IMG/VR virus record: IMGVR_UViG_2718218434_000004
Span: 1-55,227 of that record
Source: a virus
Taxonomy: Duplodnaviria; Heunggongvirae; Uroviricota; Caudoviricetes
Strand: one strand, 5' to 3'
Length of the DNA stretch: 55,227 nucleotides
Part shown: in pieces, positions 1 to 55,227 of the stretch
Layout: each line of letters starts with the position of its first letter
Position numbering within the stretch: the first letter of the stretch is position 1
Program-made: the position numbers and the translations under genes
Notes under the pieces: model-generated
Told to the model about the DNA's origin: nothing
Databases searched by the model: none
What the model saw: the letters and a program-made list of their open reading frames with translations, nothing else

Positions 1-282
1 CTACCTTTGCCTCTTGCCGCCATTTAACCGGAAGGCGTTACCGTTCGGTTGCGCTATCCCCATGCGGTGTTGCGTTTCGGTAACAGCTTTATGCAGGTCG
101 CCAAATTCCTCAACCTTCACGGGCGGGCGCTTCACGTTCTCCAGACACGTTTCACGGCGGCGCTTTATCCATTCCCGATCATCGTCCTCGGTGCATAACA
201 GCATGACTTCCATCCATCGTGCGGCAGCTCTCCGGTATAGCCCTTTTGACTCCAGCTCTTCAGCTTTCCTGTCCCTTATCAT
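1..282 (-). CDS. PerC-family transcriptional regulator-like protein
   Basis: 93-aa ORF, TAG stop at 1-3; EELESKGLYRRAAARWMEV motif shared with ORF 45139-45633 (EELESRGLYRRAATVWMAAF). Confidence 0.5.
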   Translation of the reverse strand: MIRDRKAEELESKGLYRRAAARWMEVMLLCTEDDDREWIKRRRETCLENVKRPPVKVEEFGDLHKAVTETQHRMGIAQPNGNAFRLNGGKRQR

Positions 283-318
283 TTCTGCCTCTCAGATTAT
301 ATAGATAAGCAAAAAGGT

Positions 319-439
319 GTTGGTTCAGTTGGTTCAGTTGGTTCAATTTGTAAAGAGTATTGTTTTTAAAAGAATTATTCGCAAAAAGTGAACCAACACA
401 CCCCATTTTTGAACCAACAAAAAGAGGCCGTGAACCAAC
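319..439. repeat. Iteron cluster: 3 tandem GTTGGTTCA (319-345) and 3 inverted copies TGAACCAAC at 21-bp phasing (389, 410, 431)
   Basis: Perfect 9-mers read directly from the sequence in an intergenic region; the 21-bp spacing puts sites on one face of the helix. Confidence 0.6.
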
Positions 440-513
440 ACGCCGTTTAAAAACCGCTAATTATGAGGGACATTCACCAGCACAGGGCTTGTCTAGTGCT
501 GGTTAGGTGCTGC

Positions 514-732
514 TCACCGCGCACGGAGCGGCGCTGGTTTGCTCCAGCGATATGCGGGGCTGGTCATCATTTCGCGGTACCGCCTGGCTATTACAGGGCC
601 CTCTGCCAGCTGGCGCCTTAATTCCCGCAGTTCTGCCGGGCTGAGCTGGTGGCCGCCATGCTCCAGCTTGGCAATGGTCAGCAGCTCGATTTCTCGTGGT
701 GTCATGGATTCCCCTCTGATGGTGATCGGCAT
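514..732 (-). CDS. hypothetical small protein
   Basis: 72-aa ORF next to the iterons; start may be the internal Met (MTPREIELL...). Confidence 0.3.
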   Translation of the reverse strand: MPITIRGESMTPREIELLTIAKLEHGGHQLSPAELRELRRQLAEGPVIARRYREMMTSPAYRWSKPAPLRAR

Positions 733-956
733 TATATTGCTAGCCAGGGTGATTCTTCACTGGCCAGAGCCGTTGTGCGTGAAGTCTATGCGTGAACTCC
801 ATATGCTATGTGTTAAGTTACAGCTCAAAATGTCCTGTTCCGGTGGTAACTTTTTGGTAAACAGCGTTTTGGTGGATACCAACATGGATACCTCGCTTTT
901 GGATACCACCCAAAGCCAGATTGTCACTATGCTTAATCTAAAGCAGAGGAGCCTCT

Positions 957-1142
957 ATGCGCCTTATCAAATTAAGCGAAGTCATGCTCAGAACGGGCTT
1001 CAAGAAAACGGCAATCTACTCATGGGTTAAGACGGGCACGTTTCCACAGCCAGTTAAAATTGGTAGATCAGCTAGATGGTCGCTTGAGGAGGTTGAAGCT
1101 TGGATCCAGAACAAACTTGATTCGCGGGCTGGCAACCAATGA
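957..1142 (+). CDS. alpA: AlpA-family phage transcriptional regulator
   Basis: 61 aa, MRLIKLSEV...TGFKKTAIYSWVKTGTFPQPVKIGRSARW typical of AlpA/Xis-like HTH; AGAGGAG RBS upstream. Confidence 0.65.
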   Translation: MRLIKLSEVMLRTGFKKTAIYSWVKTGTFPQPVKIGRSARWSLEEVEAWIQNKLDSRAGNQ

Positions 1143-1775
1143 TTAGCTTTAATATCGAGTGGTGGATAGTCCATGGACAAGCTGATGGGCGCACTCGACG
1201 AAAACGATGCGCCAGGCGGACTGTGTCGCTCATAAACCGGGAGTTGGCCAGAGGACTTAGTTGTCCTTTGCAATTCTGCAGGTTCGCACGTGAAAGTAGC
1301 CAAAACCCTGCGAACCTGAGTGCAAACCTGCAACTGCGAACCACTGAGGTGGCCTCTCATAGCTGGTGGTCATACTGGATATTAATCAGGCCTGCCACAA
1401 CCATAACAATCCATAACAGACGCATCGCACCAACAATTACTAATAGGTCCGCTCGCAACACTAATTTTGACTAAGCCTGAACGCAATGCTCAGAAAGAAC
1501 GAAGAATGGAATGAATCGTACCATCATGTTGCTCCATGATTTTTACGTTCAAGACAGTTGCTTAATCTCGCCTCGCAATTCAGCCCCCTTGCCGTTATCG
1601 AGAAGTCTTTCTCCTTACGGTTAATGCTATCGGTCTTCATATTACCAGCAGCATACGCCATCCGATTATTTCGATGCTACGCGCGCGTACTTGTCGCAAA
1701 ATACCAGGCAAAGGCCAGATTCAGAACGTCGTGATAACCACCAGTACAACATGAGAGGTCATGTAACGCGATTTA

Positions 1776-2156
1776 TCACACCAGATACATGTGATTGGTG
1801 TACCCGCATAAAACATCGTCATAGCGCGTCCTGTGCGCATATACGCCGATAATCAACACATCACCACCACTCTGTCTCATGTAGAGAACAGTTTTATGGT
1901 ATCCCCCCGCCATCGTGTGCATACTGGTCGGACGTAGTTGCAAAATTTTTTGCAACTGATACCCCTCGCGCGCGTACTTGTCTCGAAATTGGTGTTTTGC
2001 TGTGGCAGTGATATCAGAAAAATCTTCCTGTTTCACATAAAGCGGATATGCGCGTACTGTAACGGCCCCATCAACGGGGATCGGATTTGAAATCCCGACC
2101 CAAGCTATGTACCAAATGCCATGTCTTGGATATATGATGATTGCCATTCTAAACAA
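1776..2156 (-). CDS. hypothetical protein (doubtful; may be a decayed gene)
   Basis: 126-aa ORF in a coding-poor stretch; a 16-bp segment of it (1967-1982) is duplicated at 1680-1695. Confidence 0.2.
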   Translation of the reverse strand: MFRMAIIIYPRHGIWYIAWVGISNPIPVDGAVTVRAYPLYVKQEDFSDITATAKHQFRDKYAREGYQLQKILQLRPTSMHTMAGGYHKTVLYMRQSGGDVLIIGVYAHRTRYDDVLCGYTNHMYLV

Positions 2157-2175
2157 CGCTAAAGGGAGGGTTGGT

Positions 2176-2574
2176 GTGAATCAATTGAAGCGATTGGTTG
2201 TCTCCGGTTTATTATTTGCTTCTTTTGGAGCGAACGCTGAATGCTGGATTATTGGTGATCTGAAAGGACAAGAAGCCTCAAGTTCAGATGGGTATAACTA
2301 TAAGTTATCATCTATACCAGATACATTTCATTTGGTAATAAGTAAAGAGAAGGCGGATCTTATCTTGGCAAAAGATGGTATAGGTGGAGGTATTGATTAT
2401 TACCCGCTATCTCCGAATGCCATGATGGGAAGAAGCTATCGAGATGGTCAACTGACGCTTGTCACATGGGCAATCTCAAATGACGGAAAAGTGATCCATA
2501 CACGAACAATTAGTCGATCTGATATAGGCTCATTTACAGGCTCATTTGTCGGCAATGTTAAAGGCAAGTGTTAA
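2176..2574 (+). CDS. secreted protein of unknown function (signal peptide)
   Basis: AGGGAGG RBS then GTG at 2176; N-terminus NQLKRLVVSGLLFASFGANA is a signal-peptide pattern. Confidence 0.45.
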   Translation: MNQLKRLVVSGLLFASFGANAECWIIGDLKGQEASSSDGYNYKLSSIPDTFHLVISKEKADLILAKDGIGGGIDYYPLSPNAMMGRSYRDGQLTLVTWAISNDGKVIHTRTISRSDIGSFTGSFVGNVKGKC

Positions 2575-2635
2575 TGTTCATAACTATTTGAAAAAATACT
2601 AATTACTATTATAACCAACCATCCATGGTCATCTG

Positions 2636-4741
2636 TTATTGAGCTTCCTTTTGCGATGCTTGTGCTGCTGTGGTCAGTGATTGTGTGACCGTACTGATCG
2701 CTCTGTCATATGCTGTGCTACCTTTTGGCGTATTTGCCAGACGTAACAAGGCATTTCGTATAACAGGGCTTTCGTATGCCTTCGCTGCTCCGCCTACGGC
2801 ACCAGCAGCAGGAACAACAAACGCAGCCGTTTTTAGCATCCCCGCTAATACTGCTGCGTTTATGATGCCACCACCAACTAACAATCCATAAAGCTGCTGA
2901 CCATTTAAGTTTTGAACGTTCGCTTTTGCCGCGTGTCTTGTATCGTTGAGGTATTTAATAACGCCGTCCAGTTCCTTTCCATGTACGCCTTTAAAGAAAG
3001 TTGCTGATTGCTTCCTGTTCCGGTGTAACGCATTAATAAACTTCTCAACACTGATATTTCCAGACGGATCAGTCGCCTTATCTACAGCATTCTGAACTAT
3101 GGCTGCTCGTGCGTTTTGCCTACCATTGTCATCCAGAAGCCTGTAAAGCTGAGAACGTTCTGATGGGCTTTGGCTAAAAACGAGTTTTGTTACATCCTCA
3201 GGCGTGGCCTTGCCGCTGGCTATTGCCTTTTGAACGCGCGTTCTTCCCATCATGTCATTGAATTTAGACCATGAGCGATCAACCCTTGCCATATTAATGG
3301 CTTCGTCTGCTCCAAGATTTTTGGCTACGGCTTTTTTCATATCCGCCGTATATGCCTTGTAGATAATATCGCTGGCTTTCTGGAGCGTATCTTTATCAAC
3401 AGTGTCAGATGACGCCATAAATCGCTTTCGAAGATCGGTTCTGTTTTCCCTCGCCAGACGCAGGTCATTTGGTCCGCTGGTGATATCGTCTTTAAATTGC
3501 TGCAAGACTTTTACCGCGGCTCTATCCTGAGATTTGCCCGGGCGGCTTAACACGGCAATCTGATTGTCGATAGCTTTTACCGTGTTTGAGAGATCGACAG
3601 GGGTATCCCCCATAGCGTCAATTATGCGGTTATATCGCTTTCCTGCTGCCTCAATGAATTTTTGTTGCCCTTTAGTCGCAGATTCATAAAGCTGTTTATC
3701 AGAAATGCCACCCAGACCATCGCTAAATGTTCTGACTAAATTTTCTCGTGCTTGTTGTTGATTCAGCCGATTCTTACCGGTTCCAAAAAAAGGAACTCTT
3801 TCGCCTAATGTCTGAGCCTGACTCTGCATAAAGGTTTTATCTTTCAGCATGTCACTGGTCATTAACGGCAGATTTCTTTCCGATGCAAAGTTGACAGCAG
3901 CCTTTGCTTCAGGCGACATATCACCACGAACAGCCCTCGAAACCGCACTCGCTGTATTTTCCAGCCCCTTACCAATACCACCAATGCCAGCAGAAATTAC
4001 CGTTTGTAACGGATCAATATCTTCTCCACCAGCAAGGCTGGTGGCTCCCTGTAGTGCTAAATCTGTAGCTGCTGATTTTCCTATGGCACCAAGCACCGTT
4101 CCAGCCCTGCCCGCTGGTGTAAACGCCAGCGCATTAGCCAGAAACGATGCCACGTCTTGCGGCGATAAACCCGGCTTGTTCAGAGCATAATCACCGGATG
4201 GCAGGGAAACGATAGTGTTACCCTTCTCATCCTGCCTTAATTTCGCTCCCATGCTCTGAAGAATCTTTTCCTGAGATGCGTCAGAGCCGAAAAGTTGAGA
4301 CCATCGAGCTTTTAGAGCATCCATGCTGAGTGAGGTTAACTCTGGGGCAAAGTCGACATTTTGCAGTCTCTCCATCTCTGGAGTCATTCGGCTTTCGCCT
4401 GTTATAGCATCGCGCATAGCAGCCCCAAGACTGGCTCCCTGTTCTGCTGAACGCTCAAGCCCCTCTCTTTGCTGAGTAGCTAACTTTGCATACCCTGACG
4501 CAAGAGAATTATCAGATGATGTATGTTGAATATTTTGAGTTGCTGATTGGGATCGGTCTATTTCATTCGTTGATGGTAGTGGATAGGCAGCATAAAAAGC
4601 CTGCTTAGCCTGCTCTACACTTTCTCCGGCTTGCGGGGCAACGACTTCATTGAAGTATTGCTCCTGAGCCTGCGCTTTTTGTTCTGGTGCTAACGCCTGA
4701 TACTGTGGAGAGGCGATAACATCTTTCCATGCTTTAGCCAT
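2636..4741 (-). CDS. uncharacterised 701-aa helical protein with C-terminal Gly/Ala-rich hydrophobic segment
   Basis: Long ORF translationally coupled to the upstream 246-aa ORF; no Walker A motif; segment LLVGGGIINAAVLAGMLKTAAFVVPAAGAVGGAA near the C-terminus. Confidence 0.6.
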   Translation of the reverse strand: MAKAWKDVIASPQYQALAPEQKAQAQEQYFNEVVAPQAGESVEQAKQAFYAAYPLPSTNEIDRSQSATQNIQHTSSDNSLASGYAKLATQQREGLERSAEQGASLGAAMRDAITGESRMTPEMERLQNVDFAPELTSLSMDALKARWSQLFGSDASQEKILQSMGAKLRQDEKGNTIVSLPSGDYALNKPGLSPQDVASFLANALAFTPAGRAGTVLGAIGKSAATDLALQGATSLAGGEDIDPLQTVISAGIGGIGKGLENTASAVSRAVRGDMSPEAKAAVNFASERNLPLMTSDMLKDKTFMQSQAQTLGERVPFFGTGKNRLNQQQARENLVRTFSDGLGGISDKQLYESATKGQQKFIEAAGKRYNRIIDAMGDTPVDLSNTVKAIDNQIAVLSRPGKSQDRAAVKVLQQFKDDITSGPNDLRLARENRTDLRKRFMASSDTVDKDTLQKASDIIYKAYTADMKKAVAKNLGADEAINMARVDRSWSKFNDMMGRTRVQKAIASGKATPEDVTKLVFSQSPSERSQLYRLLDDNGRQNARAAIVQNAVDKATDPSGNISVEKFINALHRNRKQSATFFKGVHGKELDGVIKYLNDTRHAAKANVQNLNGQQLYGLLVGGGIINAAVLAGMLKTAAFVVPAAGAVGGAAKAYESPVIRNALLRLANTPKGSTAYDRAISTVTQSLTTAAQASQKEAQ

Positions 4742-5481
4742 TAATCACCCCATAGTGAAGAAAAGTTACTGCTGGCTGCTGGCTGTGATACCTGCTCAGA
4801 TTGCGGCAATGTCTGCGACGAAGAAGAAGTTCCTCTGTCAACTGCTGAAATAACCCGCAAAGCATCATAAGCTCGACCAGAAGCAGCTTTCAGCGAATTG
4901 AACTGGTTTTCCATCTTCCGGCGCTTGGTATCAATGGTTTTTGTGGAGTCGCCAGGCTGAGGGAAATACATTTGATAATATTTTGACATTTCAGCAGGTG
5001 CGATAGCTGCCCCTGTTTCCTGACGGAGTATTGCCATTATTGCGTCATTAGCATTAACAACGTATTGCTGCTCTGTTGGGCTGAGCGTTAAGTTAGCCAG
5101 CGTCCCATTACCCAAAGCATTATTAATGATCGCCACTCGCTGTGGGCTAAGCTGGTCTTTCAGTGTATCTATTGAATCAAGAGCATCCCTAACCCTGTAT
5201 GCAAATCCAGCAGCTTTTTTAGCCCCTTCTGGCGACTTTTCCATGATCTTTTGGGCTGTTGGCAAAGCTATTGGACGAAACCCATCTCCAGATATTGGCT
5301 GGTTTAGTTTTCCCTGCTCTTCACTTCCGTCTGTGTAGTATTTTGTGACAGTGCCATCATCGTTTTCTCTAACACTCATTAATTTTTTGGCGTTTGTATT
5401 AATTCCAGCCGCTGCCGCAAATGCCGCCGCCCCCTCTGGATCCGCCTTTAACATTTGAGCGTACTGATTGTAATTCTGCAT
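4741..5481 (-). CDS. uncharacterised 246-aa protein, same operon as the primase
   Basis: ORF starts 27 bp after the primase stop and overlaps the start of the 701-aa ORF. Confidence 0.55.
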
Positions 5482-5507
5482 TGCTGCTGTTGGTGCATAT
5501 GCTGACG

Positions 5508-6857
5508 TTAACGCATTTGCTCGGCTACCCCACCAGCTTTAAGTGTGCGCCATCCTTCACGTTCACCAATATCAGCCAGTGGAATGGCAGCGGTTGTCGG
5601 CGTTTCAGAACCAAACGACAGCCAGCGAAGAATGAGATACTGGTCTTTATCGTCTCTGCCAGTACCGATAACGCTTAACGGAGAACATAACCAGCTTTCG
5701 TTATTGATGATTTCTCCACTCTGGCTGTCAGCTCTCGGAGATACCCAATAAATACCATCCTCGCGGCTTTCTATTCTTGGTTTCAGTGGGTCGGTATCCA
5801 TAACCTTAAAATCGCTTCCCTCAATGGTCTGTGGCTCCTGTTTCACGCCATTACCCTGTGGTTGGTACATTGACTTATTGAACGCTTCTGTGGCGCATTT
5901 AATGCCGTGTTTTTGGTGGTAATCATTCCAGTCTGCTTTGTGATCTGTCGGGGGTAATGCCACCCATCCAGAAACAGATAAAGCTGCTTTTTCTGCTGCT
6001 ATTCTCCCCGTGTTTTGTCTTCCTTCGCTGTGGTCGTTATCCGCAGCAATGATGATTTGTGCTGAAGGAAATTTATCCCGCAGTACCTGGGCGACATATA
6101 ACAGGTTCCCGGCATCAATCGCCGCCACTGTCAGCGCCTCTGGACGAATTAAATGGGCAGATAATGCCGTTGCCAGCCCTTCTGCGATTAAGATGCTCTG
6201 TGTTGTTTCTGGCGCGTTTATGGCGTGATATGCCCCCCGCTTTGCTGAACCTGTCAGGAGTCTTTTTTCACCATGTGATGTAATAGTCTGTGCTGCTGTG
6301 ACTGCGCCGGATTTATCCACCAGCGCCAGCAACAGAGATCCATCGGGCAACACGGGGAATGTAAAATCACCTACCCCTTTCGCAACCAGATAATCAGATT
6401 TGCCGTTTACAGCCTTTCTGCGCATGTCATCAAACTGACGGGAAAACGTATCCCGTCTTTGTTGTTCGTCCTTCTCTGCTCTTTTCAGGCGCTCCTGTTC
6501 GCGTCGCTGGCGCTCGGTTTCCAGTTGTTCCCGTTTCTGGCTGGTGGCTTCTGGTGTTTCCGTTGTCCGGTAATCAATACCCAGAACATCAGCGGCAAGA
6601 AGCGCCGCCTCTGTTGTGTCGCAGTTATTTACGCGTTTAATTAAATCCAGCCCATCACCAGCGCCGCACTGATTACAGATGAAGCTACCGCGCCCGTTGT
6701 CATCGAACCGGAATCGATCTTTGCCCCCACATGCAGGGCAGGGAGCATGACGGCGCGGAGAGTCAGGGACATTTATGTTCAGGCAGCCCAGCACATGAGG
6801 CCAGTTGTTTTCAGACGCACTGATAACCTGACGGATAAGATCAATGTTTCGCATCAC
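5508..6857 (-). CDS. DNA primase (zinc-ribbon plus Toprim, P4 alpha N-terminal-like; no helicase domain)
   Basis: [14 protein letters not shown]...[12 protein letters not shown] zinc-binding motif and Toprim-like [17 protein letters not shown] in a 449-aa ORF. Confidence 0.7.
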
Positions 6858-7212
6858 CGTACCCCACGTGGTCTATAGCGTTTGCGATATGGCTAACCAG
6901 CATCTGCCACTTGGTTATTCCGTAATCAGTCAGCATGCCATCATTGTTTAGCCACATATCAAATTCAGCGGTTGTCGCAAGTTTCCACTTATCGCCGTGG
7001 ACAGTCCTCATTGCTGGGTACATGAATGCGCAAATCAGATCACAAACATCTGACGGCTTCAGAGATGTAGTAATGGTGCGTCCCTCTGGCGTCTGAATTG
7101 CCATTTTCTCTTCACCAGTAGAATGAAGGTTATGAATCCACACAGCACCAGCAATCTTTGCCACCTGCTCTCCGATTGCGGAGCTAAGCGCCATTTCTGC
7201 ATTTTCACGCAT
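6841..7212 (-). CDS. hypothetical protein
   Basis: 123-aa ORF in a tightly packed same-strand array upstream of the primase. Confidence 0.4.
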   Translation of the reverse strand: MRENAEMALSSAIGEQVAKIAGAVWIHNLHSTGEEKMAIQTPEGRTITTSLKPSDVCDLICAFMYPAMRTVHGDKWKLATTAEFDMWLNNDGMLTDYGITKWQMLVSHIANAIDHVGYGDAKH

Positions 7213-7546
7213 GAGAACCTCCCGCTACAGTTGCGCCCATGTCATTAACCATGCTTTGCCATATCTCACGCCCGACGTCAGTCAATCCGTCCTTAGTGAC
7301 GCAACGCTCAAGAAGCTCGATCCCCACGGTTTCCCACTGCGGGTAGAACACTTTCATGGCTGCCAGTGTGTAGCTATCGATCAGGCTGCGAACGCCTTTT
7401 ACTCCATTAACGATTTCCACACGTACGGCCTCGCCGTCCGCATCAACCATGAAATAGTCCCCGCCGCTGGTGGAGGTAATGTGGTTATACAGTGCCGACG
7501 CATACTTATTTGCCAGCGCATTCAGTCGGAAATTTTTAGTAATCAT
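7205..7546 (-). CDS. hypothetical protein
   Basis: 113-aa ORF, overlapping gene junctions typical of phage operons. Confidence 0.4.
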   Translation of the reverse strand: MITKNFRLNALANKYASALYNHITSTSGGDYFMVDADGEAVRVEIVNGVKGVRSLIDSYTLAAMKVFYPQWETVGIELLERCVTKDGLTDVGREIWQSMVNDMGATVAGGSHA

Positions 7547-7556
7547 GGCTCCATCC

Positions 7557-8159
7557 TCAGTGCGTCACTGGTTCCGCTGGCATGCCGTTTTCATTCAGTT
7601 CAGCTATAAAGCTGTTGTGAAGTTCAGCAAGCGTTTCACGACCAAATGGAGTCAGTGCTCCTTGTTCCACATCCATCATGGCTCTGTAGAAAATGATGGC
7701 GCGTTCTGTGCCAGACTCGATGCCAAAACGTTCTATCATCGCTCCCTCAATGTTGTTTGCCATAGCGAGGCGCTCTGCTACTGGATACAGCGGCATGGCG
7801 ACGATGCCGTTGGAATAAACAGCCACTTCGGAAGGATTGCCAGTATCATCAATGATGCTGACAGTGCCGTTTTCCTCTCTCATTTCCAGCATGAATACTG
7901 TTGCGATCAGCCATCTCCACATAATGACGTTATGCTGTGATGTGTAATCGAAATATCCCTGGTTGCCGCCATCGGCAATAGCGAGATGTATTGACATACC
8001 TTCATCTGGTTTATCGTCATAATCCCCGGCATCCAGACGATTTACGGCATCAATATATGAGACGGCCTCAACGCGTTCTGTCATGCCATCGTTGCTGCGG
8101 TACATGATGTTTACGCCGTCAGGCGTTGCTTCTGTATGGAAAGTTAAGAAATTATTCAT
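7557..8159 (-). CDS. hypothetical protein
   Basis: Start set at internal ATG (MNNFLTF...) just after the upstream gene's stop; the longer ORF would overlap it. Confidence 0.4.
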   Translation of the reverse strand: MNNFLTFHTEATPDGVNIMYRSNDGMTERVEAVSYIDAVNRLDAGDYDDKPDEGMSIHLAIADGGNQGYFDYTSQHNVIMWRWLIATVFMLEMREENGTVSIIDDTGNPSEVAVYSNGIVAMPLYPVAERLAMANNIEGAMIERFGIESGTERAIIFYRAMMDVEQGALTPFGRETLAELHNSFIAELNENGMPAEPVTH

Positions 8160-8373
8160 GTTTCGCCTCGCCTGAATGATTCTGTAACTCATATTTGCCC
8201 AACAATTCGTCCGCTTCATGAATAGCTTCTGGTACGCCATTGAGCAGTGACATAACCGCGCCAATCATTAACTTGTCTCTGTTGCTGGGGCTGGCCCCTT
8301 CAAGCCAGAACCCTAAAACAGTCTGAACCTGTTCGATGCGACATTGCGCTTCAATGAGCTGGATGTTGGTCAT
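8152..8373 (-). CDS. hypothetical small protein
   Basis: 73-aa ORF in the same-strand array. Confidence 0.35.
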   Translation of the reverse strand: MTNIQLIEAQCRIEQVQTVLGFWLEGASPSNRDKLMIGAVMSLLNGVPEAIHEADELLGKYELQNHSGEAKHE

Positions 8374-8633
8374 TTCGCACTCTCCACATCGATTAAACCG
8401 ATATCTATCAGGGAGGTAACTTTTTGTAGCCAGCTATTGATTACTGTCGCCTGTTCCCCGCCCACCGAGGGAACAATCTCATTCATCACATGAACCAGAC
8501 CTGTGCGCGCTCTGGTAAGCCGTTCAGTCGCGCAATCTGCGGGAGTGAATGTGTCTGGATATGGCTCTTCACGCCCCAGCAATGATTCAATTTCCAGCTC
8601 ACACGGATGACGATAAATTAAGTTGATATTCAT
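8370..8633 (-). CDS. hypothetical small protein
   Basis: 87-aa ORF, 4-bp overlap with neighbours. Confidence 0.35.
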   Translation of the reverse strand: MNINLIYRHPCELEIESLLGREEPYPDTFTPADCATERLTRARTGLVHVMNEIVPSVGGEQATVINSWLQKVTSLIDIGLIDVESAK

Positions 8634-8824
8634 TTTTCACCACCAAGAATTACCAGCTCTGCACGGGCATCGTTAACCAAAGATGAGCACGCTTTAATCG
8701 CATCCACGACATCAGCAGCGTCCATTTCTTCAGCCGAAAGACTGACAGCAACCAGGACAGCCGCTGCTTGCTCGATTAATTGAAGTGCGGACGTAAGGCG
8801 AGGGGTATTAATTGAGTTATTCAT
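8630..8824 (-). CDS. hypothetical small protein
   Basis: Start set at MNNSINTPRL; overlaps the stop of the upstream gene. Confidence 0.35.
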   Translation of the reverse strand: MNNSINTPRLTSALQLIEQAAAVLVAVSLSAEEMDAADVVDAIKACSSLVNDARAELVILGGEK

Positions 8825-9035
8825 TGGTTGCCCCCGTTTTGCATGGCATTTGTCCACCTTCCAGCAGGAAATGAACGTCACGAACGGCGAGGTCCAATAT
8901 CGCGAGTAACGCCTTCAGTTTTTCGTCTCGTGAGGGAGAGTTGCTCACCAGAATGTCATTAATCACTTCTGTCAGTGTGATGATCTGGCTTGTGCGTTCG
9001 AGGGGGTCCATATGCACATCGTAGGTTTTAATCAT
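8817..9035 (-). CDS. hypothetical small protein (C-terminal part of the 355-aa ORF)
   Basis: Internal ATG at 9035 preceded by a GGAGGTGG RBS; downstream 72 aa look protein-like. Confidence 0.4.
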   Translation of the reverse strand: MIKTYDVHMDPLERTSQIITLTEVINDILVSNSPSRDEKLKALLAILDLAVRDVHFLLEGGQMPCKTGATNE

Positions 9036-9884
9036 GTGCCACCTCCATGCGGATACGACCAGCAAAAAAGCAGATGTGATCGCGCACCAGAGAACGGCGA
9101 GCATCGCGTTCAGACTCGGCAGCAATATGATGAATTTTGGCGGTAATTGTCGGGCAATCGCGGCGAACTGCGGCGATAATCCAGATAAATTGCGTTTTTT
9201 GGGTAGGGGTAGTAGCCAGCATGTGGCAGCCTCCTTCAGATAGCAGGTTACGCTACCACCGGAAACGCCAATTTCGCTGGTGGTAGCCCAGACAGGGTTG
9301 GCGTAACCGGCTCTGAAGGATACCGGCGCTTCCGAAGAAGCCCCCGCCTGAGCCACCATTGATTGACAAAGGCGCTGGATTATACACCAACGCCCAAAAA
9401 ATGGGTGAGTCAGACCTACGACATAAAAAAAGACGCTCGGCGCGTCATATGTCGCCTTCAGAATTTTCAGGACGCCAATCCCGGCACCCGTTTTATGAGG
9501 TGCCTTATAACCATAAACCGTGTTGCCGCATAACGGCAAGCTCTTTTTTATGGACTCCGAAAACTCACTATTGGAAGAACCAGAAGCACAGTACATCGCG
9601 CTCATTTCGTTAACGTCACGCGCGTGGACGAAGGTTTTTGTGGAGTCACTACACGAGCAGAGAAAGCCATCTACGACCAGAAATTCTCTGGCATAGCCGC
9701 TGACCTTCTCAACGCTAACACCATCGACCGTAATTTCTGACATAGTTAAGGCATCCGCTCCTACCACCAGCAAATGATAAACTTTGCTTGTATCTGCTGT
9801 ATTAATGTCTGACTTTGCTGTCATATTGCTGGATTTTGGCGACATACCAGCCAGTGAAAATATCTTCTTCTGGGCGGTTAGCAT
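9036..9884 (-). CDS. hypothetical protein, 3' boundary uncertain (possibly frameshifted)
   Basis: N-terminal about 160 aa of ORF 8817-9884 look protein-like; the central part is Cys/Trp/Pro-rich like out-of-frame translation. Confidence 0.25.
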
Positions 9885-10147
9885 TTGTTAACCTCCGCGA
9901 ACTCCTTCATGAAACGTGCCAGCGGTTGTACGCATGGCGATTGATACCCGTCGCGATAAAACGTCACTCGGTTGTGAGACACGCTTTCGACAGTAACGAG
10001 TGCTCCGTGGGCATCTTTGTAGCGTTTTTGAGGTTGTGGTGTTCCTGTCGGCTTAAACATGGACCGCCTCCAGACGCTTGGCGAGCCAGCGTTGCGACAG
10101 GCGGGTGAGTTCTCCTTTGCGCTGCTCATATTCCATGCCCATATCAA
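9878..10147 (-). CDS. hypothetical small protein
   Basis: 89-aa ORF between the antirepressor and the small-gene array. Confidence 0.3.
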   Translation of the reverse strand: MIWAWNMSSAKENSPACRNAGSPSVWRRSMFKPTGTPQPQKRYKDAHGALVTVESVSHNRVTFYRDGYQSPCVQPLARFMKEFAEVNKC

Positions 10148-10886
10148 TTAACGTGATATTGGTGCTTTCGAGATATGAGAGGTGCTCAAGCTGTTCTGCG
10201 TTCATATGGTCGCGAGGTTCGCCAGAATAGCCATTTATCCGCGCCCACTGCTTAGCAGTTAGCCCACCAAGAACGATACGAGAAATCATATTGCTCTCGT
10301 TTGTGTAGTGGTGTTGCTGCGTCGTTTTCCCCATCTCGGCACGGGCCATATTCAGCGCATCGCACATTGGCTTAAAGTTGTTTGCGGCACTGATACGGGC
10401 TTTTAGCTGGCGACGATAGCGGGCGGCGATTTCAGGCACGCTACGCTGTAATTCTTCCTCGCACTGGATGAAATAACGACGGATAGCGCGACCCTGATCA
10501 TTGCGTTCGATCATTGCCAGTTCTTTCGCCATTCCGACACTTAACAGATAGTCTTTGCCGGGTCTGCCAGACTGCTTAATCTTGCTGTAAGCCGCGCCAT
10601 TCGGGCTTTTCCCCAAATTTGGGGAAATTGTTTTATGGACTGAGTAATCGTGCCCAATGGTGAAGTCATATTCAGAGATGCGATCAGTGATCCATGTAGA
10701 GAAGTCTTTTCCCACGCCCAACGCTTTGTGTAACGCTTTTGCGCTAACAATATTGGTTTCACGCCCACCGATATGACCAGGAATAACCGGGACAATTGCG
10801 GCAAATTCATTACCGTTAATTGTGCCCAGAGAGGCGTTCAGATGAGGGGCAGCCTCAGAAATTAATCTGCTTTTTTCGATGTTCAT
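10053..10886 (-). CDS. phage antirepressor (AntA/AntB N-terminal plus KilA-C type)
   Basis: 277-aa ORF; sequence pattern consistent with Ant/KilAC antirepressors (recalled, not searched). Confidence 0.55.
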   Translation of the reverse strand: MNIEKSRLISEAAPHLNASLGTINGNEFAAIVPVIPGHIGGRETNIVSAKALHKALGVGKDFSTWITDRISEYDFTIGHDYSVHKTISPNLGKSPNGAAYSKIKQSGRPGKDYLLSVGMAKELAMIERNDQGRAIRRYFIQCEEELQRSVPEIAARYRRQLKARISAANNFKPMCDALNMARAEMGKTTQQHHYTNESNMISRIVLGGLTAKQWARINGYSGEPRDHMNAEQLEHLSYLESTNITLIDMGMEYEQRKGELTRLSQRWLAKRLEAVHV

Positions 10887-10898
10887 TTTCAGTCTCCG

Positions 10899-11330
10899 TT
10901 AGGCGGCGTTAAACGCGTCCGGGTAGAGTTTCAGAATGTCGGCAATTTCCTGCTGAGAAAGTCCGTTGTGATCATTTATGTTCGCAAGATGGTTAATATG
11001 AGTGATCACTTTCAGAACATCACCACGGCAGGAGAAACGGTAGCGAAGGTGTGTTCCGATACCATCAGGATTCTTTTCGTCGATACGCTCCAGAGTGATT
11101 CCAAGCTGGCGTTCTAACTCTGTTGCATAGTTACGACCAGAAGACAGACGGCAGTAGCGAAGAATGTCGTTTTCTGTCCATCCCTCTATACCAGTTCGCA
11201 GCATATAGACTCGGGCACGATGCTTTTTCGGTGTGCGCTTTGGTGCTTGAAGGGATTTTGTAAGGGGCGTAATATCAGATACGCGAATATCTGAATTAGC
11301 CGCCTGTAATGGGCGGTTTTTCTTTTCCAT
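10899..11330 (-). CDS. hypothetical protein (basic N-terminus, possible DNA-binding regulator)
   Basis: 143-aa ORF immediately downstream of alpA in the same operon. Confidence 0.4.
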   Translation of the reverse strand: MEKKNRPLQAANSDIRVSDITPLTKSLQAPKRTPKKHRARVYMLRTGIEGWTENDILRYCRLSSGRNYATELERQLGITLERIDEKNPDGIGTHLRYRFSCRGDVLKVITHINHLANINDHNGLSQQEIADILKLYPDAFNAA

Positions 11331-11533
11331 CAGGCCACCTCGTCTCTAGATTCTAATATACACTTCTCAATCCATTCATCTATTTCAGACTCAACAAAAG
11401 CAATAGCCCGACTTCCAATTTTTACCTGTTTAGGGAACCTCCCCTGACTAATAAGACGATAAATCCATGCTTTGCTATAACCAGTTCGCCTTTGAACTTC
11501 AGAGAGACGAATTAATGAATTGTAATTAGCCAT
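11330..11533 (-). CDS. alpA: AlpA-family transcriptional regulator / excisionase-like
   Basis: 67 aa, LIRLSEVQRRTGYSKAWIYRLISQGRFPKQVKIGSRAIAF; sits beside a P4-type integrase as in CP4-57. Confidence 0.65.
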   Translation of the reverse strand: MANYNSLIRLSEVQRRTGYSKAWIYRLISQGRFPKQVKIGSRAIAFVESEIDEWIEKCILESRDEVA

Positions 11534-11622
11534 TTATTAATATCCTGTACTAATGACGCAATAACCCCCTCCTGCAACGAATGGCGAGAGTTTTATTTGC
11601 GTCAAATGTCGAATACGCCAAA

Positions 11623-11662
11623 GACCACAATATGAAAAACATATTGCGGTCTTTTATAAAAG
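11623..11662 (+). terminator. hairpin plus T-run (terminator-like) in the int-alpA intergenic region
   Basis: GACCACAATATG-aaaaa-CATATTGCGGTC followed by TTTTATAAAAG; no plus-strand gene upstream. Confidence 0.3.
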
Positions 11663-11960
11663 ATAGTCAGATTGTTTTGGTTTGTTTGCTCCACAAGGGT
11701 AGAGCTACCCTGCATTTCGGCAGGATCACGCTATTAGGCGTGACATCCAGTAGTTTTAAAGAACAATTGCGCTTTGTCAGCGCCAAAGCCTGTTAAAGAA
11801 CATTCCGCTTTTCAGCAGCGTAGAAGGCTCAATACACCTTCGTTTATAAAAGAGCGATTGCCCTTCTCCAGGGCTAACTGTTAAATAGCAATCCTCTGTG
11901 AGTTTTTATCAATCTACTCCCCTATACTTTAGTAAACCTCTGTATACTTGTCCAGTTGTT

Positions 11961-13175
11961 TCATGCGTGTTTTTCAAACACCATATGCACCACATTTCCG
12001 CCATGCTCGAGAGAATCCATATAGTCGGCATACCATTGAAGCATCTCCCGCCTTCCATCCAGATATTGCGCATGGTTGTATGTGCCACGAATTGAGTTCT
12101 TATCAACGTGAGCGAGCTGAGTTTCTATCCACGCAGTGTTATAGCCCTGCTCATGCAAAATCGTACTCATAGTGTGCCGGAACCCATGACCAGTTACACG
12201 TCCAGCGTAGCCAATGCGCTTAAACACTTGGTTTATGCTGGCCTCACTCATTGTTTTCCTTGGATCATTGCGCCCGGGAAACATAAGAGGGTAATTGCCT
12301 GTTATTTCTCTAATCTTCCCAATAAGCGAAAGAGCCTGCTCAGACAATGGCACAATATGAGGCCGCCGCATTTTCATACGTGAAGCGGGTATCTCCCAGA
12401 TAGCCTTGTTGAAATCAATTTCATCCCATAATGCGCCACGTAGTTCGCCAGTTCGCAAGCCGGTGATAATCAGTAGACGAGCCGCCATAACAACCAATGC
12501 GCTTCCTGAGTAACTGGACAATGCCTTGAAAAAATCAGGTAATTCTTTGGCTGTAAGGAAAGGGTAATGATTAGATTCATGGCCTTGCATCGCGCTAGTA
12601 AGGTCTGGTGCAGGGTTATACTCTGCGCGACCAGTGACTATTGCATAGCGGAAAACTTCCCCGCACCGCTGCCTCACTTTTTTGGCTTTTTCTGTAGCAC
12701 CTCGCCCCTCGATGCGCCGCAGCACATTCAGAAGTTCAAGTGGTTTGATTTCGGCGATTGGTTTTTTGCCAATGTAAGGGAACACATCTTTGTTGAAGGC
12801 TTCGAGGATGTCTGAAGCATAACCAGCAGACCATTTTTTTAATTTGCTGCTGTGCCACTCAAGGGCAATATCTTTGAAGGTGTTGTTTAACTGCGTTTCC
12901 CGGGCAATCTTTTCCTCTCGTTTCGCTTCCATCGGATCGATACCACCAGCGATACCTCTTTTCGCATCTTCACGTTTTGCCCGAGCATCGGCTAGAGTAA
13001 CCTCAGGATACACACCTAGTGCCAATAGCTTCTCTTTACCAGCTACACGATATTTAAGTCGCCAGTATTTACCTCCATTAGGTTTTACCAAGAGATACAA
13101 ACCGCCACCATCGGCCAGCTTGTAAGCCTTCTCTTTTGGCTTGGCTGTGTCTATTTGACGGGCATTGAGTTTCAC
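11961..13175 (-). CDS. int: P4-family tyrosine integrase
   Basis: 404 aa; N-terminus MKLNARQIDTAKPKEKAYKLADGGGLYLLVKPNGGKYWRLKYR is the P4/CP4-57 integrase signature; C-terminal R..H..R..Y catalytic region. Confidence 0.85.
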   Translation of the reverse strand: MKLNARQIDTAKPKEKAYKLADGGGLYLLVKPNGGKYWRLKYRVAGKEKLLALGVYPEVTLADARAKREDAKRGIAGGIDPMEAKREEKIARETQLNNTFKDIALEWHSSKLKKWSAGYASDILEAFNKDVFPYIGKKPIAEIKPLELLNVLRRIEGRGATEKAKKVRQRCGEVFRYAIVTGRAEYNPAPDLTSAMQGHESNHYPFLTAKELPDFFKALSSYSGSALVVMAARLLIITGLRTGELRGALWDEIDFNKAIWEIPASRMKMRRPHIVPLSEQALSLIGKIREITGNYPLMFPGRNDPRKTMSEASINQVFKRIGYAGRVTGHGFRHTMSTILHEQGYNTAWIETQLAHVDKNSIRGTYNHAQYLDGRREMLQWYADYMDSLEHGGNVVHMVFEKHA

Positions 13176-13240
13176 TTGGGGGTACCTCCACTAAACCGAA
13201 CAGCAAATACCCCCATAAGTACCCCCATCTGACCGTAGAT

Positions 13241-13323
13241 TTTGAGGGACTTTAGTAGACGTCAAAAGACGAACGGGGCTTTAATACGCGGATTATAATG
13301 GGTTTTGAAAGACTTTAGTAGAC
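13241..13323. repeat. two 20-bp direct repeats TTTGA(G/A)(G/A)GACTTTAGTAGAC (13241-13260, 13304-13323); putative integrase arm sites
   Basis: Near-identical repeats 63 bp apart between the integrase start and the att core. Confidence 0.5.
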
Positions 13324-13338
13324 TTGGGGAGATGTTTG

Positions 13339-13386
13339 AATGGTGCCGATAATAGGAGTCGAACCTACGACCTTCGCATTACGAAT
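13339..13386. repeat. att site: 48-bp direct repeat of the thrW 3' end (junction between element A and prophage B)
   Basis: Identical to 53782-53829; sequence diverges immediately outside both copies. Confidence 0.85.
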
Positions 13387-13779
13387 TATAAGAATCCACT
13401 TCTAATTCAAAGCATTACCCCATCAACACTGCGCTCACACGTCCCACCACATCAAAACATGTAAAGCCTTGCAAGCCATTGCGAGGCCTTATGTGTCTCA
13501 GTTTTGTCCCACCTTGTATTACGACTTGCATAGCCAATGAAGATAAACGTGACGACAAACGGCGCAGCAGTCTTCTTTTCCTTCATACTTTCCCCACCCA
13601 GCATGCATACCTTTATGCCATAACTGAAGTTTATGTCTGTTATGAGCGATGAGCGGAAGTTCACTACTTCATGACTAACATTGAAGTGTCCTAAGCAACG
13701 GGGAGCAGCTCAAGGAGTGTGTTAGTGCAATTACACTAACACAGCTACTAAAAATAAAAATACCAAAACTACAGTTATT

Positions 13780-15246
13780 CTATGCGCCTGGATTGGGTTC
13801 GATCATACTCAGCGTTTTTGCTATTTTCTTAATCTCATCATCATTATCCAAAAAAGAGGCGTCTTTTATTACCACAGTACGCTCTTCTTGTAATAGCTCA
13901 CCTATTTTTTCTTCTATAAAATCTAAGGTTGGCATTATAATCTGGATGTCTCGAGAAAAAGTAGTTTTTGCATCTTCTATACTGTTGAATCCATTATGTA
14001 TATGAGTGAATATTCTCTTTTTAAACTGTATGTCTTCTGGATTTCCCACTAACTGACTGAAATCTCCTTTCATAACTCTTTCGCTTGTTTCAAAGAGCTG
14101 TATTGCTATCGAGTCGATTAATTCCTTTTTGGACAGAGATGCTTGTTCATAAAATTTGGTGACTAACTCTGTTGGCAACTTTCTTGAGACGACTTTAATG
14201 GACAGTCTCTGAAATAGGTAAGGTGCCACCACGCCCACACTGAAAGGGTGAATCCTCCCTGGATTTAATAATTTTATTGTGACGTTTTCAAAAACTAGCT
14301 CATTGATTTTACTATTTATGAATTCCATTAAATACTTATCTAATGATAATGTTACCGACGCAACCGCTTCTATCACTTGTTTAAATGGCTCGCCTTTCAA
14401 GGATTTAAAAAACTCTTTGTTATAACCAAAGAAATCCACAAAACCTAAATTTATTCGATTTTCTTCTTTAGTATTTGAAATGCGAATTTGAAGTTGTTTT
14501 AAGTCTTCATCGGTCAAGTATTTTAAACCATAGTCATCAAGCGCGTTACGTATAACTTTATCTGCAGATTCTAAGTCGATTACAGTTTTTACATTAAAAA
14601 ACAATGATAACAATGAATCATACTTATGAACTCGCAAGGTTAAATCTGTTGCATTTGATGCGGTTACATTTATCCGTCTCAAAAGATCAATAACTTTACT
14701 AATTGGTAGGCTGTTTTCAAAAATTTTGAATGACTCGTATTCAGATACAACATCTTTTATATACTTACTGATAGTATCAGACTTTATTTCCACCTCAACT
14801 TCGGTTGAGTAAGAATGAATTAGTGAGTTTGTAGTTTCAGCGATGTCATTTGATACATACAACTTATATTCGAAACAATCAGGAGCGGGAAGCAAACTAT
14901 TATCAATAATGGAAAACAATAAAAATTTAATTATTTCTCTTAATGCTTGCGGTCTAGTTATTCTACCTTGCATTTTTTTACATTGTATTAAACCACTTAC
15001 AACACCGTTATGGTATAGCACGCAGTCGCGTCCTCTTTCAGAAACTCCTTGCATTAAAGATATTGAGGATATATTTTTATGCTTTCCATCTTCAATTTCG
15101 TTCTTTACTAACAAATAACATAGCAACTCAAATTCTCGATCACCTAATTCTGAAAAGGGAAGCAATCCGATACCAGAATCTATAGTCCATGGTCTATATC
15201 CTGATTGAGCCTCGATATTAATTTGTTCGTCACTGATTTTTTTCAC
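13780..15246 (-). CDS. Mrr-cat-like PD-(D/E)xK nuclease domain fused to a roughly 380-aa uncharacterised domain (candidate restriction/defence protein)
   Basis: AT-rich 488-aa ORF; N-terminal FELLCYLL...GVSERGRDCVLY...GLIQCKK matches the Mrr catalytic-core pattern. Confidence 0.6.
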   Translation of the reverse strand: MKKISDEQINIEAQSGYRPWTIDSGIGLLPFSELGDREFELLCYLLVKNEIEDGKHKNISSISLMQGVSERGRDCVLYHNGVVSGLIQCKKMQGRITRPQALREIIKFLLFSIIDNSLLPAPDCFEYKLYVSNDIAETTNSLIHSYSTEVEVEIKSDTISKYIKDVVSEYESFKIFENSLPISKVIDLLRRINVTASNATDLTLRVHKYDSLLSLFFNVKTVIDLESADKVIRNALDDYGLKYLTDEDLKQLQIRISNTKEENRINLGFVDFFGYNKEFFKSLKGEPFKQVIEAVASVTLSLDKYLMEFINSKINELVFENVTIKLLNPGRIHPFSVGVVAPYLFQRLSIKVVSRKLPTELVTKFYEQASLSKKELIDSIAIQLFETSERVMKGDFSQLVGNPEDIQFKKRIFTHIHNGFNSIEDAKTTFSRDIQIIMPTLDFIEEKIGELLQEERTVVIKDASFLDNDDEIKKIAKTLSMIEPNPGA

Positions 15247-15561
15247 TTAAATCTCCTTCTAATCTTATTGACCTACTCCCTACATTGTAACAGGGGATGA
15301 TGATAAGGTGTATCTTTCGAGCTATAAGCACGATAAATAAGTGATTAAAAATGACTCTTTAAACTATTTTAATTTAAAAAATTAATTGTTAGTTCTAATT
15401 ATGGTATGAGGGCATTTTCGGCATAGTTCTAACCATATACTTTGGTAAAAATGACTGTTACGGAACAGACCATAGTAATGCCTGCTATTGGCACGGAGCG
15501 GGCTGCCTGAGCGCCGTGGGGTCTGCAAACGGTAAGCATACCGATAACTATACGCTTGGCC

Positions 15562-15981
15562 TTAGTAACTTTTGCTCCCCTCAATAAATCCGCCATCTTT
15601 TATCGGACTGCAATGTCCTTCTTCATCAATCAGTTGCTCGTCTTTCAGGTAGGTATATCGATAGATAATTGAGCCATTATCCATCTCACCATTGGTTCGT
15701 TTCATTAGGAGAGTAAAATGTAACGGGCTGTCCCTATATCGAGCTATTCCATGAATATTGGCAAGTACCTCATATTGACGCTCAGGTGATAACCCTTTAA
15801 ATACATCGAGATATCCATGGAATGTTCCATAGAGTGAAGAAGTGTAGATCAGTCGCTGCTCTGGACCAGTAACTTTAAGAGTAATTTGTTCACCCGTATT
15901 ACAGGTTAGCTTGGCGGGAAATGTCTCAGCCTGAGCAGAAGAAATAGTCAAGCTTAAAATTATCAGGTAGCAATATTTCAT
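15562..15981 (-). CDS. secreted protein of unknown function
   Basis: Start at ATG 15981 (MKYCYLIILSLTISSAQA-ETF) gives a signal peptide; AT-rich, own intergenic regions. Confidence 0.5.
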   Translation of the reverse strand: MKYCYLIILSLTISSAQAETFPAKLTCNTGEQITLKVTGPEQRLIYTSSLYGTFHGYLDVFKGLSPERQYEVLANIHGIARYRDSPLHFTLLMKRTNGEMDNGSIIYRYTYLKDEQLIDEEGHCSPIKDGGFIEGSKSY

Positions 15982-16389
15982 GTGATTAGAATGTCCAAAA
16001 CTAACATGTATACTCGGGATTCTATAACTAGTTGGATGTAGACCCAAGATGTATTGGACTATTCTTCGGTTGTAGTTGGTCAAATCATATATTTTATGTC
16101 AGCAATGTCTACTTTTGGCACATAGCAGACCAGAGACACTGGCGTAAAGCCATGGAGGATCGGTGGGAGGAGGTAAAAATCCTCTCATGCAAAAAATACG
16201 CAAAATCGATAACAGTTGGAAATCATTCAATACTCGCACTATCGGAAGTTCACCAGCCAGTCGTAGCACGTTCTTGCATATGACGTGGCTACGGGTTTCG
16301 AGACCGACCCGATCATCAAACGAAACATAAAATTAGCTCACATTATGAGGAAAGGTATCTTTTTGCGCTATGTAAATTCAAAGGGTTAG

Positions 16390-17259
<870 letters not shown>

Positions 17260-17319
17260 GTCTTTAAGTGATAAGCATAAACCGCAGCACGATCTTCTTG
17301 CATACGACGTGCTACGGTT

Positions 17320-17874
17320 TCATTTATCTCCGACCGGAAACTTCTTATACAGTGTCGATATACCAACATCATAGATGATCGCCACCTTCTGGCGAGGAAC
17401 GCCTGATGCAATTAATCGCCCGGCCTGCGCCCATTGTTCTGGTGTAAGTTTGGGACGACGTCCACCAATTCGTCCCTGTGCGCGAGCAGCTTCCAGTCCA
17501 GCTTTTGTTCGTTCAACAATCAGTTCTCGTTCCATTTCAGCCAGGGCACCCATGACATGAAAAAAGAAACGGCCCATTGGGGTACTGGTATCAATACTAT
17601 CAGTCAGGCTTCGGAAATTCACGCCACGCTGGCGCAACTCTTCTATCAGCGTAACAAGATGCCGCATACTGCGCCCTAACCTGTCCAGCTTCCAGACAAC
17701 CAGAGTGTCACCTGCCGATAATGTCCTGAGCAGTTTTTTCAGTCCGGGCCTTTCGGACTTCGTACCGCTTATCTTGTCTTCAAAAATCAGTTCACATCCT
17801 ACACAGTTCAACGCATTACGTTGTAGATCGGTGTTCTGGTCATTTGTTGATACGCGTACATAGCCAATAAGCAT
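17320..17874 (-). CDS. pin: DNA invertase, serine recombinase (Pin/Gin/Hin family)
   Basis: MLIGYVRVSTNDQNTDLQRNAL... resolvase N-terminus plus C-terminal HTH; 184 aa. Confidence 0.85.
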   Translation of the reverse strand: MLIGYVRVSTNDQNTDLQRNALNCVGCELIFEDKISGTKSERPGLKKLLRTLSAGDTLVVWKLDRLGRSMRHLVTLIEELRQRGVNFRSLTDSIDTSTPMGRFFFHVMGALAEMERELIVERTKAGLEAARAQGRIGGRRPKLTPEQWAQAGRLIASGVPRQKVAIIYDVGISTLYKKFPVGDK

Positions 17875-17900
17875 GGTGGATCTCCCTGACAAAAGCAGGA

Positions 17901-18473
17901 ATGATGCCATTTGCTCGTTATTTCTGCATTTTCATAAACGTTGGTTTGGGAGAAGGTGCTCCAGCTATTGGCGTTCCGTTCTTCTGGCCGTCCGCCGCAA
18001 TGCCAAATACTGTAATCGACAGTTGGTCCAGTATGGTGTTTTTGAAGTTCAACGGCGCGAAATTCTCTGCCACTGATTACCCTGTGCTGGCGAAAGTGTT
18101 TCCGGCGCTAGCATTACCTGACGCACGGGGTGATTTCATTCGTATCTGGGATGATGGGCGCGGGATTGATGTCGGACGTACCCTACTTTCAGGGCAATCA
18201 CACACAATTATGGATCATGCACACAATATGGAATTGTGGACGGGGGACGGGCTTGCCGCAGGAAGTGCACGGGAAGGAGTAAACCCAGGAATACTGGCTA
18301 CATACGGTGACGGGGGAATAGTTAAAACGGACGAACCCGGTCTTAAGGTGCCTTCCTCACTACGAGCTCTTAGCTCTCGTAGTGTTAAACGTTATGGTGA
18401 AATTAGTGGAAATGTAGATACAGAAACCCGTCCACGAAATATTGCATTTAACTTTCTGGTGAGGGCTAAATAA
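17901..18473 (+). CDS. alternative tail-fibre C-terminal segment (silent orientation)
   Basis: ORF begins at the crossover site and runs opposite to the active tail-fibre gene. Confidence 0.5.
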   Translation: MMPFARYFCIFINVGLGEGAPAIGVPFFWPSAAMPNTVIDSWSSMVFLKFNGAKFSATDYPVLAKVFPALALPDARGDFIRIWDDGRGIDVGRTLLSGQSHTIMDHAHNMELWTGDGLAAGSAREGVNPGILATYGDGGIVKTDEPGLKVPSSLRALSSRSVKRYGEISGNVDTETRPRNIAFNFLVRAK

Positions 18474-19066
18474 TGATACCTGTTTTTGATGAAAATGGGC
18501 TGGCTACAGTGCCGGGCGATATGCGTTGTTTTTATTATAATGCAGTAACGTATGAATATACCGGCTGGTCTGATGAATATATTAATACTGGCGTAAGTAT
18601 ACCCGCCTGTTCCACTGGTATTGACCCGGGCGAAAACATCCCGGGAAAAGTGGCAGTATTTACGGGTAAGGGATGGAGCCATGAAGAAGACCATCGCAAT
18701 GAGACCGTTTACTCAACTGAAAATGGCGCAGCTGTTACAGTGGATTATATCGGTGCCATCAAAGACGGTTATGTCACGCTTTCACCGTTAACGCCATACG
18801 ATAAATGGGATGGTGAGAAATGGGTGACGGATACCGAGGCACAGCATAGCGCCGCAGTAGAAGCGGCAGAAGCACAGCGCCAGTCGCTGATTGATGCTGC
18901 AATGGCTTCCATCAGTCTGATTCAACTGAAATTACAGGCTGGGCGGAAGCTGACGCAGCCAGAAAACACCCGACTTAACGCTGTGCTGGATTACATTGAC
19001 GCGGTGACGGCAACAGATACCAGCACAGCGCCGGACGTCATCTGGCCTGAACTGCCGGAGGCGTAG
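18473..19066 (+). CDS. tail fibre assembly protein (alternative copy)
   Basis: 197-aa ORF within the invertible segment, paired with the alternative fibre tip. Confidence 0.6.
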   Translation: MIPVFDENGLATVPGDMRCFYYNAVTYEYTGWSDEYINTGVSIPACSTGIDPGENIPGKVAVFTGKGWSHEEDHRNETVYSTENGAAVTVDYIGAIKDGYVTLSPLTPYDKWDGEKWVTDTEAQHSAAVEAAEAQRQSLIDAAMASISLIQLKLQAGRKLTQPENTRLNAVLDYIDAVTATDTSTAPDVIWPELPEA

Positions 19067-19481
19067 ACCATTCAATATCTGGCGCACCGGAAGTATCGAC
19101 CAGTTCCAGTGCGTCCAGATAATCCAGCCACAAATTATATTGCGCCAGTTCCTCACCTTTCAGACGACCAATTGATGCTTTACCTGGCCATTGTTTACTG
19201 TTTATGTATTCGTTGGCCTGGTTAATCAATTGCTGCTTTTTAGTTTCGGCTGATGCAATTTGTTCTTCACGTGTTGGTGGAGGAATATCTGCCCATGCAG
19301 GCAGTCCATCCTCTCCGACACATCTGTATTTTCCTTCTGGTGGTGTATCATAGAAATATTCCCTGAAAATTACTTCGTCTATATCAACACCTTTTTCTTC
19401 AGGCCATTCACCTTTTTCAACATAAAGAGACTGAAGTTCGTAAGGATATGCCAGGTTGTTTACGTACAGATATTTCATCAT
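19038..19481 (-). CDS. tail fibre assembly protein
   Basis: 147-aa ORF directly downstream of the tail-fibre gene, same strand. Confidence 0.65.
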   Translation of the reverse strand: MMKYLYVNNLAYPYELQSLYVEKGEWPEEKGVDIDEVIFREYFYDTPPEGKYRCVGEDGLPAWADIPPPTREEQIASAETKKQQLINQANEYINSKQWPGKASIGRLKGEELAQYNLWLDYLDALELVDTSGAPDIEWSTPPAVQAR

Positions 19482-20104
19482 TACCAGCCCTTAGCGAAAA
19501 ACGCACCACCTTCAAGACCATAATTGCAGTGAGCTATGAAGCCGGTAGTGCTCCAGTTGGTCGCCCCCCACATATTCCCGCCCCCGAAACCACCATCGCA
19601 CACAATTACAATGCCCGGTGTCTGTGTAAATGGAATCGGGAATGAAACATTGGCGGATACAGGCCCGTGTTCACCAGGAAAACTAATTCGTCCCCACTGT
19701 TCAATTGAACCATCTGGCATTTTTCGCCAGCCTGAACCTGATGCATATGATGACATATCAGGTATCTGATTTTCCCCTGTTCCCACATTCCGTTTTGCCG
19801 CTTCTCCCAAACCAAGGTTTTCGAGAGCCGTTTTCACCGTGCCATCCGATTTGATATCGCCAAACGGATTCTTGCGGCTTAACAGCAGCGCACGAAGCGC
19901 TGTAAGCAGCTGGTCATGCCGCCCCTTCTCTAGGCTGGCACCGGATGCCTCCACAACACTGCAAAGTTCCTCCTGCAACATGTCAAAGTAGTCATCATCC
20001 AGATCGGTGGCAGGTGTGCCGGTCTGGGGGTTACCACGGGTAAAACCGTTCTTACCCGCGCCGAACTTATCCTTCTGCGCGGTTTTCGTGTCTATACGAT
20101 GCAT
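19481..20104 (-). CDS. side tail fibre protein (constant N-terminus plus invertible C-terminus)
   Basis: 207-aa ORF; the crossover site lies about one third into the gene, as for e14 StfP/Mu S. Confidence 0.65.
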
Positions 20105-20107
20105 GGA

Positions 20108-20692
20108 TTACTCCGGATATTTAAAAATTACGTAGGTATGCGACGGGCAGAGTTTGTTAAGCACACATTCGACAACGGTGTCGCCCCAGATACGCAGCGC
20201 GGAATCACAGGGATCGCCACATGTCATCCAGGTGGTGTTTGTGGCGGCTGGCATGTTGACCTGCCAGTAATACCGCCATTCCGGCGCATTCACCGCGTCA
20301 GTACAGACCGATGAGCAGGTGAACGTGCTTTTGTCGTATCGCGTGATGTTGGCATCTGGTCTGCCCAGGGCAGCAAGCTGTGCAAGGTAAAAATCCTCAT
20401 TGATGCCGCCCGCCAGATTAACCTTCGCATCCAGCCGTTGCTGACGCTGGCGAAGGGTCTGCGTCCCTGCCGGAATACATTCATCCGGCAGGCCGCACAG
20501 ACGCTCCCAGCGGTTTATCAGTTCAGTGGTGGTGCGCGGATCCAGCTCCCGCATCAGGGCATCCGCACGCTGATGAACACGGGTTAATGACGGTGCCGCA
20601 CCGGCAATCGCCGGATCGCTGGCTGACCACGCCGGACCGGGGGGCAACAGTGCCGACAACAGACGGATGTAATCATCGTTTGTCACGTCCAT
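20108..20692 (-). CDS. phage tail protein, YmfQ/DUF2313 (Mu gp48-like)
   Basis: 194 aa, same length as e14 YmfQ; position between baseplate J and tail fibre. Confidence 0.55.
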
Positions 20693-21741
20693 GAAATCGT
20701 CCCCAGAACCGCCAGTTCATTTTTTGCAATGGAGATATTGTCTGTCGGTGCAAGCAACTGATGGCTGTATTCCCCGTTCGCACCGGAAATCGCCTCACTG
20801 ATACGCGATACCTTCAGTTCTCCCTGCGGATAACCATCACGCAGCAGGAACGAACGCAACTCCGCGGTGATGGCAGCCCGTATTTCCGGTGTGTCCGGCG
20901 TCACGCGGATATGAAAATCCACCGTATGTGCCACCGGCCTAAACACATACAAATCAGAGCCTGCCACCGGGGCCAGTGGCTCGATATGTTGTCTTGCCGC
21001 CGTTTCCGTTGATTCTTCCGGAATGGGATTAATCAGGTCACTGCTGGCAATCATCACACCGACAGTTCCCGTTCCCATCCAGTGACGGTATGTCCATGCG
21101 CGGGTAATGCCGGGCACTTCTTTAGCCCAGACAACATAGTCCCCGTCAGCCCCGCCCTGCGGCGTCCAGTAATACCGCTCAATGACGCGGGCGCGCCACG
21201 TTTCCAGCTCTTCAGTATCAAATCCGCCTGTCAGGGTGTCAGCCACACCGGAAGACGGCAGACCATTCACCGGCGTGACCAGGATTAATGCCGTACCGTC
21301 GTCAGCGTTACCGACCGCACCTGCACTTGAGCAGGCGATCGGCACGCGCAGGACACCACCGGAGCTGGTTGCATCGTCAGTTGTCGTGTACTGCACCAGG
21401 TCATCGCGCTGAATAACACTCCCGGCGGTCACCTTCAGGCCATCGCTGACACCTTCCCAGCGCATATACCCACTGGCAGCCGTGGCTCCCTTGCGCGGAC
21501 ACCGTTTCATCGCAGCATGTCGCGCCAGCCAGGACTCATCGCACAGGTCAGGCAGCATGTTCATTGCCAGATAATCGATGTAACCGTAAACCGTATGCAG
21601 CGCCGCCGCATACACCTTTGCCCGCACGTCTTCATCCATGCGCCGGAGCGTGTCGCTGACGTCCAGCCTGGCGAATAAATCGTTACGGAGCATACTGATA
21701 TTTTCTGCCAGCGTCGGGCGCTGAAATTCACTGTCCGCCAT
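20683..21741 (-). CDS. baseplate J-like protein (Mu gp47-like)
   Basis: 352-aa ORF in conserved Mu-type baseplate order. Confidence 0.6.
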
Positions 21742-22156
21742 GCGTTATCGCACTCCACAGATCATCAAAAGAAATCATTACCGGTCCGTCACGACGCCAG
21801 AGAGTGATACTGTTACCCAGGTCATTAATCCCGGTGCGGCGGATATCCAGATCAATACGGGACACCACGCCGTCATCAATCATCCATTGCAGGCATTCGC
21901 GGATATACCCCCTTACCGTCTGCACCAGCTGATTGGTCAGTTTGCTGCGCTGAAGCAGCCACAGTCGGGAGCCGTAACGGTCATTCTGTACCGCAGGCCA
22001 GGTATCCCCCCACCATCCCATCGGGACGTCGGCATTGTCATCAGGTTCAGCCCGCCGCCAGGTGAACAGGGAAATCACCACGGCACGGGTCAGCGGATCC
22101 ATCGGTGCGCTGGCACAGGTGCGTTTACCGTTCACCGTCAGCCACAGTTCCATCAT
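21728..22156 (-). CDS. baseplate protein (Mu gp46 family)
   Basis: 142-aa ORF between the spike and J-like genes. Confidence 0.55.
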   Translation of the reverse strand: MMELWLTVNGKRTCASAPMDPLTRAVVISLFTWRRAEPDDNADVPMGWWGDTWPAVQNDRYGSRLWLLQRSKLTNQLVQTVRGYIRECLQWMIDDGVVSRIDLDIRRTGINDLGNSITLWRRDGPVMISFDDLWSAITHGGQ

Positions 22157-22701
22157 GCCTCCATCGCTTTATCAGGTTTGTCGGTGTTACTGCCCTGACC
22201 GTTCTCTCTGTGACGATGCCCGTTATAGGCAAGCCGCATCGCTGACATGGTGGTGCCGCTGGAGTCGCACAGGTCTTTCACCTGTCCGGTCACTTCCAGG
22301 TCCATTTCAAAACGAGCCTTAGGCGCATTGCGAAACGTGATCGTTTTACCTGCACCGTCCACCACGATCCCCGCCCGGGTCAGCGTCACGGACTGCCCCT
22401 GATCGTCATAGACAGCCACCTCACCCGTCTGCAGCCCTTTCAGGCGGTAGCGTCGGTCCGACACCGTAACAACCACCGCATGAGAACGGTCACCATCCGG
22501 AAACAACACCACCGCTTCCGCACCGCTGTTTGCCCTTGCGGTAAAACCGTAGGGTTCAAGATGTTCAACCCCGGCTTTGGGTTCACCGGCAATCAGGGAC
22601 ACATCCACGGTCTGACATTTCGTGGCGGCACTGATGCTTTTCACCACCGCCCGCCCAATCAGGCCGAGGAGTTGTCGCTGTATGGTTTCAATCGCCTTCA
22701 T
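22153..22701 (-). CDS. baseplate assembly protein V / spike (Mu gp45-like)
   Basis: 182-aa ORF at the gpV position. Confidence 0.55.
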   Translation of the reverse strand: MKAIETIQRQLLGLIGRAVVKSISAATKCQTVDVSLIAGEPKAGVEHLEPYGFTARANSGAEAVVLFPDGDRSHAVVVTVSDRRYRLKGLQTGEVAVYDDQGQSVTLTRAGIVVDGAGKTITFRNAPKARFEMDLEVTGQVKDLCDSSGTTMSAMRLAYNGHRHRENGQGSNTDKPDKAMEA

Positions 22702-23780
22702 CAGAACGGGTCCTCCTGTACTCTGGTTTTTTTCTTTTTCCGCGCGCCGGGGGCTTCGGGTTCAGGCAGATAAGCATCAGGTGGGCCGACACGGATTTCC
22801 GTCAGGGTGCCATTCTGGTCCTGAGTAAACGTGACTTCCGAGACAAGCAGTTCGGTATTGTCGAAACCACAGACCGGATCGAAGACAATCACCCGCTGGT
22901 TGGGCTGCCACAGCGTACCGTTACCCTGTCGCCAGCCCTGCACCACATAGGTGGTTTCATCCGTCCGCGCCGCCCGTTGTCGGGCTTCAAAGTCAGCACG
23001 CGCAATACAGCCTGCCCCCGTAGCCTGCCCTGTCTGCCTGATATACATCGGACGGTAACGGGCAATAAATGCATCCTCTGTGCGGGCCCGCAGCACGGTG
23101 GTGGTGGCCTCACCGAAATCATCGTCGTTTCCGGCACGCTGCCCCGCCACCTGGTAAACTGAAAACCGCTCCCGGATACTCTTCTCCGTATCACAGGAAA
23201 GGATGTTTTCCCCAAGTACCAGCGCGGTATGTGCCCGCGTTGAGCCAATACCACCAATCACCAGCCTGCCGTGCGGGTCGTCATAAGCCAGCGCCTGCTG
23301 CTGACCGAGTATTTTGTTGATCACCTCGATCACCGTTTCACCGTGATCAGGCTGGACATCCGGAATAACACCCGACGGCGCATCGCTGTTCACCACCTCA
23401 ATGCCGAAAGGCGCAGCAAGCGCCTGCGCAATCTGTACCAGCGATCGTCCGTTAAACTGTGTCGGTTCGGCTGCACAGTCAATCAGGTCAGCAGTCAGAC
23501 TACGTCCGGCAATACCGGTGCTGACCGAACGGGCATCGTAACGAACGGGGGTCGCCTCCACCCAGCCGGTGATCACCAGCTCATCACCAATCAGCACTTC
23601 CACTTTTGAACCATTTTTAATGCGCGGCTGAAGCGTGGTGATACCCTCATCTCCCGGCCACTGGCGGGTGATCTCCACGCTGAAATCCCGCGCCAGCCGT
23701 TCAATACCGGCACCGATGCGCACCGATGTCCAGCCATTCCACTCCCGGCCATTTACCCGTAGCGTGACATTGTCGTTCAT
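22701..23780 (-). CDS. baseplate hub / Mu P-like tail protein (gp44)
   Basis: 359-aa ORF directly downstream of the DNA circulation gene. Confidence 0.5.
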   Translation of the reverse strand: MNDNVTLRVNGREWNGWTSVRIGAGIERLARDFSVEITRQWPGDEGITTLQPRIKNGSKVEVLIGDELVITGWVEATPVRYDARSVSTGIAGRSLTADLIDCAAEPTQFNGRSLVQIAQALAAPFGIEVVNSDAPSGVIPDVQPDHGETVIEVINKILGQQQALAYDDPHGRLVIGGIGSTRAHTALVLGENILSCDTEKSIRERFSVYQVAGQRAGNDDDFGEATTTVLRARTEDAFIARYRPMYIRQTGQATGAGCIARADFEARQRAARTDETTYVVQGWRQGNGTLWQPNQRVIVFDPVCGFDNTELLVSEVTFTQDQNGTLTEIRVGPPDAYLPEPEAPGARKKKKTRVQEDPF

Positions 23781-25111
23781 TGCACTGGCACCTTCAGAGG
23801 GATTACCGGCACAAAGCCGGGATGCGTAATGGCATTACGCCGGATAATGTCCGCGTCACGCGCCGCGTTATCAAACCAGGTCGCCGCCAGCACCAGCGCG
23901 GGTAAAACCTCATCCGGCGTGCGCTGAATGATCCGAGCAGACTGTTCAAGGCGCGTGTTGATATCCGCATTCAGATCTGCTTTCACCCGGCGCAGAGCCA
24001 GAAACAGCGCATCACTGGTTGTACGGGACAACTCCTTATCAATTGCCGTATTCAGTGTGTCGCGAATGTCGGTCAGTTCTTCCCACGTTGGCAGGTCAAC
24101 CGTGTTTTTCACCGCCGGTGCATTGTTCAGCACCGGATGCGTGACGGCAGGCCAGCCGGAGCTCTGCGCGGGTGTTGTTGACTGCCCCACTGCGGCATTC
24201 TGCATCACCGCAGAAGTTGTTGGCGCAGGCAATCGGGTAACGGCATACGCCGCTTCGCTGATTGCAGTCGTACGAAGGGTGCTGGCAACCATGTTACGCT
24301 GCTGCGTCGCTGTGGCGGTGGTTTTACTGTCCGTTTTCCAGACGCCGCGCGGTTGCAAATCGCTGCCGAGGCTGACACCAGAAAGCGTTTTGATCATGGT
24401 GACCAGGTCGCTGGCGTTACCATAAAGGCGTTTCCCGGTACGCCACATTTTCTGCACCTGCTCAACGAAATTTTTGCCTGACGATGGCGGCGGCAGAAGT
24501 ACCGAGATATCCCCCTGCAACAGCCTGGCGGCATCCGATACGGCAGAATCCACCACTTTCATCGCATCAGAAACATACCCCAGCATTATGCTGGCATTAC
24601 CGATAACGTCGTTCTGCACGAAATCCGCCACACCATCGATACTGAAACCGCTGAAGCTGTCACTGATGCAGTCATCCAGTGCAGAACAGGATGACATCAG
24701 CGTCAGCGCCGTCGCCGCACCTGATGTGGGGTAAGAGAGTTCTCCTGCTTCGACAAACTTCAGGTCAAAGCGGACAATACGCCCTTCACTTTTCGATGTG
24801 CTGACCCGAACTTCCCCGTCAACACAGACTTTCAGCTCACCATATGTCGGGTGGACAAGCGTGCCGGGACCGGGTTTATTCAGCGCTTCAATCAGGCGAT
24901 CGCGCTGGTCAAAGCAGTCATCTCCCACCACATAAGCTGTGATGGACGGGCGGAAAGTGACTTTTCCCAGATCTTCGGTATAGGGCTTGTCGCGGTTCGG
25001 GTATTCATGTGTTTCCACACGGCGACCGGTTCCCGCACTTTCTTCTTCAACCTTAAACGGCACACCTCGAAATGACGCATCCTGAAGCCTGTCTTTCCAC
25101 GTCATATACAC
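23777..25111 (-). CDS. DNA circulation protein (Mu gp43-like)
   Basis: N-terminus MYMTWKDRLQDASFRGVPF matches the DNA circulation N-terminal pattern. Confidence 0.6.
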   Translation of the reverse strand: MYMTWKDRLQDASFRGVPFKVEEESAGTGRRVETHEYPNRDKPYTEDLGKVTFRPSITAYVVGDDCFDQRDRLIEALNKPGPGTLVHPTYGELKVCVDGEVRVSTSKSEGRIVRFDLKFVEAGELSYPTSGAATALTLMSSCSALDDCISDSFSGFSIDGVADFVQNDVIGNASIMLGYVSDAMKVVDSAVSDAARLLQGDISVLLPPPSSGKNFVEQVQKMWRTGKRLYGNASDLVTMIKTLSGVSLGSDLQPRGVWKTDSKTTATATQQRNMVASTLRTTAISEAAYAVTRLPAPTTSAVMQNAAVGQSTTPAQSSGWPAVTHPVLNNAPAVKNTVDLPTWEELTDIRDTLNTAIDKELSRTTSDALFLALRRVKADLNADINTRLEQSARIIQRTPDEVLPALVLAATWFDNAARDADIIRRNAITHPGFVPVIPLKVPVQ

Positions 25112-25116
25112 TCCGA

Positions 25117-25150
25117 AAATAAAAAAGCCACCTATTAGAAGGTGGCCTTG
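25117..25150 (-). terminator. rho-independent terminator downstream of the moron gene
   Basis: Minus strand: GGCCACC-ttctaata-GGTGGC followed by TTTTTTATTTT. Confidence 0.5.
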
Positions 25151-25166
25151 TAATGAATTTTATTAA

Positions 25167-25697
25167 TTAGCGAGTCAGAAACAACGAATCTTTATACTTT
25201 TGCTGTTGTTCATTTAAATACTTAGCTGTTTCATCGCTGGCAAATGGAAATATTACCGTATTTTTAGGCATGGTAATTTCTTTTTTGTCCAGCGTCAGAG
25301 TAAACATAGGAACATACTGAGCAGAGTAACGCACCGCAGAAACGAGCTCTAGTTTAGACTCTTCAATAACACTTAAATTATCCAGGCTAACTTTCTCTTC
25401 ATCTTTTTTCTTTGACGCATTTAAAGTTTTTATTACTTTATTTAATTTCTCCTGAAAATCCTCCTTAAAGTTTTCAGGATTGCCGTCGACAACAAGAATC
25501 TGTTCACCCTGATTATCTGGAAAAATAATCTTTGCACTTATCAATTTATTTTCTTTATAAACATCACCAAGTTTTATGGCTCCTCCAGATAACTGAATAA
25601 TATGTTCATCTTTAAAGGAGATGTTGCCAGAGATTATGAGAGATGAAAAAATAGCCGCTGCTCCAAGAATTACACTTGCTGTGATATAGCCTTTCAT
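25167..25697 (-). CDS. moron: membrane-anchored or secreted 176-aa protein of unknown function
   Basis: AT-rich ORF inserted between tape measure and DNA circulation genes; hydrophobic N-terminus MKGYITASVILGAAAIFSSLIISG. Confidence 0.55.
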   Translation of the reverse strand: MKGYITASVILGAAAIFSSLIISGNISFKDEHIIQLSGGAIKLGDVYKENKLISAKIIFPDNQGEQILVVDGNPENFKEDFQEKLNKVIKTLNASKKKDEEKVSLDNLSVIEESKLELVSAVRYSAQYVPMFTLTLDKKEITMPKNTVIFPFASDETAKYLNEQQQKYKDSLFLTR

Positions 25698-25788
25698 TTT
25701 TCGCCTATTAACATTTTTCTAAATGTGCATTAATTCTATCACTCTATTTATGACTTACAACCAGCAATACCTGTGAGGGGAATCCTGG

Positions 25789-27621
25789 CTACCAAAATCG
25801 GGTATAGCCAACATCGTGATTTATATCAATGCCACTGGAGCGTGTTTCCGTAACCCGCATATCTGGTGGCATATTTATAAATGATACCTTGATCTCACCA
25901 TCAACTTTTGGCGCGGTAGCTTTATTAATCATGAAGGGATTCGAGCCTGTGGCATCGGAGGCGTTGTTTGCCTGAGCCGGATCCACCGCCGGATAAGGAG
26001 TGTATCCCCGTGCCGGTATTCCCGTCCCATAAGCATCATAAGCACCCGCGCCCCACTGCGCCGAGTTAATGGCATCGACCGTGTCACCGGAACTGTCGGT
26101 AAACCATTCAATAATCGGCTTCAGCTTATCCCACATATCCTGAAACCACTTAACAACCGGTCCCCAGTTATTGATCACCATCCCCAGCGGCGACCAGGCA
26201 AAAACCTTCTTCAGAAGTTCCCAGCCAGCCTCAAAATAAGGACTAATGGTTTCCCAGAGTTTCTTAAAATAAGGTCCGACAACATCCCAGTTAGTGATAA
26301 TTAATCCCGCAGCCAGGGCAATCGCCGTCGCAATCATGCCAATCGGCGTCATCGACATGATCCTGCTGACGATACTGATGGCACTGCCCACGCCCATCAA
26401 TCCCAGTTTCAGAATCGCAAGACCGGCAGCAAGCCCGACGACGCCGCGAATAACCCGGGGATTTTCATCCGCAAACTTCGTGAATTTCTCCCCCAACTCC
26501 CCCAGCCATTGCGTGATATTTTTGGCGTCACCAGAAAATGCGCCGCCAATAGCCGCAAGGCCGTTAGTTGCGGTCCCCGTCATTGCCTCCCACAGGTTGG
26601 ACAGCGTACCAAGCTGGGCCTGAACACGTTTATTCAGGCTGGCCTGTTTATTCATCTTCTGCTGGATCTGATCGTAGCCATCCTTTCCTTTATCGATTAG
26701 TGCATTGACCACCTGAAGGGTTTCGGCATCATCACCAAATATTGCCTTAAGTACACCTGTTCGCTTAACGTCGGTCAGTTTTCGCAGCTTTGCCAGTTGC
26801 CTGAACATGTTATCAAGACCGCCAAAACTTCCTTTGCCGTCAGTAAAATCGAGCTGTACCCCGAGTTTCTGGCGGGCCATGATTTTATTGACGTCCCTGA
26901 TTTTCTTAACGCTTAATCCGGACTGGATAACTTTTCGCAGGGCATTACCTGCCGACTCCCCGTTCATCCCCATCTGATCCATCATGACGCTGATGGGGGC
27001 AAGGCTCTGTGCAGCCTGAAGACCGTCCTTGTTCACCATCTTCAGAACAGAACTGGTTTTAGTGAAGAAGGACAACATGTTGGTATCGTCAACGCCCAGA
27101 TAAAACGCCTTCTGGATAGTGTCGAACAGCCCCATCATGTCTTCTGACGCCGTTCCGGTAGCATCCTGCATCTTTGCAGCAAACTCAGCAGCCGCTTCCG
27201 GTGTTTTTTTCAGTTGTACCGCAAGATAAGCTGTCGCTTTACCCACACCGCCAAGAATGTTTTCTGCCGGGATCCCCTGACGCACCAGCATCTGCATCAT
27301 GTTCTGGAAATCAGCCGTTGTACCGGGTAGCTGGTTACCCAGGCCAATAGCCAGTTTATTGATGTCCTGAAAGCTCTTTCCAACCTCGCCATTCGCATCC
27401 ATCATGGCGACTTTCAGCCCGGTGGCGGCGTTTTCCTGATCGGCATAAGATTTCAGGGAAAGCGTCAGACCCGCTGCCAGTCCGCCACCAAGCGCCAGCC
27501 CACCCTGTGACGCTTCTTCCGCCTGGCGTTTAAATCCCCGGATTTTCTTTTGCATTTTCGACAGCGCGGGAGAAAGCCTGTCGACACCGGTGATCAACGC
27601 CTTAAGCTCAAATTCAGCCAT
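25789..27621 (-). CDS. tail tape measure protein
   Basis: 610-aa helical ORF with Gly-rich hydrophobic segments, placed after the chaperone pair. Confidence 0.75.
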   Translation of the reverse strand: MAEFELKALITGVDRLSPALSKMQKKIRGFKRQAEEASQGGLALGGGLAAGLTLSLKSYADQENAATGLKVAMMDANGEVGKSFQDINKLAIGLGNQLPGTTADFQNMMQMLVRQGIPAENILGGVGKATAYLAVQLKKTPEAAAEFAAKMQDATGTASEDMMGLFDTIQKAFYLGVDDTNMLSFFTKTSSVLKMVNKDGLQAAQSLAPISVMMDQMGMNGESAGNALRKVIQSGLSVKKIRDVNKIMARQKLGVQLDFTDGKGSFGGLDNMFRQLAKLRKLTDVKRTGVLKAIFGDDAETLQVVNALIDKGKDGYDQIQQKMNKQASLNKRVQAQLGTLSNLWEAMTGTATNGLAAIGGAFSGDAKNITQWLGELGEKFTKFADENPRVIRGVVGLAAGLAILKLGLMGVGSAISIVSRIMSMTPIGMIATAIALAAGLIITNWDVVGPYFKKLWETISPYFEAGWELLKKVFAWSPLGMVINNWGPVVKWFQDMWDKLKPIIEWFTDSSGDTVDAINSAQWGAGAYDAYGTGIPARGYTPYPAVDPAQANNASDATGSNPFMINKATAPKVDGEIKVSFINMPPDMRVTETRSSGIDINHDVGYTRFW

Positions 27622-27796
27622 GTGTGCGTTTCTCCTGCTCTATCCTGTTTGCCTGACTGACCAGCAAGGGAATTTCACTGATCGGCATATTCAGCAATTC
27701 GAAGGGATTAATGCGCCAGTAGCTGGCGCAATCAAAGAAGCGATCAGTAAGGTATTCAGCCGTCAGGCCTGGAGGAAAAAACCAGCCACAAGCCAC
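27614..27796 (-). CDS. -1 frameshift extension of the tail assembly chaperone
   Basis: Overlaps the chaperone 3' end in the -1 frame; slippery T TTT TTC at 27774-27780 (minus strand). Confidence 0.4.
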   Translation of the reverse strand: MACGWFFPPGLTAEYLTDRFFDCASYWRINPFELLNMPISEIPLLVSQANRIEQEKRTHG

Positions 27797-28032
27797 GCCG
27801 CTGCATTCAGGTCTGCCGGAGACATCTGGTCGACAGAGCTTTGCGGCACTTTCGCCAGCCGCACAATATATTTCGATACCACATGCGCCAGAAGTCTGAC
27901 GGACTCATCCTGATTCATCTGGTAGGGATACCCCAGCTCGCGGACATCTTTCCCGGTGGGCTCATCAAACTCCAGTACGGAGAGTGTCTCGCCATGAGCG
28001 GTAATCGGTTTCTTTAACTCAAGCTCTTTCAT
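27763..28032 (-). CDS. tail assembly chaperone (Mu gp41-like)
   Basis: 89-aa ORF between tail tube and tape measure, the conserved chaperone position. Confidence 0.5.
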   Translation of the reverse strand: MKELELKKPITAHGETLSVLEFDEPTGKDVRELGYPYQMNQDESVRLLAHVVSKYIVRLAKVPQSSVDQMSPADLNAAAWLVAGFFLQA

Positions 28033-28388
28033 TACTGGTAATCCCCTTCTTCACCGTGGAACTCAAGATCGACCGTGCCTTCTTCGGCATTATGGTTCGC
28101 TTCGCCGTGCAGCCAGGCAGACGACAGTACATAGACCTGACCGTTCGCCAGCTCGGCAGTGATGGTCATCTCATCAGACGAGGTGATTTTGCTCACCGGA
28201 AAATTCTTCGGCACCTTGAAGGTCCCTTTGACATAAGGCGCACGGTGAGTTTCCTTGCGGTCCACTGAACCGTCCAGGCCGATGATGTCATCATTGACCG
28301 TCCTGTTCATGGGCACCTCAATGCCGCCGGTCAGCGATAGCTGCTGACCGTCAATTTTGAAATAACAGGTTCCCCCGATACGGGCCAT
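28032..28388 (-). CDS. tail tube protein
   Basis: 118-aa ORF directly downstream of the sheath gene. Confidence 0.6.
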   Translation of the reverse strand: MARIGGTCYFKIDGQQLSLTGGIEVPMNRTVNDDIIGLDGSVDRKETHRAPYVKGTFKVPKNFPVSKITSSDEMTITAELANGQVYVLSSAWLHGEANHNAEEGTVDLEFHGEEGDYQ

Positions 28389-29884
28389 TATGCAGACTCC
28401 TCTGAATACTGAAGACGGAACTGGTTAACCACGGCAAAGACACGCAACTGGTTAACATAGTCAGGCGGGAACAGCGTGTTCAGGCGGTTCGGATCGCTGG
28501 CATCACGCTCCACAACCAGGTACTGCTTGAACAGTTCGTAGTTTTCCACGATCCCCGCACGCTCGAGCTGACGGTAGGTTGCCAGCAGTTCCCCTTTGAT
28601 CACCGCCGGGGTGACAATCGCCTGACCGGGACCAAAGCGGGTACCGTCACAGGCAAGCTTGTGACGCCCGTACTTACTGGTAATGACGGATTTCAGTTTG
28701 CGCAGTACATACGCACTGGTATGCAGCGTCTCGCTGTCGAGGTAGCTGTTATCCGCAACCCCGTAAGCATTTTTCCTGTACGTGGTGACATCACGCTGAA
28801 TGCGCAGCACCCCGCTTTCGACATACGCCGTTGCCACGCCATGAGACAGCAGGGTCTGCTGCTCGGTCATCGTGAACCGTTTCCCCTTCGGCGCAGGCAG
28901 CATACCCACCAGCTCACCGGTCTGCGTGGGACGTGCCGGATCGTTGCGGATAAACACCGCTGCGCGGGCGGTACGGCTTGCCGCCAGCTCGTCGGCAGGC
29001 GTCTGGGTCTCTTTTTCGTACCCCGCCAGGGTGATGTGCTGCTGGTTAAACTGGTCACCTGCGGTCACCAGTTCTGACAGCGTGCCGATCTTTGCCGTAT
29101 ACACATGACCATACAGCTGACGCGCATAGCTCCAGCGACCGCTGGTATCGTTCATCTCGGTCACCAGCGTGTTAACGGAGGCCGTGTCGTTGAACGGCAG
29201 ACCGATATAATCAAACGGCTCATCCGCCATTGCAGCCACCGCACCGGTGAGAACCGGAGCGCCCGTTCCGGCGGTCCCCGTCGCCACGGCAATCTGTACA
29301 CCCGCTGGCAGCACTTCGCCCCCACCAAAGCCGTAGTAATTGAGGCTGACAGGAATTTCATTCCCGCAAAGCCCCTTATGACGCGCGGTCAGTGTGACCA
29401 CGCCTGCCGAAGATGAGGCCGTAAACGGCAGGGCCGGAACGGCATTGATGGCATCTTTGATACTGCTGGCAATCGTCGTGACGTTATCGCCGTTGGTCAC
29501 CGGTGCCTGCACGCGGGTACGTCCCACATACACATTCACCGTGCCGGTTTCGGTTGCTGCTCCGGTCACCGTCAGCGTAACCGTTGCCGCCGCGCCTGTG
29601 GCTTCCGGAACGGCAATCACATACAGCTCGCCAAACGGGTCGGTCTGGCGATAAGCCTCGACCATACGCGCCAGCTGACTTCCCGCACCACAAATCTGGC
29701 GTGCATAGTCTGCCGACGGCATCAGCACCAGACTGTTGGCAACAATCTCTGCACCGTTATTGGCATGACCAATCAGCAGCGATGCTCCGCTGTCCTGTGC
29801 AGTATTCGCCGCCTGGTTATCCATTTCCGCATAAAACAGCGGAACCAGCGTATTCGACGGAATGGTGTTAAAGCTTATCGTCAT
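28388..29884 (-). CDS. contractile tail sheath protein
   Basis: 498-aa ORF at the sheath position of a Mu-type tail cluster. Confidence 0.75.
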   Translation of the reverse strand: MTISFNTIPSNTLVPLFYAEMDNQAANTAQDSGASLLIGHANNGAEIVANSLVLMPSADYARQICGAGSQLARMVEAYRQTDPFGELYVIAVPEATGAAATVTLTVTGAATETGTVNVYVGRTRVQAPVTNGDNVTTIASSIKDAINAVPALPFTASSSAGVVTLTARHKGLCGNEIPVSLNYYGFGGGEVLPAGVQIAVATGTAGTGAPVLTGAVAAMADEPFDYIGLPFNDTASVNTLVTEMNDTSGRWSYARQLYGHVYTAKIGTLSELVTAGDQFNQQHITLAGYEKETQTPADELAASRTARAAVFIRNDPARPTQTGELVGMLPAPKGKRFTMTEQQTLLSHGVATAYVESGVLRIQRDVTTYRKNAYGVADNSYLDSETLHTSAYVLRKLKSVITSKYGRHKLACDGTRFGPGQAIVTPAVIKGELLATYRQLERAGIVENYELFKQYLVVERDASDPNRLNTLFPPDYVNQLRVFAVVNQFRLQYSEESA

Positions 29885-30038
29885 CGGTGTTCACCTTTTT
29901 ATTCACGCGCCGGATATCACCCGCTGCTTCACGGCGCAGCCAGTAGTTGTTCTCGTCAACATTTCGCCCTTCGGCGGGCAAAAGGTCACCGCGGGCAGGG
30001 TCAGGCACTGACCGCCCTTTAACAGGTTTCACAAACAT
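29868..30038 (-). CDS. small hypothetical protein (56 aa), overlaps sheath start
   Basis: ATG at 30038, stop at 29868; below the ORF-track size cut-off; MFVKPVKGRSVPDPARGDLLPAEG... Confidence 0.35.
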   Translation of the reverse strand: MFVKPVKGRSVPDPARGDLLPAEGRNVDENNYWLRREAAGDIRRVNKKVNTDDDKL

Positions 30039-30046
30039 GAAGATTC

Positions 30047-30607
30047 TCAGGAAGGAAGGGTTATTTCGGTGTGATGTTCGATATCGCCGTCAGGCCCGTT
30101 ACCGGGATCGAGATAATCAACATCAATCGCCAGCGTTCGCAGTTCATCCAGACTGTTCAGGTCATCCTGCTGGCGGGTATCGTCTTCAGTCAGCTCGCTG
30201 ATGACCGAAAAATCGAACTGATAAATCAGCTCATGACGATTCAGATCCAGCAGCGTGCCGCCGTCATAGTTAATCGGGTTACCGCACGCTTCCGGGTTCC
30301 AGCCCAGCAGGGCCTTAAAGAGCATCTGCCGGACATCGTCCACCACATCATACGAAGCAAACTGACCGCGCTCATCACGCCCGTTACTCAGTATGACAAC
30401 CACGGAGAAGCCCTCTTTCAGCTCCTGCCAGTAGTCGGTCTGGCTTTTGTTTTCTCCCGGAGAATCATCCCCCGGTACCACATACGCCGCCGGGAGTCTC
30501 AGCTTTCCGACCTCCGGCAGATTTTTGAACTGTGCCGCGCCTGCCACCCGGTTTTCAAAATACGGGCAGCGGGCACGCAGCGCAGCAATAACAGGCGTCA
30601 GTTTCAT
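30047..30607 (-). CDS. tail/virion morphogenesis protein (Mu gp37-like)
   Basis: 186-aa ORF between head-tail joining genes and the sheath. Confidence 0.45.
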   Translation of the reverse strand: MKLTPVIAALRARCPYFENRVAGAAQFKNLPEVGKLRLPAAYVVPGDDSPGENKSQTDYWQELKEGFSVVVILSNGRDERGQFASYDVVDDVRQMLFKALLGWNPEACGNPINYDGGTLLDLNRHELIYQFDFSVISELTEDDTRQQDDLNSLDELRTLAIDVDYLDPGNGPDGDIEHHTEITLPS

Positions 30608-31110
30608 CTGTGTCGTCGCTCCGGCTTCAGTGATTTACGCAATTCTCGCGCCAGAAAATAGCGTGTCCAGCTGCGGTTCTTTTCAAGCGTTTCCACCATG
30701 AAGTTATTACGTGGAGCCAGTCGCCAGCCGCTGCCACCGGATGCACCACGATGATGGCTGCGACGACGCTTTGCCCCTCGCCTCACGCCATAGAACAAAA
30801 AAGCCGGATAAAAATCACCGGTGATACGGCGGTTTCCCTCTCCATTACGCTGGTTAGGGGCTATACGTGCCATAAAACCAGGGCGATGTTTACTGGCTCT
30901 GGGTACCATGTAACCAATCGAACGAGCCAGGCGTCCGGTCTGATAACCGGGGTTTTCACCCGGTGCCGACCGCGCACGGCGCATCACCAGCCGACGGGCA
31001 TCACGCATATGACGCTGACCAATCGTGACAAACGCCCGCCGGACACGGGCGCGGTTAAAGCGCATCTCCGCGGGCTGCTGAAAATCAACGTGCAAAAAGG
31101 AAGTCGTCAT
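30604..31110 (-). CDS. HK97 gp10-family tail-completion protein
   Basis: 168-aa basic ORF in the head-tail joining block. Confidence 0.5.
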   Translation of the reverse strand: MTTSFLHVDFQQPAEMRFNRARVRRAFVTIGQRHMRDARRLVMRRARSAPGENPGYQTGRLARSIGYMVPRASKHRPGFMARIAPNQRNGEGNRRITGDFYPAFLFYGVRRGAKRRRSHHRGASGGSGWRLAPRNNFMVETLEKNRSWTRYFLARELRKSLKPERRHR

Positions 31111-31495
31111 TGTTGCCTCCGTGACTCTGCCTACATTCGCCCAGCTCCGTACACTCCAGCAGCAGAAAGCGCCGCGCCCCGTTCAGATCGCGCTGACGTT
31201 TCACCCGGTACACACTGTCACCGCAGACCACCTCATAATCAGCGGTGATCCCCCGGCGGTAACGAATGGTGATGTAATGGGTGATGGCGTCCCCGGTCTG
31301 CGCGGTTTCCTGCCAGGTGGTGGCACTGGTCTGGACAACCTTCGCCCATGTCCGGAACGCAACCGGGTATTGAGGCTCCACGCCAAAGTTATCCGCGGGC
31401 ATATCCACCCGCTGGCGGATCAGGACGCGTTTATTCAGTTCACCGGGGTCCGGCAGAATGTAGGTTGCGCTGGTCTGCGCCTGACGAATTTTCAT
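31085..31495 (-). CDS. head closure / head-tail adaptor protein
   Basis: 136-aa ORF in the head-tail joining block. Confidence 0.5.
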   Translation of the reverse strand: MKIRQAQTSATYILPDPGELNKRVLIRQRVDMPADNFGVEPQYPVAFRTWAKVVQTSATTWQETAQTGDAITHYITIRYRRGITADYEVVCGDSVYRVKRQRDLNGARRFLLLECTELGECRQSHGGNNDDFLFAR

Positions 31496-31815
31496 TGCGG
31501 GAAATACCTGTACGGGCCGACAAGCCAGTTAAAGCTCATTGGCAACTCCATTTTCTCAACGTCTGTAACCGACGAGCGATTTTCGTAAAAATGGCTGATA
31601 AGCATCAGCATCCCCAGACGAATATCATCCGGCAGGTGCAGCCCGTCCGGATCGCTGTCCGGAATGGTTTCATCCGGAGCATAGAGCTTCCGGTTCAGAT
31701 ACGTTTCCGTCCGCTTTTGCGCCGCACAGGCCAGCAGTTGCAGATGGCGGTCATCAGCATCGAAATCCTCATCCAGCCGGAGTTGGGCTTTAATCTCTTC
31801 CATTGTCAGAAGCAT
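31492..31815 (-). CDS. head-tail connector protein (gp6-like)
   Basis: 107-aa ORF directly after the capsid block. Confidence 0.5.
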   Translation of the reverse strand: MLLTMEEIKAQLRLDEDFDADDRHLQLLACAAQKRTETYLNRKLYAPDETIPDSDPDGLHLPDDIRLGMLMLISHFYENRSSVTDVEKMELPMSFNWLVGPYRYFPQ

Positions 31816-31817
31816 AC

Positions 31818-32018
31818 TCAGCCCTCTTTACTGGTCGTGGCTTTTTTCTCTTTTGTCGCTTTACTGCTTTTTGCACTGGTTCCGCGCTCTGCTAACCCGG
31901 CCTGAAGTGCAATCTCCTGCACCCGGGCAGGAAGCGCCCCGTCGTCATACTCACCGGCCCGAATGACCTCAACACGCATACCGTCCGGTGACCATTTCAG
32001 ATCTTGTTTCAGGATCAT
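31818..32018 (-). CDS. small hypothetical protein downstream of the major capsid gene
   Basis: 66-aa ORF with Lys/Ser/Thr-rich tail. Confidence 0.35.
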   Translation of the reverse strand: MILKQDLKWSPDGMRVEVIRAGEYDDGALPARVQEIALQAGLAERGTSAKSSKATKEKKATTSKEG

Positions 32019-32067
32019 GATTCTTCACCCGTCAGAACAGGGGGCGCGGTTCCGCGCCCCTGAGTGA

Positions 32068-33273
32068 TTACGCCGCAGCAATCTTCAGCAGTTTGATGGC
32101 CTGCGAATCGACCAGCATGCCGCCGGTGCGCTTGGTGGTATAAAAACCGACAAACGGTTTATTGGTGTACGGATCGCGAAGAATGCGGGTACCGATACGG
32201 TCAACGATGGTGTAACCCCGTTTGAAGTTACCAAATGCAATGGCTTTCGCATCCGCGGCAATATCCGGCATCTGCTCGTTTTCAGCGATACCGTAACCCG
32301 CCAGAGAGGATGGCTGCCCCAGTTCCAGCCCAGGACGCCACAGATAGTTACCCTCGGTGTCTTTCAGCAGACGGATGGCAAACAGGCTGTTGTTGTTCAT
32401 CATGAACTTCGCGCCAGTGCGGTGTGCCTTACGCAGCGTGTAAATCAGTTTGATAATGGCGTCTGCGGTCACCGCGGTCGCTTCGCCGGATACAATATGC
32501 TGAAGTTTGCCGAACGCCCGGACCTTGTCGGTTTCATCAGTGGATTCATACGCCAGGAACCCTTTCGGCTTCTTGGTGCCATCGCCTGAGGTAAAGGCAA
32601 TTTCTTCCTGTTCGGCAAATTCGGTTGCCAGCTCGCTGTTGATCCAGGCCTCCACGTTGAAGAAGGCATCGTCCAGCATTTTCTGGGTAGCCTGCGGGTT
32701 GCCGTAAATTTCCCCCATGAGAGGTTCAATCAGCTCCAGTCTGGAGGTGGCAGTCTGGGATCGCGTATCCGTTTCCCCCACCCATCCGGAAGCCGTACCG
32801 CCCAGATTCACCAGTTTTTTGTAGTCGGAACCGCCAACGGTGATCACCGTGGCTTCCTGACGCATCACCACTTCATCTTTCAGCAGGTTAAGAATGTTGC
32901 GATCCAGTTCTTCCGGCACGGCGTAGCCACCGTCTTCATCGGTACCCACCTGCAATGCCTTACGCTCCAGATCGCGCAGACCGTCTTCACGGCCTTTACG
33001 CAGGAAGCCCACAAACGCCTCTTTATGCTCGGTGGCCAGTTTATTTTGCGCTCCACCAGCCGGACGTTTCAGCTCAAGCAGCTCTTTTTCAAGGTCGCTT
33101 TTGAGATTTTCCAGCTCGCTGAGTTTCCCGTTCAGGGTTTCCACCTGCCCGGCAAGCTTGCCTTTTTCCTGCTCAATCGCATCCACGCGCTTGTCGTTCT
33201 TTGCTTTGAAGTCGTCAAACTTCTGCTGCAGCTCCTGCGCGACCTGTTCGACATCTTTAATATCAACCGCCAT
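32068..33273 (-). CDS. major capsid protein, HK97 family
   Basis: 401 aa; coiled-coil N-terminal delta region then HK97-fold core; follows the prohead protease. Confidence 0.85.
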   Translation of the reverse strand: MAVDIKDVEQVAQELQQKFDDFKAKNDKRVDAIEQEKGKLAGQVETLNGKLSELENLKSDLEKELLELKRPAGGAQNKLATEHKEAFVGFLRKGREDGLRDLERKALQVGTDEDGGYAVPEELDRNILNLLKDEVVMRQEATVITVGGSDYKKLVNLGGTASGWVGETDTRSQTATSRLELIEPLMGEIYGNPQATQKMLDDAFFNVEAWINSELATEFAEQEEIAFTSGDGTKKPKGFLAYESTDETDKVRAFGKLQHIVSGEATAVTADAIIKLIYTLRKAHRTGAKFMMNNNSLFAIRLLKDTEGNYLWRPGLELGQPSSLAGYGIAENEQMPDIAADAKAIAFGNFKRGYTIVDRIGTRILRDPYTNKPFVGFYTTKRTGGMLVDSQAIKLLKIAAA

Positions 33274-33287
33274 CGTATTTCTCCTGA

Positions 33288-33974
33288 TTAGAAGTTCAGA
33301 TTTTTCAGTGCATTCAGTGCAGAGCCCACATCCTCAGCGTCGCGCAGGGACAGTGCGCCATAGCCCCCGGCCATGAATGCTTTGGCCTGGGTACGGGAGA
33401 GTCCGACATCACGCAGGACTCTTTCGATTTTTTTCTGTTCGGGGATTTCCCCGCGGGCCAGTGCGTTCTTGACGTCGCTGATCCGCGCCTCGTCGTTAGA
33501 CGGGAACGTCACCAGGCTGACTTCCCAGAGGTCGATTTCTTTCAGCAGAAAGGCTTCTTTGCTCCGGTCGTATTCCCAGTCTTTCAGGACGTACCCAATA
33601 GAAAGGCCGGTTAACGAACCGGCCTTCATGTGTGCATGTGCGCGTTTTGCGAGGGGATCATCATCAATAAGCAACCGTCCCCTGACGTAAAGCCCGACAT
33701 CGTCTTCCTTCATTTCGGTGTAAACACCGATGGGTTCATCCATGCGGTGCTGCCAGAGCAGCGCAGGTAACGCTTTTCTGTCACTCCACGCCCGCAGGGA
33801 AGCAGCAAATGCCCCGGACATCACCACATCATCGTGGCTGTCCTTTACACCAAAGACGGAGCCATACCCTTCAAACTCACCGGAGTCACTGACAGATTTC
33901 AGACTCAGCGGTACATCAAGACGTTGTTTCGTCTGCATTGGCGTTATCCTTCTGCTTACCGGCTTTACTGCCAT
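33288..33974 (-). CDS. prohead protease, HK97 family
   Basis: 228-aa ORF between portal and capsid genes; EFEGYGSVFGVKDSHDDVVMSGAF motif. Confidence 0.8.
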   Translation of the reverse strand: MAVKPVSRRITPMQTKQRLDVPLSLKSVSDSGEFEGYGSVFGVKDSHDDVVMSGAFAASLRAWSDRKALPALLWQHRMDEPIGVYTEMKEDDVGLYVRGRLLIDDDPLAKRAHAHMKAGSLTGLSIGYVLKDWEYDRSKEAFLLKEIDLWEVSLVTFPSNDEARISDVKNALARGEIPEQKKIERVLRDVGLSRTQAKAFMAGGYGALSLRDAEDVGSALNALKNLNF

Positions 33975-35157
33975 CGGAGGGTTTCGTGGTCATGTTCATC
34001 GGTGTGAGATAGACATCACCACCGGGACGCGGATTCATATCTTCCAGGTCGCGGCAGTCATTGGGAGAGTAAATTCCCCAGTTGATCCCGGTGGCGTAGG
34101 CTTCAAAACGGGACTTCATATCCCCGCGCAGTAACGCCCCGGCGTTAAATTTGGCGTAATAAACGCCCTGCTTACTTTTTCGTACCAGTCCGGTGTTGAT
34201 CCGCTGTTCGATGCGGGTCAGATACGGCACCAGTGAATAGTTGATAAATCCGAGCCCCAGTTCTTCGATATTGTTGAAGGTGGCGCGATCGGTGTTCTGC
34301 ACCATGTGCAACGGTACCCGGAACAGACGACAGATTTCTTCAAGCTGAAACTTGCGGGTTTCCAGGAACTGGCTGTCCTCGGCGTTCAACGCCATCGACT
34401 TCCAGTCCAGCCCCATCTCAAGGATCATCGGGCGGTGAGCATTACCAAGCCCGGTGTGACGCTCCTCAAAATCTTTCTTCAGACGCTCATAAGCCTGATC
34501 CGACAGCGTCTGCTCTGTACGCAACACACCGGACGTCACCGCACCATTGCTGAACAGTCTGGCCCCGTGCTCTTCGGTCGCCGCTGCCAGCGATATTGCC
34601 TCGCGGGCATAGGCGATGGGATTCAGTCCCACCAGACCGTCCAGCGTCAGCGTGCGCACATGCCAGATATCTTCCTGGCTCAGTACATCCGTGGAGCCGT
34701 CCGGGAATGTGACCTGATAGATCGGCTCCCAGCGACTGTTAAGCTTCGGTACCACACAGCCGGGATCGACGGGCAGCAGTTCAGCCACTTCGCCAAATGC
34801 TTTCACTTTGTAGGCGTAAAAGTTTCCCCGCAGGCACAGACAGGTGACCACCAGCTCCCAGAACTCCTGCGGCGTCATATAGCCATTGGGATGCGTGGAG
34901 ATCAGCTTATGCAGACGTTCGCCAGTGGCTCTCTGCTTCAGGCTGCCGTTCAGGTGATACAGGTTGCAGGGCAACATCCCGACCGACTCCGCCAGCACCC
35001 TGACACAGGAAAAAACCGCCGTCAGTCGCATGGCCCGCTGGCTGCTGATATGCTTTCCGGTATAGGTGTCGTAGGACAACCCGATAGCCTCCGCCAGCTC
35101 TGCTGGCGTGGTCATCGGTGCGTCACTTTTTCGTTGAAATAATCCCGAAAAGAACAC
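33916..35157 (-). CDS. portal protein (HK97 family); true start may be the internal Met at about 35115
   Basis: 413-aa ORF between terminase and protease. Confidence 0.8.
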   Translation of the reverse strand: MFFSGLFQRKSDAPMTTPAELAEAIGLSYDTYTGKHISSQRAMRLTAVFSCVRVLAESVGMLPCNLYHLNGSLKQRATGERLHKLISTHPNGYMTPQEFWELVVTCLCLRGNFYAYKVKAFGEVAELLPVDPGCVVPKLNSRWEPIYQVTFPDGSTDVLSQEDIWHVRTLTLDGLVGLNPIAYAREAISLAAATEEHGARLFSNGAVTSGVLRTEQTLSDQAYERLKKDFEERHTGLGNAHRPMILEMGLDWKSMALNAEDSQFLETRKFQLEEICRLFRVPLHMVQNTDRATFNNIEELGLGFINYSLVPYLTRIEQRINTGLVRKSKQGVYYAKFNAGALLRGDMKSRFEAYATGINWGIYSPNDCRDLEDMNPRPGGDVYLTPMNMTTKPSDGSKAGKQKDNANADETTS

Positions 35158-35339
35158 TATTTACCTCCGCCGACAGACGACTGTGTACGGTCAAGATATC
35201 GCGCCACCAGCCACGACCAGAACAGGCACAACGCCCCGGCAACAACAAACCCCGCCGGGGGATAAATCAGCCAGGCACCATACGCCAGCAAAAGCGCCCC
35301 CAGCACGCCCACCAGAGGCGCGAGAATCAGCATGATCAT
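35157..35339 (-). CDS. small two-helix membrane protein
   Basis: 60-aa hydrophobic ORF between terminase and portal genes. Confidence 0.3.
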
Positions 35340-35350
35340 AATTACCTCAG

Positions 35351-37084
35351 TTAAAGCGAGCGGATCCCGTAGGACTCAATGTGGTCGGACAGCGTGTCTT
35401 CTTTCTCATACAACATGGCTCTGCCAACCGCCATAATCAGCGCAACTGCACCATCGATTTTGTTTTCCGCCTGCTCTTTGACGGGCTTCACCACATCATC
35501 GTTACCCGGAATGGTTTTGCCGACCACGTTGCCGATACACCAGGTCATGATGGGATTGCCATCATGATGAAAGCGCCCCGATTCAATCGCCGCTTCCAGT
35601 TCTTTCATCGGGTCGGACATGTTGGTGTAGTTCTGAATGATAGTGATGGGGTTCAGGTCTTCATCAGCAAGGTCATGTGAGAGCCCGGTCGCCCCGAAGG
35701 GGTCGATGGGTGACTCGCTGACCGGGCTGATTTTGTTCGCCGCTTTGGCCTCCTCGAGGATGTAGCGATAATCCACCTCCGCACCATCGGTAACGGTCAG
35801 AACGCCCATTTCCACCCATTTCTGAAAGCGTTCGGCTGTCCGTCGATCTTCATTTTTCTCGACGCTGTACACCGTGTCATACGGTACCCAGAAACGCGGG
35901 GCCACACTGTAGTAATGCGTTTTACCGTCAATCTCGCGGGTATAAAGTCGCGCCATGCTGTTCATATCCAGCTTACGCGCCAGGTCAAAGGCCAGAATGC
36001 ACGGCTGCCCCTCGAACTGCTCAAGGGTCAGTGATTTATCCTCGCAGCTCTGCCAGCTCACCAGGTTGAAATACGCAGAACGCGCCGACACCCAGATATT
36101 GAGGTGTTTTGTTTTAAAGACGTTTGCCAGACGGGCGTTATTTTTCGCACGCTGCTGCTGACTTAACAAAAATTCGCGATAAACCGACACGCCAATATTT
36201 GGATTGGCTTTTTCCAGCACCTGCGGGTCGGTCCAGTCGTCACCTTCATCAACGGTATAGATGATCCCGAACAGTTCATCGTTAGGCACCGAGCCGTTGA
36301 GCATCTCGATGACTTCCCGCCGCTTGTCGTAGCACGGCCCCTCAATGTTGTACCCGGCGGTGGTGATAGCCCACATCAGTGGCTGACGTCGCGCCCCCAT
36401 CCCGGTAAGCATCGTGGTGTAAAGCGCATCGGTGGCGTGCTCGTGATATTCATCCACCACCGCACAGTGGGGTGATGAACCATCACCGGGGTTACCGATC
36501 AGCGGTTCAAACCGCGCGCCATCCTCCGGACGGTTCATGTTTGAGGCGTTAACCTCAATTCCGAACGCTTCCGTCAGCATTGGTGTGCGTTTACACATCA
36601 GTCGCGCCGGGCGAAAGACTTCCCATGCCTGTTTCTCCGTCGTGGCACCGGAATACACTTCCGCGCCGAACTCGTTATCACAGGCAAAACAATACAGGGC
36701 GACACCGGCAGAGATTGCCGATTTGCCGTTCTTACGGGGGATTTCGGTATACACCTCCCTGAAGCGGCGCAGCCGGGAGCCTTTATTGACCCAGCCAAAC
36801 GCGCAGCAGATCACAAAGAGCTGCCACGGCTCCAGCGTGATGGGCATCCTCTTGAATGCCCACTCCCCCTTGGTGTGCGGCAACAGCTGAATAAATTTGG
36901 CAGCCCGTTCAGCCAGGTCCTTGTCGAAGCGGTAACGAAACGACTTACTTTTTTCCGCCATCAGGTCATCAAGATGGCGCTGGCAGGCCTGAATCACAAA
37001 CTGGCAGGCCACAATCTTTCCGCGCACGACATCACGGGCATACTGATTGGCAGCATTTACGTTGGGGTAAGATTTCCGGCTCAT
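35351..37084 (-). CDS. terminase large subunit
   Basis: 577-aa ORF with ATPase and nuclease regions, between the small subunit and portal. Confidence 0.85.
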
Positions 37085-37575
37085 GATTCGATAATTTTCA
37101 GAAACGGGTTAGTGGCTTTCTTCTGCCCCGCCAGGCCAATCAGACGCTGGCGGCTGCTGGGGTCGAGTCCGAGCATTGCCCCCGTACTGCTCATCTCGGA
37201 CTCCTGTTCTTTTTTGGCGGTCAGCTCCGGATTTTTGACCATACCGCCCATTGCACCGGTGATGGTGTTGCCCTGTCTGGCAATATTTTTCACGGCACGT
37301 CGCCAGAACTCATAGGCCACGCACCACCGCTCAAGTACCGCCAGGTCAGTCACGCACAGCAGGCCCTGACCGCAGAGTTCTTTGGTTGTCAGTTGCCACA
37401 TGATCGTGGCGAGAGGGAGATCTTCTTCAGCGAACCACTCCGGTGGGTCAACACCTTTGATGGGCGTAAAAACAGGTTCATCTTTATTCAGGGCTCGCTT
37501 GCCGGGGTTTCCGGCCAGCGCCTTGCGCGCCGTTGGCTTGGGGCGACGCCCGGAACGCCCCGCCGTTCCAGCCAT
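37081..37575 (-). CDS. terminase small subunit (P27 family)
   Basis: 164-aa ORF, 4-bp overlap with the large subunit. Confidence 0.7.
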
Positions 37576-37701
37576 ATGCGGCTCTCCTGGTTAAATTTCA
37601 TTTTTCGCGGGTATAAAAAAACGATGGGGCGGGCGGTCCGGAAGGCGCGCGGTCGCAGAGATTTGACCTCCCCCTCCCCAGGCTGATGATGACATTAATT
37701 C

Positions 37702-38052
37702 TCACTTGAGCCGCTCGCGCGCGGTCTTCGCTGCGTGACACGACCAGCACAGGCTCTCAAGGTTGCTGTCTTCATCAGTACCGCCGTGGGCCTTCGCCTT
37801 GATGTGGTCAACGGTTGTGGCTGCGACAGCACGTCCAGTACGCAGGCAGTTCTGACACAGATGATTATCACGCTTCAGGATGCGGGCGCGTTTGATATCC
37901 CACTTGCTGCCGTAGCCACGCTCATGGCGACTCTTACCCTGCTGATGCTGCTGCCAGCCCTCATTGCGATGCTGCTCACAGTAGCCTGAACGGTCCGTAG
38001 TCGTGCCAGGACAACCACGTTTGCGACATGCGCGGGGTATTAAAGTTGGCAT
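37702..38052 (-). CDS. HNH endonuclease (packaging-associated)
   Basis: 116 aa with Cys pairs and the HNH His/Asn motif; directly upstream of the terminase genes. Confidence 0.8.
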   Translation of the reverse strand: MPTLIPRACRKRGCPGTTTDRSGYCEQHRNEGWQQHQQGKSRHERGYGSKWDIKRARILKRDNHLCQNCLRTGRAVAATTVDHIKAKAHGGTDEDSNLESLCWSCHAAKTARERLK

Positions 38053-38063
38053 ACATGCTCCGC

Positions 38064-38094
38064 AAAAACACCAGCCAAAGCTGGTGTTTTTTTA
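38064..38094. terminator. bidirectional rho-independent terminator
   Basis: ACACCAGC-caaa-GCTGGTGT flanked by an A-run and a T-run. Confidence 0.5.
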
Positions 38095-38154
38095 TTCTTA
38101 TGTAACTCTAAAATTTAGAGATAACATGTAGGAATGATTTGATAATTTGTAAGA

Positions 38155-38718
38155 CTACCCAAATCGAATAGCGCCACCCAACATTTCATTTTTGATTTTT
38201 GCCCTCGAATTTATCCTCTGGCATACATCATTATTATCCTTCATCCGCTCAACCCACTTAACTACCGCATCGCAGATATCATTAGATAAATTAATAACAC
38301 TTAACTGAAGCACACCGTTAAACATATTCATGTGCGCAGAAGAGTGCGTAAGTTGAATTTTTTGTAACTTAGTACTATCAGATGCCTCATGCAAAAATGC
38401 ATTTCTTAAAGCCCAGTAGCTTTCATGGTCAAAGCTTACCAATGGTTTTTTTGTTTTTAAATCATCGATTAAGTATTGAGGCATTTTATCTAATTGCTCG
38501 GGAAAGTTAGCCAAAAACGTCTCATAAAGATTATCTGCAAAATATTTATCCTTAAGGTTATCCTTAAACCATCTTTTTGCTCTTGGCCCGTTCCGCTCTT
38601 CAGGAGTTTCAAGTTTCCCACATATATCAGGAAGAGATAAGGCAATAAACAATGCAGCCTCATAATTTTCATCTAATAAAGATTTTCTTACTGACTCAAC
38701 AAATTCAAGCATTTGCAT
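38155..38718 (-). CDS. HEPN-motif protein (candidate abortive-infection RNase or toxin), low-GC moron
   Basis: 187-aa AT-rich ORF with R-N-x-x-x-H (ALRNAFLHEASD), the HEPN Rx4-6H pattern; followed by a terminator. Confidence 0.5.
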   Translation of the reverse strand: MQMLEFVESVRKSLLDENYEAALFIALSLPDICGKLETPEERNGPRAKRWFKDNLKDKYFADNLYETFLANFPEQLDKMPQYLIDDLKTKKPLVSFDHESYWALRNAFLHEASDSTKLQKIQLTHSSAHMNMFNGVLQLSVINLSNDICDAVVKWVERMKDNNDVCQRINSRAKIKNEMLGGAIRFG

Positions 38719-38792
38719 TTACTCCCCCAGTTAATTAACTAGGGAAGAATATCATAAGCACATAATTAAAACCTGCTGTAGCTCCTAATTCA

Positions 38793-39023
38793 TTAGGAGA
38801 AGGAGATACCCAAATCAACCAGCACAGCTTTCTTTTTCTCTATGCGGTGATCAAGCTCAGCAACAGCATGCGGGCGTATGGCCTCAAGAAAGGCATCGTC
38901 TTGATAGGTAGACTGGATTGTCACACCAAGCCCAGCACCACTTTCCAGTATGGTTTTCTGTCGCTGTAGCTCTTTCATCTCGTTATAGATGTAATGCGCG
39001 TTACTTAGGTTCTCTACGTTCAC
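38793..39023 (-). CDS. hypothetical small protein upstream of the HEPN-motif gene
   Basis: 76-aa ORF, same strand, 74 bp upstream of the next gene. Confidence 0.3.
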   Translation of the reverse strand: MNVENLSNAHYIYNEMKELQRQKTILESGAGLGVTIQSTYQDDAFLEAIRPHAVAELDHRIEKKKAVLVDLGISFS

Positions 39024-39243
39024 GACCTGGATCCTTCATGCAGTTAGCCTGCGCTGATTTGTTGTGCGCCAATATGTCCCGCTTCGTCTGTTTATCCAGC
39101 ACGGCAATATCGTGCTCAGTAAGGTAGATGATGCTTACCCAGTCACAGGCCGTGTCCGTTACTTCAGGTTTTGCGGGTAAATTTTTCGCGCAACTCACGG
39201 TCAACATCGTCATCAGGAAGATGGTTAACAGTCTGCTGTACAT
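39001..39243 (-). CDS. outer-membrane lipoprotein, probable o-spanin (Rz1-like)
   Basis: Lipobox LTVSC; overlaps the 3' end of the preceding i-spanin-like gene. Confidence 0.5.
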   Translation of the reverse strand: MYSRLLTIFLMTMLTVSCAKNLPAKPEVTDTACDWVSIIYLTEHDIAVLDKQTKRDILAHNKSAQANCMKDPGRERREPK

Positions 39244-39433
39244 CCCTGGCTCCTTTTGTTGTTTCTACCCGGCGTTCTGCAACGGCTTCAGTAGCTGCTG
39301 CGCGTTCTTCAGTGCGTTGCTGGTTCGCTTGTGTTTCTGCGATGCTTGTACCGCGTGATTTACCCAGACCAAAAGCACCTGCAATTGCAGCCAGCACAGC
39401 AACAGCCAGGCCGATAATCATTTCAAGTCCCAT
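39164..39433 (-). CDS. probable i-spanin (Rz-like)
   Basis: Start at MGLEMIIGLAVAVLAAIAGAFG (N-terminal TM) 8 nt after the endolysin stop. Confidence 0.45.
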   Translation of the reverse strand: MGLEMIIGLAVAVLAAIAGAFGLGKSRGTSIAETQANQQRTEERAAATEAVAERRVETTKGARDVQQTVNHLPDDDVDRELREKFTRKT

Positions 39434-39440
39434 TGCGACC

Positions 39441-40055
39441 TCATACCAGTGCGGTTTTTGCTTTGGCGTAACGTTCACGGCGGTCTTTAATGCCGTTCTG
39501 CCCGCCGTTAATAATCTGCGTGACGCGCTCAACATCCCCCGAATATAGAAGGCAACCACGTAACGTGAAGTACCATGCCGCCGAACGGGCCGCATGTCGC
39601 TCTTGCGTCAAAAGTTCTGGCGTACTGATCAGATCAAGGTTCAGCGCTGTACCGCATTTGGTGTAGTTCTCACGACCAGTGATTTGCAGCAGGCCACGAC
39701 CGCGATATTTCCAGCCATCACCCTGACTGTTATTCCCCATGCGGTCACCATAAACCAGATTGGCTATTTGTGGCTGGTGAGCGACCTGTTTACCATCGAC
39801 ACGCCCCAGCATTTCGCACTGATACGGCGTCAGGCGCTTACCAAAGGTTTTCTTCAGCCCTTCAACCGAGTAGTTAAAATTCTCTACCAGCGAGGTAAAG
39901 CCATTGGATTCATGCCCAACTTGTGCAATGAACATGGCCTGATCATTAATCGATGTAATTCCAAACTCTTTCATTGCCGCATCAATGTGCGGAAACCAGC
40001 GCGCAGAAAGCCCGGCGCTGATACCAGCCGCCTGCTGAAATTGTGATTGGTTCAT
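39441..40055 (-). CDS. endolysin, glycoside hydrolase family 19 (chitinase-like lysozyme)
   Basis: 204-aa ORF directly downstream of the holin genes. Confidence 0.75.
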   Translation of the reverse strand: MNQSQFQQAAGISAGLSARWFPHIDAAMKEFGITSINDQAMFIAQVGHESNGFTSLVENFNYSVEGLKKTFGKRLTPYQCEMLGRVDGKQVAHQPQIANLVYGDRMGNNSQGDGWKYRGRGLLQITGRENYTKCGTALNLDLISTPELLTQERHAARSAAWYFTLRGCLLYSGDVERVTQIINGGQNGIKDRRERYAKAKTALV

Positions 40056-40336
40056 TATTGCCTCAGATGATCAACCAGACGTGCAACGTTGCCTCTGACG
40101 GACACCAGCACGGAAAGAAAAATAGTATTAGCCACGATAATGGGCCATGAGGAATGGGGATAAATCCCACAGAGATAGGCCAACGGAACAGCACTGTATG
40201 TAACAGTAATCAGCCAGGCTAAACGTGAAACCCAAGGACGATGCCGCGAATCACCACGACGATAAAACATCAGAGTAATAACAACACAAGCACATAACAG
40301 CGCATTTATAGTTGCTGTCGGGTCATTTAGCTCCAC
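40055..40336 (-). CDS. holin
   Basis: 93-aa membrane protein immediately upstream of the endolysin. Confidence 0.6.
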   Translation of the reverse strand: MELNDPTATINALLCACVVITLMFYRRGDSRHRPWVSRLAWLITVTYSAVPLAYLCGIYPHSSWPIIVANTIFLSVLVSVRGNVARLVDHLRQ

Positions 40337-40709
40337 CTGAACCTCCCCGGCGCGTTATGAGCGCCACCAGCGAGCCGATATCCTGATTATTCAGGAACGT
40401 CAGGATTTTAACGGCTAAAGCAGAGACGATTACGGCACCAATAGCATCCAGAGGTTTATCACTGTATCCGGTCAAGTTCGCCAGCTTGGAGCCAACCAAC
40501 CCAGAGCAAAGGATCCCGGCAATATATGACACGATAAAATATGCCAGTCGGCGCGATGCACTCAGATCTGCTGCTGTTGCTATGTAGAATACAGCCCCTG
40601 CAAATGCGCCAAATACAACGCCGTAATCAGTTCCGGTCAGCAGTCCATAAACACTGGCACCCGTCAGGGCACCACCAGCCAGCCCAGTACCGGAAATCGG
40701 ATCGGACAT
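40323..40709 (-). CDS. holin-like membrane protein
   Basis: 128-aa Gly/Ala-rich multi-TM ORF at the start of the lysis cassette. Confidence 0.5.
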   Translation of the reverse strand: MSDPISGTGLAGGALTGASVYGLLTGTDYGVVFGAFAGAVFYIATAADLSASRRLAYFIVSYIAGILCSGLVGSKLANLTGYSDKPLDAIGAVIVSALAVKILTFLNNQDIGSLVALITRRGGSGGAK

Positions 40710-40788
40710 TTAGCCCCCTCTTAATTGCTGTTGGTCCTCTCAGATATGAGGGGAAGGGATCTTAATGACAGTCTGTTTATTATTTCAG

Positions 40789-41046
40789 TCAAACACTACC
40801 CTGTTGATGATTTCTCAGAAGCGAACTTGACTCCCAAGGGAAACTCAACTTTCCGTTAAAACCACCAGCAGACATTCGTTCAATTTCCACAGAAATATCA
40901 CTGAGCCGTTCTTCAAGCTCTGCTTTTTCTTTTACCAGACGGTTATAGCGGCTTAGATGAAGCTTTTGCTGCTCCAGCCAGTCTTCAAGCTGTTCAACAG
41001 TCATACAAGGGTTAAAAAAATATGGCTGCTGCTTTTCGCCTTGCAT
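40789..41046 (-). CDS. hypothetical protein, first gene of the late operon
   Basis: Start at ATG 41046 with GGAGG RBS; the longer ORF start would span the tR'-like terminator. Confidence 0.4.
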   Translation of the reverse strand: MQGEKQQPYFFNPCMTVEQLEDWLEQQKLHLSRYNRLVKEKAELEERLSDISVEIERMSAGGFNGKLSFPWESSSLLRNHQQGSV

Positions 41047-41057
41047 TATTGACCTCC

Positions 41058-41088
41058 AGAAAAGCAAAAACCCCGCCGAAGCGAGGTT
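41058..41088 (-). terminator. tR'-like rho-independent terminator downstream of Q
   Basis: Minus strand: CCTCGC-ttcg-GCGGGG followed by TTTTTGCTTTT. Confidence 0.5.
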
Positions 41089-41136
41089 TGTTATGATTTC
41101 GTTAACGGCAGACATACAAAGCCCATCGTTAGGAGA

Positions 41137-41165
41137 ATCCTAACCAGATTTTTTGAAAAATGCAA
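41137..41165 (-). promoter_or_regulatory. putative late promoter PR' (TTGCAT-17-TAGGAT)
   Basis: Sigma70-like hexamers just downstream of Q and about 60 nt upstream of the terminator. Confidence 0.35.
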
Positions 41166-41196
41166 GAATCATGTCGCCATCTTCGGCGAAAATCAT

Positions 41197-41955
41197 TTAT
41201 CTCGTCACTTTTCTTAATTGCGCCTCAGCATATGCTTCTTCCTGCCAGCACTTTGTAACCAGTTTATCAATGACATCTGCATATCCTTTGTACCACTGAT
41301 AATCCGTCAGGTCTGGTACCAGCTTCTGGACATGATGCCGCGCCAGTGTGGTTGGTAAACGGCTAAACCGGTTTCCATTGCAACGCCCACAAATCTTATA
41401 AACAGGCGTGCCATGAAGCCGGGTCCTTTTTTCATCCAGGACAATACCTTTACCCTTACACCCTCTGCACGCTGTGCTGACTTCTCCCTTACCATGACAA
41501 TGCTGACATAGTTCCTTCACCCACTCCTCCTTGATAACAGATTCACCGCTTCTGGAGTGTTTCAACACTTCGCGCAATACATTATGAAATCCAGTACCAG
41601 CACAATGCTCACAGCGAGCCTTACTTGCCGCAGACCTGGAATAATCAGCAAAGGCAAAATTCACAAGGTAAGGGATGATCTGTAACCGGGTTTCTTCACT
41701 CAATTTATTCAATGTCGGGTTATCCAGTGCCATCGCGTAATTGAGCAGACCTTCAATCGCAAACTGAGGATCCTGAACACCAACTTTTGCCAGGAATAAG
41801 GCAAAACCCAGTGGTGCTTTCGACTGCACCATCCCCTGCGCAGCCATCACATCCGTAATCGTTAAACCACCAGAGCCTGTCGCCGGTGCGTCATCGCTCA
41901 ATTTTGGAGATTTTGGGGAGTAATATTTTGGTAAGGCTTCAAGGTTCATGCTCAT
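41197..41955 (-). CDS. antitermination protein Q
   Basis: CEHCAGTGF...CQHCHGKGE...CRGCKGKG zinc-binding motifs; position just before PR'/lysis. Confidence 0.75.
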   Translation of the reverse strand: MSMNLEALPKYYSPKSPKLSDDAPATGSGGLTITDVMAAQGMVQSKAPLGFALFLAKVGVQDPQFAIEGLLNYAMALDNPTLNKLSEETRLQIIPYLVNFAFADYSRSAASKARCEHCAGTGFHNVLREVLKHSRSGESVIKEEWVKELCQHCHGKGEVSTACRGCKGKGIVLDEKRTRLHGTPVYKICGRCNGNRFSRLPTTLARHHVQKLVPDLTDYQWYKGYADVIDKLVTKCWQEEAYAEAQLRKVTR

Positions 41956-41962
41956 TCTCCAC

Positions 41963-42958
41963 TTACGCCAGTACGCCTATTGCCAGCGCACGATCGATAA
42001 AACGAAATATCAGCTCCAGCTGGGAGCCATACTTCTCTTCAAATGCCACGGTATCCGCATGCAGCTCGTCGTGATGCTTTCTGCACAAAGGCAACACAAA
42101 GAGGTCATGCGCTTTTGTACCCATTCCGCCCTGACCGTGACCTGTCAGGTGGTGGGGATCATCAGCAAGTTTTCCACAACATGCGCACGGCTGCGTCTTA
42201 ACCCATCGCGTGTACTTTTCATTAACCCAGCGGCGACGTTTGGGGCGTAACATAAAAGACTCCGGCGACTCCGGATCCACTTTCAGCGCCAGCACCTTTT
42301 TCGCTTTATCCTGGATGATGCTGGTGGCAGGAACCGAAGGCACAAGGTCACTTTCCCGGGTAACAGACGGCACAACAGGCTTCGGTAATCTCAGTGCCTT
42401 ACGGGCTGCACTTTCCGGTAAGGCATCCGCCAGGTCATTACGAATCAGCCACCAGCACAGTTCCGGCATTGTCACAACGTGACTGTCATCAAAACCGAGA
42501 TCCCGACGCACGACAGATAACACCCACCGGGCACAGTTATCCGTTGCCATTGATTCCAGCCGTTCCGTGAACTGATCGCGCAGTTGGTTATCACAGTGCC
42601 AGCACAGACGGATTGCGCCCGGCGCGTGTCGCATTGTGGTCATATTCTCGCTGTGCCAGCCGGAATGAGGCCACTGGCAGCCTGTTTCACGAAGTAACCA
42701 GCTCTCAAGGCATTCCACGCCCCCCGCCCGACGGATCACAGCCTCATTGCGGAACACGGCCCGAATGGCAGGATCATCCGCCAGCGGTTGTGATGCCGCC
42801 GGAACGGCACCACTGGCAAAAGATGAATAACGTTCCGGCTCAGGCTCCAGCAGGACACGCCCCTGCATAAACAGGGGCATCAGCTCTGAACCTGGCCTGA
42901 ACAATACGATCCCCATACGCGGGGCAATTTCAGGGGTCAGTAGTGCTCTCACGGTCAC
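41963..42958 (-). CDS. DUF968-like lambdoid early protein
   Basis: 331-aa ORF with Cys-rich C-terminus, upstream of Q. Confidence 0.5.
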   Translation of the reverse strand: MTVRALLTPEIAPRMGIVLFRPGSELMPLFMQGRVLLEPEPERYSSFASGAVPAASQPLADDPAIRAVFRNEAVIRRAGGVECLESWLLRETGCQWPHSGWHSENMTTMRHAPGAIRLCWHCDNQLRDQFTERLESMATDNCARWVLSVVRRDLGFDDSHVVTMPELCWWLIRNDLADALPESAARKALRLPKPVVPSVTRESDLVPSVPATSIIQDKAKKVLALKVDPESPESFMLRPKRRRWVNEKYTRWVKTQPCACCGKLADDPHHLTGHGQGGMGTKAHDLFVLPLCRKHHDELHADTVAFEEKYGSQLELIFRFIDRALAIGVLA

Positions 42959-42959
42959 C

Positions 42960-43757
42960 TCAATGAACGGTATCGAGCAGCTTTAACAGCTCAGGGAATC
43001 GGGATTCGAAGAAATGCGGCTGCGTCTCGCGCGGATTTGCAGGACTGGTGATGTTCTTGCCGAACATGCAGCCTTTCGCCGTCAGCGACCAGAATTTTTT
43101 GATGTTGTTAATCGCGGTACGGCTGTATCGTTCGCGCTGCTCGACGATCCCCAGCTTCACCATCTGGTGATATACCTGATTAGCTGTCAGGCGGATACCA
43201 TACTGCTTCAGCAGTGCACTCAGTGACAGCGTGGGGCGGCTTGAGCCATCAGGCGCGTCAGCAGGAGCATCAATGGCATAGCGCGGTGCCAGATTCGGTA
43301 AGCCAACAGCCTCCTGGAGTTTCTGACAGGCACCAAGCACTGAAGAGTTAGACAGGTTTAATTCCCGGCGCATAAAGTCCAGCAGAATCACACCAGCCTG
43401 CATCTTGTCAGCAGCCTGTCCGGATAATTTTTCCGGTGCGCTGGTTACCATGTCGAAAGTACGGATCACCTTCAGATGGAATGACGGGCTGATCCACATT
43501 GCATAGGCATACACCAGTTCTTTGCAGACATACGTCCCCTGGTTATTTCCGCCACGAATAACGTTAACTGGCTCTATATTGACCGAGTTGCAAATCTGCA
43601 ACTCGCTTATTAAACGCTCAGTTTGCTCATTGCGGAGCCAGAATGCAGGCTTATGCTTATCCAGAGAACCAGCAGCCCTGTGCAGATCGTTCAGGCTGTA
43701 ACGCCCATAAGCATCACGACGAACTTCAATACCATCAATGACCATCAGATTATTCAT
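42960..43757 (-). CDS. KilA-N domain protein
   Basis: Start at MNNLMVIDGIEV with AGGAG RBS just after the rusA stop. Confidence 0.55.
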   Translation of the reverse strand: MNNLMVIDGIEVRRDAYGRYSLNDLHRAAGSLDKHKPAFWLRNEQTERLISELQICNSVNIEPVNVIRGGNNQGTYVCKELVYAYAMWISPSFHLKVIRTFDMVTSAPEKLSGQAADKMQAGVILLDFMRRELNLSNSSVLGACQKLQEAVGLPNLAPRYAIDAPADAPDGSSRPTLSLSALLKQYGIRLTANQVYHQMVKLGIVEQRERYSRTAINNIKKFWSLTAKGCMFGKNITSPANPRETQPHFFESRFPELLKLLDTVH

Positions 43758-43776
43758 ACTTCGTTTCTCCTCTTGA

Positions 43777-44166
43777 TCAGGCGGCTGCACCCGCCGTTTT
43801 CTCGTACTTACTGATAGTGATCTCGACCTTCCCTTCCGGGATAACCGGTCCCCACTCCACCAGCATTCTTTTCACCTGACTGTCGTCTTCCCACACCCCC
43901 GCGTGGGTCAGGGCGTCAAACAGCGCCTTGTTATAGTTGTCCAGATCGCGGCTCCTGTTATCCGGAGGAAACAACACGATCTCCACTGAAGCAGGTGCCG
44001 ACGTTGGTTTCGGCAGACGACGTAACTGCTCAACTATTGCTGCGCACGCCGCGCTCTGGAATTTTCGCCCCGCCGCGCTTATCAGGCTCTTACCAGCAAA
44101 CGCCCCTTTGTTGGGGTGTCGCCAGTACGTGTTCACACTGGGCGGAAAAGGCAGGATCAGCTTCAT
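43777..44166 (-). CDS. rusA: RusA-family Holliday junction resolvase
   Basis: 129 aa, MKLILPFPPSVNTYWRHPNKG... canonical RusA N-terminus. Confidence 0.8.
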   Translation of the reverse strand: MKLILPFPPSVNTYWRHPNKGAFAGKSLISAAGRKFQSAACAAIVEQLRRLPKPTSAPASVEIVLFPPDNRSRDLDNYNKALFDALTHAGVWEDDSQVKRMLVEWGPVIPEGKVEITISKYEKTAGAAA

Positions 44167-44489
44167 ACTTTCAGGCCCCTCTCATGTAACCAGTGGGCTG
44201 CACGCAGCCTGGCGTTTTCCTCACCGGCAAGCAGTGAGCGGATAATCCCGACCGCCTCGCTGTCGTCGTCCTTCACCACGGTATGAAGCGTTATCCCCCG
44301 GGCCACGCCACGCTTTATCGTGATGACGCCTTTTTTCTCCAGTGCGCGAAGATGCTCCACTGCTGCATTCACTGAACGATATCCCAGCATGGTTGCCACC
44401 TCCTGATTGGTTGGCGGGAAGCCACGTTCTTTCTGGTAAGAAATCAGCATATCCAGCACCTGCTGCTGGCATTGAGTTAACGTCGTCAT
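44163..44489 (-). CDS. LexA-family DNA-binding protein (N-terminal domain only)
   Basis: 108 aa; QQQVLDMLISYQKERGFPPTNQEVATMLGYRSVNAAVEHLRALEKKG resembles the LexA winged HTH. Confidence 0.55.
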   Translation of the reverse strand: MTTLTQCQQQVLDMLISYQKERGFPPTNQEVATMLGYRSVNAAVEHLRALEKKGVITIKRGVARGITLHTVVKDDDSEAVGIIRSLLAGEENARLRAAHWLHERGLKV

Positions 44490-45139
44490 GCCGCCATCTC
44501 CCTGACCAGTTTTTCCGCCTGCTGGCGAACCTGCGCCAGAAAGGCCTCACCACATGCCTCAAGTTCATCGCGCCCGATGTAGCTGATTGCCGGTCCCTTC
44601 CAGGTCTTGTCGAAAACAGCAATAGCACCAGCGAAGAAAGCGCCTGTCGGCACCTGCTTCTCATCCTTCGGGATAAACCAGGCAGGCAGTTCAAAACCAA
44701 TACGCCCGCGAATAAAAGCAATATGGTCTGCGTCTTCCGGCCACCATACTTCGCTGGTGGCAGCTTTGATCAGGAAAACATAGCGCCCGCCTTTATCACG
44801 CATGACACTGGCATGCTTCATGATGTAACGCATGCCGGTGATGTATTGCCCCTCATGCTGACTGGCGCGGCTGTATGGGGGATTAACAAAGGCAGCACCT
44901 TTAAGCTCCGCAAGACGTTCTGACCAGTCATGCGCCAGCGCGTTGTCTTCCGCCGTGTAATACGCGGCACATTTGGCGTTATCACCGTCAGTGAACAGAT
45001 CCAGAACAAACGGGCCAAACAGGGTGTTAATTCCCCAGAAAATGTTGTCCGGCGTGCGCCACTGATCGCCCACTTCCTTCAGTTCATGGGCTGGTTTGTT
45101 CCGCAGTTCCACCAGCGCCTGGCAATATTTATTACTCAT
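44486..45139 (-). CDS. phage N6-adenine DNA methyltransferase
   Basis: Start at MSNKYCQ; NPPYS catalytic motif. Confidence 0.7.
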   Translation of the reverse strand: MSNKYCQALVELRNKPAHELKEVGDQWRTPDNIFWGINTLFGPFVLDLFTDGDNAKCAAYYTAEDNALAHDWSERLAELKGAAFVNPPYSRASQHEGQYITGMRYIMKHASVMRDKGGRYVFLIKAATSEVWWPEDADHIAFIRGRIGFELPAWFIPKDEKQVPTGAFFAGAIAVFDKTWKGPAISYIGRDELEACGEAFLAQVRQQAEKLVREMAA

Positions 45140-45633
45140 TAAGCCCCCACGTAATTCCCTGACAGATACCACTCTTCACCCGATGCAGCGCGCTTGCTGC
45201 TTTTCCGTAAGCACCGCTCACGACGCGCCAGAAAATTGTTTCGCTCTTGCTGGGAGTGGCTTTCACGGAATGCCGCCATCCACACCGTTGCAGCACGACG
45301 GTATAAGCCCCTGGACTCCAGTTCTTCCGCCTGGCGGGTCAGGCACAAAATCTCCCGCGGGTCGTTAGTGCCGACATAGAAATTGCGCACAGGTCTGGTT
45401 TCACGAACTGGTTGCGGTTCCGCCTCCTGCGTTCTCTCAGTCAGGCGCGGGAAATGTCTGCGTGTATCCCCTTCACAACGGTGAGCCACACGACCACTCT
45501 GACGTAACTTGCTTGCTGACTGCAGAACGCGCTGCCGTGAGTAACCTGCAAAAGCATCCGCAATGTCTCCGGAAGTACACCCCGGATGGGCTTCAATGTA
45601 TTTCTGAACTTCATTCAAAAGACTCATGCTCAC
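45139..45633 (-). CDS. PerC/ANR-like transcriptional regulator
   Basis: AEELESRGLYRRAATVWMAAF motif shared with the gene at 1-282. Confidence 0.45.
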   Translation of the reverse strand: MSMSLLNEVQKYIEAHPGCTSGDIADAFAGYSRQRVLQSASKLRQSGRVAHRCEGDTRRHFPRLTERTQEAEPQPVRETRPVRNFYVGTNDPREILCLTRQAEELESRGLYRRAATVWMAAFRESHSQQERNNFLARRERCLRKSSKRAASGEEWYLSGNYVGA

Positions 45634-46571
45634 CCCCTGAATCCTGCCGGGATCTGGCTGTAGTCCACGTTGTCGTAACTGGCTTTGAAGTACGGGTCTT
45701 CGCGTTTTTCGGTGTACGTGCTGACGGACGGCGATAAGCGCAGGGAAAGCTCATCCCATTTTTCCCGCAGCTTCGACGGGCTGAGCACGTTACGGCACCA
45801 GAACGGATCGCGGCTGACGCGGCTGTACATCTCGCAGATTTGTTTGTGAGTACGACCATCCTGCACACACATCAGGCGAATTTCGTTTGCCCAGGCTGTC
45901 CAGTTCGGTTCTTTGGGACGAACCACCTCGCCGTCACATTCGGCGGCCTGCTCGTACAGGGCGATGATTTTTTTCCAGAGCCACTGTGCGCAGGTCAAAT
46001 CATCCTGCGTTCCCCACTGGCGCTTTTTAGGGCTGAATACAACCGCATCAGGATGGCGAGTTAAAAACTCCTGTTCAGCCGTCTGCGTGTCCGGTTGCGA
46101 AGCGTCCGGACGAGAAGTTTTTTTATCTGACGGATCATGTTTTGATTTTACTGACGGATCCCCGCCAGATTCTGACGGGTGAAAACCCGCTTTTTTACCA
46201 GATTTCGACGCATCAAATTTTGACGGGTCAGATTTTGATGCGTCAGATTTTGACGGGTCAGAATCTGACAGTTGAGAAAATGCCGCTGCCTGAAGCTTCG
46301 CAACGTTAAGCTGATAAACATTCGACGCATTGCGGTTACCCTGGCGACGCGCCTTACGCGTTAACCAGCCTTCTGCTTCCAGCCGTGCGATAGCCGTTCT
46401 GACGGTACTCATCCCCGCGCCAATCTGACGGGCAATGGTTTCAATTGATGGCCAGCACACACCTTCGTCATTACTGAAATCAGCCAGGCGGGCCATAATT
46501 GCCACGCTGGATAATTTCATGCCTGACGCAGCGCAACCATCCCATACATAGCCGGTTAATTTAGTGCTCAT
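45630..46571 (-). CDS. replication initiation protein (HTH N-terminus, internal iterons)
   Basis: 313 aa; repetitive SDSDPSKSDASKSDPSKFDASKS segment encoded by DNA iterons. Confidence 0.65.
   Translation of the reverse strand: MSTKLTGYVWDGCAASGMKLSSVAIMARLADFSNDEGVCWPSIETIARQIGAGMSTVRTAIARLEAEGWLTRKARRQGNRNASNVYQLNVAKLQAAAFSQLSDSDPSKSDASKSDPSKFDASKSGKKAGFHPSESGGDPSVKSKHDPSDKKTSRPDASQPDTQTAEQEFLTRHPDAVVFSPKKRQWGTQDDLTCAQWLWKKIIALYEQAAECDGEVVRPKEPNWTAWANEIRLMCVQDGRTHKQICEMYSRVSRDPFWCRNVLSPSKLREKWDELSLRLSPSVSTYTEKREDPYFKASYDNVDYSQIPAGFRG
46140..46275. repeat. replication-origin iterons inside the replication gene
   Basis: About 7 copies of a roughly 18-bp unit (TCAGATTTTGACGGG / GATGCG variants) in tandem. 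Confidence 0.6.
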
Positions 46572-46919
46572 GACCGACCTCTATTTCCCTGAATTTACGA
46601 CGAAACTGTTCGAGCGGGCTGAAGCACTCATGCTCATAGTCTTCGCGGAGGTAGATAACCCGTTGTGTTTCCGGCTCCCAACGAATGACTCTGACGGGTA
46701 CTCCGTAGTGATCTTTGAACCAGCGGTTAACTTGTCGCAAAGGACTGTCTCCTTCTGCCGGTTGAAATCACCCACAGCCCACTCTGCAAAGCTGTGGGTT
46801 ACAATTTCCCTGTCACCTAGTACATTCACTGCATAGCAATATTCCACCTTCGCTTTTCCACCCGGTACAGGAAGCGCAATCAGTTGCGAGCGACGGTAGT
46901 GTGTTGTTAAACTGTTCAT
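46564..46919 (-). pseudogene. hypothetical early gene with apparent frameshift
   Basis: N-terminal 70 aa protein-like in one frame; protein-like continuation ([33 protein letters not shown]...) is in another frame ending at 46561. Confidence 0.3.
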
Positions 46920-47485
46920 GCGTTAGTTTCTCCACAACCAGAAGCAATCGACGCCACGACGCCCGGAGCTGCACACTCGCGGGCGTCATTACTTTCTGAA
47001 ATGCAAAAAATTTTGTAGACAAGTGCTGCATGCTCCTGCAGCTTCGAAATTGAGAGATACAGCTCGTCGTTAATTGCTGTCTTCTCATGCGGTTCCACTA
47101 CACCGTCTTCGATTGCTGAACGAATCTGTTTTGAATAACTGCCGATCTGTTCAATGACTTCCAGCAGACGCTGGTTAATATCGGCGTTGTCCACATCCTC
47201 GACGTCAGGAAGAGACACAAAGACGCCATTTGCAGACTGCGCCACAGCATCAGCAATGAAGTGAGTGCCACCAGCACGCTGTAAAACCATTGCCCATCCC
47301 AGCGGGAAAATCTGATCGCCATCTGCACGAAGGCGGTTGAATAAAGCGTTTTCTGTTACATCGAGCCAGTCAGCCGCTTCAGCGTAACCACCCGGCAACG
47401 CCGCGATAGTTTTTCTGACAGCTTTCACGTACCACTCAGGCTGTTTTTCTATTTTCCAGTGATGCTTACCCACGATTAGCCTCAT
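46916..47485 (-). CDS. CII-position early regulatory protein (tentative)
   Basis: 189-aa ORF directly downstream of the cro-like gene. Confidence 0.35.
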
Positions 47486-47516
47486 CGTTCTGTGGTTAAA
47501 AATTGAAAGTGTTCTG

Positions 47517-47717
47517 CTAATCTTTCGGATAGATATCCGGTCTTAAGTCAGATTTCGTAATTGCACCTGACGTGCATTGCTCAAGTTTTTTAGCCAGCAC
47601 AAAACTGGCTTTTTTATAGCCATTGAAAACCAGCCGTAAGTAGCCAGGTGTTGAGCCAACTTTTCCGGCCAACTCGCCCTGCTGTTCTTTGGTTAAAGAG
47701 TCCCAATACGCTTTCAT
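47517..47717 (-). CDS. cro: Cro-like HTH regulator
   Basis: 66-aa ORF from internal ATG at 47717, divergent from cI across the operator region. Confidence 0.55.
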   Translation of the reverse strand: MKAYWDSLTKEQQGELAGKVGSTPGYLRLVFNGYKKASFVLAKKLEQCTSGAITKSDLRPDIYPKD

Positions 47718-47721
47718 ACAA

Positions 47722-47792
47722 TATGTACCTCCGGTGTACATATTACATGATTGAAATGAACCTTCAAGATACTTGTACCTTAACGGTACAAG
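47722..47792. promoter_or_regulatory. OR-like operators between cro and cI
   Basis: ATGTACC-tccggt-GTACAT (47722-47741) and CTTGTACC-ttaac-GGTACAAG (47772-47792) share TGTAC...GTACA half-sites. Confidence 0.55.
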
Positions 47793-47807
47793 GGTTTTAA
47801 TTTCGTT

Positions 47808-48482
47808 ATGAAAACAATCCATGACATCCGGCGGTCTAACGCCAGAAAACTGAGAGATGGTGTTGGCGGGAATTCTTCCTTTGCCACTATGATTGATCGC
47901 GAGCCAACCCAGACCAGCAGGTTTATGGGAGATGGTGCTACTAAAAATATCGGTGACAGCATGGCACGACACATCGAAAAATGTTTCGACCTGCCTGTCG
48001 GATGGCTCGATCAAGAACACCAGACAACGAACATCACAAAAAAACCTGATGTTTCAATCACTAATAAACAAATCACATTAGTCCCTGTCATATCATGGGT
48101 ACAGGCCGGAGCATGGAAAGAAGTTGGATATTCTGAGGTTGATTTGAGCACAGCAGAAACGTATCCCTGCCCTGTCCCCTGTGGGGAAATGACTTATATC
48201 TTGCGGGTGATAGGTGATTCAATGATTGATGAGTACCGCCCGGGAGACATGATTTTTGTCGATCCTGAAGTACCTGCCTGCCACGGTGACGACGTTATTG
48301 CATTGATGCACGATACAGGTGAAACCACCTTCAAAAGGTTGATAGAAGATGGGACACAGCGTTATCTCAAAGCGTTAAACCCAAACTGGCCTGAGCCTTA
48401 CATTAAGATCAACGGTAATTGCTCTATAATTGGTACAGTGATTTTCTCAGGAAAACCAAGAAGATACAAAATCAAAGCCTAA
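47808..48482 (+). CDS. cI: CI-like repressor (HTH plus S24 LexA-like peptidase domain)
   Basis: 224 aa; C-terminal GDSM...KR S24 autocleavage region; divergent from cro. Confidence 0.8.
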   Translation: MKTIHDIRRSNARKLRDGVGGNSSFATMIDREPTQTSRFMGDGATKNIGDSMARHIEKCFDLPVGWLDQEHQTTNITKKPDVSITNKQITLVPVISWVQAGAWKEVGYSEVDLSTAETYPCPVPCGEMTYILRVIGDSMIDEYRPGDMIFVDPEVPACHGDDVIALMHDTGETTFKRLIEDGTQRYLKALNPNWPEPYIKINGNCSIIGTVIFSGKPRRYKIKA

Positions 48483-48493
48483 TCAATGTTTAT

Positions 48494-48518
48494 GAACCTG
48501 CTTCGGCAGGTTTTTTTA
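48494..48518 (+). terminator. rho-independent terminator after cI
   Basis: ACCTGC-ttcg-GCAGGT followed by TTTTTTT. Confidence 0.55.
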
Positions 48519-48521
48519 TAC

Positions 48522-48549
48522 TTGACAATGTACCTTTGAGATACATAAT
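48522..48549 (+). promoter_or_regulatory. PL-like promoter (TTGACA-16-CATAAT) with overlapping operator ATGTACC...TACAT
   Basis: Near-consensus hexamers; the ATGTACC half-site matches the OR operators. Confidence 0.5.
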
Positions 48550-48716
48550 GTACCCAAGAGAAACAACAAACAGGCAGGACGTCCACGAAGTAGCCCCCTG
48601 GAGCATATGAAGTCCAGGATGATTCGTTAGCAACAAAAAAGCGCCCTACAGGACGCTTAGCTCTTTAACAATCTGGTCCCCATCAACAAGTAACTGATAA
48701 CTTGAGGAGGTGTGAA

Positions 48717-48923
48717 ATGCACAAAACAGAACCCAAAATCGTCGCGCCTGGCTACACAGATGAGGAAATTTATGAGTGGATGACAAAGAAGCTGGCAGCT
48801 ATAAACCAGCTTCGTGAAGTGCTGTCTTATCGACAGGAAACAATAGACTCCTTAAAAAAACTGGATCAGGAAATCACGGTTTTATCACAGGATGTTACTT
48901 TAGATATTGTGCAGACAAATTAG
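48717..48923 (+). CDS. small coiled-coil protein, first gene after the PL-like promoter
   Basis: GAGGAGG RBS 6 nt before ATG; 68 aa; no Arg-rich motif. Confidence 0.45.
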   Translation: MHKTEPKIVAPGYTDEEIYEWMTKKLAAINQLREVLSYRQETIDSLKKLDQEITVLSQDVTLDIVQTN

Positions 48924-49329
48924 GATCCCATTCATTTTCGTCAAAATCATCAAAGTGATGAATTTGTGATCTCCAGTCTCGATAATCTAAAAATTTCTGG
49001 GCGGTTACGCTTATTTTATCAAGTGTGAGTTCATCCTGAATTGAAAGAAGAAGTTCATCAAATTTCATCTCATTAATCTTTTTTGGCATCCAGTGATGCT
49101 TCATCAGAATAAGGTGAACCAGAGCCTTTTTCCCATTCAACTGATTATAGGGAGTGCCGAATTTCTTCCGGTGCTCATGTAAGACAAGATCCAGAAGAGT
49201 AAGTAATGTTGCCCTTGATTCCACTTTGCTTATTTCGACTGATGACACTACCCCACTGATTTCAATGCCCCGATACTTTCCAACATTTTCACAGTGGGAT
49301 TTGTACAACGTGTAGATATTACCGGACAT
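48895..49329 (-). CDS. AT-rich 144-aa hypothetical protein, antisense to the leftward operon
   Basis: Low-GC ORF converging on and overlapping the 48717-48923 gene; repeats in its upstream region. Confidence 0.5.
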   Translation of the reverse strand: MSGNIYTLYKSHCENVGKYRGIEISGVVSSVEISKVESRATLLTLLDLVLHEHRKKFGTPYNQLNGKKALVHLILMKHHWMPKKINEMKFDELLLSIQDELTLDKISVTAQKFLDYRDWRSQIHHFDDFDENEWDPNLSAQYLK

Positions 49330-49344
49330 TTCTTTTCCTTTTGC

Positions 49345-49396
49345 GTTGTTGGGGATAACCAGATTAACCGAATCCTTGTTGTTGGGGAATAACCAG
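49345..49396. repeat. direct repeats GTTGTTGGGGATAACCAG (49345-49362) and GTTGTTGGGGAATAACCAG (49378-49396)
   Basis: Two near-identical 18/19-mers 33 bp apart, just upstream of the 144-aa gene start. Confidence 0.45.
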
Positions 49397-49599
49397 GTCC
49401 ACCTCGCCTGATGTGGCTAAAAGCAGGCACATAACAGCTAAGTATTTTCAACCAGAGAGAATCCTTAGCGTTGTGGTGAATGCTGCTCAGCGCACGCGGG
49501 TTAAGGTTGAGGCTGACAGTCGACCTTCTGTGGATACCCACCCGCCTGGTGTGCAACCTTCGCCAGGCACCGGGAGGCACCCGGCACCCGGCACCACAA

Positions 49600-49760
49600 C
49601 TTTATGCTGTGTGTAGTCCTGGCGGTACCAGCTTGTACCCTTGCTTCCGGCTGGTACCGTCCTTTTTACAAAACAGAGAAGAGCATCACCGGACGACGGG
49701 CTCATAACCCAATCCATCCGGGCGGCTGCCACCGCAGGTGTTCTTCTCTGTTTTGTGGAG
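49600..49760 (+). other. GC-rich structured region with nested inverted repeats (candidate leader, terminator or ncRNA)
   Basis: 15-bp perfect inverted repeat ACAAAACAGAGAAGA (49668-49682) / TCTTCTCTGTTTTGT (49742-49756); 9-bp pair GGTACCAGC/GCTGGTACC (49624-49632, 49650-49658). Confidence 0.3.
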
Positions 49761-49804
49761 AAACTAATCGGCCTTGCAGGGTCGATATGATGAGGAGCAG
49801 CAAA

Positions 49805-50167
49805 ATGGCTAGCGAACGCAGTACTGATGTGCAGGCATTTATCGGGGAGCTGGACGGCGGCGTATTTGAAACCAAAATCGGCGCAGTTCTCAGTGAAGTC
49901 GCTTCCGGTGTGATGAACACGAAAACCAAAGGTAAGGTCTCAATCAACCTGGAAATCGAACCATTTGATGAGAACCGTGTGAAAATCAAACACAAACTCT
50001 CATATGTTCGCCCGACTAACCGCGGGAAAATTTCCGAAGAAGACACCACCGAAACGCCGATGTATGTCAATCGCGGTGGTCGCCTGACTATTCTGCAGGA
50101 AGACCAGGGACAGTTACTGACTCTTGCCGGTGAACCTGACGGAAAACTCCGCGCAGCAGGTCGTTAA
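49805..50167 (+). CDS. yfdP: YfdP-like hypothetical protein
   Basis: GAGGAG RBS then ATG at 49805 gives 120 aa, the length recalled for YfdP; precedes the yfdQRST-like genes. Confidence 0.45.
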   Translation: MASERSTDVQAFIGELDGGVFETKIGAVLSEVASGVMNTKTKGKVSINLEIEPFDENRVKIKHKLSYVRPTNRGKISEEDTTETPMYVNRGGRLTILQEDQGQLLTLAGEPDGKLRAAGR

Positions 50168-50232
50168 TATCGTTTTTAATTAACTGATTATTTATCTCAT
50201 CACTGAATATCTTTATATAGTGAGGACTTATT

Positions 50233-51057
50233 ATGTCTCAGAACTTAGACGCAACCGCAATTAATCAAATCCATGCCCTTATTTCTGCTCAGGGTGTTAA
50301 TGAAATTATCAGTAAGATTGGTGCCGATGCTGTGGCATTGCCTGAGAATTTCCGCATTCATGATCTGGAAAAATTTAATTTAAATCGCTTCCGTTTCCGT
50401 GGTGCGCTTTCCACTGCCAGCATCGATGACTTTACCCGTTATTCTAAAGATCTTGCAGATGAAGGCACCCGCTGCTTTATCGATGCTGATAATATGCGTG
50501 CCGTCAGTGTGCTTAACCTGGGTACTATTGATGAACCAGGTCACGCAGATAACACCGCCACACTCAAACTGAAAAAGACAGCACCGTTCTCTGCTCTGTT
50601 GTCTGTTAACGGCGAGCGTAACTCCCAGAAGTCACTGGCAGAATGGATTGAAGACTGGGCCGACTATCTTGTGGGCTTTGATGCTAATGGTGACGCTATT
50701 CAGGCAACAAAAGCGGCTGCGGCTGTCCGTAAAATCACGATTGAAGCAAACCAGACCGCTGATTTTGAAGATAATGACTTCAGCGGCAAACGCTCCCTGA
50801 TGGAGTCTGTCGAAGCGAAGACCAAAGACATTATGCCAGTGGCATTTGAATTTAAATGCGTTCCGTTTGAAGGTCTGAAAGAACGTCCGTTTAAATTACG
50901 CCTTAGTATTATCACTGGCGATCGTCCTGTACTGGTTCTGCGCATTATTCAGCTGGAGGCGGTGCAGGAAGAAATGGCTAACGAATTTCGTGATCTGCTT
51001 GTTGAGAAATTCAAGGACAGCAAAGTAGAAACCTTTATTGGTACTTTCACCGCCTGA
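50233..51057 (+). CDS. yfdQ: YfdQ-like protein (DUF2303)
   Basis: 274 aa, matching recalled length and order of CPS-53 yfdQ. Confidence 0.55.
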
Positions 51058-51184
51058 TTTCATTACTGCAAATGCCCCTGCGGGGGCATTTATGGAAACG
51101 TAATTTACTCAATAATCGCCGGATGGTGAGGGATTCTTTTTACCAGAATTCAGCGCGGTGCAGCGCATATACGTGGAGAACAAA

Positions 51185-51721
51185 ATGTCATTTATAAAAA
51201 CTTTTTCCGGGAAGCATTTTTATTATGACAGGATAAATAAAGACGACATCGATATTAACGATATCGCGGTTTCCCTTTCAAATATCTGTCGCTTTGCCGG
51301 TCATCTTTCGCACTTCTACAGCGTCGCCCAACATGCGGTTCTTTGCAGCCAGCTGGTGCCGCAGGAATTTGCTTTTGAAGCGTTAATGCATGATGCAACA
51401 GAAGCGTATTGCCAGGACATTCCCGCACCACTGAAACGCCTTCTTCCTGACTATAAACAAATGGAAGAAAAAATAGACGCCGTAATCCGTGAGAAATACG
51501 GGTTACCCCCAGTTATGAGTACGCCCGTGAAATATGCCGATCTCATCATGCTGGCAACCGAACGCCGCGATCTCGGGCTTGATGATGACTCTTTCTGGCC
51601 TGTACTGGAAGGTATCCCGGCAACAGAGATGTTCAACGTGATTCCACTGGCACCGGGCCATGCCTACGGGATGTTTATGGAACGCTTTAACGAGTTATCG
51701 GAGTTACGCAAATGCGCATGA
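51185..51721 (+). CDS. yfdR: YfdR-like HD-domain phosphohydrolase (5'-deoxynucleotidase)
   Basis: 178 aa from MSFIKTF; H..HD metal-binding pattern (AQHAVLCSQ...ALMHDATEAY). Confidence 0.6.
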   Translation: MSFIKTFSGKHFYYDRINKDDIDINDIAVSLSNICRFAGHLSHFYSVAQHAVLCSQLVPQEFAFEALMHDATEAYCQDIPAPLKRLLPDYKQMEEKIDAVIREKYGLPPVMSTPVKYADLIMLATERRDLGLDDDSFWPVLEGIPATEMFNVIPLAPGHAYGMFMERFNELSELRKCA

Positions 51722-52074
51722 ATGTTTTCGAAATGGAAGGGTTTCTTCGTGGGAGATGTGTACCGCGAGATCTGAAAGTAAATGAAACAGATGCTGAATA
51801 CCTGGTGCGTAAATTCGATACGCTTGAAGCTAAATGTGCAGCACAGGAAAACAAAGTAATACCAGTGTCAACTGAACTGCCACCAGCAAATGAAAGTGTT
51901 TTGTTATTCGATGCTAACGGAGAAGGCTGGCTAATTGGCTGGCGTTCTCTCTGGTACACCTGGGGACAAAAAGAAACCGGAGAATGGCAGTGGACATTTC
52001 AGGTCGGGGACCTTGAAAACGTCAATATCACTCACTGGGCAGTAATGCCAAAAGCACCGGAGGCTGGAGCATAA
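51712..52074 (+). CDS. yfdS: YfdS-like protein (DUF551)
   Basis: 120-aa ORF; Trp-rich C-terminus. Confidence 0.45.
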   Translation: MRMNVFEMEGFLRGRCVPRDLKVNETDAEYLVRKFDTLEAKCAAQENKVIPVSTELPPANESVLLFDANGEGWLIGWRSLWYTWGQKETGEWQWTFQVGDLENVNITHWAVMPKAPEAGA

Positions 52075-52379
52075 TGACCACTTTTACCGACAAAGAACTG
52101 ATTAAAGAAATTAAAGAGCGTATCAGCAGCCTTGACGTGCGAGACGATATTGAGCGCCGTGCTTATGAAATCGCACTCCTATCTCTGGAAGTAGAACCAG
52201 ATGAACGCGAAGCTTATGAATTATTCATGGAAAAGCGTTTCGCTGACTTAGTAGATCGTCGGAGAGCAAAAAACGGCGATAACGAATACATGGCATGGGA
52301 TATGACTCTCGGTTGGATCGTCTGGCAGCAACGAGCTGGTATCCATTTTTCAACAATGTCACAGCAAGAGGTGAAATAA
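52074..52379 (+). CDS. yfdT: YfdT-like hypothetical protein
   Basis: 101-aa ORF immediately upstream of xis. Confidence 0.4.
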   Translation: MTTFTDKELIKEIKERISSLDVRDDIERRAYEIALLSLEVEPDEREAYELFMEKRFADLVDRRRAKNGDNEYMAWDMTLGWIVWQQRAGIHFSTMSQQEVK

Positions 52380-52729
52380 TGGAGCCATACAGCCTCACAC
52401 TCGATGAGGCCTGTCATTTTCTCAAGATATCCAGACCGACTGCCATTAACTGGATACGCACAGGGCGTCTTCAGGCAACACGCAAAGATCCCACTAAGAA
52501 TAAATCTCCTTACCTCACAACACGACAAGCCTGCATTGCGGCGCTTCAGTCTCCGCTGCATACTGTCCAGGTGAGCGCGGGTGATGGCATAACAGAGGAA
52601 AGAAAATGTCACTCTTCCGCAGAGGTGAAATATGGTACGCCAGTTTCACATTGCCGAACGGTAAAAGATTTAAACAGTCTCTTGGAACAAAGGACAAAAG
52701 GCAGGCGACAGAACTCCATGACAAGCTAA
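52379..52729 (+). CDS. xis: excisionase (P22 Xis-like)
   Basis: Start at [37 protein letters not shown]; overlaps the integrase start. Confidence 0.7.
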
Positions 52730-53769
52730 AGGCTGAAGCATGGCGGGTCAGCAAACTTGGTGAAATACCTGATATAACGTTCGAGGAAGCGTGTGTCAGG
52801 TGGCTTGAAGAGAAAGCACATAAAAAATCACTGGACGATGACAAAAGCCGGATCGGATTCTGGCTTCAACATTTCGCAGGAATGCAACTAAGAGACATTA
52901 CTGAATCAAAAATTTATTCAGCAATGCAGAAAATGACGAACCGGCGTCATGAGGAAAACTGGAAACTCAGGGCAGAAGCATGCAGAAAAAAAGGGAAACC
53001 TGTTCCAGAATACACGCCAAAACCAGCGTCCGTTGCAACGAAGGCTACGCATCTTTCATTTATAAAGGCCCTACTAAGAGCCGCAGAGCGTGAATGGAAA
53101 ATGCTGGATAAGGCACCAATTATTAAAGTGCCTCAACCAAAGAATAAACGGATCCGCTGGCTGGAGCCCCATGAAGCACAAAGGCTGATTGATGAATGTC
53201 CGGAGCCATTAAAGTCTGTTGTTGAATTTGCACTGGCAACAGGCTTAAGACGCTCGAACATCATCAACCTTGAATGGCAACAAATAGATATGCAGCGCCG
53301 GGTGGCATGGATAAACCCGGAAGAGAGTAAATCAAACCGCGCAATTGGCGTTGCGCTGAATGATACTGCATGTCGCGTATTGAAAAAACAAATCGGGAAT
53401 CATCACCGTTGGGTATTTGTGTACAAGGAAAGCTGTACCAAACCAGACGGAACGAAAGCGCCAACAGTAAGGAAGATGCGGTATGACGCAAACACAGCCT
53501 GGAAAGCGGCGCTGAGACGGGCTGGTATTGATGATTTCAGATTTCACGACTTGAGACACACCTGGGCAAGTTGGCTGGTTCAAGCCGGAGTCCCGTTGTC
53601 AGTTTTACAGGAAATGGGAGGCTGGGAGTCTATCGAAATGGTTCGTCGATATGCTCACCTTGCACCTAATCACCTTACCGAACACGCACGGCAAATAGAC
53701 TCGATCCTGAACCCATCGGTCCCAAATTTGTCCCAGTCAAAAAATAAGGAAGGTACTAATGATGTGTAA
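52606..53769 (+). CDS. int: tyrosine integrase (P22-type, thrW-specific)
   Basis: 387 aa; [35 protein letters not shown]-terminus; C-terminal [10 protein letters not shown]...Y region; ends 15 bp from thrW. Confidence 0.9.
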
Positions 53770-53781
53770 CTTATTGATTTT

Positions 53782-53829
53782 AATGGTGCCGATAATAGGA
53801 GTCGAACCTACGACCTTCGCATTACGAAT
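53782..53829. repeat. att site: 48-bp thrW 3'-end repeat (tRNA-proximal copy)
   Basis: Identical to 13339-13386. Confidence 0.85.
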
Positions 53830-53859
53830 GCGCTGCTCTACCAACTGAGCTATATCGGC
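53784..53859 (-). tRNA. thrW: tRNA-Thr (anticodon CGU)
   Basis: 76-nt reverse complement GCCGATATAGCTCAGTTGGTAGAGCAGCGCATTCGTAATGCGAAGGTCGTAGGTTCGACTCCTATTATCGGCACCA folds as a cloverleaf with CGT anticodon and CCA end. Confidence 0.9.
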
Positions 53860-53973
53860 CCTGAAAGGACATGTTCACGAACGTGAATCACGGTGGACAA
53901 GGTTAAAACTAACCGGGCGATGCGTCAATGGCCTTGTGAATCAAATGGCTACTTTTGCATCACCCGGTTTTAT

Positions 53974-55227
53974 TTACGCACGAATGGTGTAATCACCAAT
54001 GCCGATCCACTTGTAAGTGGTCAGTGCTTCCAGCCCCATTGGGCCACGTGCGTGCAGTTTTTGTGTGCTTACCGCCACTTCCGCACCCAGTCCAAACTGG
54101 CCGCCGTCGGTAAAACGCGTAGAGGCGTTAACGTAAACAGCGGACGAATCCACTTCGTTAACAAAACGCTGGGCGTTGCGCATATCGCGGGTCAGGATCG
54201 CATCGGAGTGTTGCGTGCCGTGTTCACGAATATGGGCGATGGCATCGTCAAGATCGCTGACGATTTTGACGTTCAAATCTAATGACAGAAACTCATCGTC
54301 ATACTCTTCGGCTTTAACCGCCACCACCTTCGCGGGGCCTGCCTGCAACTGTGTCAGCGCAGCTGCATCTGCGTGTAATGTCACGCCGCTTTCCGCCATT
54401 TGTTTGCTTAATACGGGCAGGAAGCTATCGGCGATGTTTTTATTCACCAGCAACGTTTCTACCGTATTACATGTGCTCGGACGCTGAGTTTTGGCGTTGA
54501 CGATCACTTTTAATGCTTCAGCGATCTCTGCACTTTCATCAACGTAAATATGGCATACGCCTATACCACCTGTGATCACCGGGATCGTCGACTGTTCGCG
54601 GCACAGTTTATGCAAACCAGCGCCACCACGCGGGATCAGCATGTCGATGTATTTATCCATACGCAGCATTTCACTGACCAGCGCACGGTCAGGATTATCA
54701 ATCGCCTGCACGGCACCCGCCGGTAAGCCGCAGGATTTCAGGGCGTCCTGAATCACCGCCACCGTTGCAGCGTTAGTGCGACACGTTTCTTTGCCACCGC
54801 GCAGGATCACCGCATTACCGGTTTTCAGGCACAGCGAAGCGACATCAACCGTCACGTTCGGGCGCGCTTCATAAATCACGCCAATAACCCCCAGCGGTAC
54901 GCGACGACGCTCAAGACGCAGGCCGCTGTCCAGTACGCCGCCATCGATTACCTGCCCCACCGGATCGGCGAGGTTGCACACCTGACGTACATCGTCGGCA
55001 ATGCCTTTCAGCCGTGCGGGCGTCAGTGCCAGACGGTCAAGCATCGCTTCGCTAAGGCCATTGGCTCGCGCGTCAGCAACATCCTGGGCGTTAGCGTTGA
55101 GGATGATTTCGCTTTGTGCTTCCAGTTCATCGGCGATTTTTTCCAGCACGCGATTTTTTTCGCGGCTGGAGAGTTGCGCTAATTTATACGAGGCTTGCTT
55201 CGCGGCAATGCCCATTTGTTCCAGCAT
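53974..55227 (-). CDS. proA: gamma-glutamyl phosphate reductase
   Basis: 417 aa, [38 protein letters not shown] is the ProA N-terminus; thrW lies immediately downstream as in E. coli. Confidence 0.95.

Follow-up and report, generated by a model that had tools for sequence, protein, structure and literature searches.

An orphaned iteron array in an EcCIMP1-family PICI of E. coli, probably the distal of two origin modules

Origins of PICIs, SaPIs and P4

The replication origins of PICIs and SaPIs were reportedly treated by Ubeda and colleagues in 2007. In these origins opposed sets of short iterons, 6–12 in total, are placed around an A+T-rich centre, and the specificity tracks the C-terminal domain of the Rep helicase-initiator. 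According to Qiao et al (2022; PMC9371898), a winged helix at the C-terminus of SaPI Reps recognises the 6–12 iterons, and the proteins self-load as hexamers at both sides of the A+T-rich centre. The PICI origin directly follows rep, and an A+T-rich region between two sets of iterons is always part of it; for EcCICFT073, Rep-driven replication of a plasmid was shown to depend on the region 3′ of rep (Fillol-Salom et al, 2018; PMC6092414). For P4, the layout and the iteron were taken from the annotated GenBank record, in which crr, with its type 1 repeats, is positioned 46 bp after the stop codon of alpha and ori is 4.7 kb away, adjoining ORF88, which encodes a putative DNA-binding protein. The same record labels crr as required in cis for replication. 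Iteron plasmids of the RepA/pi type, which are subject to handcuffing, also have repeated short sites for their initiator, a stretch of A+T-rich DNA at which unwinding occurs, and further sets of iterons beyond the minimal origin.

The array described here occupies positions 319–439 of the window, by which we mean the whole 55,227-bp stretch of DNA that was analysed, and is part of an island with the PICI gene content int, alpA, pri-rep and perC. As in the PICI and SaPI origins, two opposed iteron sets (3 + 3) are arranged around an A+T-rich region, and the specificity of the candidate initiator, Pri-Rep, likewise appears to track its C-terminal domain. The origins as described form a single block immediately 3′ of rep, whereas the array is not in this position but between perC and alpA_1. 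In intact relatives of the island it is a second complete, inverted module 7.6–8.5 kb from pri-rep, with its sister in the canonical position of the PICI origin. EcCIMP1 resembles P4 in that a single primase-helicase initiator has two clusters of iterons, the first just after its gene and the second kilobases away, in an intergenic stretch beside the gene of a small DNA-binding protein. Two separated clusters are seen in EcCIMP1, AR_452, 21EVA and five other genera, while the window keeps the distal one only.

The array would, by comparison, belong to the PICI/SaPI kind of origin, with a likeness to P4 ori/crr in arrangement only. When Pri-Rep is compared with P4 alpha, only alpha residues 5–339, the primase, align (34% identity, E 9e-44), with no significant match between alpha and the helicase and origin-binding parts of Pri-Rep, and a search of the PDB with Pri-Rep found no P4 alpha chain. 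Pri-Rep is not, in other words, an alpha-type initiator combining a primase, the P4 helicase and the alpha origin-binding domain. The repeat of the array, (T)GTTGGTTCA, is not the P4 type I iteron, TGTTCACC. In addition, P4 crr consists of two direct 120-bp repeats and is not an inverted copy of the ori module, and the island is without the P4 genes sid, psu and delta. The likening of the repeats to iterons of the P4 alpha type in the initial annotation holds as an analogy, the primase domain being homologous and the layout comparable, but does not extend to the iteron itself (TGTTCACC as against TGTTGGTTCA here) or to the helicase, which shows no detectable relationship. In contrast to the iteron plasmids, where a dimeric winged-helix Rep recruits DnaB, the initiator here would be a hexameric, self-loading helicase.

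The island, its array and its deletion

On the basis of synteny and near-identity the island is assigned to the EcCIMP1 family of E. coli PICIs and is a satellite of Kapi1, a P22-like phage. EcCIMP1 itself was reported from E. coli MP1 in 2025, with Kapi1 mobilising it (Pick, Stadel and Raivio; PMC11773190); the origin and the iterons are not mentioned in that paper. Many E. coli chromosomes match the first 1,500 bases of the window at 100% identity, and in these the island adjoins paoD/yagU and carries genes for an integrase, a small HTH protein, antA, ash, an icd-like gene, a 918-aa TOPRIM+DUF927 primase-helicase, P22-like ejection proteins, alpA and perC. The identity to the MP1 locus is 99% over window positions 1–2101 and 98% over 5526–13386. 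The PerC and AlpA_1 products annotated at this locus are those of the window, with which it also shares its synteny and the tRNA-Thr / yagU-side chromosomal region. The island of the window differs from EcCIMP1, which in MP1 has both iteron modules, in retaining only the distal module, in a 3,958-bp deletion running through pri-rep and the ejection-protein genes, and in its injection-protein allele. The region 2636–5481 contains P22-type DNA-ejection/injection genes, one for an 'injection protein' of 701 aa and one, truncated, for a 'phage DNA ejection protein', consistent with Kapi1, a P22-like phage, as helper. The injection-protein allele varies among relatives, that of MP1 being the lytic-transglycosylase form. 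A related island in the dinD–yicG region of E. coli M160133 (L088), a second chromosomal location, also carries the unit of perC and distal module; its injection-protein gene is interrupted by an IS66 element.

The left arm of the putative origin module (319–345, plus strand) is made up of three tandem copies of the 9-bp iteron GTTGGTTCA, at 319–327, 328–336 and 337–345 (period 9), which are kept in the distal modules of six genera. In the right arm (389–439, minus strand) three inverted iterons, reading on the plus strand as the reverse complement TGAACCAAC, are found at 389–397, 410–418 and 431–439. The start-to-start distances are 21 and 21 bp, equivalent to two helical turns; the iterons of this arm are kept while the 12-nt spacers between them diverge. 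The repeat cluster reported in the initial annotation, three tandem copies and three reverse complements at 21-bp intervals, is therefore present as six exact copies at 319–439. These are the only exact copies of the 9-mer in the window, and since six fall within 121 bp, as against approximately 0.42 expected in the whole window on both strands, a chance repeat was rejected. Matches to the 9-mer with one mismatch elsewhere in the window are at chance level (18 compared with 13.4 expected). Four of the six copies are part of the 10-mer TGTTGGTTCA (at 318, 389, 410 and 431), the remaining two tandem copies being AGTTGGTTCA.

The spacer between the opposed iteron sets (346–388, 43 bp) is 79% A+T, compared with 50% for the whole window, and is a candidate DNA-unwinding region. 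Its first ~20 nt (ATTTGTAAAG...) are also common to the rep-proximal module of relatives. Neither a DnaA box (≤1 mismatch) nor an IHF consensus was found in 250–520. A search of positions 1–2000 against Rfam gave no match at E ≤ 1, making an RNA gene unlikely.

The array is intergenic, as first noted, with perC to the left and a 72-aa ORF to the right. It had also been described as flanked by regulator-like genes; this is correct for PerC on the left side, but on the right side the AlpA-family gene is one gene further off. The perC-family gene (1–282, minus strand; Pfam PerC, E 3.7e-30) is transcribed away from the array, and its product, WP_000617443.1, as in EcCIMP1_025, is also annotated in AR_452, where the DNA is 100% identical, and in MP1. 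A TATAAT hexamer on the minus strand (297–302), 14 nt before the ATG of perC, is a possible −10 element for this gene. It is no more than a reading of the letters, as a scan of 150–1200 for consensus promoters and terminators found nothing. The minus-strand TATAAT is kept next to the distal modules, with the tandem iterons 16–43 bp upstream of it, and as the hexamer sits just outside these iterons the binding of Rep might also affect perC.

The 72-aa ORF (514–732, minus strand) is without annotation or Pfam match. It is a paralogue of a 61-aa hypothetical protein of the same island, WP_000188903.1, which is encoded beyond perC, and shows 54–70% identity to copies in other genera. Beyond it, alpA_1 (957–1142, plus strand; Pfam Phage_AlpA, E 1.9e-13) is the Xis-like AlpA-family gene of EcCIMP1 (PMC11773190); within its ORF a shorter RefSeq CDS of 159 bp (WP_049066248.1) is annotated in AR_452 and MP1. 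Three direct repeats of TGGATACC (at 873, 885 and 900, spanning 873–907) lie 50–85 bp upstream of the alpA_1 start codon. The motif is seen six times in the window compared with 1.36 expected, and the triplet is a candidate operator or arm-type site, separate from the iterons.

Relative to AR_452 (locus L001), 3,958 bp are missing from the window, with positions 20527 and 24485 of that locus joined at 5526/5527. The truncated pri-rep (5526–6857, minus strand) encodes residues 1–443 of the 918-aa TOPRIM+DUF927 primase-helicase, and its ORF continues for six unrelated codons past residue 443 to a stop at 5508. Lost with the deletion are residues 444–918 of Pri-Rep, comprising the helicase core and the C-terminus, and the proximal origin module, in addition to two small ORFs (162 bp, DUF2824), an ORF of 678 bp and a portion of an ejection-protein gene, the remainder of which is left truncated beside the junction. 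The DUF2824 gene is present in intact relatives. The C-terminal half of Pri-Rep is not encoded anywhere else in the window. Given that none of 5,426 complete E. coli genomes has the junction, the deletion is a private and probably recent lesion. By removing both Pri-Rep 444–918 and the proximal module it has orphaned the array. The primase of the element had been named for binding assays with the repeats; in the form encoded in the window it could not bind them, because its helicase and C-terminal half are deleted. The orphan array could be expected to act only with a Rep of the same specificity supplied in trans.

Sister modules and Pri-Rep in the relatives

In alignments with intact relatives, window positions 312–376 match, inverted, a stretch starting ~25 bp after the pri-rep stop codon. 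This stretch repeats the layout of the module, with a tandem triplet of iterons, an A+T-rich spacer and a phased inverted triplet, and it is present in AR_452, 21EVA and EcCIMP1 of strain MP1. In EcCIMP1 a distance of 8.5 kb separates the module that follows pri-rep from the one lying between perC and alpA_1. Among seven distinct distal modules from six genera, the Pri-Reps of which are ~63–99% identical to the E. coli protein, the iteron columns are 95% identical pairwise, compared with 55% for the non-iteron columns and 62% for the spacer columns inside the modules. The iteron value was reached by none of 2,000 random column sets. The count of 3 + 3 iterons and the 21-bp phasing are also kept across the distal modules. 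As the spacers of the proximal and distal modules inside one island have diverged, recent gene conversion does not account for the conservation of the iterons. The module is found in 537 of 5,426 complete E. coli genomes, at a median of two places per genome.

Relatives of Pri-Rep were surveyed at 80 loci, one per species, of which 59 have a full-length gene, and in 55 of the 59 an iteron array begins 25–125 bp after the stop codon. Over these 55 loci there are more than ten iteron types, changing by lineage, including GTTGGTTCA, TGTTGTCTC, GTAACCCGT, GTCGGTTCA, GTTGTACCA, TGTGGTTCA, TGACACACT, TTATCCCA, GTTACACC, TGTTACCA, TGTAGTACA and others. The commonest form is a single block of ~12 iterons in ~250 bp. 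The clearest of these long origins, from Morganella (L031) and the Klebsiella cfPICI, are seen to be two inverted 6-iteron modules side by side. In the contiguous form the half homologous to the array is within 300 bp of rep, and in the Klebsiella cfPICI the rep-distal half is 81% identical to window positions 300–419. The GTTGGTTCA class of E. coli, Lonsdalea, Chimaeribacter, Pantoea, Leclercia and Cedecea is split 6 + 6, with the second set 5.9–9 kb downstream and the distal module oriented like the rep-distal half of the long form. One circular E. coli record, of 12 kb, has only 1.8 kb between the modules, so that the split form ranges from 1.8 to 9 kb over the E. coli lineage and the five other genera. 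The DNA between the halves carries ejection-protein or tape-measure-like genes and accessory genes. Two loci (L027 and L028) have the 6-iteron proximal module only, within 10 kb, which suggests that the distal module may be dispensable.

The simplest reading would be that the array is the distal half of an origin split by intervening DNA. No description of a split PICI origin was found in the searchable literature; thus, while the type of module is known, the split arrangement appears to be undescribed. In a blastn search of a phage collection in distant mode there was no DNA match besides a Klebsiella 'phage' record containing the cfPICI.

A number of further observations concern the records of these relatives. 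Two circular records entered as non-mobilizable plasmids (L085, NZ_CP148430.1; L086, NZ_CP069874.1), 12.2 kb and 16 kb in size, represent satellites in excised form, one an EcCIMP1-like PICI and the other a capsid-forming PICI, and the 106-kb record of 'Klebsiella phage P12620-1' (L002, PQ569648.1) includes this cfPICI segment as well. That related islands have been deposited as circular 'plasmids' of 12–16 kb is indirect support for autonomous replication. In Lonsdalea, Chimaeribacter, Pantoea and Cedecea (L015, L022, L026 and L040) a GTCTTAC direct repeat is positioned just outside the distal module. L022, L026 and L040 have in addition an ORF of 132–150 aa (MSKSLSVTFR...) with its start no more than ~110 bp from the module, and there is no ORF of this type among those of at least 100 aa in L015. 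The pair of repeat and ORF is absent from the window. Vitreoscilla stercoraria (L074), with a Rep of 34% identity, has two large clusters of a different iteron, GTGGTTACA, at +177 to +436 and +630 to +878 after the rep stop codon; these clusters, ~200 bp apart, may be an independently divided origin.

In MP1 the full-length Pri-Rep is WP_001244111.1. A full-length relative matches Pfam DUF927 (E 3.5e-47), and the helicase part of Pri-Rep matches PDB entry 8tch (E 1.5e-11), a staphylococcal chain named 'Pathogenicity island protein' by its depositors, and more weakly 5dgk. The C-terminal 105 residues match nothing. These features are those of a SaPI Rep / DUF927 helicase with a C-terminal DNA-binding domain, as would suit a cognate initiator, though the C-terminal fold itself is not confirmed. 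An AlphaFold2 model of the full-length protein (mean pLDDT 37.9, pTM 0.22), built from an input alignment of 10 sequences ~80% identical, was too poor to confirm a winged helix, so that the fold can only be inferred.

Among close homologues, of the 918 columns of the Pri-Rep alignment only eight fully separate the GTTGGTTCA class (class A, n = 18) from the TGTTGTCTC class (class B, n = 5). All eight are within residues 823–910 and five of them within 891–896 (RKSP-I as against GRV-E). The Klebsiella Rep has an unrelated N-terminus, a C-terminal motif QKSPRI and the same iteron. The iteron sequence is thus specific to Rep and co-varies with it. The Rep of L033 (52% identical) has the class B iteron but a different C-terminal motif, and the co-variation between the two classes could partly reflect the common ancestry of the five class B proteins. 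As judged from these sequences, the only constant partner of the iteron motif is the C-terminus of Pri-Rep, and we infer that the iterons are bound by a DNA-binding domain at this end of the protein.

Function of the distal module

The array at 319–439 is probably the distal of two origin modules of an EcCIMP1-family PICI, orphaned here by the deletion. The suggestion in the initial annotation that it is a candidate satellite origin is well supported by the PICI/SaPI layout, by the near copy of the module 3′ of pri-rep and by the way in which the iteron tracks the Pri-Rep C-terminus. To all appearances the array has every part of a minimal SaPI/PICI origin and as such is a candidate for initiation. 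A partition site and a pac or cos site were also considered and found to have no support; an origin is favoured over these because of the co-variation with Rep and the copy adjoining rep.

It would seem likely that, on induction by a helper phage, Pri-Rep would form hexamers on the opposed sets of iterons, open the A+T-rich centre between them and then serve as a self-loaded replicative helicase, with the P4-alpha-like primase domain of Pri-Rep priming synthesis. The anatomy of the array, its paralogy with the module next to rep, the conserved iterons, their co-variation with the Rep C-terminus and the deletion are observed; Rep binding, melting and initiation at the distal module are predictions. 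In most relatives the two modules are back to back directly after rep, as one origin of ~12 iterons. In the EcCIMP1 lineage 1.8–9 kb of DNA with ejection-protein and accessory genes separates them, so that the origin would be bipartite. A stronger version of this, put forward tentatively and by analogy, is that the EcCIMP1-type origin is truly bipartite, in that both inverted 6-iteron modules are needed in cis and are brought together through Rep-mediated looping, as for P4 ori and crr. The distal module, and not the one beside rep, might then be the start site, and the half-origins might serve as recombination anchors for the exchange of cargo cassettes between islands.

The conservation of the iterons fits equally a site at which Rep binds without initiating replication. 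As such an auxiliary or control site the array might be a crr-like looping enhancer, a site for handcuffing or titration, or a Rep-dependent operator of perC, although on balance we consider this unlikely. There is a precedent in P4, where the cis-required crr follows alpha and ori is kilobases away, and both the spacing of the tandem iterons from the conserved minus-strand TATAAT before perC and the two relatives with a proximal module only would be in keeping with such a role. The module is, however, complete on its own, being equal to half of a 12-iteron origin and to the SaPI minimum of six iterons, and no consensus promoter was found beside it. Moreover, in Lonsdalea, Chimaeribacter and Pantoea perC adjoins the proximal module, on the side of the phased iterons, so that a fixed geometry between iterons and promoter is not conserved.

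It is very doubtful that the array is a non-functional scar, in the sense of a half-origin left over after the insertion of cargo into, or recombination at, a contiguous ancestral origin. The split form does resemble a long origin with 1.8–9 kb inserted between its halves, and in the window the array is certainly orphaned, but across six genera the iterons have stayed almost invariant while the spacers and flanks have fallen to 55–62% identity, the 3 + 3 count and the phasing have survived with them, and the divergence of the proximal from the distal spacers argues against recent gene conversion. Phased direct repeats are typical of operator arrays, and the array is intergenic, beside PerC and near AlpA-family genes; nevertheless, that it is an operator for AlpA_1, PerC or the product of the 72-aa ORF, controlling divergent or adjacent genes and unrelated to replication, is scarcely credible when the same 9-mer in the same layout directly follows pri-rep in intact relatives, the motif varies with the Rep C-terminus, the distal modules of other genera have no adjacent AlpA_1 homologue and no consistently adjacent PerC, the Klebsiella cfPICI has the same iterons with a 111-aa hypothetical ORF beyond the array and no PerC, and alpA_1 has its own TGGATACC triplet upstream. 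The earlier idea of a regulator-binding array for AlpA is not supported, distal modules elsewhere being without AlpA_1 and a separate triplet preceding alpA_1 here.

PICI origins have been recognised by position, as a single iteron block right after rep, and the split form seen in the EcCIMP1 lineage and five other genera departs from this. Roughly one complete E. coli genome in ten has the module, usually in two copies, and it is never annotated. If a distal origin module needs its proximal partner, so that both halves are required, PICI replication in the EcCIMP1 lineage would be closer to that of P4 than to that of the SaPIs, and deleting or moving cargo could disable replication. The island of the window would be replication-defective alone, but the site that it retains could let a related Rep drive it. 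This is relevant to the engineering of PICIs as delivery vehicles and to forecasting which degraded islands may remain mobilisable.

Follow-up and report, generated by a model that had tools for sequence, protein, structure and literature searches.

The left end of the window, by which is meant the whole 55,227-nt stretch of viral DNA that was analysed, is occupied by a PICI. Its features, from the left edge inward, are the following.

1..282, (-): PerC-family regulator of the PICI (PGAP, WP_000617443.1, the same accession as in EcCIMP1 of MP1)
312..441: iteron cluster, GTTGGTTCA three times and then TGAACCAAC three times (pattern positions 319/328/337 and 389/410/431)
2107..2574, (+): small secreted protein of 132-155 aa, depending on the start codon (phrog_2651, E 2e-22)
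2636-4741, (-): 701-aa ORF, assigned as an intact P22 gp16-family ejection/injection protein (phrog_770, tblastn, PF26808 cluster)
4741..5526, (-): remnant of a gp20-family ejection gene, C-terminal 261 codons, a pseudogene (phrog_917, identity to the N1193/L013 protein)
4741-5481, (-): 246-aa ORF, read after the first internal ATG of the gp20 remnant
5526/5527: deletion junction, truncated primase fused to truncated gp20 (blastn breakpoints, 2-bp 'TA' microhomology)
5508-6857, (-): truncated PICI replicase, a 449-aa ORF with a Zn-ribbon primase, Toprim and the first ~80 residues of DUF927
6841..11533, (-): PICI early and regulatory genes, namely small hypotheticals, Ash-family, DUF4222, AntA/AntB antirepressor and AlpA-like HTH (PGAP)
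11961..13175, (-): PICI tyrosine integrase (WP_000772643.1, the accession of the EcCIMP1 integrase)
13339..13386: 48-bp att repeat, a perfect copy of 53782-53829 (blastn-short)

The element extends past the left edge of the window. It has the EcCIMP1-type order of integrase, AlpA-like gene, replicase, PerC gene and att repeat, and capsid, tail and lysis genes are absent from it. EcCIMP1 is the PICI of E. coli MP1, with the Lederbergvirus Kapi1 as its helper, and its excision and transfer occur only with Kapi1 (Pick, Stadel & Raivio, ISME J 2025; PMC11773190). The two elements share a thrW-side locus, identical accessions for the integrase, AlpA-like, DUF4222 and PerC proteins, and ejection genes located after the primase; the region 6841..11533 is colinear with EcCIMP1 at 97.8% nucleotide identity, and identity outside the cassette is 97.8-99%. 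The att repeat has its source in the 3' part of the tRNA-Thr region (tRNA-Thr at 53784-53859). On this sequence evidence, the element belongs to the EcCIMP1 family, whose members are satellites of P22-like podophages; it is a defective copy and is integrated at thrW. It differs from EcCIMP1 itself, however, in that the primase of the latter (918 aa) is intact and its cassette whole, comprising DUF2824, a gp7-like protein, a gp20-like protein of 439 aa and a gp16-like protein of 906 aa that has a lytic-transglycosylase domain, whereas the primase of the window is truncated and its cassette is another allele, with no gp14 or gp7 and with half of gp20.

There are similarities to P4, another integrase-bearing satellite with a Zn-ribbon/Toprim primase-helicase. 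The iteron region at 312..441 is 80% identical, in inverted orientation, to the iterons just after the primase stop in intact elements, and is best read as the surviving second copy of origin-like repeats. The presence of two separated iteron clusters in PICIs of this type is reminiscent of P4 ori/crr. However, the PICI family has a DUF927 helicase region that is not of the P4 type, its helper is a P22-like podovirus rather than the P2-like myovirus used by P4, and what it carries for morphogenesis is ejection proteins instead of capsid-size determinants. The annotations of the RefSeq record identical to the window (NZ_CP010137.1, from E. coli D2) include no Sid, Psu or Delta genes.

The product of the gene at 2107..2574, located just downstream of the gp16 gene on the opposite strand, has a signal-peptide-like N-terminus and shares ~30% identity with Sf6 gene 38 and with the gene next to cI in phage 434. 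Judged by coordinates alone, its homologues in phages Emek and ST-35 occupy roughly the same place with respect to the ejection genes, and in other PICIs and one P22-like prophage other small envelope proteins fill the slot. The gene occupies the sieA-equivalent moron slot. The possibility that the small membrane protein downstream of gp16 is a SieA homologue was considered and rejected. A promoter and terminator scan of 2000-7400 gave results at background level, and blastn against phages detected no helper-derived late promoter or similar element in the replicase-to-cassette intergenic region.

The 701-aa protein

Residues 19-700 of the 701-aa protein match positions 3-667 of the 668 in the 'DNA transfer protein' profile phrog_770 (PHROG search, E 2.9e-161). 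In tblastn searches, the protein is matched by Lederbergvirus N7 (67%), Sf6 gene 13 (33%, E 3e-79) and P22 gene 16 (30%, E 2e-38). A cluster 96% identical to it (P0001) has a precomputed assignment to PF26808 (Phage_P22_gp16), and the PGAP names for the family are 'injection protein' and 'P22-gp16 family phage DNA ejection protein'. The 701-aa protein also shares 90% amino acid identity with the gp16 of L008, a P22-like prophage that is complete and has genes for portal, coat, gp4, gp10, needle and tailspike. It is mosaic over its N-terminal ~70 residues: residues 1-54 share 74% identity with the start of HK620 gp16, and the remainder is of the N7/prophage type; identity to the EcCIMP1-type gp16 is 23%.

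The gene closes the ejection cluster, directly 3' of a gp20 homologue, as in the P22-like prophages (L008, L015-L019). The window genes resemble gp7, gp20 and gp16 of P22, Sf6 and HK620 in sequence, in size, in the hydrophobic C-terminal region of gp16 and in the gp20-then-gp16 order with overlapping stop and start codons, but they are located on a satellite without portal, coat, tail or lysis genes, and gp20 is truncated. Homology thus identifies the 701-aa protein as a full-length member of the P22 gp16 family of ejection proteins.

In P22, gp7, gp20 and gp16 are packed into procapsids, are expelled before the DNA and build a trans-envelope conduit in which gp7 lies at the tail, gp20 forms the periplasmic tube and gp16 is located at the inner membrane. 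By analogy, the 701-aa protein would belong at the inner-membrane end of such a podovirus DNA-delivery conduit. A hydrophobic Gly/Ala-rich stretch toward its C-terminus (residues ~615-653, 40% G+A, Kyte-Doolittle >1.2) fits the predicted gp16-like membrane role.

An earlier note on this DNA gave correct coordinates and lengths for the 701-aa, 246-aa and primase ORFs, and its description of the larger protein as helical with a Gly/Ala-rich hydrophobic segment agrees with the stretch just described and with a mostly helical prediction. It also described both proteins as lacking Walker motifs, and a motif search for Walker A and B found none in either. Its view that the pair belongs to no assignable family has been superseded: the 701-aa protein is confidently homologous to a known structural protein, that of the gp16 family, and the 246-aa protein corresponds to the C-terminal half of the gp20 family.

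Local Pfam and NCBIfam scans yielded nothing useful for either ORF, and no helicase match; the local Pfam copy does not contain the PF26808 model, and the half of gp20 that Pfam covers is deleted in the window. A replicative helicase was ruled out for the 701-aa protein, which has neither Walker motifs nor a Pfam or NCBIfam helicase match. A lytic transglycosylase domain, suggested by the label of phrog_29864, was likewise rejected, there being no Pfam SLT match; the only such match is in the 906-aa EcCIMP1 gp16 allele. No structural inference is drawn from AlphaFold2 and Foldseek: the model, built from a 31-sequence alignment, is poor (mean pLDDT 57.9, pTM 0.36; only residues ~330-600 moderately confident), and Foldseek found no match in the PDB at E <= 0.001. 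Searching the PDB by sequence, with the 701-aa protein or the intact gp20 homologue as query, brought up no relatives.

Truncated primase and gp20 remnant

The primase ORF comprises 443 native codons, after which it runs out of frame into the gp20 gene for 5 codons (AEQMR*). Pfam detects Zn_Ribbon_Prim and Toprim_3 in it; the intact homologue is 918 aa long and has DUF927 at residues 365-643. When the window is compared by blastn with three related loci (L004, L002 and L003), the alignment breaks at 5526/5527 in all three. Compared with N1193 the window lacks 2045 bp; compared with STIN_95 it lacks 2870 bp, and compared with the intact L013 type ~4 kb. Among 5426 complete genomes, a 300-bp probe spanning the junction is contiguous only in E. 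coli D2, in whose record the primase and the 246-aa region are each annotated by PGAP as a partial pseudogene.

The gp20 remnant matches positions 243-504 of the 509 in phrog_917 (PHROG search, E 4.7e-23) and is 100% identical to residues 213-473 of the intact 473-aa N1193/L013 protein. The 246-aa ORF corresponds to residues ~228-473 of that protein, its start being an internal Met 15 codons past the scar. The Pfam Inj_translocase domain (PF16928), residues 34-213 of the intact homologue, is deleted; the full length of the family (~440-490 aa) and its N-terminal Inj_translocase domain are missing from the window, while the C-terminal half is homologous. PGAP annotates the region as partial and, wrongly, as an 'acyltransferase'. 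The 246-aa ORF is the C-terminal half of an ejection gene of the gp20 family (the periplasmic tube protein family) and not a gene itself. The gp20 sequence of the window descends from a member of this family but is only a piece of the gene.

Primase codon 443 was joined to gp20 codon ~212 by an illegitimate deletion, with microhomology of 2 bp. The material lost comprises the DUF927 helicase region, the primase-proximal iterons, a small RHH-like ORF, gp14, gp7 and half of gp20. The earlier note read this arrangement as a primase lacking a helicase and translationally coupled to the two following genes. The 246-aa and 701-aa ORFs do share a 1-nt TAATG overlap, as gp20 and gp16 do in P22-like prophages, but the primase and the 246-aa ORF are not coupled, being separated by a 26-nt gap without an obvious Shine-Dalgarno sequence. 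The helicase is indeed absent, but this is not a natural state of the primase, which lacks it because the deletion fused codon 443 to the middle of gp20. Nor does the 246-aa protein stand as a gene, being a pseudogene remnant read from an internal Met. The helicase-less primase and the coupled pair are a strain-specific deletion scar, not a designed operon.

The window contains no functional replication module: of the 918 primase codons 443 remain, and the iterons next to the primase are gone. Since these iterons and the helicase region have been deleted, the D2 element is very probably unable to replicate. Its ejection module is also incomplete, a remnant in which any function is residual at most. 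The region has been damaged more than once, as illustrated by the D2 deletion, the N1193 deletion and an IS-disrupted copy (L009).

Ejection cassettes in E. coli islands

Intact relatives of the element encode a replicase (Zn-ribbon/Toprim/DUF927) and an iteron origin, followed by either gp14(DUF2824)-gp7-gp20-gp16 or gp20-gp16; the intact L013 cassette carries PF26808, PF16928, PF25688 and PF11039. The primase is found in 361 of 5426 E. coli genomes. Linkage of primase and cassette, for which the earlier note had suggested a neighbourhood survey, proved to be common: the two are contiguous in at least 249 of the 5426 complete genomes, with the recurring order replicase, iterons, small ORF, cassette, moron, PerC. 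The cassette occurs at two sites, thrW and yicC/dinD, and behind two replicase types, DUF927 and DUF5906. Island cassettes are never accompanied by portal, coat, tail or tailspike genes. Their ORFs are intact, with dN/dS values of 0.16-0.31 between PICI alleles (0.16 for the 701-aa gp16 against another PICI allele), and a cryptic-clade Escherichia genome also carries the cassette. These patterns argue that it is a maintained module of satellites, not debris; ejection cassettes of the P22 type, in several alleles, are thus regularly conserved in a satellite family that is common in E. coli. Genes for gp7 and gp14 are absent from many islands, and the cassette therefore cannot build a whole conduit alone.

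A search of genome contigs with a profile of the gp16 alignment returned three loci (an Escherichia PICI, a Morganella P22-like prophage and a MAG), too few for a cross-genus survey. The low dN/dS values could come in part from phage donors through recent recombination. Repeated deletion of the region could mean that selection on it is weak, which would speak against a function for the cassette.

Possible roles of the cassette

The locus as a whole is in all likelihood a defective EcCIMP1-family PICI in which a deletion scar is followed by a gp20 remnant and an intact gp16 gene with a putative conduit role. It is largely explained, and it is not new. The earlier note proposed a candidate novel module; what is present is an ejection gene of a known family and a remnant, and the 'DNA transfer' genes of EcCIMP1, like the satellite family itself, have already been described (PMC11773190). 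As a known ejection protein and a gene fragment in a crippled island, the window itself matters little.

In intact islands, satellite ejection proteins would be produced when the helper is induced and would enter the capsids that it builds. The conduit specified by the satellite would then serve particles with island DNA and possibly helper virions as well. What the satellite would probably gain is delivery into recipients that block the helper's own conduit, for example by SieA-type exclusion, which is gp20/gp16-specific. The roles of P22 gp20 and gp16 and the interchangeability of divergent ejection proteins in P22 hybrids have been described, and SieA escape mutations map to gp16 and gp20 (PMC10461980). 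The authors of the EcCIMP1 study call its ejection genes only candidates for 'packaging', and report that its transfer by Kapi1 is rare and that helper titres are unchanged (PMC11773190). Tentatively, it may be that the EcCIMP1 family practises piracy of an undescribed kind, supplying helper-built P22-like particles with its own conduit (gp20 and gp16, sometimes gp14 and gp7) instead of resizing capsids or redirecting packaging. Recipient range would be altered, for example through SieA evasion, the adjacent envelope-protein slot would be the exclusion arm, and the window would be a decayed example. If this is true, exchange by a satellite of its helper's DNA-delivery conduit would be a new piracy strategy, and would give a handle on the co-evolution of ejection-protein diversity and SieA-type exclusion.

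It is unlikely, but worth weighing, that the cassette of intact islands serves interference or defence, either by poisoning helper virions with mixed, non-functional conduits or, if the proteins are expressed by the resident cell, by jamming the conduit of incoming P22-like phages (superinfection exclusion). EcCIMP1 does add superinfection immunity against Kapi1 and has no known defence system (PMC11773190); that immunity, however, could equally be due to the small envelope proteins encoded in the moron slot next to the cassette. The earlier note had pictured the position as a satellite slot for helper exploitation or anti-phage functions. It is a satellite slot following the replicase, and it holds virion genes, which implies exploitation of phages, and not replication genes; as for defence, PADLOC gave no family match for the 701-aa, 246-aa or 155-aa proteins. 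Island alleles are often far from phage alleles (no sequenced phage exceeds 52% identity to EcCIMP1 gp16, and the 701-aa and EcCIMP1 types are as distant from each other as noted above), and divergent alleles mixed in homomultimeric tubes could disrupt them, but very divergent ejection proteins substitute in P22 hybrids (PMC10461980). Moreover, EcCIMP1 does not reduce Kapi1 titres after induction or after infection of non-lysogens (PMC11773190), and it is hard to see how ejection proteins in the cytoplasm would reach an incoming conduit in the periplasm.

Very improbably, the cassette is accidental debris, the remnant of a P22-like prophage beside the island, fused to it by deletion and without a role in its life cycle. 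The gp16 allele of the window is 93% identical in nucleotide sequence to the allele of a true P22-like prophage, deletions and IS insertions affect the region, and the arrangement in the window is truly a deletion product. However, debris would not be expected to keep one position across at least 249 genomes, whichever of two integration sites and two replicase types the island has, with portal, coat, tail and tailspike genes never alongside, with intact ORFs and a dN/dS of ~0.16, and in a cryptic-clade Escherichia genome as well. That the pair is a novel module outside the known replication, capsid-redirection and defence families, as the earlier note held, is scarcely credible: the local Pfam/NCBIfam scans are blank for both ORFs and no solved structure matches by sequence or fold, but there are full-length PHROG matches, PF26808 and PF16928 assignments, PGAP names and synteny with P22-like prophages.

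Proteins encoded beside the primase

The window sequence matches E. coli D2 (NZ_CP010137.1) at 100% identity, and its three reading frames have the positions and lengths that the earlier note gave them.

Features of the island in the window
2107-2574, + strand: sieA position of P22, directly downstream of gp16 on the opposite strand; interchangeable small envelope proteins
2636-4741, - strand: 701-aa ORF, assigned to the P22 gp16 family
4741-5481, - strand: 246-aa ORF, C-terminal remnant of a gp20-family gene
5508-6857, - strand: primase ORF, 449 aa, Zn-ribbon/Toprim
13339-13386: the island's 48-bp att copy

The pair downstream of the primase had been considered unassignable, but its sequence places the 701-aa protein, over its full length, in the P22 gp16 ejection-protein family. 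In a profile search it matches PHROG 770 ('DNA transfer protein') end to end (E 2.9e-161), and PF26808 (Phage_P22_gp16) is found on its 96%-identical cluster, which has 2417 member sequences in a large protein collection. The 163 phage records matched by tblastn are nearly all P22-like podophages or their relatives, including Lederbergvirus N7/HZ41 (67%), Sf6 gene 13 (33%, E 3e-79) and P22 gene 16 (30%, E 2e-38). A gp16 with 90% amino acid identity is encoded by the complete P22-like argW prophage of strain 01_3327, alongside terminase, portal, scaffold, coat, gp4, gp10, needle, DUF2824, gp7-like, gp20-like and tailspike genes, and the 52-76% homologues (Salmonella, Citrobacter, Klebsiella and a metagenome) all lie within P22-like morphogenesis clusters. 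D2 is annotated by PGAP with an 'injection protein' here, and with partial pseudogenes for the primase and the 246-aa region.

The 246-aa ORF matches PHROG 917 (gp20 family) in its C-terminal half only, at positions 243-504 of 509. Close relatives encode an intact protein of 473 aa; its residues 213-473 are identical to the remnant, and Pfam Inj_translocase covers its residues 34-213, the part absent from the window. The gp20 frame resumes at a deletion scar, and the ORF begins at the first internal methionine. In D2 and some other genomes, PGAP labels this gene (RG35_RS19890, window 4741-5526) an 'acyltransferase' pseudogene; the label looks like an annotation error, since the sequence is identical to 'phage DNA ejection protein' genes.

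Other descriptions of the pair stood: neither protein has Walker motifs, and the larger is predicted to be mostly helix, with a Gly/Ala-rich hydrophobic segment at approximately residues 615-653. Scans of both ORFs against NCBIfam and a Pfam copy without PF26808 gave nothing useful, PDB sequence searches with the 701-aa protein and the intact gp20 homologue found no relatives, and the low-confidence AlphaFold model of the former had no Foldseek matches. PADLOC found no defence-family match for the 701-aa, 246-aa or 155-aa protein, and a profile search of genome contigs with gp16 was nearly empty. A 7.9-kb contig from a metagenome-assembled genome labelled Phnomibacter sp. (DATIEA010000002.1, Bacteroidota assignment) carries homologues of P22-like gp10, needle, gp7, gp16 and tailspike, with at most 52% identity to the enterobacterial proteins; binning may have placed it there in error, or it may derive from a phage.

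The deletion and the intact islands

The element matches EcCIMP1, the PICI of E. coli MP1, in its locus, in the order of its genes and in a number of protein accessions (integrase, AlpA-like HTH, DUF4222, PerC), and is a defective copy of this already known type. Excision and transfer of EcCIMP1 have been shown experimentally, only with the P22-like Lederbergvirus Kapi1, and the genes after its primase, noted there as similar to Kapi1 proteins, were coloured 'DNA transfer' and called packaging candidates (PMC11773190). The gene context had been read correctly as a satellite's slot for helper exploitation.

In comparisons with N1193 (99.9% identical), STIN_95 and MP1, the alignment always breaks at window 5526/5527, where the flanks have only 'TA' in common. 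The window primase keeps 443 of 918 codons and ends in five more that are read out of frame from the gp20 gene (AEQMR*). Of 5426 complete E. coli genomes, D2 is the only one in which a 300-bp probe spanning the scar is contiguous. Compared with L013, an island of intact architecture, the element has lost its helicase region (DUF927), the iteron cluster that directly follows the primase stop (GTTGGTTCA x3 facing TGAACCAAC x3), a 53-aa ORF, the homologues of gp14 (DUF2824) and gp7, and gp20's N-terminal half. The arrangement previously taken as native, a primase without helicase coupled to two further ORFs, is therefore a scar; of the proposed coupling, the TAATG overlap at the 246/701 boundary survives, and the earlier observation is confirmed in part. 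Judged from these sequences, the island in the window is very probably replication-dead.

Intact islands have two such iteron blocks, one right after the primase stop (L013 4711-4823) and one inverted, approximately 80% identical and adjoining PerC (window 312-441), and the ejection cassette is therefore bracketed. The PerC-side block alone survives in D2. We take this pair to resemble the ori/crr pair of P4. Always ahead of the cassette in intact islands is a conserved 53-57-aa ORF (L013 5270-5431, L002 16212-16385; MAISVKPVLISEKQMEAIKKIQEE...HEIARGL), absent from the window by deletion. It has no PHROG or Pfam match; by eye it looks like a ribbon-helix-helix (Arc/Mnt-like) pattern, and it may be a cassette regulator.

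Between the island and thrW lies a complete tandem prophage of approximately 40 kb (13387-53783), with an HK97-type capsid, contractile tail and baseplate, an integrase of its own, a pinE invertase with cassettes for tail fibres, and yfdN, a second gene of the PerC family. It does not belong to the P22-like phages, which makes a role as helper of the island unlikely.

Distribution of the cassette in E. coli

Of 5426 complete E. coli genomes, 361 contain the primase (coverage >=80%), and at least 249 have it contiguous with the cassette. The cassette takes a four-gene form, gp14-gp7-gp20-gp16 (L013, L010, MP1, L027), or a two-gene form, gp20-gp16 (STIN_95, AR202.2, L028); it is found at thrW and yicC/dinD, behind a DUF927- or DUF5906-type replicase. 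Its alleles are diverse, the 701-aa and the 906-aa EcCIMP1 gp16 types being 23% identical, and island-borne 701-aa alleles have a dN/dS of 0.16 (87 synonymous, 50 non-synonymous differences). From this prevalence, the two forms, sites and replicases, the allele diversity and the dN/dS, we argue that the satellite family maintains the cassette as a module and that it is not debris.

In two islands (L027 9001-17799, L028 8001-15838), a DUF5906 protein and two extra small ORFs replace the Toprim-DUF927 protein on the same backbone with the cassette, and the replication module is therefore exchanged modularly. Cassette decay is recurrent (D2, N1193 and an IS-disrupted copy). N1193, the closest relative, has its own separate deletion (L004 13829-13834), which took out the iterons, 53-aa ORF and gp14 and left a primase, truncated at its C-terminus, fused directly to the gp7 homologue; another island, L009, has IS3 insertions in the replicase-cassette region. 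The junction of replicase and cassette seems liable to decay.

Possible role and the adjacent envelope-protein slot

The P22 procapsid takes up gp7, gp20 and gp16, which are expelled ahead of the DNA and build a trans-envelope conduit, with gp20 forming the periplasmic tube and gp16 at the inner membrane (PMC10461980; PMC8954989). Few virion genes are as variable as genes 16 and 20, highly divergent versions of them are interchangeable in P22 hybrids, and mutations escaping SieA, an inner-membrane exclusion protein, fall in the C-terminal regions of both products (PMC10461980). It may be that intact islands load their own gp20 and gp16, with or without gp7 and gp14, into helper-built capsids. 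The conduit would then be specified by the satellite, and a plausible gain would be entry to recipients that exclude the helper's conduit. Alternatively, island gp20 and gp16 could act in interference or exclusion; a cassette without function is the other rival, against which stands the reading as a maintained module. Since gp16 alone is intact in the window, any activity there would be residual. Why a satellite family keeps ejection-protein cassettes is a moderately interesting question, and one that concerns the family, not the window copy.

In the slot beside gp16, the window encodes a secreted protein (132-155 aa, phrog_2651) that shares approximately 30% identity with Sf6 gene 38 and with the gene next to cI in phage 434. 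Multi-TM proteins of 116-129 aa, 84% identical to each other, occupy it in another PICI (L009 11593-11982) and in the 01_3327 prophage, a true P22-like one (L008 11633-11983), and EcCIMP1 has a 232-aa lipoprotein there (L003 14632-15330). These different cargos have the first approximately 15 codons and the upstream DNA in common, and the slot proteins are candidates for the source of EcCIMP1 superinfection immunity.

Follow-up and report, generated by a model that had tools for sequence, protein, structure and literature searches.

Mrr-family PD-(D/E)xK nucleases carry three motifs. Motif I has a conserved Glu that follows a Phe in the first helix, and in motif II, which is Mrr-specific, the catalytic Asp is linked through a Gly to another acidic residue four positions before it (PMC2790908); in motif III, Q-x-K substitutes for (D/E)-x-K. 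In E. coli Mrr a winged-helix DNA-binding domain precedes the nuclease, which is C-terminal, while in the Type ISP enzyme LlaGI an Mrr_cat nuclease heads a helicase-methyltransferase enzyme. Mrr_cat heads have also been described on STAND proteins in satellite hotspots (PMC9122126). LmuA, the effector of Lamassu (ABC-3C), is activated via oligomerisation (PMC12663957), and oligomerisation is reported as an activation route of Avs proteins too. Within prophages, the gene order at the end of e14 in strain MG1655 is ymfQ-stfP-tfaP-tfaE-stfE-pinE-mcrA-att, and defence genes are reported to be marked by recombinases of the small serine type, Pin among them (PMC13552941).

The window analysed here is a 55,227-nt stretch of DNA from a tailed virus (IMG/VR record IMGVR_UViG_2718218434_000004), and the gene of interest, ORF488, is the last one ahead of the 48-bp attachment-site repeat at the outer end of this E. 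coli prophage. Its features and surroundings are given in Table 1. The reading frame is intact, and the RefSeq protein with the same ends, from E. coli D2, is labelled 'hypothetical protein'. As had been predicted from the sequence, the gene is low in GC (0.335; the remaining prophage has 0.517 and the window as a whole 0.498) and has its own intergenic regions, with non-coding flanks of 393 bp (13387-13779) on the attachment-site side and 315 bp upstream. A consensus promoter scan of the upstream flank found no convincing strong sigma-70 site.

Table 1. Features of ORF488 and of the prophage end that carries it (positions in the window).
Feature	Position	Strand	Remarks
Distal attachment-site repeat	13339..13386	.	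Exact 48-bp copy of the tRNA-Thr(cgt) 3' end (53782-53829)
ORF488 CDS, complete; candidate stand-alone defence nuclease	13780..15246	-	488 aa, GTG start, stop codon 13780-13782; RefSeq WP_000723924.1
C-terminal domain, aa 236-488; proposed sensor or assembly domain	13783..14541	-	All-helical (predicted), pI 5.3
Helical extension of nuclease head, aa 136-235	14542..14841	-	Always accompanies the core; module aa 1-237
Mrr-family PD-(D/E)xK catalytic core (predicted), aa ~30-135	14842..15159	-	alpha-beta-beta-beta-alpha-beta
Mrr motif III, Q88-C89-K90 (QxK)	14977..14985	-	Invariant
Mrr motif II, E70-R-G72-R-D74 (acidic-x-G-x-D)	15025..15039	-	G72, D74 invariant
Mrr motif I, F39-E40	15127..15132	-	Invariant in solo and fused families
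Upstream intergenic region, 315 bp, AT-rich	15247..15561	-	Presumed own promoter of ORF488
Shine-Dalgarno AAGGAG	15253-15258	-	6 nt upstream of the ORF488 GTG; read off the sequence
Hypothetical 139-aa protein, between ORF488 and PD-T4-3	15562..15981	-	Signal-peptide-like N-terminus
PD-T4-3/CMoRE GIY-YIG type IV restriction endonuclease	16486..17259	+	Directly adjoins pinE; PADLOC, Pfam
pinE, small serine invertase, inner edge of cargo slot	17320..17874	-	Module order same as e14
tRNA-Thr(cgt), intact gene	53784..53859		

Both boundaries between which the original prediction had placed ORF488, an att site and a pin invertase, were located, and the slot that they enclose contains three cargo genes, with ORF488 outermost. 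The gene 1.2 kb from ORF488 matches the PADLOC PD-T4-3 model across its full profile (E 2.7e-140) as well as Pfam LEM-3_GIY-YIG; PD-T4-3/CMoRE is a validated defence gene, the function of which is described in PMC12923530. The small protein encoded between the two has no Pfam or PADLOC match and is not a conserved partner, being absent beside ORF488 homologues elsewhere. The comparison of this position with the mcrA slot of e14 proved right in that it is a variable, defence-holding cargo slot at the prophage end, but the gene abutting pinE is PD-T4-3, and ORF488 lies further out. It is the PD-T4-3/CMoRE gene that truly corresponds to mcrA in position, and ORF488 is an additional cargo gene. 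McrA and ORF488 are alike in being stand-alone genes for nucleases (predicted, for ORF488) between a pin invertase and an attachment site, and their slots lie at the end of related tail-fibre/invertase modules. However, McrA belongs to the HNH enzymes and reads 5mC through an N-terminal domain (PMC6182155), and is therefore not homologous to ORF488. In strain 2018-06-4CC, the slot of ORF488 is occupied by a type II restriction enzyme and methyltransferase.

The N-terminus of ORF488 is predicted to be an Mrr-family PD-(D/E)xK nuclease from its motifs, the profile matches of its homologues, its alignment to Mrr and its predicted fold. This agrees with the Mrr-like assignment made at the outset, and the strings quoted for it were found at aa 39 (FELLCYLL), aa 71 (RGRDC) and aa 87 (IQCKK). 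Aligned to E. coli Mrr by hhalign, F39-E40 corresponds to F-E172, E70/G72/D74 to D199-G201-D203, and Q88-x-K90 to Q219-x-K221, and in both proteins the next element is a helix in which a Glu and a Phe are conserved. The acidic residue at position 70 of motif II (E, or D in some members) is at least 90% conserved, and the catalytic residues are invariant across the ORF488 family. The motif spacing is nearly that of LlaGI (of the LlaGI/LlaBIII enzymes) and the predicted fold, restriction-endonuclease-like, is the same, but ORF488 has neither the winged helix of Mrr nor the helicase and methyltransferase parts of LlaGI. ORF488 itself gave no match to Pfam Mrr_cat (PF04471) at E<=1, which is below the gathering threshold of 21 bits. 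Among its homologues, 23 of 45 match at E<=0.1 (best 5.7e-6), one (P0107) is assigned PF04471 in precomputed data, and P0162 and P0185, two relatives of fused architecture, reach 22 and 24.8 bits. Sequence searches of the PDB, using the whole of ORF488 and profiles A1 and A3, found no nuclease match; a borderline match of aa ~154-236 to 3mcs_A ('putative monooxygenase', E 0.001-0.002) is unexplained and was set aside. In the predicted structure, pLDDT dips to 58-61 at aa 221-250, the linker between head and tail.

An exhaustive profile search returned 706 representatives, and among the best 150 there are about 60 longer or differently tailed proteins that match profile positions 1-237 only, as one block that is always at the extreme N-terminus (E 1e-66 to 1e-40). 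Their tails include NACHT, NB-ARC or nSTAND NTPases, with or without TPR, ABC-3C domains (CTD12 or CTD7), pentapeptide repeats, and others of unknown type; P0120, for example, has only aa 1-233 in common with ORF488. The likeness to STAND/NLR-like NTPases of the Avs type covers the entire 237-residue head, which is homologous and N-terminal in both (E down to 1e-66), and by analogy ORF488 is probably likewise activated by induced proximity. It differs from them in having no NTPase, TPR or repeat sensor, and in its size, 488 aa versus 840-1600 aa. No NTPase or TPR family was detected in ORF488 or its full-length homologues, and membership of Avs was rejected because there is no NTPase. The long head relatives that were sampled are not called by PADLOC as any named Avs family.

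A second resemblance is to Lamassu LmuA, which has the same two-part plan of an N-terminal nuclease head and a helical C-terminal domain, and some relatives of the ORF488 head bear genuine ABC-3C tails. The PADLOC LmuA model (PDLC03852) matches 37 of 45 family members (best E 2.1e-9), but only across positions ~18-170 of its 336, the N-terminal effector half; the match of ORF488 itself is weak (E 0.0036). A Foldseek search with the predicted structure, a check of the nuclease that had been proposed with the original prediction, gave LmuA chains as the top matches. In contrast, the ORF488 tail is unrelated to ABC-3C C-terminal domains, and no LmuB or LmuC is present nearby in any of the loci examined. 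Shedu SduA, Cap4, Card1 and Can2 offer an analogy of another kind, a PD-(D/E)xK nuclease that is kept inactive and switched by a fused regulatory domain together with an oligomeric change, and ORF488 may be comparable; the nuclease fold of Cap4, Card1 and Can2 is also similar to that predicted for its head. However, ORF488 lacks SAVED, CARF and DUF4263, does not match the PADLOC models of these systems, and has no signalling enzyme nearby. Neither the combination of a DUF4297 nuclease and a SAVED sensor, nor a HerA partner, by which CBASS Cap4/DUF4297 is recognised, was found for ORF488. The terminase-sensing nuclease Upx is unrelated, exceeding 1100 aa and having its nuclease at the C-terminus.

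The rest of the protein had been described as about 380 aa without a motif. It indeed contains no recognisable family, but it splits into the helical extension of the head, of about 100 aa, and a separate 250-aa domain. No relatives of aa 236-488 were detected by sequence or fold, the domain resembles neither ABC-3C CTD12 or CTD7 nor the structures of LmuA, and NCBIfam has nothing for ORF488. Across aa 136-488, no known fold for reading DNA modifications or for binding DNA, such as SRA, winged helix or YTH, was detected. Matches to Pfam 2CompART (E 0.042) and, in 7 of 45 members, to PADLOC WYL models (E ~0.003) were dismissed as sub-threshold hits to helical regions. A word-index search with the tail profile, looking for the tail joined to other heads, found only clipped fragments of the ORF488 family, and the short, tail-only matches among the best 150 of 706 in the exhaustive search look like such fragments too. 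Since the tail was never seen on other effector heads in either of these searches, its status as a portable sensor is unsupported. The domain is acidic (net charge -6; family median -5) and is evenly and strongly conserved, not variable. Conservation this even and strong is uncommon where a domain evolves in conflict with phage proteins.

For ORF488 we infer nuclease activity, a DNA substrate, autoinhibition, oligomerisation, a defence phenotype, and a role for the tail as sensor or assembly module. The reading we propose, and to which we give roughly even credence, is that ORF488 is a stand-alone, prophage-carried, two-module anti-phage nuclease, normally silent, that is activated when its tail senses infection and self-assembles. 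The head (aa 1-237) would be an Mrr-family PD-(D/E)xK DNA endonuclease acting as the killing or effector domain, as in Avs-type and Lamassu/ABC-3C proteins, where the head is inactive as a monomer and becomes active only once the remainder of the protein drives oligomerisation, pairing two heads on DNA. In ORF488, the compact, 250-residue helical domain would stand in for the NTPase-plus-repeat sensor or the SMC-dependent tail. The protein would be expressed constitutively in the lysogen from its own promoter and stay silent. When a second phage infects the cell, the tail of ORF488 would recognise a cue made by that phage and self-associate, and the heads, now paired, would cut double-stranded DNA without sequence specificity and stop phage replication; the cell would probably be lost in the process (abortive infection). 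This reading draws on the intact gene, the purifying selection, the Mrr motifs and predicted fold, the sharing of the head with known immune proteins, the lack of a partner gene and the mobile cargo slots with defence genes. Counting against it are the weak PADLOC match and missing Pfam match of ORF488 itself, a tail that has no structural relative to hint at sensing or assembly, was not met on other heads and is conserved evenly, the homologues placed among housekeeping genes, and the lack of homologues in the 50,697 phage genomes.

An alternative, in the style of type IV restriction, is that the tail recognises base modifications in DNA entering the cell, with the Mrr head cutting only such DNA and leaving the host alive. 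We consider this improbable. The region that would have to read the modification, aa 136-488, has no detectable fold for that purpose or for DNA binding, and the tail is acidic (pI 5.3). The nuclease of Mrr, MspJI and AspBHI is C-terminal, and the closest sequence relatives of the ORF488 head are not type IV enzymes but effector heads that stand at the N-terminus of STAND and ABC-3C immune proteins. The neighbourhood also has a type IV enzyme of its own already, PD-T4-3/CMoRE, although this leaves room for a second one of another specificity. A sensor-activated nuclease of the abortive-infection type is favoured over a type IV restriction enzyme.

Full-length members of the ORF488 family are about 485 aa long. 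The 26 homologue loci examined span five phyla, with a patchy distribution, and ORF488 is present in 29 of 5426 E. coli genomes, a pattern that fits horizontally moving accessory cargo. Homologues occur in P2-like prophages (Enterobacter, Pseudomonas), myovirus prophages, integrase islands and a conjugative plasmid, and are not tied to any particular phage module. On IMG/VR viral contigs the gene is within ~5 kb of the contig end in six of eight cases, and no homologue was found in 50,697 sequenced phage genomes. A copy on an 18-kb 'plasmid' of strain CX15, a linear, frameshift-ridden duplicate of the chromosomal region, was treated as an assembly artefact. Values of dN/dS are 0.05-0.17 in head, extension and tail alike, and the whole length of ORF488 is under purifying selection. 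The family is undescribed so far, as the original prediction had suspected: its members are 'hypothetical protein' in the sources, no paper mentions the accession WP_000723924, and PADLOC-DB v2.0.0 (2023) called no known system for ORF488, giving no significant full-length system match and only the partial LmuA-head and weak WYL matches.

The neighbourhoods of the 26 loci were compared at two scales, with a minimum ORF length of 70 aa out to 8 kb and of 25 aa out to 700 bp. No neighbour family recurs in more than 5 of the 26, the commonest neighbours being integrases, and no small conserved ORF or antitoxin-like neighbour was found. LmuB (an SMC-like ABC ATPase) and LmuC are absent from the window and show no conservation in the 26 loci. 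ORF488 is a stand-alone gene, as had been claimed, and some of the mobile slots in which the family is carried hold known defence genes. In Pseudomonas sp. TH43, Gabija GajA and GajB are directly upstream of the homologue, and in a Syntrophaceae genome a PNP-effector protein adjoins it, while several other homologues are flanked by housekeeping genes only, with no defence gene nearby. In O157, an ABC-3C system is found in an island beside the same thrW prophage remnant.

A role other than defence might be that of a prophage or island addiction toxin, of a nuclease for the element's own DNA transactions, or of a gene decaying in E. coli. The rarity of the gene in that species would agree with this, as would the homologues amid housekeeping genes and the copy of a Pantoea insect symbiont (L036), which is split into two ORFs. 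However, no antitoxin-like ORF is adjacent, and the elements are of varied types (myovirus and P2-like prophages, integrase islets, plasmid) with no fixed phage module. Invariant catalytic residues, purifying selection over the whole length, and a head that is otherwise found on immune proteins also argue against such a role, which we regard as unlikely. Least probable of all, and in our view very unlikely, is that ORF488 is an effector subunit, inert alone, that needs a Lamassu-like SMC/ABC ATPase or other sensor encoded elsewhere: the Foldseek and PADLOC matches to LmuA, the head relatives with true ABC-3C tails and the O157 island point that way, but the LmuA similarity is limited to the effector half of the model, the tail is unlike ABC-3C CTD12 and CTD7 and unlike the structures of LmuA, no ABC/SMC ATPase or other gene is conserved near the gene in the 26 loci, and a gene that travels between genomes on its own would be unlikely to rely on an unlinked partner.

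Judged from its sequence, ORF488 is thus put forward as a silent, self-assembling nuclease and as a good candidate for an anti-phage defence that is new and consists of one gene. Since single-gene candidates of this kind are being put forward in large numbers, the claim made here is a moderate one, for a candidate only. More doubtful, though conceivable, is that its 250-residue C-terminal domain is a new, NTPase-independent infection sensor for an Mrr-type killing head. If true, a compact helical module would replace the ~1000 residues of STAND ATPase and repeats used by Avs, or the whole SMC complex of Lamassu, and the tail would have a novel mode of recognising some conserved signal, either from the phage or from perturbation of the host. 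Were the tail a sensor, the fact that it is conserved almost uniformly between Bacteroidota and E. coli would suggest a very conserved trigger, and since it has no known relative, finding that trigger could reveal a new way of phage sensing. The same nuclease head under three controls, a STAND ATPase, the Lamassu SMC machinery and a small helical tail, makes a natural comparison, which could reveal how little is required for an immune nuclease to stay silent and then to fire upon infection. The invertase-to-att end of e14-like tail modules appears as a swap slot for defence genes, occupied by McrA, PD-T4-3/CMoRE, a restriction-modification pair or ORF488, and could be mined for further defence candidates. 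If confirmed, ORF488 would represent a one-gene defence family that reaches at least five bacterial phyla on prophages, integrative islets and plasmids.

The window covers the thrW-proA region of E. coli, where a myovirus-type prophage lies between a tRNA-Thr(cgt) gene and a copy of the 3' end of that gene, with the tail, baseplate, ymfQ, tail-fibre and pinE genes on the side opposite the integrase. The thrW site holds a tandem array, in which the myovirus prophage is followed by a P4/PICI-like island that also carries antA/B, ash and a disrupted primase. Beyond ORF488, strain CX15 has a CP4-6-like island in place of the P4/PICI-like one, so ORF488 belongs with the prophage side. A second CX15 record ('plasmid unnamed5', NZ_CP081745.1) repeats the chromosomal baseplate-pinE-ORF488-CP4-6 region; since it is linear, 18 kb long and rich in frameshifted genes, it is most likely an assembly artefact and not a plasmid.

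Features of the thrW region and of the cargo genes between pinE and att
Feature	Position	Strand	Remarks
P4/PICI-like island	1-13338		Separate element, starts left of 13339; outer end outside the window
AlpA-like gene of the island	11330..11533
Integrase of the island	11961..13175
att repeat	13339-13386 (copy) and 53782-53829		Exact 48 bp of tRNA-Thr(cgt) 3' end
ORF488	13780..15246	-	488 aa, GTG start
139-aa hypothetical protein	15562..15981	-	Signal-peptide-like N-terminus MKYCYLIILSLTISSAQA...
Capsid gene fragment	about 16195-16281	-	Short, amid cargo genes
PD-T4-3 (CMoRE) GIY-YIG gene	16486..17259 (ORF from 16435)	+	PADLOC E 2.7e-140
pinE invertase	17320..17874
Prophage integrase	52606..53769		Adjoins tRNA
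tRNA-Thr(cgt) gene	53784..53859

Outward from pinE, the order is a PD-T4-3-type GIY-YIG gene, the capsid gene fragment, the 139-aa hypothetical gene, ORF488 and att, while in prophage e14 of MG1655 it is ymfQ-stfP-tfaP-tfaE-stfE-pinE-mcrA-att. The original prediction placed ORF488 in the slot that e14 uses for mcrA, and the analogy is correct in that both genes lie between pinE and att, but it is PD-T4-3 that abuts pinE and corresponds directly in position to mcrA, with ORF488 lying farther out as one more cargo gene. PD-T4-3 was shown in 2026 to be a type IV enzyme directed against 5hmC and glucosyl-5hmC DNA, and was renamed CMoRE (PMC12923530). PD-T4-3 and pinE are found in many E. coli genomes, and ORF488 in 29 of 5426 complete ones. 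The 139-aa gene accompanies it in E. coli and is absent beside homologues in other taxa; its product has no match in Pfam or PADLOC. In strain 2018-06-4CC (locus L016, 3132-5808), ORF488 is replaced, next to pinE and PD-T4-3, by a type II restriction endonuclease together with a cytosine methyltransferase, so this slot is one where defence cargo is swapped; an O157 strain has an AraC regulator there, along with an IS element. The matching regions of ECONIH5 and 2021CK-01361 are broken by ISSen4, IS5 and ISEsa2, and these interruptions, together with the capsid fragment, suggest that the slot has been rearranged repeatedly. Next to the thrW prophage remnant of E. coli O157 644-PT8 (locus L017, 394-2094) is an integrase island with an ABC-three-component system, made up of an AAA ATPase, a middle component 2 and an ABC-3C protein; effectors of such systems can bear the nuclease head described below.

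ORF488 is a real and complete gene. Its ends are identical to those of the RefSeq entry WP_000723924.1 ('hypothetical protein', E. coli strain D2), its GTG is preceded at a distance of 6 nt by the Shine-Dalgarno sequence AAGGAG, and the start aligns with that of homologues. As originally described, it is low in G+C (33.5%, against 51.7% for the rest of the prophage and 49.8% for the window) and has its own intergenic regions, with non-coding stretches of 393 bp and 315 bp on its two sides. A search of 5.8 billion proteins returned 120 matches, nearly all of 483–491 aa and aligned end to end at identities as low as 32%, from Enterobacterales, Pseudomonas, Acinetobacter, Vibrio, Burkholderia and Bacteroidota; scanning genomes extended the range to Campylobacterota and Syntrophia. 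The collection of sequenced phage genomes (50,697 records) held no homologue. Source annotations are 'hypothetical', apart from two UniRef names 'DUF4297' and one 'restriction endonuclease', and among the family matches only the related protein P0107 has a precomputed Pfam domain (Mrr_cat). PADLOC v2 (2023) has no model for the family and a literature search on the accession found no paper naming it, in keeping with the suggestion of an undescribed family. Neither the nuclease head nor the general logic is new; the family, its architecture and its tail appear to be undescribed. In the stink-bug symbiont Pantoea sp. Eser (locus L036, 7992-9203), the homologue is broken into two ORFs, one of 249 aa and one of 148 aa, and looks like a pseudogene of a host-restricted genome.

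The sequence strings cited as evidence of an Mrr-like N-terminus occur at aa 39, 71 and 87. Across 45 aligned members, E40, R71-G72-R73-D74-C75, Q88-C89-K90, E104 and K107 are among the invariant residues, and the AF2 model (mean pLDDT 85.7) places them on a classical restriction-endonuclease core, with E40 in the first predicted helix, D74 where the second strand begins, Q88-x-K90 in the third strand, and E104 and K107 in the helix that follows. Smith et al. defined the Mrr motifs as F-E (I), D-x-G-x-D (II) and Q-x-K (III), the upstream acidic residue of motif II being the family-specific marker (PMC2790908); the corresponding residues of ORF488 are F39-E40, E70-R-G72-R-D74 and Q88-C-K90. Aligned with E. 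coli Mrr (E 9e-4, 107 columns, Mrr residues 163-273), the head profile pairs E40 with E172, E70 with D199, G72 with G201, D74 with D203, Q88 with Q219 and K90 with K221. Pfam Mrr_cat matches 23 of the 45 homologues, ORF488 itself falling below detection, and the best Foldseek matches are LmuA chains. Since motifs, alignment, Pfam matches among homologues and predicted fold concur, the reading of the N-terminus as Mrr-like is right. Within the helical extension of the head (aa about 154-236, window about 14539-14787), there is a borderline but repeated match to PDB 3mcs_A, a 'putative monooxygenase' (E 0.001–0.002), which may be due to chance.

The head and tail are separated by a pLDDT dip at aa 221-250, and the homology of the related protein P0120 stops in agreement at aa 233. 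About 380 aa had been regarded as unplaceable; this holds for the tail, but the head module reaches aa 237. The tail has no match in Pfam, NCBIfam or PDB sequences, and hhalign gave a probability below 1% against proteins with ABC-3C CTD12 or CTD7. Its strongly conserved motifs are LDDYGLKxLTDxDLK, RxNLGxVDFFGY, IHPFSV, GDYSxLxG and RTxVIKDxSFFDD. Neither the best 150 HMMER matches nor a tail-profile search revealed it joined to other heads.

In an exhaustive HMMER search, the family profile matched 706 of 1.84 billion cluster representatives (E<=1e-3). Alongside the full-length family, the best 150 include about 60 that match positions 1-237 only (E 1e-66 to 1e-40), always at the extreme N-terminus of proteins of 360–1608 aa. 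The sampled tails of these proteins include NACHT, NB-ARC or nSTAND NTPases that begin around residue 270 and in some cases precede TPR repeats, ABC-three-component CTD12 or CTD7 (the LmuA architecture), pentapeptide repeats, and others of no known type. Judged from these sequence matches, the head is an immune effector module of several architectures. PADLOC matches LmuA in 37 of 45 family members (best E 2.1e-9), in every case over the N-terminal half of the model only, and these matches recur because the head is common to LmuA-architecture proteins. ORF488 thus shares its head with LmuA, but its tail is unlike CTD12 or CTD7; it also shares it with STAND proteins, but has a novel tail where the NTPase sensor sits. 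STAND proteins with Mrr_cat heads have been noted in satellite hotspots (PMC9122126). In the Lamassu complex LmuA is an inactive monomer, and its active form is a tetramer made via the C-terminal domain, with two heads paired on DNA (PMC12663957). Avs proteins are reported to form oligomers once they bind phage proteins.

The gene appears to stand alone, as first proposed. When every ORF of 70 aa or longer lying up to 8 kb away was clustered across 26 loci in five phyla, the most widespread neighbour families were present at no more than 5 of the 26, and no small ORF (at least 25 aa, within 700 bp) was conserved. The recurrent neighbours are integrases, common signalling proteins and antisense ORFs within the gene itself. 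Homologues lie in a small integrase islet (Stutzerimonas), near an integrase fragment (Burkholderia), in a P2-like prophage remnant near an OLD-family gene and a retron-like RT-ATPase pair (Enterobacter), in an island beside a PAAR-domain gene and umuDC-like SOS genes (Acinetobacter), at a P2-like prophage end adjoining a Dam-type methyltransferase (Pseudomonas cerasi) and on a conjugative plasmid (Agrobacterium, 25% identity). In Pseudomonas sp. TH43 (locus L029, 3725-6884), a complete Gabija system lies directly upstream (GajA E 1.7e-196, GajB E 1.4e-165), and in a Syntrophaceae MAG (locus L022, 10798-12582) a fusion of a PNP-phosphorylase effector with TPR is encoded about 1.3 kb downstream, with one 431-aa gene between. 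Homologues also occur on eight IMG/VR viral contigs, six of which have the gene no more than about 5 kb from a contig end. Pin-type small serine recombinases have recently been proposed as defence-gene markers (PMC13552941). Counter-examples are several loci where only housekeeping genes flank the homologue, and the phage genome collection, from which the gene is missing. All three parts of the gene (head, extension and tail) are under purifying selection (dN/dS 0.05–0.17, from pairs with unsaturated dS), and a non-defence function, or a gene in decay, is an unlikely explanation.

The structural and genomic statements above are observations; the activity, trigger, assembly and phenotype of ORF488 are inferred. 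It is probably an anti-phage nuclease of some kind, and the reading with most support is that it acts as a single gene. As no methyltransferase, immunity protein or antitoxin accompanies the gene, the Mrr-type effector head of such a system would have to be held silent. The novel tail, standing where relatives have a STAND sensor or Lamassu machinery, would detect an infection cue and drive self-assembly, and the heads so paired would cleave double-stranded DNA non-specifically, with a most likely abortive outcome. This specific mechanism, modelled on the STAND and Lamassu relatives, is given about an even chance. A type IV, modification-dependent enzyme is also unlikely: ORF488 has no detectable reader domain, its tail is acidic and therefore less likely to be a DNA-binding reader, and its head is akin to immune effectors. 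An effector dependent on an unlinked partner is more improbable still, given that ORF488 moves as a single gene and its tail is not of the LmuA type.

ORF488 is a well-founded and cheaply testable candidate for a single-gene defence, although there are many candidates of this kind. The swap slot next to pinE could be mined systematically for defence cargo, and ORF488 and its relatives offer a useful comparison between minimal and elaborate control of one effector.

Follow-up and report, generated by a model that had tools for sequence, protein, structure and literature searches.

The P segment of the defective prophage e14 of Escherichia coli K-12 and its invertase PinE were reportedly described by Plasterk and van de Putte in 1985 (cited via PMC4272514). 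More recently, the K-12 e14 protein StfE2 was reported to block phage adsorption at the cell surface (Kirigo et al., 2025; PMC12529663). Comparable segments are the G segment of phage Mu and the C segment of phages P1 and P7. In Salmonella, the invertase Hin acts on the H segment, and an enhancer that requires Fis is situated in the 5′ portion of the hin gene (PMC3798978). The window analyzed here, i.e., the whole stretch of 55,227 nucleotides of viral DNA, very probably contains an active tail-fiber switch of the Pin type, the class of the e14 P, Mu G and P1 C segments, carried by a complete E. coli prophage of the SfV/e14-like myovirus kind. This switch is an ordinary, already annotated and already known system. 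The analysis is mainly a confirmation that a real and working inversion switch had been recognized from raw sequence, and its biological addition is limited to new fiber-tip alleles for a module described in the 1980s.

The likeness to e14 extends over the whole module. Both elements have the gene order ymfQ, Sc, [Sv, tfa, tfa′, Sv′], pin in common, and the constant N-terminal part of the fiber is nearly identical to that of K-12 StfP. Pin (173 of 184 residues, 94%) and YmfQ (97%) are highly similar as well, and both crossover sites are identical at 26 of 26 positions, the pin-proximal one to the pinE-proximal site of K-12 and the fiber-proximal one to the site inside stfP. The segment, which is 1797 bp in e14 according to the literature, spans 1873 bp here from central dinucleotide to central dinucleotide, although the way of measurement may differ between these two values. 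In contrast to e14, the cassettes and chaperones are other alleles, and the surrounding element is a complete prophage of 40.5 kb at a tRNA-Thr gene, whereas e14 is a defective 15-kb remnant in icd. Furthermore, while mcrA adjoins pinE in e14, this position is taken here by the known defense gene PD-T4-3 (E 2.4e-140), which together with two unknown genes forms the cargo on the pin side. As the location is another one, mcrA is replaced and the cassettes are only partly identical, the locus is not e14 itself but the corresponding homologous module of another element related to e14.

Judged by its ORF lengths, the prophage appears structurally complete, with an integrase, 56-bp att repeats and exclusively full-length structural ORFs. 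Its att site, a tRNA-Thr(CGU), fits thrW, at which SfV-type phages integrate as well. A relationship to the Shigella serotype-converting phages SfV, SfI, SfII and SfIV is evident from the tail/baseplate module and the fiber N-terminus, with 95–96% DNA identity over 19754–20800, and SfV, SfI and SfII also share the upstream ymfQ/gp48 homolog. However, the DNA matches of the latter three phages to the query 17000–20800 end at the constant part of the fiber and reach neither the segment nor pin. Compared with the prophages of strains 0H24 and CAVP776, the element is 98.5% identical over 13331–37880 and mosaic beyond. The features of the switch are listed in Table 1.

Table 1. Features of the invertible tail-fiber locus (positions in the window).
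Feature	Position	Strand	Description
pin	17320–17874	−	serine DNA invertase, 184 aa; just outside the segment, 54 bp away
Enhancer-equivalent stretch (candidate)	17785–17856	−	nt 19–90 of pin; two conserved islands
Short leader	17901–17941	+	begins with ATG ATG outside the segment; continues across the pin-proximal site into the pin-facing cassette
Pin-proximal crossover site, 26 bp	17929–17954	−	central TT at 17941–17942 on the + strand
Sv′	17942–18473	+	alternative fiber C-terminal cassette (collar-type tip), now unjoined to the constant part
tfa′	18473–19066	+	tail-fiber assembly chaperone, 197 aa, partner of Sv′
tfa	19038–19481	−	tail-fiber assembly chaperone, 147 aa, partner of the currently expressed Sv
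Sv	19481–19814	−	fiber C-terminal cassette with a gp53-like C-terminal domain; currently joined to Sc
Fiber-proximal crossover site, 26 bp	19802–19827	+	within the fiber reading frame, encodes ...NLGLGE...; central AA at 19814–19815
Sc	19815–20104	−	constant N-terminal fiber part of about 97 aa; not included in the invertible segment

The invertase gene lies just outside the segment, as originally predicted. In the translated protein the catalytic residues R7, S9, D64, R65 and R68 were identified by position and a C-terminal HTH could be read, which was in line with the Pfam matches (Resolvase, E 2.6e-52; HTH_7, E 4.6e-13); no NCBIfam model reached its cut-off for Pin. Pin is 81% identical to Cin of P1 and 77% identical to Gin of Mu (tblastn), the best match among solved structures is the crystal structure of Gin (3uj3; E 1.9e-93, residues 1–181), and an identical protein is named pinE in RefSeq. 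By its domains, catalytic set, sites and similarity to the founding members, the predicted protein can be assigned to the Hin/Gin/Cin/Pin (Din) family of enhancer-dependent serine invertases, and it is presumably the catalyst of the inversion at this locus. A longer ORF of 196 aa (17320–17910) was dropped as a candidate for the invertase, as it is the 184-aa form that matches PinE, Cin and Gin from end to end. This match, along with a Shine-Dalgarno-like AGGGAG upstream, is the reason why the start at 17874 was preferred.

The exchange point and this start are 67 bp apart. An equal spacing separates the annotated G-segment boundary from gin in Mu, and there, too, the invertase gene is found outside the segment and turns its 5′ end toward it. 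Mu also joins a constant S part to either Sv or Sv′, both of which come with a chaperone of their own (U or U′). In contrast to the locus described here, the segment of Mu measures about 3 kb, the fibers are much longer, the gix site (read from the Mu locus as TTCCTGTAAACCGAGGTTTTGGATAA) is unlike the present sites in sequence, and Mu is a transposing phage with another head and replication module. P1 and P7 follow the same tail-fiber host-range logic, but their cin is directed toward the segment, which is about 4.2 kb in size, and cixL overlaps the 3′ end of cin. Salmonella Hin shares the invertase family and the architecture of the 26-bp sites, yet hin is located inside its own segment and flips a promoter of flagellin genes instead of swapping coding cassettes.

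Din-family invertases are able to cross-complement each other, and the segment might consequently be flipped in trans by another genomic invertase, be it PinQ/PinR-like or Cin-like, with the adjacent pin being silent or inactive. Indeed, PinQ reportedly acts in trans on the e14 segment, which overproduced PinQ inverted to a greater extent than PinE did (Kirigo et al., PMC12529663). A consensus scan of 17200–20300 also revealed no recognizable sigma-70 promoter upstream of pin; the promoter and terminator counts obtained for this region were no higher than in shuffled sequence. Nevertheless, a trans-acting enzyme with a non-functional pin appears very improbable, as Pin retains its full length, the complete catalytic set and the DNA-binding domain, with the Shine-Dalgarno-like sequence ahead of its gene, as the site-to-start spacing and the upstream block match those of Mu gin, and as a deletion of pinE locked the segment in K-12 (PMC12529663).

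A candidate for the recombinational enhancer is found within pin itself. Nucleotides 19–90 of the gene align without any gap to the same interval of P1 cin, which is annotated as the "enhancer of Cin-mediated C-segment inversion", and likewise to P7 cin. The identity of this stretch is 76% to P1 and 93% to K-12, and it includes two islands, GTATCAACAAATGA (nt 22–35) and CAGGATGTGA (nt 74–83), both of which are invariant in pin, cin and gin. At the same time the stretch is coding sequence for the conserved catalytic N-terminus. Conservation at third codon positions amounts to 0.52–0.58 in the stretch (19–21 codons with the same amino acid) versus 0.46 in the rest of the gene, which is a small excess. 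The motif Q-x-x-R-L has been reported to be unique to Fis-dependent invertases, with Q151, R154 and L155 of Hin being linked to activation by Fis and the enhancer (PMC3798978). Pin contains this motif as QAGRL, and QAGRL of Gin and QMRRL of Cin are found at the equivalent place. Judged from these sequence comparisons, the first 90 nt of pin may contain a Fis-bound enhancer.

The pin-proximal crossover site reads TTCTCCCAAACC AA CGTTTATGAAAA on the minus strand and the fiber-proximal one TTCTCCCAAACC AA GGTTTTCGAGAG on the plus strand, with both sites being defined as 26 bp centered on the 2-bp core. They agree with each other at 21 of 26 positions, including the core and the inner half-sites, which are identical. 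By our own count, the internal dyad symmetry of the half-sites comprises 8 of 12 and 9 of 12 positions, respectively; the core is AA in both sites and they are mutually inverted. The sites are of the hix type, with a match to hixL at 20 of 26 positions. The inverted-repeat search returned the corresponding arms 17936–17955 and 19801–19820 (20 nt, 95% complementary). When the entire window was scanned with the 19-nt core pattern TTCTCCCAAACCAAGGTTT and up to three mismatches, exactly two occurrences in opposite orientation were found, compared to a chance expectation of 0.03; two matches were reached in none of 100 shuffles. As multi-inversion systems such as Min or the shufflons have more than two sites, this possibility was rejected on the basis of the count. 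The repeats published for e14, TTGGTTTGGGAGAAGG and CCTTCTCCCAAACCAA (PMC12529663), are contained with 16 of 16 positions in the pin-proximal site and with 15 of 16 in the fiber-proximal site. The original prediction had located the sites at 17931–17956 and 19802–19827; the right one is correct, whereas the left one was out of register by 2 bp. On exact alignment the two sites do match, and they are those of K-12 e14. A further inverted repeat (18985–19002 and 19111–19128) was rejected as a recombination site, since it represents a conserved motif that both of the convergent tfa genes encode at the C-terminus.

The interval between the two exchange points (17942–19814) is in good agreement with the length of about 1.9 kb estimated beforehand, and the ORF map and family matches bear out that it comprises two alternative fiber C-termini and two assembly genes in opposite orientations. 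Sc was recognized by PHROG families of tail-fiber N-termini (E 1.8e-78). Sv, which is part of the 207-aa ORF 19481–20104, matched Pfam Gp53-like_C above the curated cut-off (E 4e-07), and Sv′ matched the PHROG tail collar fiber and tail fiber families (E 2.9e-48 and 5.4e-48) as well as, weakly, Pfam Collar. No NCBIfam model reached its cut-off for the fiber. Each cassette is followed by its own Caudo_TAP gene. For tfa′ this assignment (Pfam Caudo_TAP, E 1.2e-27; PHROG 105, E 5.6e-83) is accompanied by 123 of 194 positions being identical to K-12 TfaE, while for tfa (Pfam Caudo_TAP, E 6e-32; PHROG 188, E 2.5e-52) the resemblance to K-12 TfaP is limited to the C-terminal 91 aa. The current fiber as a whole is identical to StfP at 124 of 184 positions, and these are clustered in the constant part. 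When the segment is inverted in silico at its central AA/TT, the constant head comes into frame with Sv′ and the fiber grows from 207 to 273 aa, with no stop codon in the fiber frame in either state, and this 273-aa fiber is an annotated complete CDS in strain 0H25. As the fiber-proximal site is situated inside the fiber frame, inversion swaps both the cassette and the cognate chaperone gene joined to the 97 constant codons.

Both orientations of the segment occur in public genomes. A 900-bp junction, inverted in silico, was found with 100% identity in 0H23, 0H25, 0H26, CX05, the chromosome of CX15 and LR536430, and the junction in the orientation of the window was found with the same identity in 0H15, 0H18, 0H24, CX04, CX07, CX21 and CAVP776. 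The 0H and CX genomes with opposite orientations are near-isogenic complete genomes, and both states occur within each of these two strain series. When the 0H24 sequence was flipped in silico, it did not show a single mismatch to 0H25 in 8001 bp; the flipped window differed from 0H25 by two SNPs, both of them outside the segment. The assembly of CX15 even includes both states, one in the chromosome and the other one in an error-rich linear extra contig of 18 kb. No relevant publication on the 0H/CX strain series turned up in a literature search.

For the window's own strain one orientation is represented, and short inverted repeats can in principle mislead short-read assembly. It might hence be argued that the locus is a frozen relic and that the differences in orientation among assemblies are artifacts or ancient fixed differences. 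We give next to no credence to this explanation, as the repeat of only about 20 bp is too short to mislead an assembler, and as siblings with the same coordinates differ by the exact 1873-bp inversion alone. The presence of both states within each series and in a single assembly argues against it as well. The sibling complete genomes represent a natural experiment which demonstrates that the switch flips. The intact switch of the G/C/P type that had been proposed from the window is borne out accordingly: all structural elements are present and intact, the segment flips in nature, and the possibility that only one orientation is ever observed has been dispelled by the sibling genomes. On a practical note, annotation mislabels the unjoined cassette as a pseudogene, and spurious extra contigs are possible at such loci, as in strain CX15.

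By analogy with the characterized members of the family, the recombination would start with Pin dimers binding and pairing the two 26-bp sites, probably on a Fis-bound enhancer in the first 90 nt of pin. Pin would then cleave both sites at the central AA/TT via Ser9, and a rotation of half of the tetramer followed by religation would leave the 1873 bp inverted. As a consequence, the 97 constant codons of the N-terminus would be connected to, and transcribed together with, the other cassette and its chaperone gene. In the first state the phage would produce the 207-aa fiber with a gp53-like tip together with the 147-aa Tfa, and in the second state the 273-aa fiber with a collar-type tip together with the 197-aa Tfa. 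The chemistry of these steps and the dependence on Fis are presumably the same as in the related systems. The tips fall into separate fold families, Gp53-like_C and collar-type. This is suggestive of the two host-range variants originally proposed, and it appears plausible that the tips bind different receptors.

Apart from the fiber, the pin-facing cassette is also part of a second reading frame. The ORF starting in the short leader (17901–18473) has a length of 190 aa in the current state and of 124 aa after inversion, with the latter version being annotated as WP_001372123.1 in 0H25. It is the counterpart of K-12 stfE/StfE2 (PMC12529663), and its ATG block is conserved in Mu. The ORF might be translated from the ATG at 17901 or 17904 into a free fiber-tip protein which acts as a decoy at the cell surface and blocks the adsorption of other phages, so that inversion would be a phase variation serving the host. 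This idea, which is compatible with a role of the switch in host range, fits with the ORF being present in both states and with the conservation of the leader in K-12 stfE and in Mu. It also fits with PD-T4-3 being located on the far side of pin, where e14 has mcrA, and with the report that inversion of the e14 P segment gives rise to StfE2 and to resistance against T2 (Kirigo et al., 2025; PMC12529663). However, the cassettes diverge from those of K-12, not only in the fiber compared with StfP but also in the Sv′ ORF, which is identical to StfE at 92 of 166 positions (55%). As the cassette sequences are unlike those of K-12, the T2-specific effect of StfE2 is not transferable to this prophage. 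Moreover, the scan of 17200–20300 revealed no promoter-like site ahead of the leader on the plus strand, and part of the leader sequence (...GLGE) is fixed by the crossover site, so that its conservation may be a by-product. As the prophage is complete, the classical function in the virion also has an obvious use here. A decoy function of the ORF therefore appears rather unlikely. Similarly, we would give only a small chance to the more specific idea that the pin-facing cassette is translated from one of the two ATGs and protects the lysogen, with the pin end, including PD-T4-3 and the two unknown cargo genes, forming a phase-variable defense island. If this were true, every flip would alter the host range of the phage and the immunity of the host together. 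As this prophage is intact, the link to the recent defense claim about StfE2 provides a testable perspective, albeit a modest one.

The invertible tail-fibre switch that the original prediction placed at this locus is real and was correctly interpreted as an intact system of the G/C/P type: all components are present, inversion preserves the reading frame and both orientations occur in sibling genomes. Systems of this kind have been known since the 1980s, and RefSeq already annotates this one. According to the ORF map, a Mu/SfV-type baseplate operon on the minus strand leads into the fibre and chaperone genes, and a serine recombinase gene (pin) lies on the same strand beyond the ORF of the second fibre cassette. 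The predicted 1.9 kb with two opposed fibre C-termini and two assembly genes amount to 1873 bp, in which the currently joined cassette Sv and its chaperone gene tfa face the unjoined cassette Sv' and tfa'. The constant fibre N-terminus (Sc) is assigned to tail-fibre PHROGs (E 1.8e-78), a Gp53-like_C domain is found in the current C-terminus, Sv' matches tail-collar fibre families (E 2.9e-48) and the products of tfa and tfa' are both Caudo_TAP chaperones. As the two tips belong to different domain families, they may bind different receptors. The genes tfa and tfa' converge, and their 3' ends share 29 bp (19038-19066). An inverted repeat at 18985-19002 and 19111-19128 was rejected as a recombination site; it mirrors a C-terminal motif shared by the chaperones (LDYIDA and LDYLDA).

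Features of the switch, the surrounding prophage and the element to its left
Feature	Position	Strand	Remark
Toprim/zinc-ribbon primase	5508-6857	-	left element
Ash-family protein	8817-9884	-	left element
AntA antirepressor	10053-10886	-	left element
P4-type integrase	11961-13175	-	left element
Cargo ORF, 488 aa	13780-15246	-	between left att repeat and pin
Small cargo ORF, 139 aa in RefSeq	15562-16083	-	between left att repeat and pin
GIY-YIG (LEM-3-like) protein adjoining pin	16486-17259	+	full-length PD-T4-3 match, PADLOC E 2.4e-140; Pfam LEM-3_GIY-YIG
pin, serine invertase	17320-17874	-	
ORF with second fibre C-terminus (Sv')	17901-18473	+	faces minus-strand fibre genes
Pin-proximal 26-bp site	17929-17954	-	TTCTCCCAAACC AA CGTTTATGAAAA
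Chaperone tfa', 197 aa	18473-19066	+	Caudo_TAP
Fibre-assembly chaperone tfa, 147 aa	19038-19481	-	Caudo_TAP
Tail-fibre ORF, 207 aa	19481-20104	-	ORF map
Fibre-proximal 26-bp site	19802-19827	+	TTCTCCCAAACC AA GGTTTTCGAGAG
gp48/YmfQ homologue	20108-20692	-	end of Mu/SfV-type baseplate operon
Integrase	52606-53769	+	inside right att end

A repeat search returned an inverted repeat of 20 nt (17936-17955 and 19801-19820; 95% complementary), and centring on the 2-bp core defined two 26-bp sites, which match each other at 21 of 26 positions with identical core and inner half-sites. Across the 55-kb window there are just two matches to the core pattern, compared with 0.03 expected by chance. Inverted sites thus flank the segment as predicted, but the coordinates proposed for the left site were 2 bp out of register with the right one. 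Exact alignment bore the sites out, both being identical (26/26) to those of e14, the defective E. coli K-12 prophage with the P segment and its invertase PinE; the published e14 P-segment repeats are found at 16/16 positions in the pin-proximal and 15/16 in the fibre-proximal site (PMC12529663). The ...GLGE joint of the fibre is encoded by the crossover site itself.

The invertase was rightly expected just outside the segment, where pin is intact and encodes both Resolvase and HTH_7 Pfam domains. Read from the ATG at 17874, which has AGGGAG upstream, Pin comprises 184 aa; a 196-aa ORF was discarded as the invertase, being an upstream extension of this gene. Pin is identical to K-12 PinE at 173 of 184 residues, to P1 Cin at 81% and to Mu Gin at 77%, among solved structures it is closest to Gin (3uj3, E 1.9e-93), and RefSeq already names the identical protein pinE in several genomes. 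The Q-x-x-R-L motif, reported to be specific to Fis-dependent invertases (PMC3798978), is present as QAGRL. By analogy with the family, Pin would bind the sites, synapsis would occur on a Fis-bound enhancer, and Ser9 would cleave at the AA/TT core, followed by subunit rotation and religation. In the P1 and P7 records, nt 19-90 of cin are annotated as the enhancer for Cin; they align gap-free to nt 19-90 of pin (17785-17856) with 76% identity. Two islands invariant across pin, pinE, cin and gin (GTATCAACAAATGA and CAGGATGTGA) fall inside G-N13-C 15-mers with centres 49 bp apart by our own count. Third-position conservation in nt 19-90 is only slightly raised (0.52-0.58 vs 0.46), and the stretch also codes for the conserved catalytic N-terminus; the similarity is consistent with a candidate enhancer and is not independent proof of one. 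The stretch between the pin-proximal exchange point and the pin start codon is colinear with that between the G boundary and gin in Mu, with 67 bp spacing in both.

Inverting 17942-19814 in silico at the central dinucleotides keeps the 97 codons of Sc in frame with the second cassette and yields an unbroken fibre of 273 aa, with the 197-aa chaperone encoded downstream. This in-silico result and the annotation of the 273-aa CDS in 0H25 (from the near-isogenic E. coli 0H and CX strain series) show that fibre tip and cognate chaperone are swapped in frame. The 900-bp inverted junction and the window's own junction were searched against 5,426 complete E. coli genomes. The former was 100% identical over 900 bp in 0H23, 0H25, 0H26, CX05, the CX15 chromosome and LR536430, the latter 100% identical in 0H15, 0H18, 0H24, CX04, CX07, CX21 and CAVP776. 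At a coverage of at least 80%, 17 genomes carried the window type and 22 the inverted type; the locus is therefore not confined to one orientation. Locus coordinates in the 0H and CX genomes agree to within a few bases. Once inverted in silico, 0H24 equals 0H25 with 0 mismatches over 8001 bp, whereas without inversion 1387 positions differ, all inside the segment; the sibling genomes thus show that inversion at the two sites is exact and reciprocal. The inverted window differs from 0H25 by 2 SNPs, both outside the segment: over 14161-22161, the window departs from 0H24/0H25 only at 17599 and 21821, the former being the third position of pin codon 92 and predicted to be synonymous.

P-segment inversion has been documented in E. 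coli cultures (PMC4272514; PMC12529663). The CX15 chromosome is in the inverted state, and NZ_CP081745.1, the linear 18,368-bp CX15 'plasmid unnamed5', holds the same locus with chromosomal flanks in the opposite orientation. It was rejected as a plasmid: the record duplicates the chromosomal region around the segment, with many frameshifts, and probably arose during assembly from a culture with both states. A mixed culture is the simplest reading of the two CX15 states. The partial genome of Escherichia phage vB_EcoM-689R6 (ON470584.1) encodes a Pin 94.6% identical to the window's, with mcrA next; its invertase gene (28-582) begins just 28 nt into the record, and a gene annotated as 'side tail fiber' occupies 1794-2309. 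The assembly may have broken at an invertible segment, and the record suggests that Pin-bearing relatives occur among phage records.

The gene order is that of K-12 e14 (ymfQ, stfP, tfaP, tfaE and stfE in reverse, pinE, mcrA), but the cassette alleles differ: the Sv' ORF shares 92/166 residues with StfE and Tfa' 123/194 with TfaE, Tfa resembles TfaP in the C-terminal 91 residues only, and the whole current fibre matches StfP at 124/184, mostly within the constant part. SfV-group Shigella phages have the baseplate and the constant fibre part in common with the window, and their DNA matches to the 17000-20800 query stop short of the invertible segment.

Outside the segment lies a conserved ATG-ATG leader (17901-17941, plus strand), from which an ORF runs into the unjoined cassette whichever way the segment is oriented. 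Starting at ATG 17901/17904, this ORF crosses the pin-proximal site into the pin-facing cassette and spans 190 aa now and 124 aa after inversion; RefSeq lists it in one orientation as a pseudogene (partial 'phage tail protein') and in the other as a 'hypothetical protein'. In the Mu record, the S' CDS is likewise annotated with a start outside the G segment. The K-12 counterpart is stfE/StfE2, and StfE2 is reported to block T2 adsorption (Kirigo et al., PMC12529663), which, together with the anti-phage system PD-T4-3 next door, would fit a host-defence role of the fibre-tip protein. Such a role appears improbable, however, as the cassettes differ from those of K-12, a promoter scan found no promoter-like site upstream of the leader, and the leader is partly dictated by the crossover site itself.

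The host element differs from e14 as well, being a 40.5-kb prophage at tRNA-Thr(CGU). Its ends are marked by 56-bp direct repeats (13331-13386 and 53774-53829; 96% identical), the right copy of which overlaps the 3' part of the tRNA gene (53784-53859, minus strand), in keeping with thrW as the site at which SfV-group phages integrate. In length, the ORFs for head, tail and baseplate equal their intact annotated counterparts in the 0H24 and CAVP776 prophages, which are 98.5% identical. As these ORFs are full-length and att repeats and an integrase are present, the prophage could plausibly make particles. Relative to e14, PD-T4-3 takes the place of mcrA, which makes the pin-distal end of these prophages look like an exchangeable slot for defence cargo. 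Pfam, PHROG and NCBIfam gave no match for either cargo ORF; the 488-aa protein shows a weak LmuA-like N-terminal match (E 0.004) and, by eye, a D...QxK nuclease-like motif, and the N-terminus of the small one resembles a signal peptide.

To the left of the prophage, a second integrative element lies in tandem (1-13330). It also has several ORFs without a family and resembles a satellite or a phage-inducible island. The left flank in 0H24 and CAVP776 is a different, CP4-like island with YkfI/YafW, and in 0H24 a heat-resistance locus is located further left of it.

What the first reader, a model, noticed from the sequence alone, without database searches (positions are those of the whole stretch)
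25117..25697. Moron with its own terminator inserted between tape measure and DNA circulation genes
An AT-rich 176-aa protein with an N-terminal membrane anchor or signal interrupts an otherwise contiguous Mu-type tail operon and is followed by a canonical terminator (25117-25150). This is the classic moron signature and suggests a lysogen-expressed envelope protein, for example superinfection exclusion.
Basis: partly seen in the sequence, partly recalled or inferred. Interest (0 to 1): 0.5.

Follow-up and report, generated by a model that had tools for sequence, protein, structure and literature searches.

The report
Swappable envelope-protein gene in prophage tail operon
A small AT-rich gene for a membrane-anchored periplasmic protein sits in a swappable one-gene slot inside the tail operon of an SfV-like E. 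coli prophage; it is a textbook "moron", most plausibly a shield against other phages, but its function is untested.

Summary
A 176-aa ORF (25167..25697, minus strand, GC 0.34 against about 0.55 in the flanks) lies between the tape-measure gene and the DNA-circularization/baseplate-hub gene. A strong hairpin plus T-run follows it (25149..25114).

The host element is an SfV/SfI/SfII-type lambdoid prophage with a Q antiterminator, integrated at tRNA-Thr next to proA.

Among 5,426 complete E. coli genomes:
- 1,092 carry this tail region.
- 532 have an empty 60-bp gap.
- 178 carry this gene, at 99% identity or more.
- 85 and 79 carry two unrelated cassettes, and further alleles exist.

Phages SfV, SfI and SfII have the empty slot, so the gene is dispensable for tail assembly.

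The protein has an N-terminal membrane helix and a roughly 150-aa domain predicted to be periplasmic. The model is confident (pLDDT 92), has no PDB neighbour, and resembles one phage lipoprotein. The gene is under purifying selection (dN/dS about 0.08) and matches only PHROG 5485, of unknown function. One alternative occupant of the slot belongs to a PHROG named "superinfection exclusion Sie-like".

Moron status is well supported. The independent promoter, expression in the lysogen and an exclusion function are inferred, not shown.

The parts
25789..27621 (-). Tail tape-measure protein gene (610 aa); upstream conserved flank of the slot
   Evidence: PF10145 E=1.3e-26; phrog_28 and phrog_17727 'tail length tape measure protein'. 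Homology with the other alleles runs to within a few codons of its stop codon.
25106..25788 (-). Variable slot: 683 bp here against 60 bp in the empty allele. It holds the whole cassette.
   Evidence: Junction alignment of six alleles. The query spans 1,701 bp in carriers and 1,080 bp in empty-slot genomes. No flanking direct repeats were found.
25733..25760 (-). Sigma-70 promoter-like site: TTGTAA, 16-nt spacer, TAGAAT with TG (extended -10). It ends 35 nt upstream of the ATG. It is a candidate moron promoter and is unverified.
   Evidence: 9/12 match, but 3 sites were found against 3.1 expected in shuffles. Matches at the equivalent position exist in L011 and L010 but not in L006 or L012.
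25167..25697 (-). Cargo gene: 176-aa protein with an N-terminal membrane helix (about residues 2-23) and a roughly 150-aa alpha/beta domain predicted to be periplasmic. It has no cysteine.
   Evidence: ORF; GC 0.343; phrog_5485, unknown function, E=3.8e-108; no Pfam, NCBIfam or PADLOC match; AlphaFold2 pLDDT 91.9; dN/dS 0.04-0.17; charge bias favours N-in/C-out in 55 of 60 family members.
25124..25149 (-). Stem-loop of the intrinsic terminator (10-bp stem, 6-nt loop)
   Evidence: -15.6 kcal/mol, z = -4.7. Hairpins at the same position in L001 (empty), L003, L005, L006 and L012 and in L011 have different stem sequences.
25114..25123 (-). T-rich tail of the terminator. It runs directly into the GGAG ribosome-binding site of the downstream gene. 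This is where homology with all other same-strand alleles resumes.
23777..25105 (-). DNA-circularization / baseplate-hub protein gene (Mu gpN-like); downstream conserved flank
   Evidence: PF07157 E=3.8e-34; phrog_184 'baseplate hub'. RefSeq calls the 442-aa form that starts at this ATG. The ORF listing extends the ORF to a GTG at 25111.
41197..41955 (-). Q-type late antiterminator of the prophage (context). It would let late transcription read through the slot terminator.
   Evidence: PF03589 Antitermination protein Q, E=1.1e-53. Read-through itself is inferred from lambdoid biology.

Best explanation
The cassette at 25106..25788 is a single-gene moron. It occupies a recombinationally swappable slot between the tape-measure and DNA-circularization genes of an SfV-like lambdoid prophage with a Mu-type contractile tail.

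Its product is a bitopic inner-membrane protein, or possibly a signal-peptide-cleaved periplasmic protein. The roughly 150-aa alpha/beta domain faces the periplasm.

The most likely role is superinfection exclusion. The protein would be made in the lysogen from a weak promoter of its own, with the transcript ending at the slot terminator. It would also be made late in infection, when Q-modified RNA polymerase reads through. It would sit at the periplasmic face of the inner membrane and interfere with an incoming phage's tail-tip, tape-measure or DNA-conduit step, so that the DNA is not delivered.

Shown here:
- the insert and its polymorphism;
- the foreign base composition;
- the terminator;
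- purifying selection;
- the predicted membrane anchor and fold.

Inferred:
- the promoter and expression in the lysogen;
- the periplasmic orientation;
- the exclusion activity and its target.
For: 1. Presence/absence. Of 5,426 complete E. coli genomes, 1,092 have the flanks, 532 have the empty 60-bp gap, and 178 have this gene at 99% identity or more. Another 85 and 79 carry two unrelated cassettes, and a bPH_1 gene and a lipoprotein gene were also seen.

2. Phages SfV, SfI and SfII carry the empty slot, so the gene is not needed to build the tail.

3. GC is 0.34 against 0.51-0.56 in the flanks. All five cargo alleles have GC of 0.32-0.42.

4. No terminator lies between the tape-measure gene and the cargo gene, and a strong one follows the cargo gene. 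The prophage has a Q antiterminator.

5. It is a real gene. dN/dS is 0.078 between two orthologs where dS is not saturated. The family has 77 clusters at 50% identity among 1.8 billion representative proteins.

6. Orthologs at 41-56% identity occupy the same slot in Leclercia-type and Edwardsiella prophages.

7. In Lelliottia, a prophage relic next to icd keeps only the last 31 tape-measure codons, the intact gene and its hairpin. The gene has outlived the phage there and must be transcribed on its own if it is expressed at all.

8. Envelope targeting. The model has a helix at residues 2-23 (pLDDT 91.9). Positive charges lie on the N-terminal side in 55 of 60 family members. The only significant fold match is a phage protein named 'Lipoprotein', from Pseudomonas phage ventosus (Foldseek E=5.5e-7).

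9. The company it keeps. Four of the five cargo alleles seen are envelope-targeted: a signal peptide, an LLGGC lipobox, and two membrane anchors. The OB-fold occupant matches phrog_8545 'superinfection exclusion Sie-like' at E=1.5e-49. That occupant lies antisense to the tail operon, so it cannot depend on late transcription.

10. Precedent. The HK97 gp15 moron lies next to the tape-measure gene. It is an inner-membrane protein that blocks genome entry in a way that depends on the incoming phage's tail (PMC3594210).
Against: - There is no experimental or expression evidence of any kind.
- The promoter call is no better than chance by count. It is missing at the equivalent position in 2 of 4 orthologous loci.
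- The gene has the same orientation as the late operon, with no terminator upstream. It is therefore certainly co-transcribed late, and a purely lytic-cycle role cannot be excluded.
- The terminator is not specific to the insert.
- The 'Sie-like' label of the neighbouring allele is a database name, not a test, and that protein is unrelated to this one (hhalign probability about 1%).
- Distant family members in Pseudomonas lie in integrase/resolvase islands, not next to tail genes. The link with the tape-measure gene may therefore be incidental.
Confidence: 0.42

Rival explanations
1. It is a lysogenic-conversion envelope factor unrelated to phage defence, in the manner of lambda Bor or Lom. 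The periplasmic or membrane protein would change envelope properties such as stress tolerance, serum resistance or colonisation.
For: The evidence for a moron and for envelope targeting is the same as above. The gene is retained as the sole survivor of a decayed prophage in Lelliottia, which fits any host-beneficial function. No defence family matches. Bor and Lom are cited as moron precedents in PMC3594210.
Against: There is no similarity to any known virulence or fitness family. The slot also holds a family named Sie-like. The carriers come from very mixed hosts and sources, including human, pig, chicken, panda, wastewater and sediment, so no niche signal is apparent.
Confidence: 0.2
2. It is a late-expressed, non-essential phage accessory protein with no independent expression. 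It would be transcribed only as part of the Q-dependent tail operon. Possible roles are protecting the infected cell from secondary injection or lysis-from-without, or modulating the envelope around the time of assembly and lysis.
For: The gene has the same strand as the tail genes, lies 91 bp after the tape-measure stop, and has no intervening terminator. The promoter evidence is at chance level. The terminator also exists in the empty slot, so it need not serve this gene.
Against: The Lelliottia relic keeps an intact ORF with no late operon around it, and dN/dS against a prophage-borne ortholog is 0.039, though dS is saturated. Another occupant of the slot is antisense to the operon. Low GC and allele swapping are typical of lysogen-expressed morons (PMC3594210).
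Confidence: 0.15
3. It is a membrane-acting abortive-infection or defence effector. On sensing infection it would damage or depolarise the inner membrane, rather than passively blocking DNA entry.
For: It is a single-pass membrane protein carried on mobile elements. Distant homologs sit beside an Mrr-type nuclease and resolvases in integrative islands. The same prophage carries a known defence gene, PD-T4-3, at another cargo site.
Against: It has a single helix with a large soluble domain and no oligomeric pore features. No PADLOC model matches. There is no partner sensor gene in the one-gene cassette.
Confidence: 0.1
4. It is a non-functional passenger or a mis-called ORF in AT-rich spacer DNA.
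For: No known domain was found.
Against: dN/dS is 0.04-0.17. Full-length homologs exist down to about 20% identity in 77 clusters. The fold prediction is confident. The E. coli cluster alone has 524 member sequences.
Confidence: 0.03

Closest known systems
HK97 gp15 moron (superinfection exclusion; Cumby et al. 2012, summarised in PMC3594210)
   Same: Both are one-gene cassettes inside the tail operon of a Q-regulated lambdoid phage, directly next to the tape-measure gene. Both have deviant base composition and a flanking terminator, and both products insert into the inner membrane. gp15 blocks genome entry in a way that depends on the incoming phage's tail.
   Different: There is no detectable sequence relationship: no Pfam hit of any kind, including to a YebO-type family. 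This gene lies downstream, not upstream, of the tape-measure gene. It carries a roughly 150-aa folded domain predicted to be periplasmic. Its function is untested, and the tail here is contractile (Mu-type) rather than a siphovirus tail.
P2 (Z/fun, old/tin) and P4 cargo hotspots (Rousset et al. 2022; described in bioRxiv 10.1101/2024.10.15.618418 and PMC13586616)
   Same: Conserved structural flanks bracket a position where unrelated accessory genes replace one another between closely related prophages. One P2 hotspot also lies among tail genes.
   Different: Here the cargo is always a single small gene, mostly envelope-targeted. None of the five alleles tested matches a PADLOC defence model. 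I found no paper describing this slot in SfV-like phages.
Envelope-anchored Sie lipoproteins: Cor (phi80/N15), Llp (T5), Ltp (TP-J34)
   Same: These are small prophage-encoded proteins tethered to a membrane, with the functional domain outside the cytoplasm. Ltp is the prototype of a family of surface-exposed Sie lipoproteins (PMC3952083). That Ltp acts on the tape-measure protein is from my own knowledge. The only significant fold match of this protein is a phage 'Lipoprotein'.
   Different: This protein has no lipobox and no cysteine at all. It has no sequence similarity to these proteins, and its anchor is a membrane helix or signal peptide.
phrog_8545 'superinfection exclusion Sie-like' (membrane-anchored OB-fold, PF12869)
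   Same: It occupies exactly the same slot in 79 E. coli genomes, has an N-terminal membrane anchor, and is AT-rich.
   Different: It is unrelated in sequence (hhalign probability about 1%), lies on the opposite strand, and has a different fold class.

Membership tests
Moron (Juhala/Hendrix definition, as restated in PMC3594210) | Extra DNA present in one phage and absent from otherwise closely related phages | tested here: met
   The slot is empty in SfV, SfI and SfII and in 532 E. coli genomes. The insert is present in 178 genomes.
Moron (Juhala/Hendrix definition, as restated in PMC3594210) | Base composition different from the surrounding genes | tested here: met
   GC 0.343 against 0.514 and 0.556 in the flanking genes.
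Moron (Juhala/Hendrix definition, as restated in PMC3594210) | Own terminator downstream | tested here: met
   Hairpin at 25149..25124 plus a T-run, -15.6 kcal/mol, z = -4.7. Caveat: an equivalent terminator is present in the empty slot.
Moron (Juhala/Hendrix definition, as restated in PMC3594210) | Own promoter upstream | tested here: inconclusive
   One 9/12 match with an extended -10 at 25760..25733, but the count is no higher than in shuffles. It is conserved in position in 2 of 4 orthologous loci.
Moron (Juhala/Hendrix definition, as restated in PMC3594210) | Expressed from the repressed prophage | not testable with these tools
   Needs RNA-seq, 5'-RACE or a reporter fusion in a lysogen.
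PHROG 5485 (unknown function) | Full-length profile match | tested here: met
   E=3.8e-108, residues 1-176 against profile positions 1-176. The distant Pseudomonas homolog also matches, E=4e-14.
HK97 gp15 / YebO-like Sie proteins | Sequence similarity to the YebO-type family | tested here: not met
   The Pfam scan at E<=1 returned no family for this protein. The gp15 sequence itself was not available for a direct comparison.
Sie lipoproteins (Cor / Llp / Ltp type) | Lipobox with an invariant cysteine after the signal sequence | tested here: not met
   The protein contains no cysteine. A lipobox-like motif occurs in 1 of 60 family members.
Superinfection exclusion proteins in general (functional class) | Blocks infection by a superinfecting phage after adsorption, independently of repressor immunity | not testable with these tools
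   Requires plating, adsorption and DNA-entry assays.
Known anti-phage defence systems (PADLOC-DB v2) | Match to a defence-system protein model | tested here: not met
   0 families at E<=1 for this protein and for the four alternative cargo proteins.

The most novel reading that the evidence does not exclude
The gap between the tape-measure and gpN genes of SfV-like phages may be a previously undescribed landing pad, bounded by a terminator, for single-gene 'entry-shield' cassettes. At least five unrelated envelope proteins would swap there by flank recombination, each giving the lysogen a different exclusion specificity. The PHROG 5485 family (77 clusters, a fold with no PDB neighbour, anchored by a membrane helix here and as a lipoprotein in a Pseudomonas phage) would then be a new structural class of exclusion protein, acting on the tape-measure or gpN injection machinery at the inner membrane.
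Probability: 0.25. Interest if true: 0.6.

Novelty: new member of a known kind. Interest (0 to 1): 0.4.

Why it matters
Prophage morons are a main source of strain-to-strain differences in phage susceptibility, but most remain "hypothetical proteins". This case offers a cleanly delimited, natural allelic series in hundreds of E. coli genomes: an empty slot, this gene, and at least four unrelated alternatives, all between identical flanks. Culturable relatives (SfV, SfI, SfII, SKA5) are available as test phages.

If this protein excludes phages, it would add a new fold to the short list of injection-blocking proteins. It would also give a handle on how contractile-tail phages cross the inner membrane. 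If it does not, the slot is still a useful marker of cassette exchange inside a structural operon. On present evidence the finding is a sound but conventional moron call.

Tried and rejected
- **Other structure searches.** A PDB sequence-profile search returned only chance hits at E=0.26.
- **Phage collection.** blastn (distant mode) and tblastn of the cassette against 50,697 phage records found no match. No sequenced, isolated phage in that collection carries this gene.
- **Related loci.** The search for related loci failed with the deep alignment. With the shallow alignment it gave a single Edwardsiella locus.
- **RNA families.** Rfam on 24800-26000 gave only sub-threshold leader-peptide hits overlapping the terminator (E of 0.03 or higher, far below gathering scores). 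I rejected these as hairpin look-alikes.
- **Insertion signature.** No direct repeats flank the cassette. There is no sign of transposon-type or integron-type insertion, so flank recombination is the simplest route.
- **Are the cargo alleles diverged copies of one family?** No. hhalign probabilities were below 2%.
- **phrog_15137 'endonuclease'** (E=0.014). I dismissed it as chance. The family's nearly invariant residues are G, L, E and Y, which does not suggest a catalytic site.
- **Literature.** Searches by protein accession and by topic found no paper on this gene or this slot. The Cumby 2012 primary paper is not held.
- **Promoters of the other alleles.** Scans were mostly negative, so they give no support for a shared promoter architecture.

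Full report
**What is at the coordinates**

On the minus strand, a 176-aa ORF runs from 25697 to 25167. It lies 91 bp downstream of a 610-aa tape-measure gene (25789..27621; PF10145, E=1e-26). It lies 61 bp upstream of the ATG (25105) of a DNA-circularization/baseplate-hub gene (PF07157, E=4e-34; phrog_184).

GC content is 0.343 for the ORF, against 0.514 and 0.556 for its neighbours. The 300-nt profile drops to 0.32-0.37 only across about 25100-25850.

A 10-bp stem with 5 G-C pairs and a 6-nt loop sits at 25149..25124 and is followed by TTTATTTT. It folds at -15.6 kcal/mol, z = -4.7 against shuffles. No terminator-like site lies between the tape-measure stop and the ORF.

**What the surrounding element is**

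The window holds a lambdoid prophage with these features:
- an integrase (52606..53769) next to tRNA-Thr(CGT) (53784..53859) and a proA-like gene;
- an S24-type repressor and a CII-like regulator;
- a Q antiterminator (41197..41955, PF03589, E=1e-53);
- a holin and an endolysin;
- terminase and head genes;
- a Mu-type contractile tail;
- a Pin-like invertase at the tail-fibre end.

By megablast, the tape-measure to gpN segment is 96-97% identical to Shigella phages SfV, SfI and SfII.

**Is the gene an insert? Yes**

In SfV, SfI and SfII the same query spans 3,225 bp instead of 3,845 bp, and the two tail genes are adjacent. The counts among 5,426 complete E. coli genomes are:

| Slot state | Genomes |
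|---|---|
| Flanks present | 1,092 |
| Empty allele (60-bp gap sequence; 511 of 535 records at 99% identity or more) | 532 |
| This cassette (179 of 180 records at 99% identity or more) | 178 |
| Unrelated 164-aa signal-peptide protein | 85 |
| Membrane-anchored OB-fold protein, encoded on the opposite strand | 79 |

A bPH_1 domain protein and a 225-aa lipoprotein (LLGGC lipobox) also turn up in the slot. About one sixth of the flank hits match only the gpN gene. The example I inspected has an SfIV-type tape-measure gene joined to gpN by a 24-bp gap, with no slot at all.

All five cargo alleles are AT-rich, with GC of 0.32-0.42. The three I compared with this family by profile (the 164-aa, OB-fold and lipoprotein alleles) are unrelated to it.

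In the junction alignment, homology runs almost to the tape-measure stop codon. In the same-strand alleles it resumes in the T-run of the terminator, which abuts the GGAG ribosome-binding site of gpN. No direct repeats flank the cassette. Exchange by homologous recombination in the conserved flanks is therefore the simplest mechanism. Carriers also share a flank haplotype: their flanks are 98-100% identical to the window, against 93-95% for empty-slot genomes.

**A correction about the terminator**

The empty allele's 60-bp gap itself contains a hairpin plus T-run (CCCACTCCGGTGGG, then TTTTTT; -18.7 kcal/mol). The SfII GenBank record annotates it as a putative rho-independent terminator.

Every same-strand allele and every ortholog examined has a hairpin at this position, but the stem sequences differ. 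In the antisense OB-fold allele the hairpin instead sits beside the tape-measure stop codon.

The terminator is thus a standing feature of the slot. A cassette inserted upstream of it automatically becomes terminator-bounded. Because the phage has a Q antiterminator, late transcription should ignore the terminator. This last point is an inference from lambdoid biology.

**Promoter**

A site reading TTGTAA, 16-nt spacer, TAGAAT with an extended -10 TG lies at 25760..25733, ending 35 nt upstream of the ATG. However, the region contains no more such matches than shuffled sequence does (3 found, 3.1 expected).

Matches at the equivalent position exist in two orthologous loci (L011, L010) and are absent in two others (L006, L012).

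Two pieces of indirect evidence favour independent transcription of slot cargo:
- The OB-fold allele is antisense to the tail operon.
- A Lelliottia amnigena chromosome carries a relic downstream of icd. It consists of only the last 31 tape-measure codons (tblastn E=1e-5), an intact 174-aa ortholog and its hairpin, with no other phage genes.

**The protein**

No Pfam, NCBIfam or PADLOC family matches. The protein is a full-length member of phrog_5485, whose function is unknown (E=4e-108).

*Relatives*
- Close relatives are 99% identical within E. coli; that cluster has 524 member sequences.
- Relatives at 52-58% identity occur in Leclercia, Lelliottia and related sequences.
- An Edwardsiella relative is 41% identical.
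- All five contigs inspected in the Leclercia-type group (L006-L009, L011) have the gene in the same slot between the tape-measure and gpN genes, and ORF order suggests the same in Edwardsiella. The Lelliottia relic is the one exception.
- An exhaustive profile search of 1.8 billion representative proteins finds 77 clusters, most of them about 175 aa and full-length.
- The two distant members inspected (about 23% identity; one named Pseudomonas sp. by its source, one from a metagenome) lie in small integrase/resolvase islands, one of them beside an Mrr-type nuclease. They are not in tail operons.

*Selection*
- Purifying selection is clear. dN/dS is 0.078 where dS is unsaturated, and 0.04-0.17 in the other estimable pairs.
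- Between the window and the two Leclercia-type prophage loci compared, the cargo protein is more diverged (53-56% identity) than gpN (69%).

*Structure*
- With the 60-sequence alignment, AlphaFold2 gives a confident model: pLDDT 91.9, pTM 0.76.
- It has a helix at residues 2-23, four strands (32-72), a helix (74-93), a hairpin of two long strands (114-143) and a C-terminal helix (149-171).
- Foldseek against viral models gives one significant match, a 144-aa protein named 'Lipoprotein' from Pseudomonas phage ventosus (E=5.5e-7, TM-score 0.67 normalised to the target).

*Topology*
- The hydrophobic segment is followed by a net-negative stretch and preceded by positive charge in 55 of 60 family members. 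This favours N-in/C-out.
- The residue at the would-be signal-peptidase -1 position varies (G, D, N or E among close homologs). An uncleaved signal anchor is therefore somewhat more likely than a cleaved signal peptide. Either way the folded domain should be periplasmic.
- The protein has no cysteine, so no lipobox and no disulfides.

*Conserved residues*
- The nearly invariant residues are G39, L43, G44, E49, Y124 and L134. They do not look like a catalytic site. I infer a binding module rather than an enzyme.

**Most likely mechanism, and how sure I am**

I am confident, at roughly 0.9, that this is a moron-type cassette in a polymorphic slot. I am fairly confident, at about 0.8, that its product is an envelope protein with a periplasmic domain.

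The function is inferred. The best-supported reading is superinfection exclusion at the inner-membrane step of DNA delivery. Four things point that way:
- The closest architectural precedent is the HK97 gp15 moron. It is adjacent to the tape-measure gene, inserts into the inner membrane, and blocks genome entry in a way that depends on the incoming phage's tail (PMC3594210).
- Most alternative occupants of the same slot are envelope-targeted, and one belongs to a PHROG named 'superinfection exclusion Sie-like' (E=1.5e-49).
- The only structural relative is a phage lipoprotein, the class to which Cor, Llp and Ltp belong.
- The gene is retained in a decayed prophage.

I put this at about 0.4. 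The rivals are:
- a Bor/Lom-like conversion factor (0.2);
- a purely late, non-essential phage function (0.15);
- a membrane abortive-infection effector (0.1);
- a junk ORF (0.03, effectively excluded).

**Comparison with known systems, and novelty**

The element meets the compositional, presence/absence and terminator criteria of a moron. The promoter criterion is inconclusive and the expression criterion is untestable here.

It is not a member of the gp15/YebO, lipoprotein-Sie, OB-fold Sie-like or PADLOC families.

The hotspot logic resembles the P2 and P4 cargo hotspots. It differs in holding single small genes, mostly envelope-targeted, inside the tail operon. I found no paper describing this slot or this protein.

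I classify it as a new member of a known kind. It is a good experimental candidate but not a surprise to a phage biologist.

Noticed in passing
window 16435..17259 (+): A 274-aa GIY-YIG (LEM-3-like) protein matches the PADLOC model PD-T4-3 at E=2.7e-140. It lies just outside the Pin-like invertase (17320..17910), at the tail-fibre end of the prophage. This is roughly the end that, from memory, carries the gtr serotype-conversion genes in SfV-type phages. The same prophage thus carries a recognised defence gene at a second cargo site.
   Followed up: partly
window 2636..13175 (-): A second mobile element lies in tandem with the prophage. It has a P4-type integrase with an arm-binding domain (11961..13175), a primase with zinc-ribbon and Toprim domains (5508..6857), an Ash-family protein (8817..9884) and an AntA-domain protein (10053..10886). 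The last also weakly matches PADLOC PDC-S22 (E=4e-11). This looks like a P4/CP4-like satellite or island.
   Followed up: partly
window 13780..16083 (-): Two ORFs of 488 aa and 173 aa lie between the two mobile elements. They have no Pfam or PADLOC match and may be further cargo.
   Followed up: no
window 53784..53859 (-): tRNA-Thr (anticodon CGT) lies between the prophage integrase and a proA-like gene (53974..55227). From memory, this matches the thrW attachment site used by SfV-type phages.
   Followed up: partly
L010 5809..6561 (Lelliottia amnigena, downstream of icd): A prophage relic consists only of the last 31 codons of a tape-measure gene, an intact 174-aa ortholog of the cargo gene and its terminator hairpin, set among ordinary chromosomal genes. 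It suggests the gene is kept after the phage has decayed.
   Followed up: yes
L001 1007..1066 and L017 1539..1577 (empty-slot alleles): An intrinsic-terminator hairpin sits in the middle of the tail operon even when no cargo is present, and is nearly invariant in 511 of 535 E. coli records. Why a structural operon keeps it is unexplained. It could be a scar of cargo loss, an insulator in the lysogen, or an mRNA-stability element.
   Followed up: partly
L013 5401..5943 and L016 5774..5974 (loci of distant homologs: one named Pseudomonas sp. by its source, one from a metagenome): Distant homologs (about 23% identity) of the cargo protein lie in integrase/resolvase islands, one of them next to an Mrr-type nuclease. 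Each is preceded by a different small unknown gene on the same strand. No conserved partner gene is apparent.
   Followed up: partly
E. coli NZ_AP041809.1 1361228..1362704 (hit H37): One carrier matches in two pieces covering 87% of the query. The matched span is about 220 bp shorter than the corresponding stretch of the query, so this is probably an internal deletion variant. A 140-aa truncated form (P0004) also exists in the protein database.
   Followed up: no
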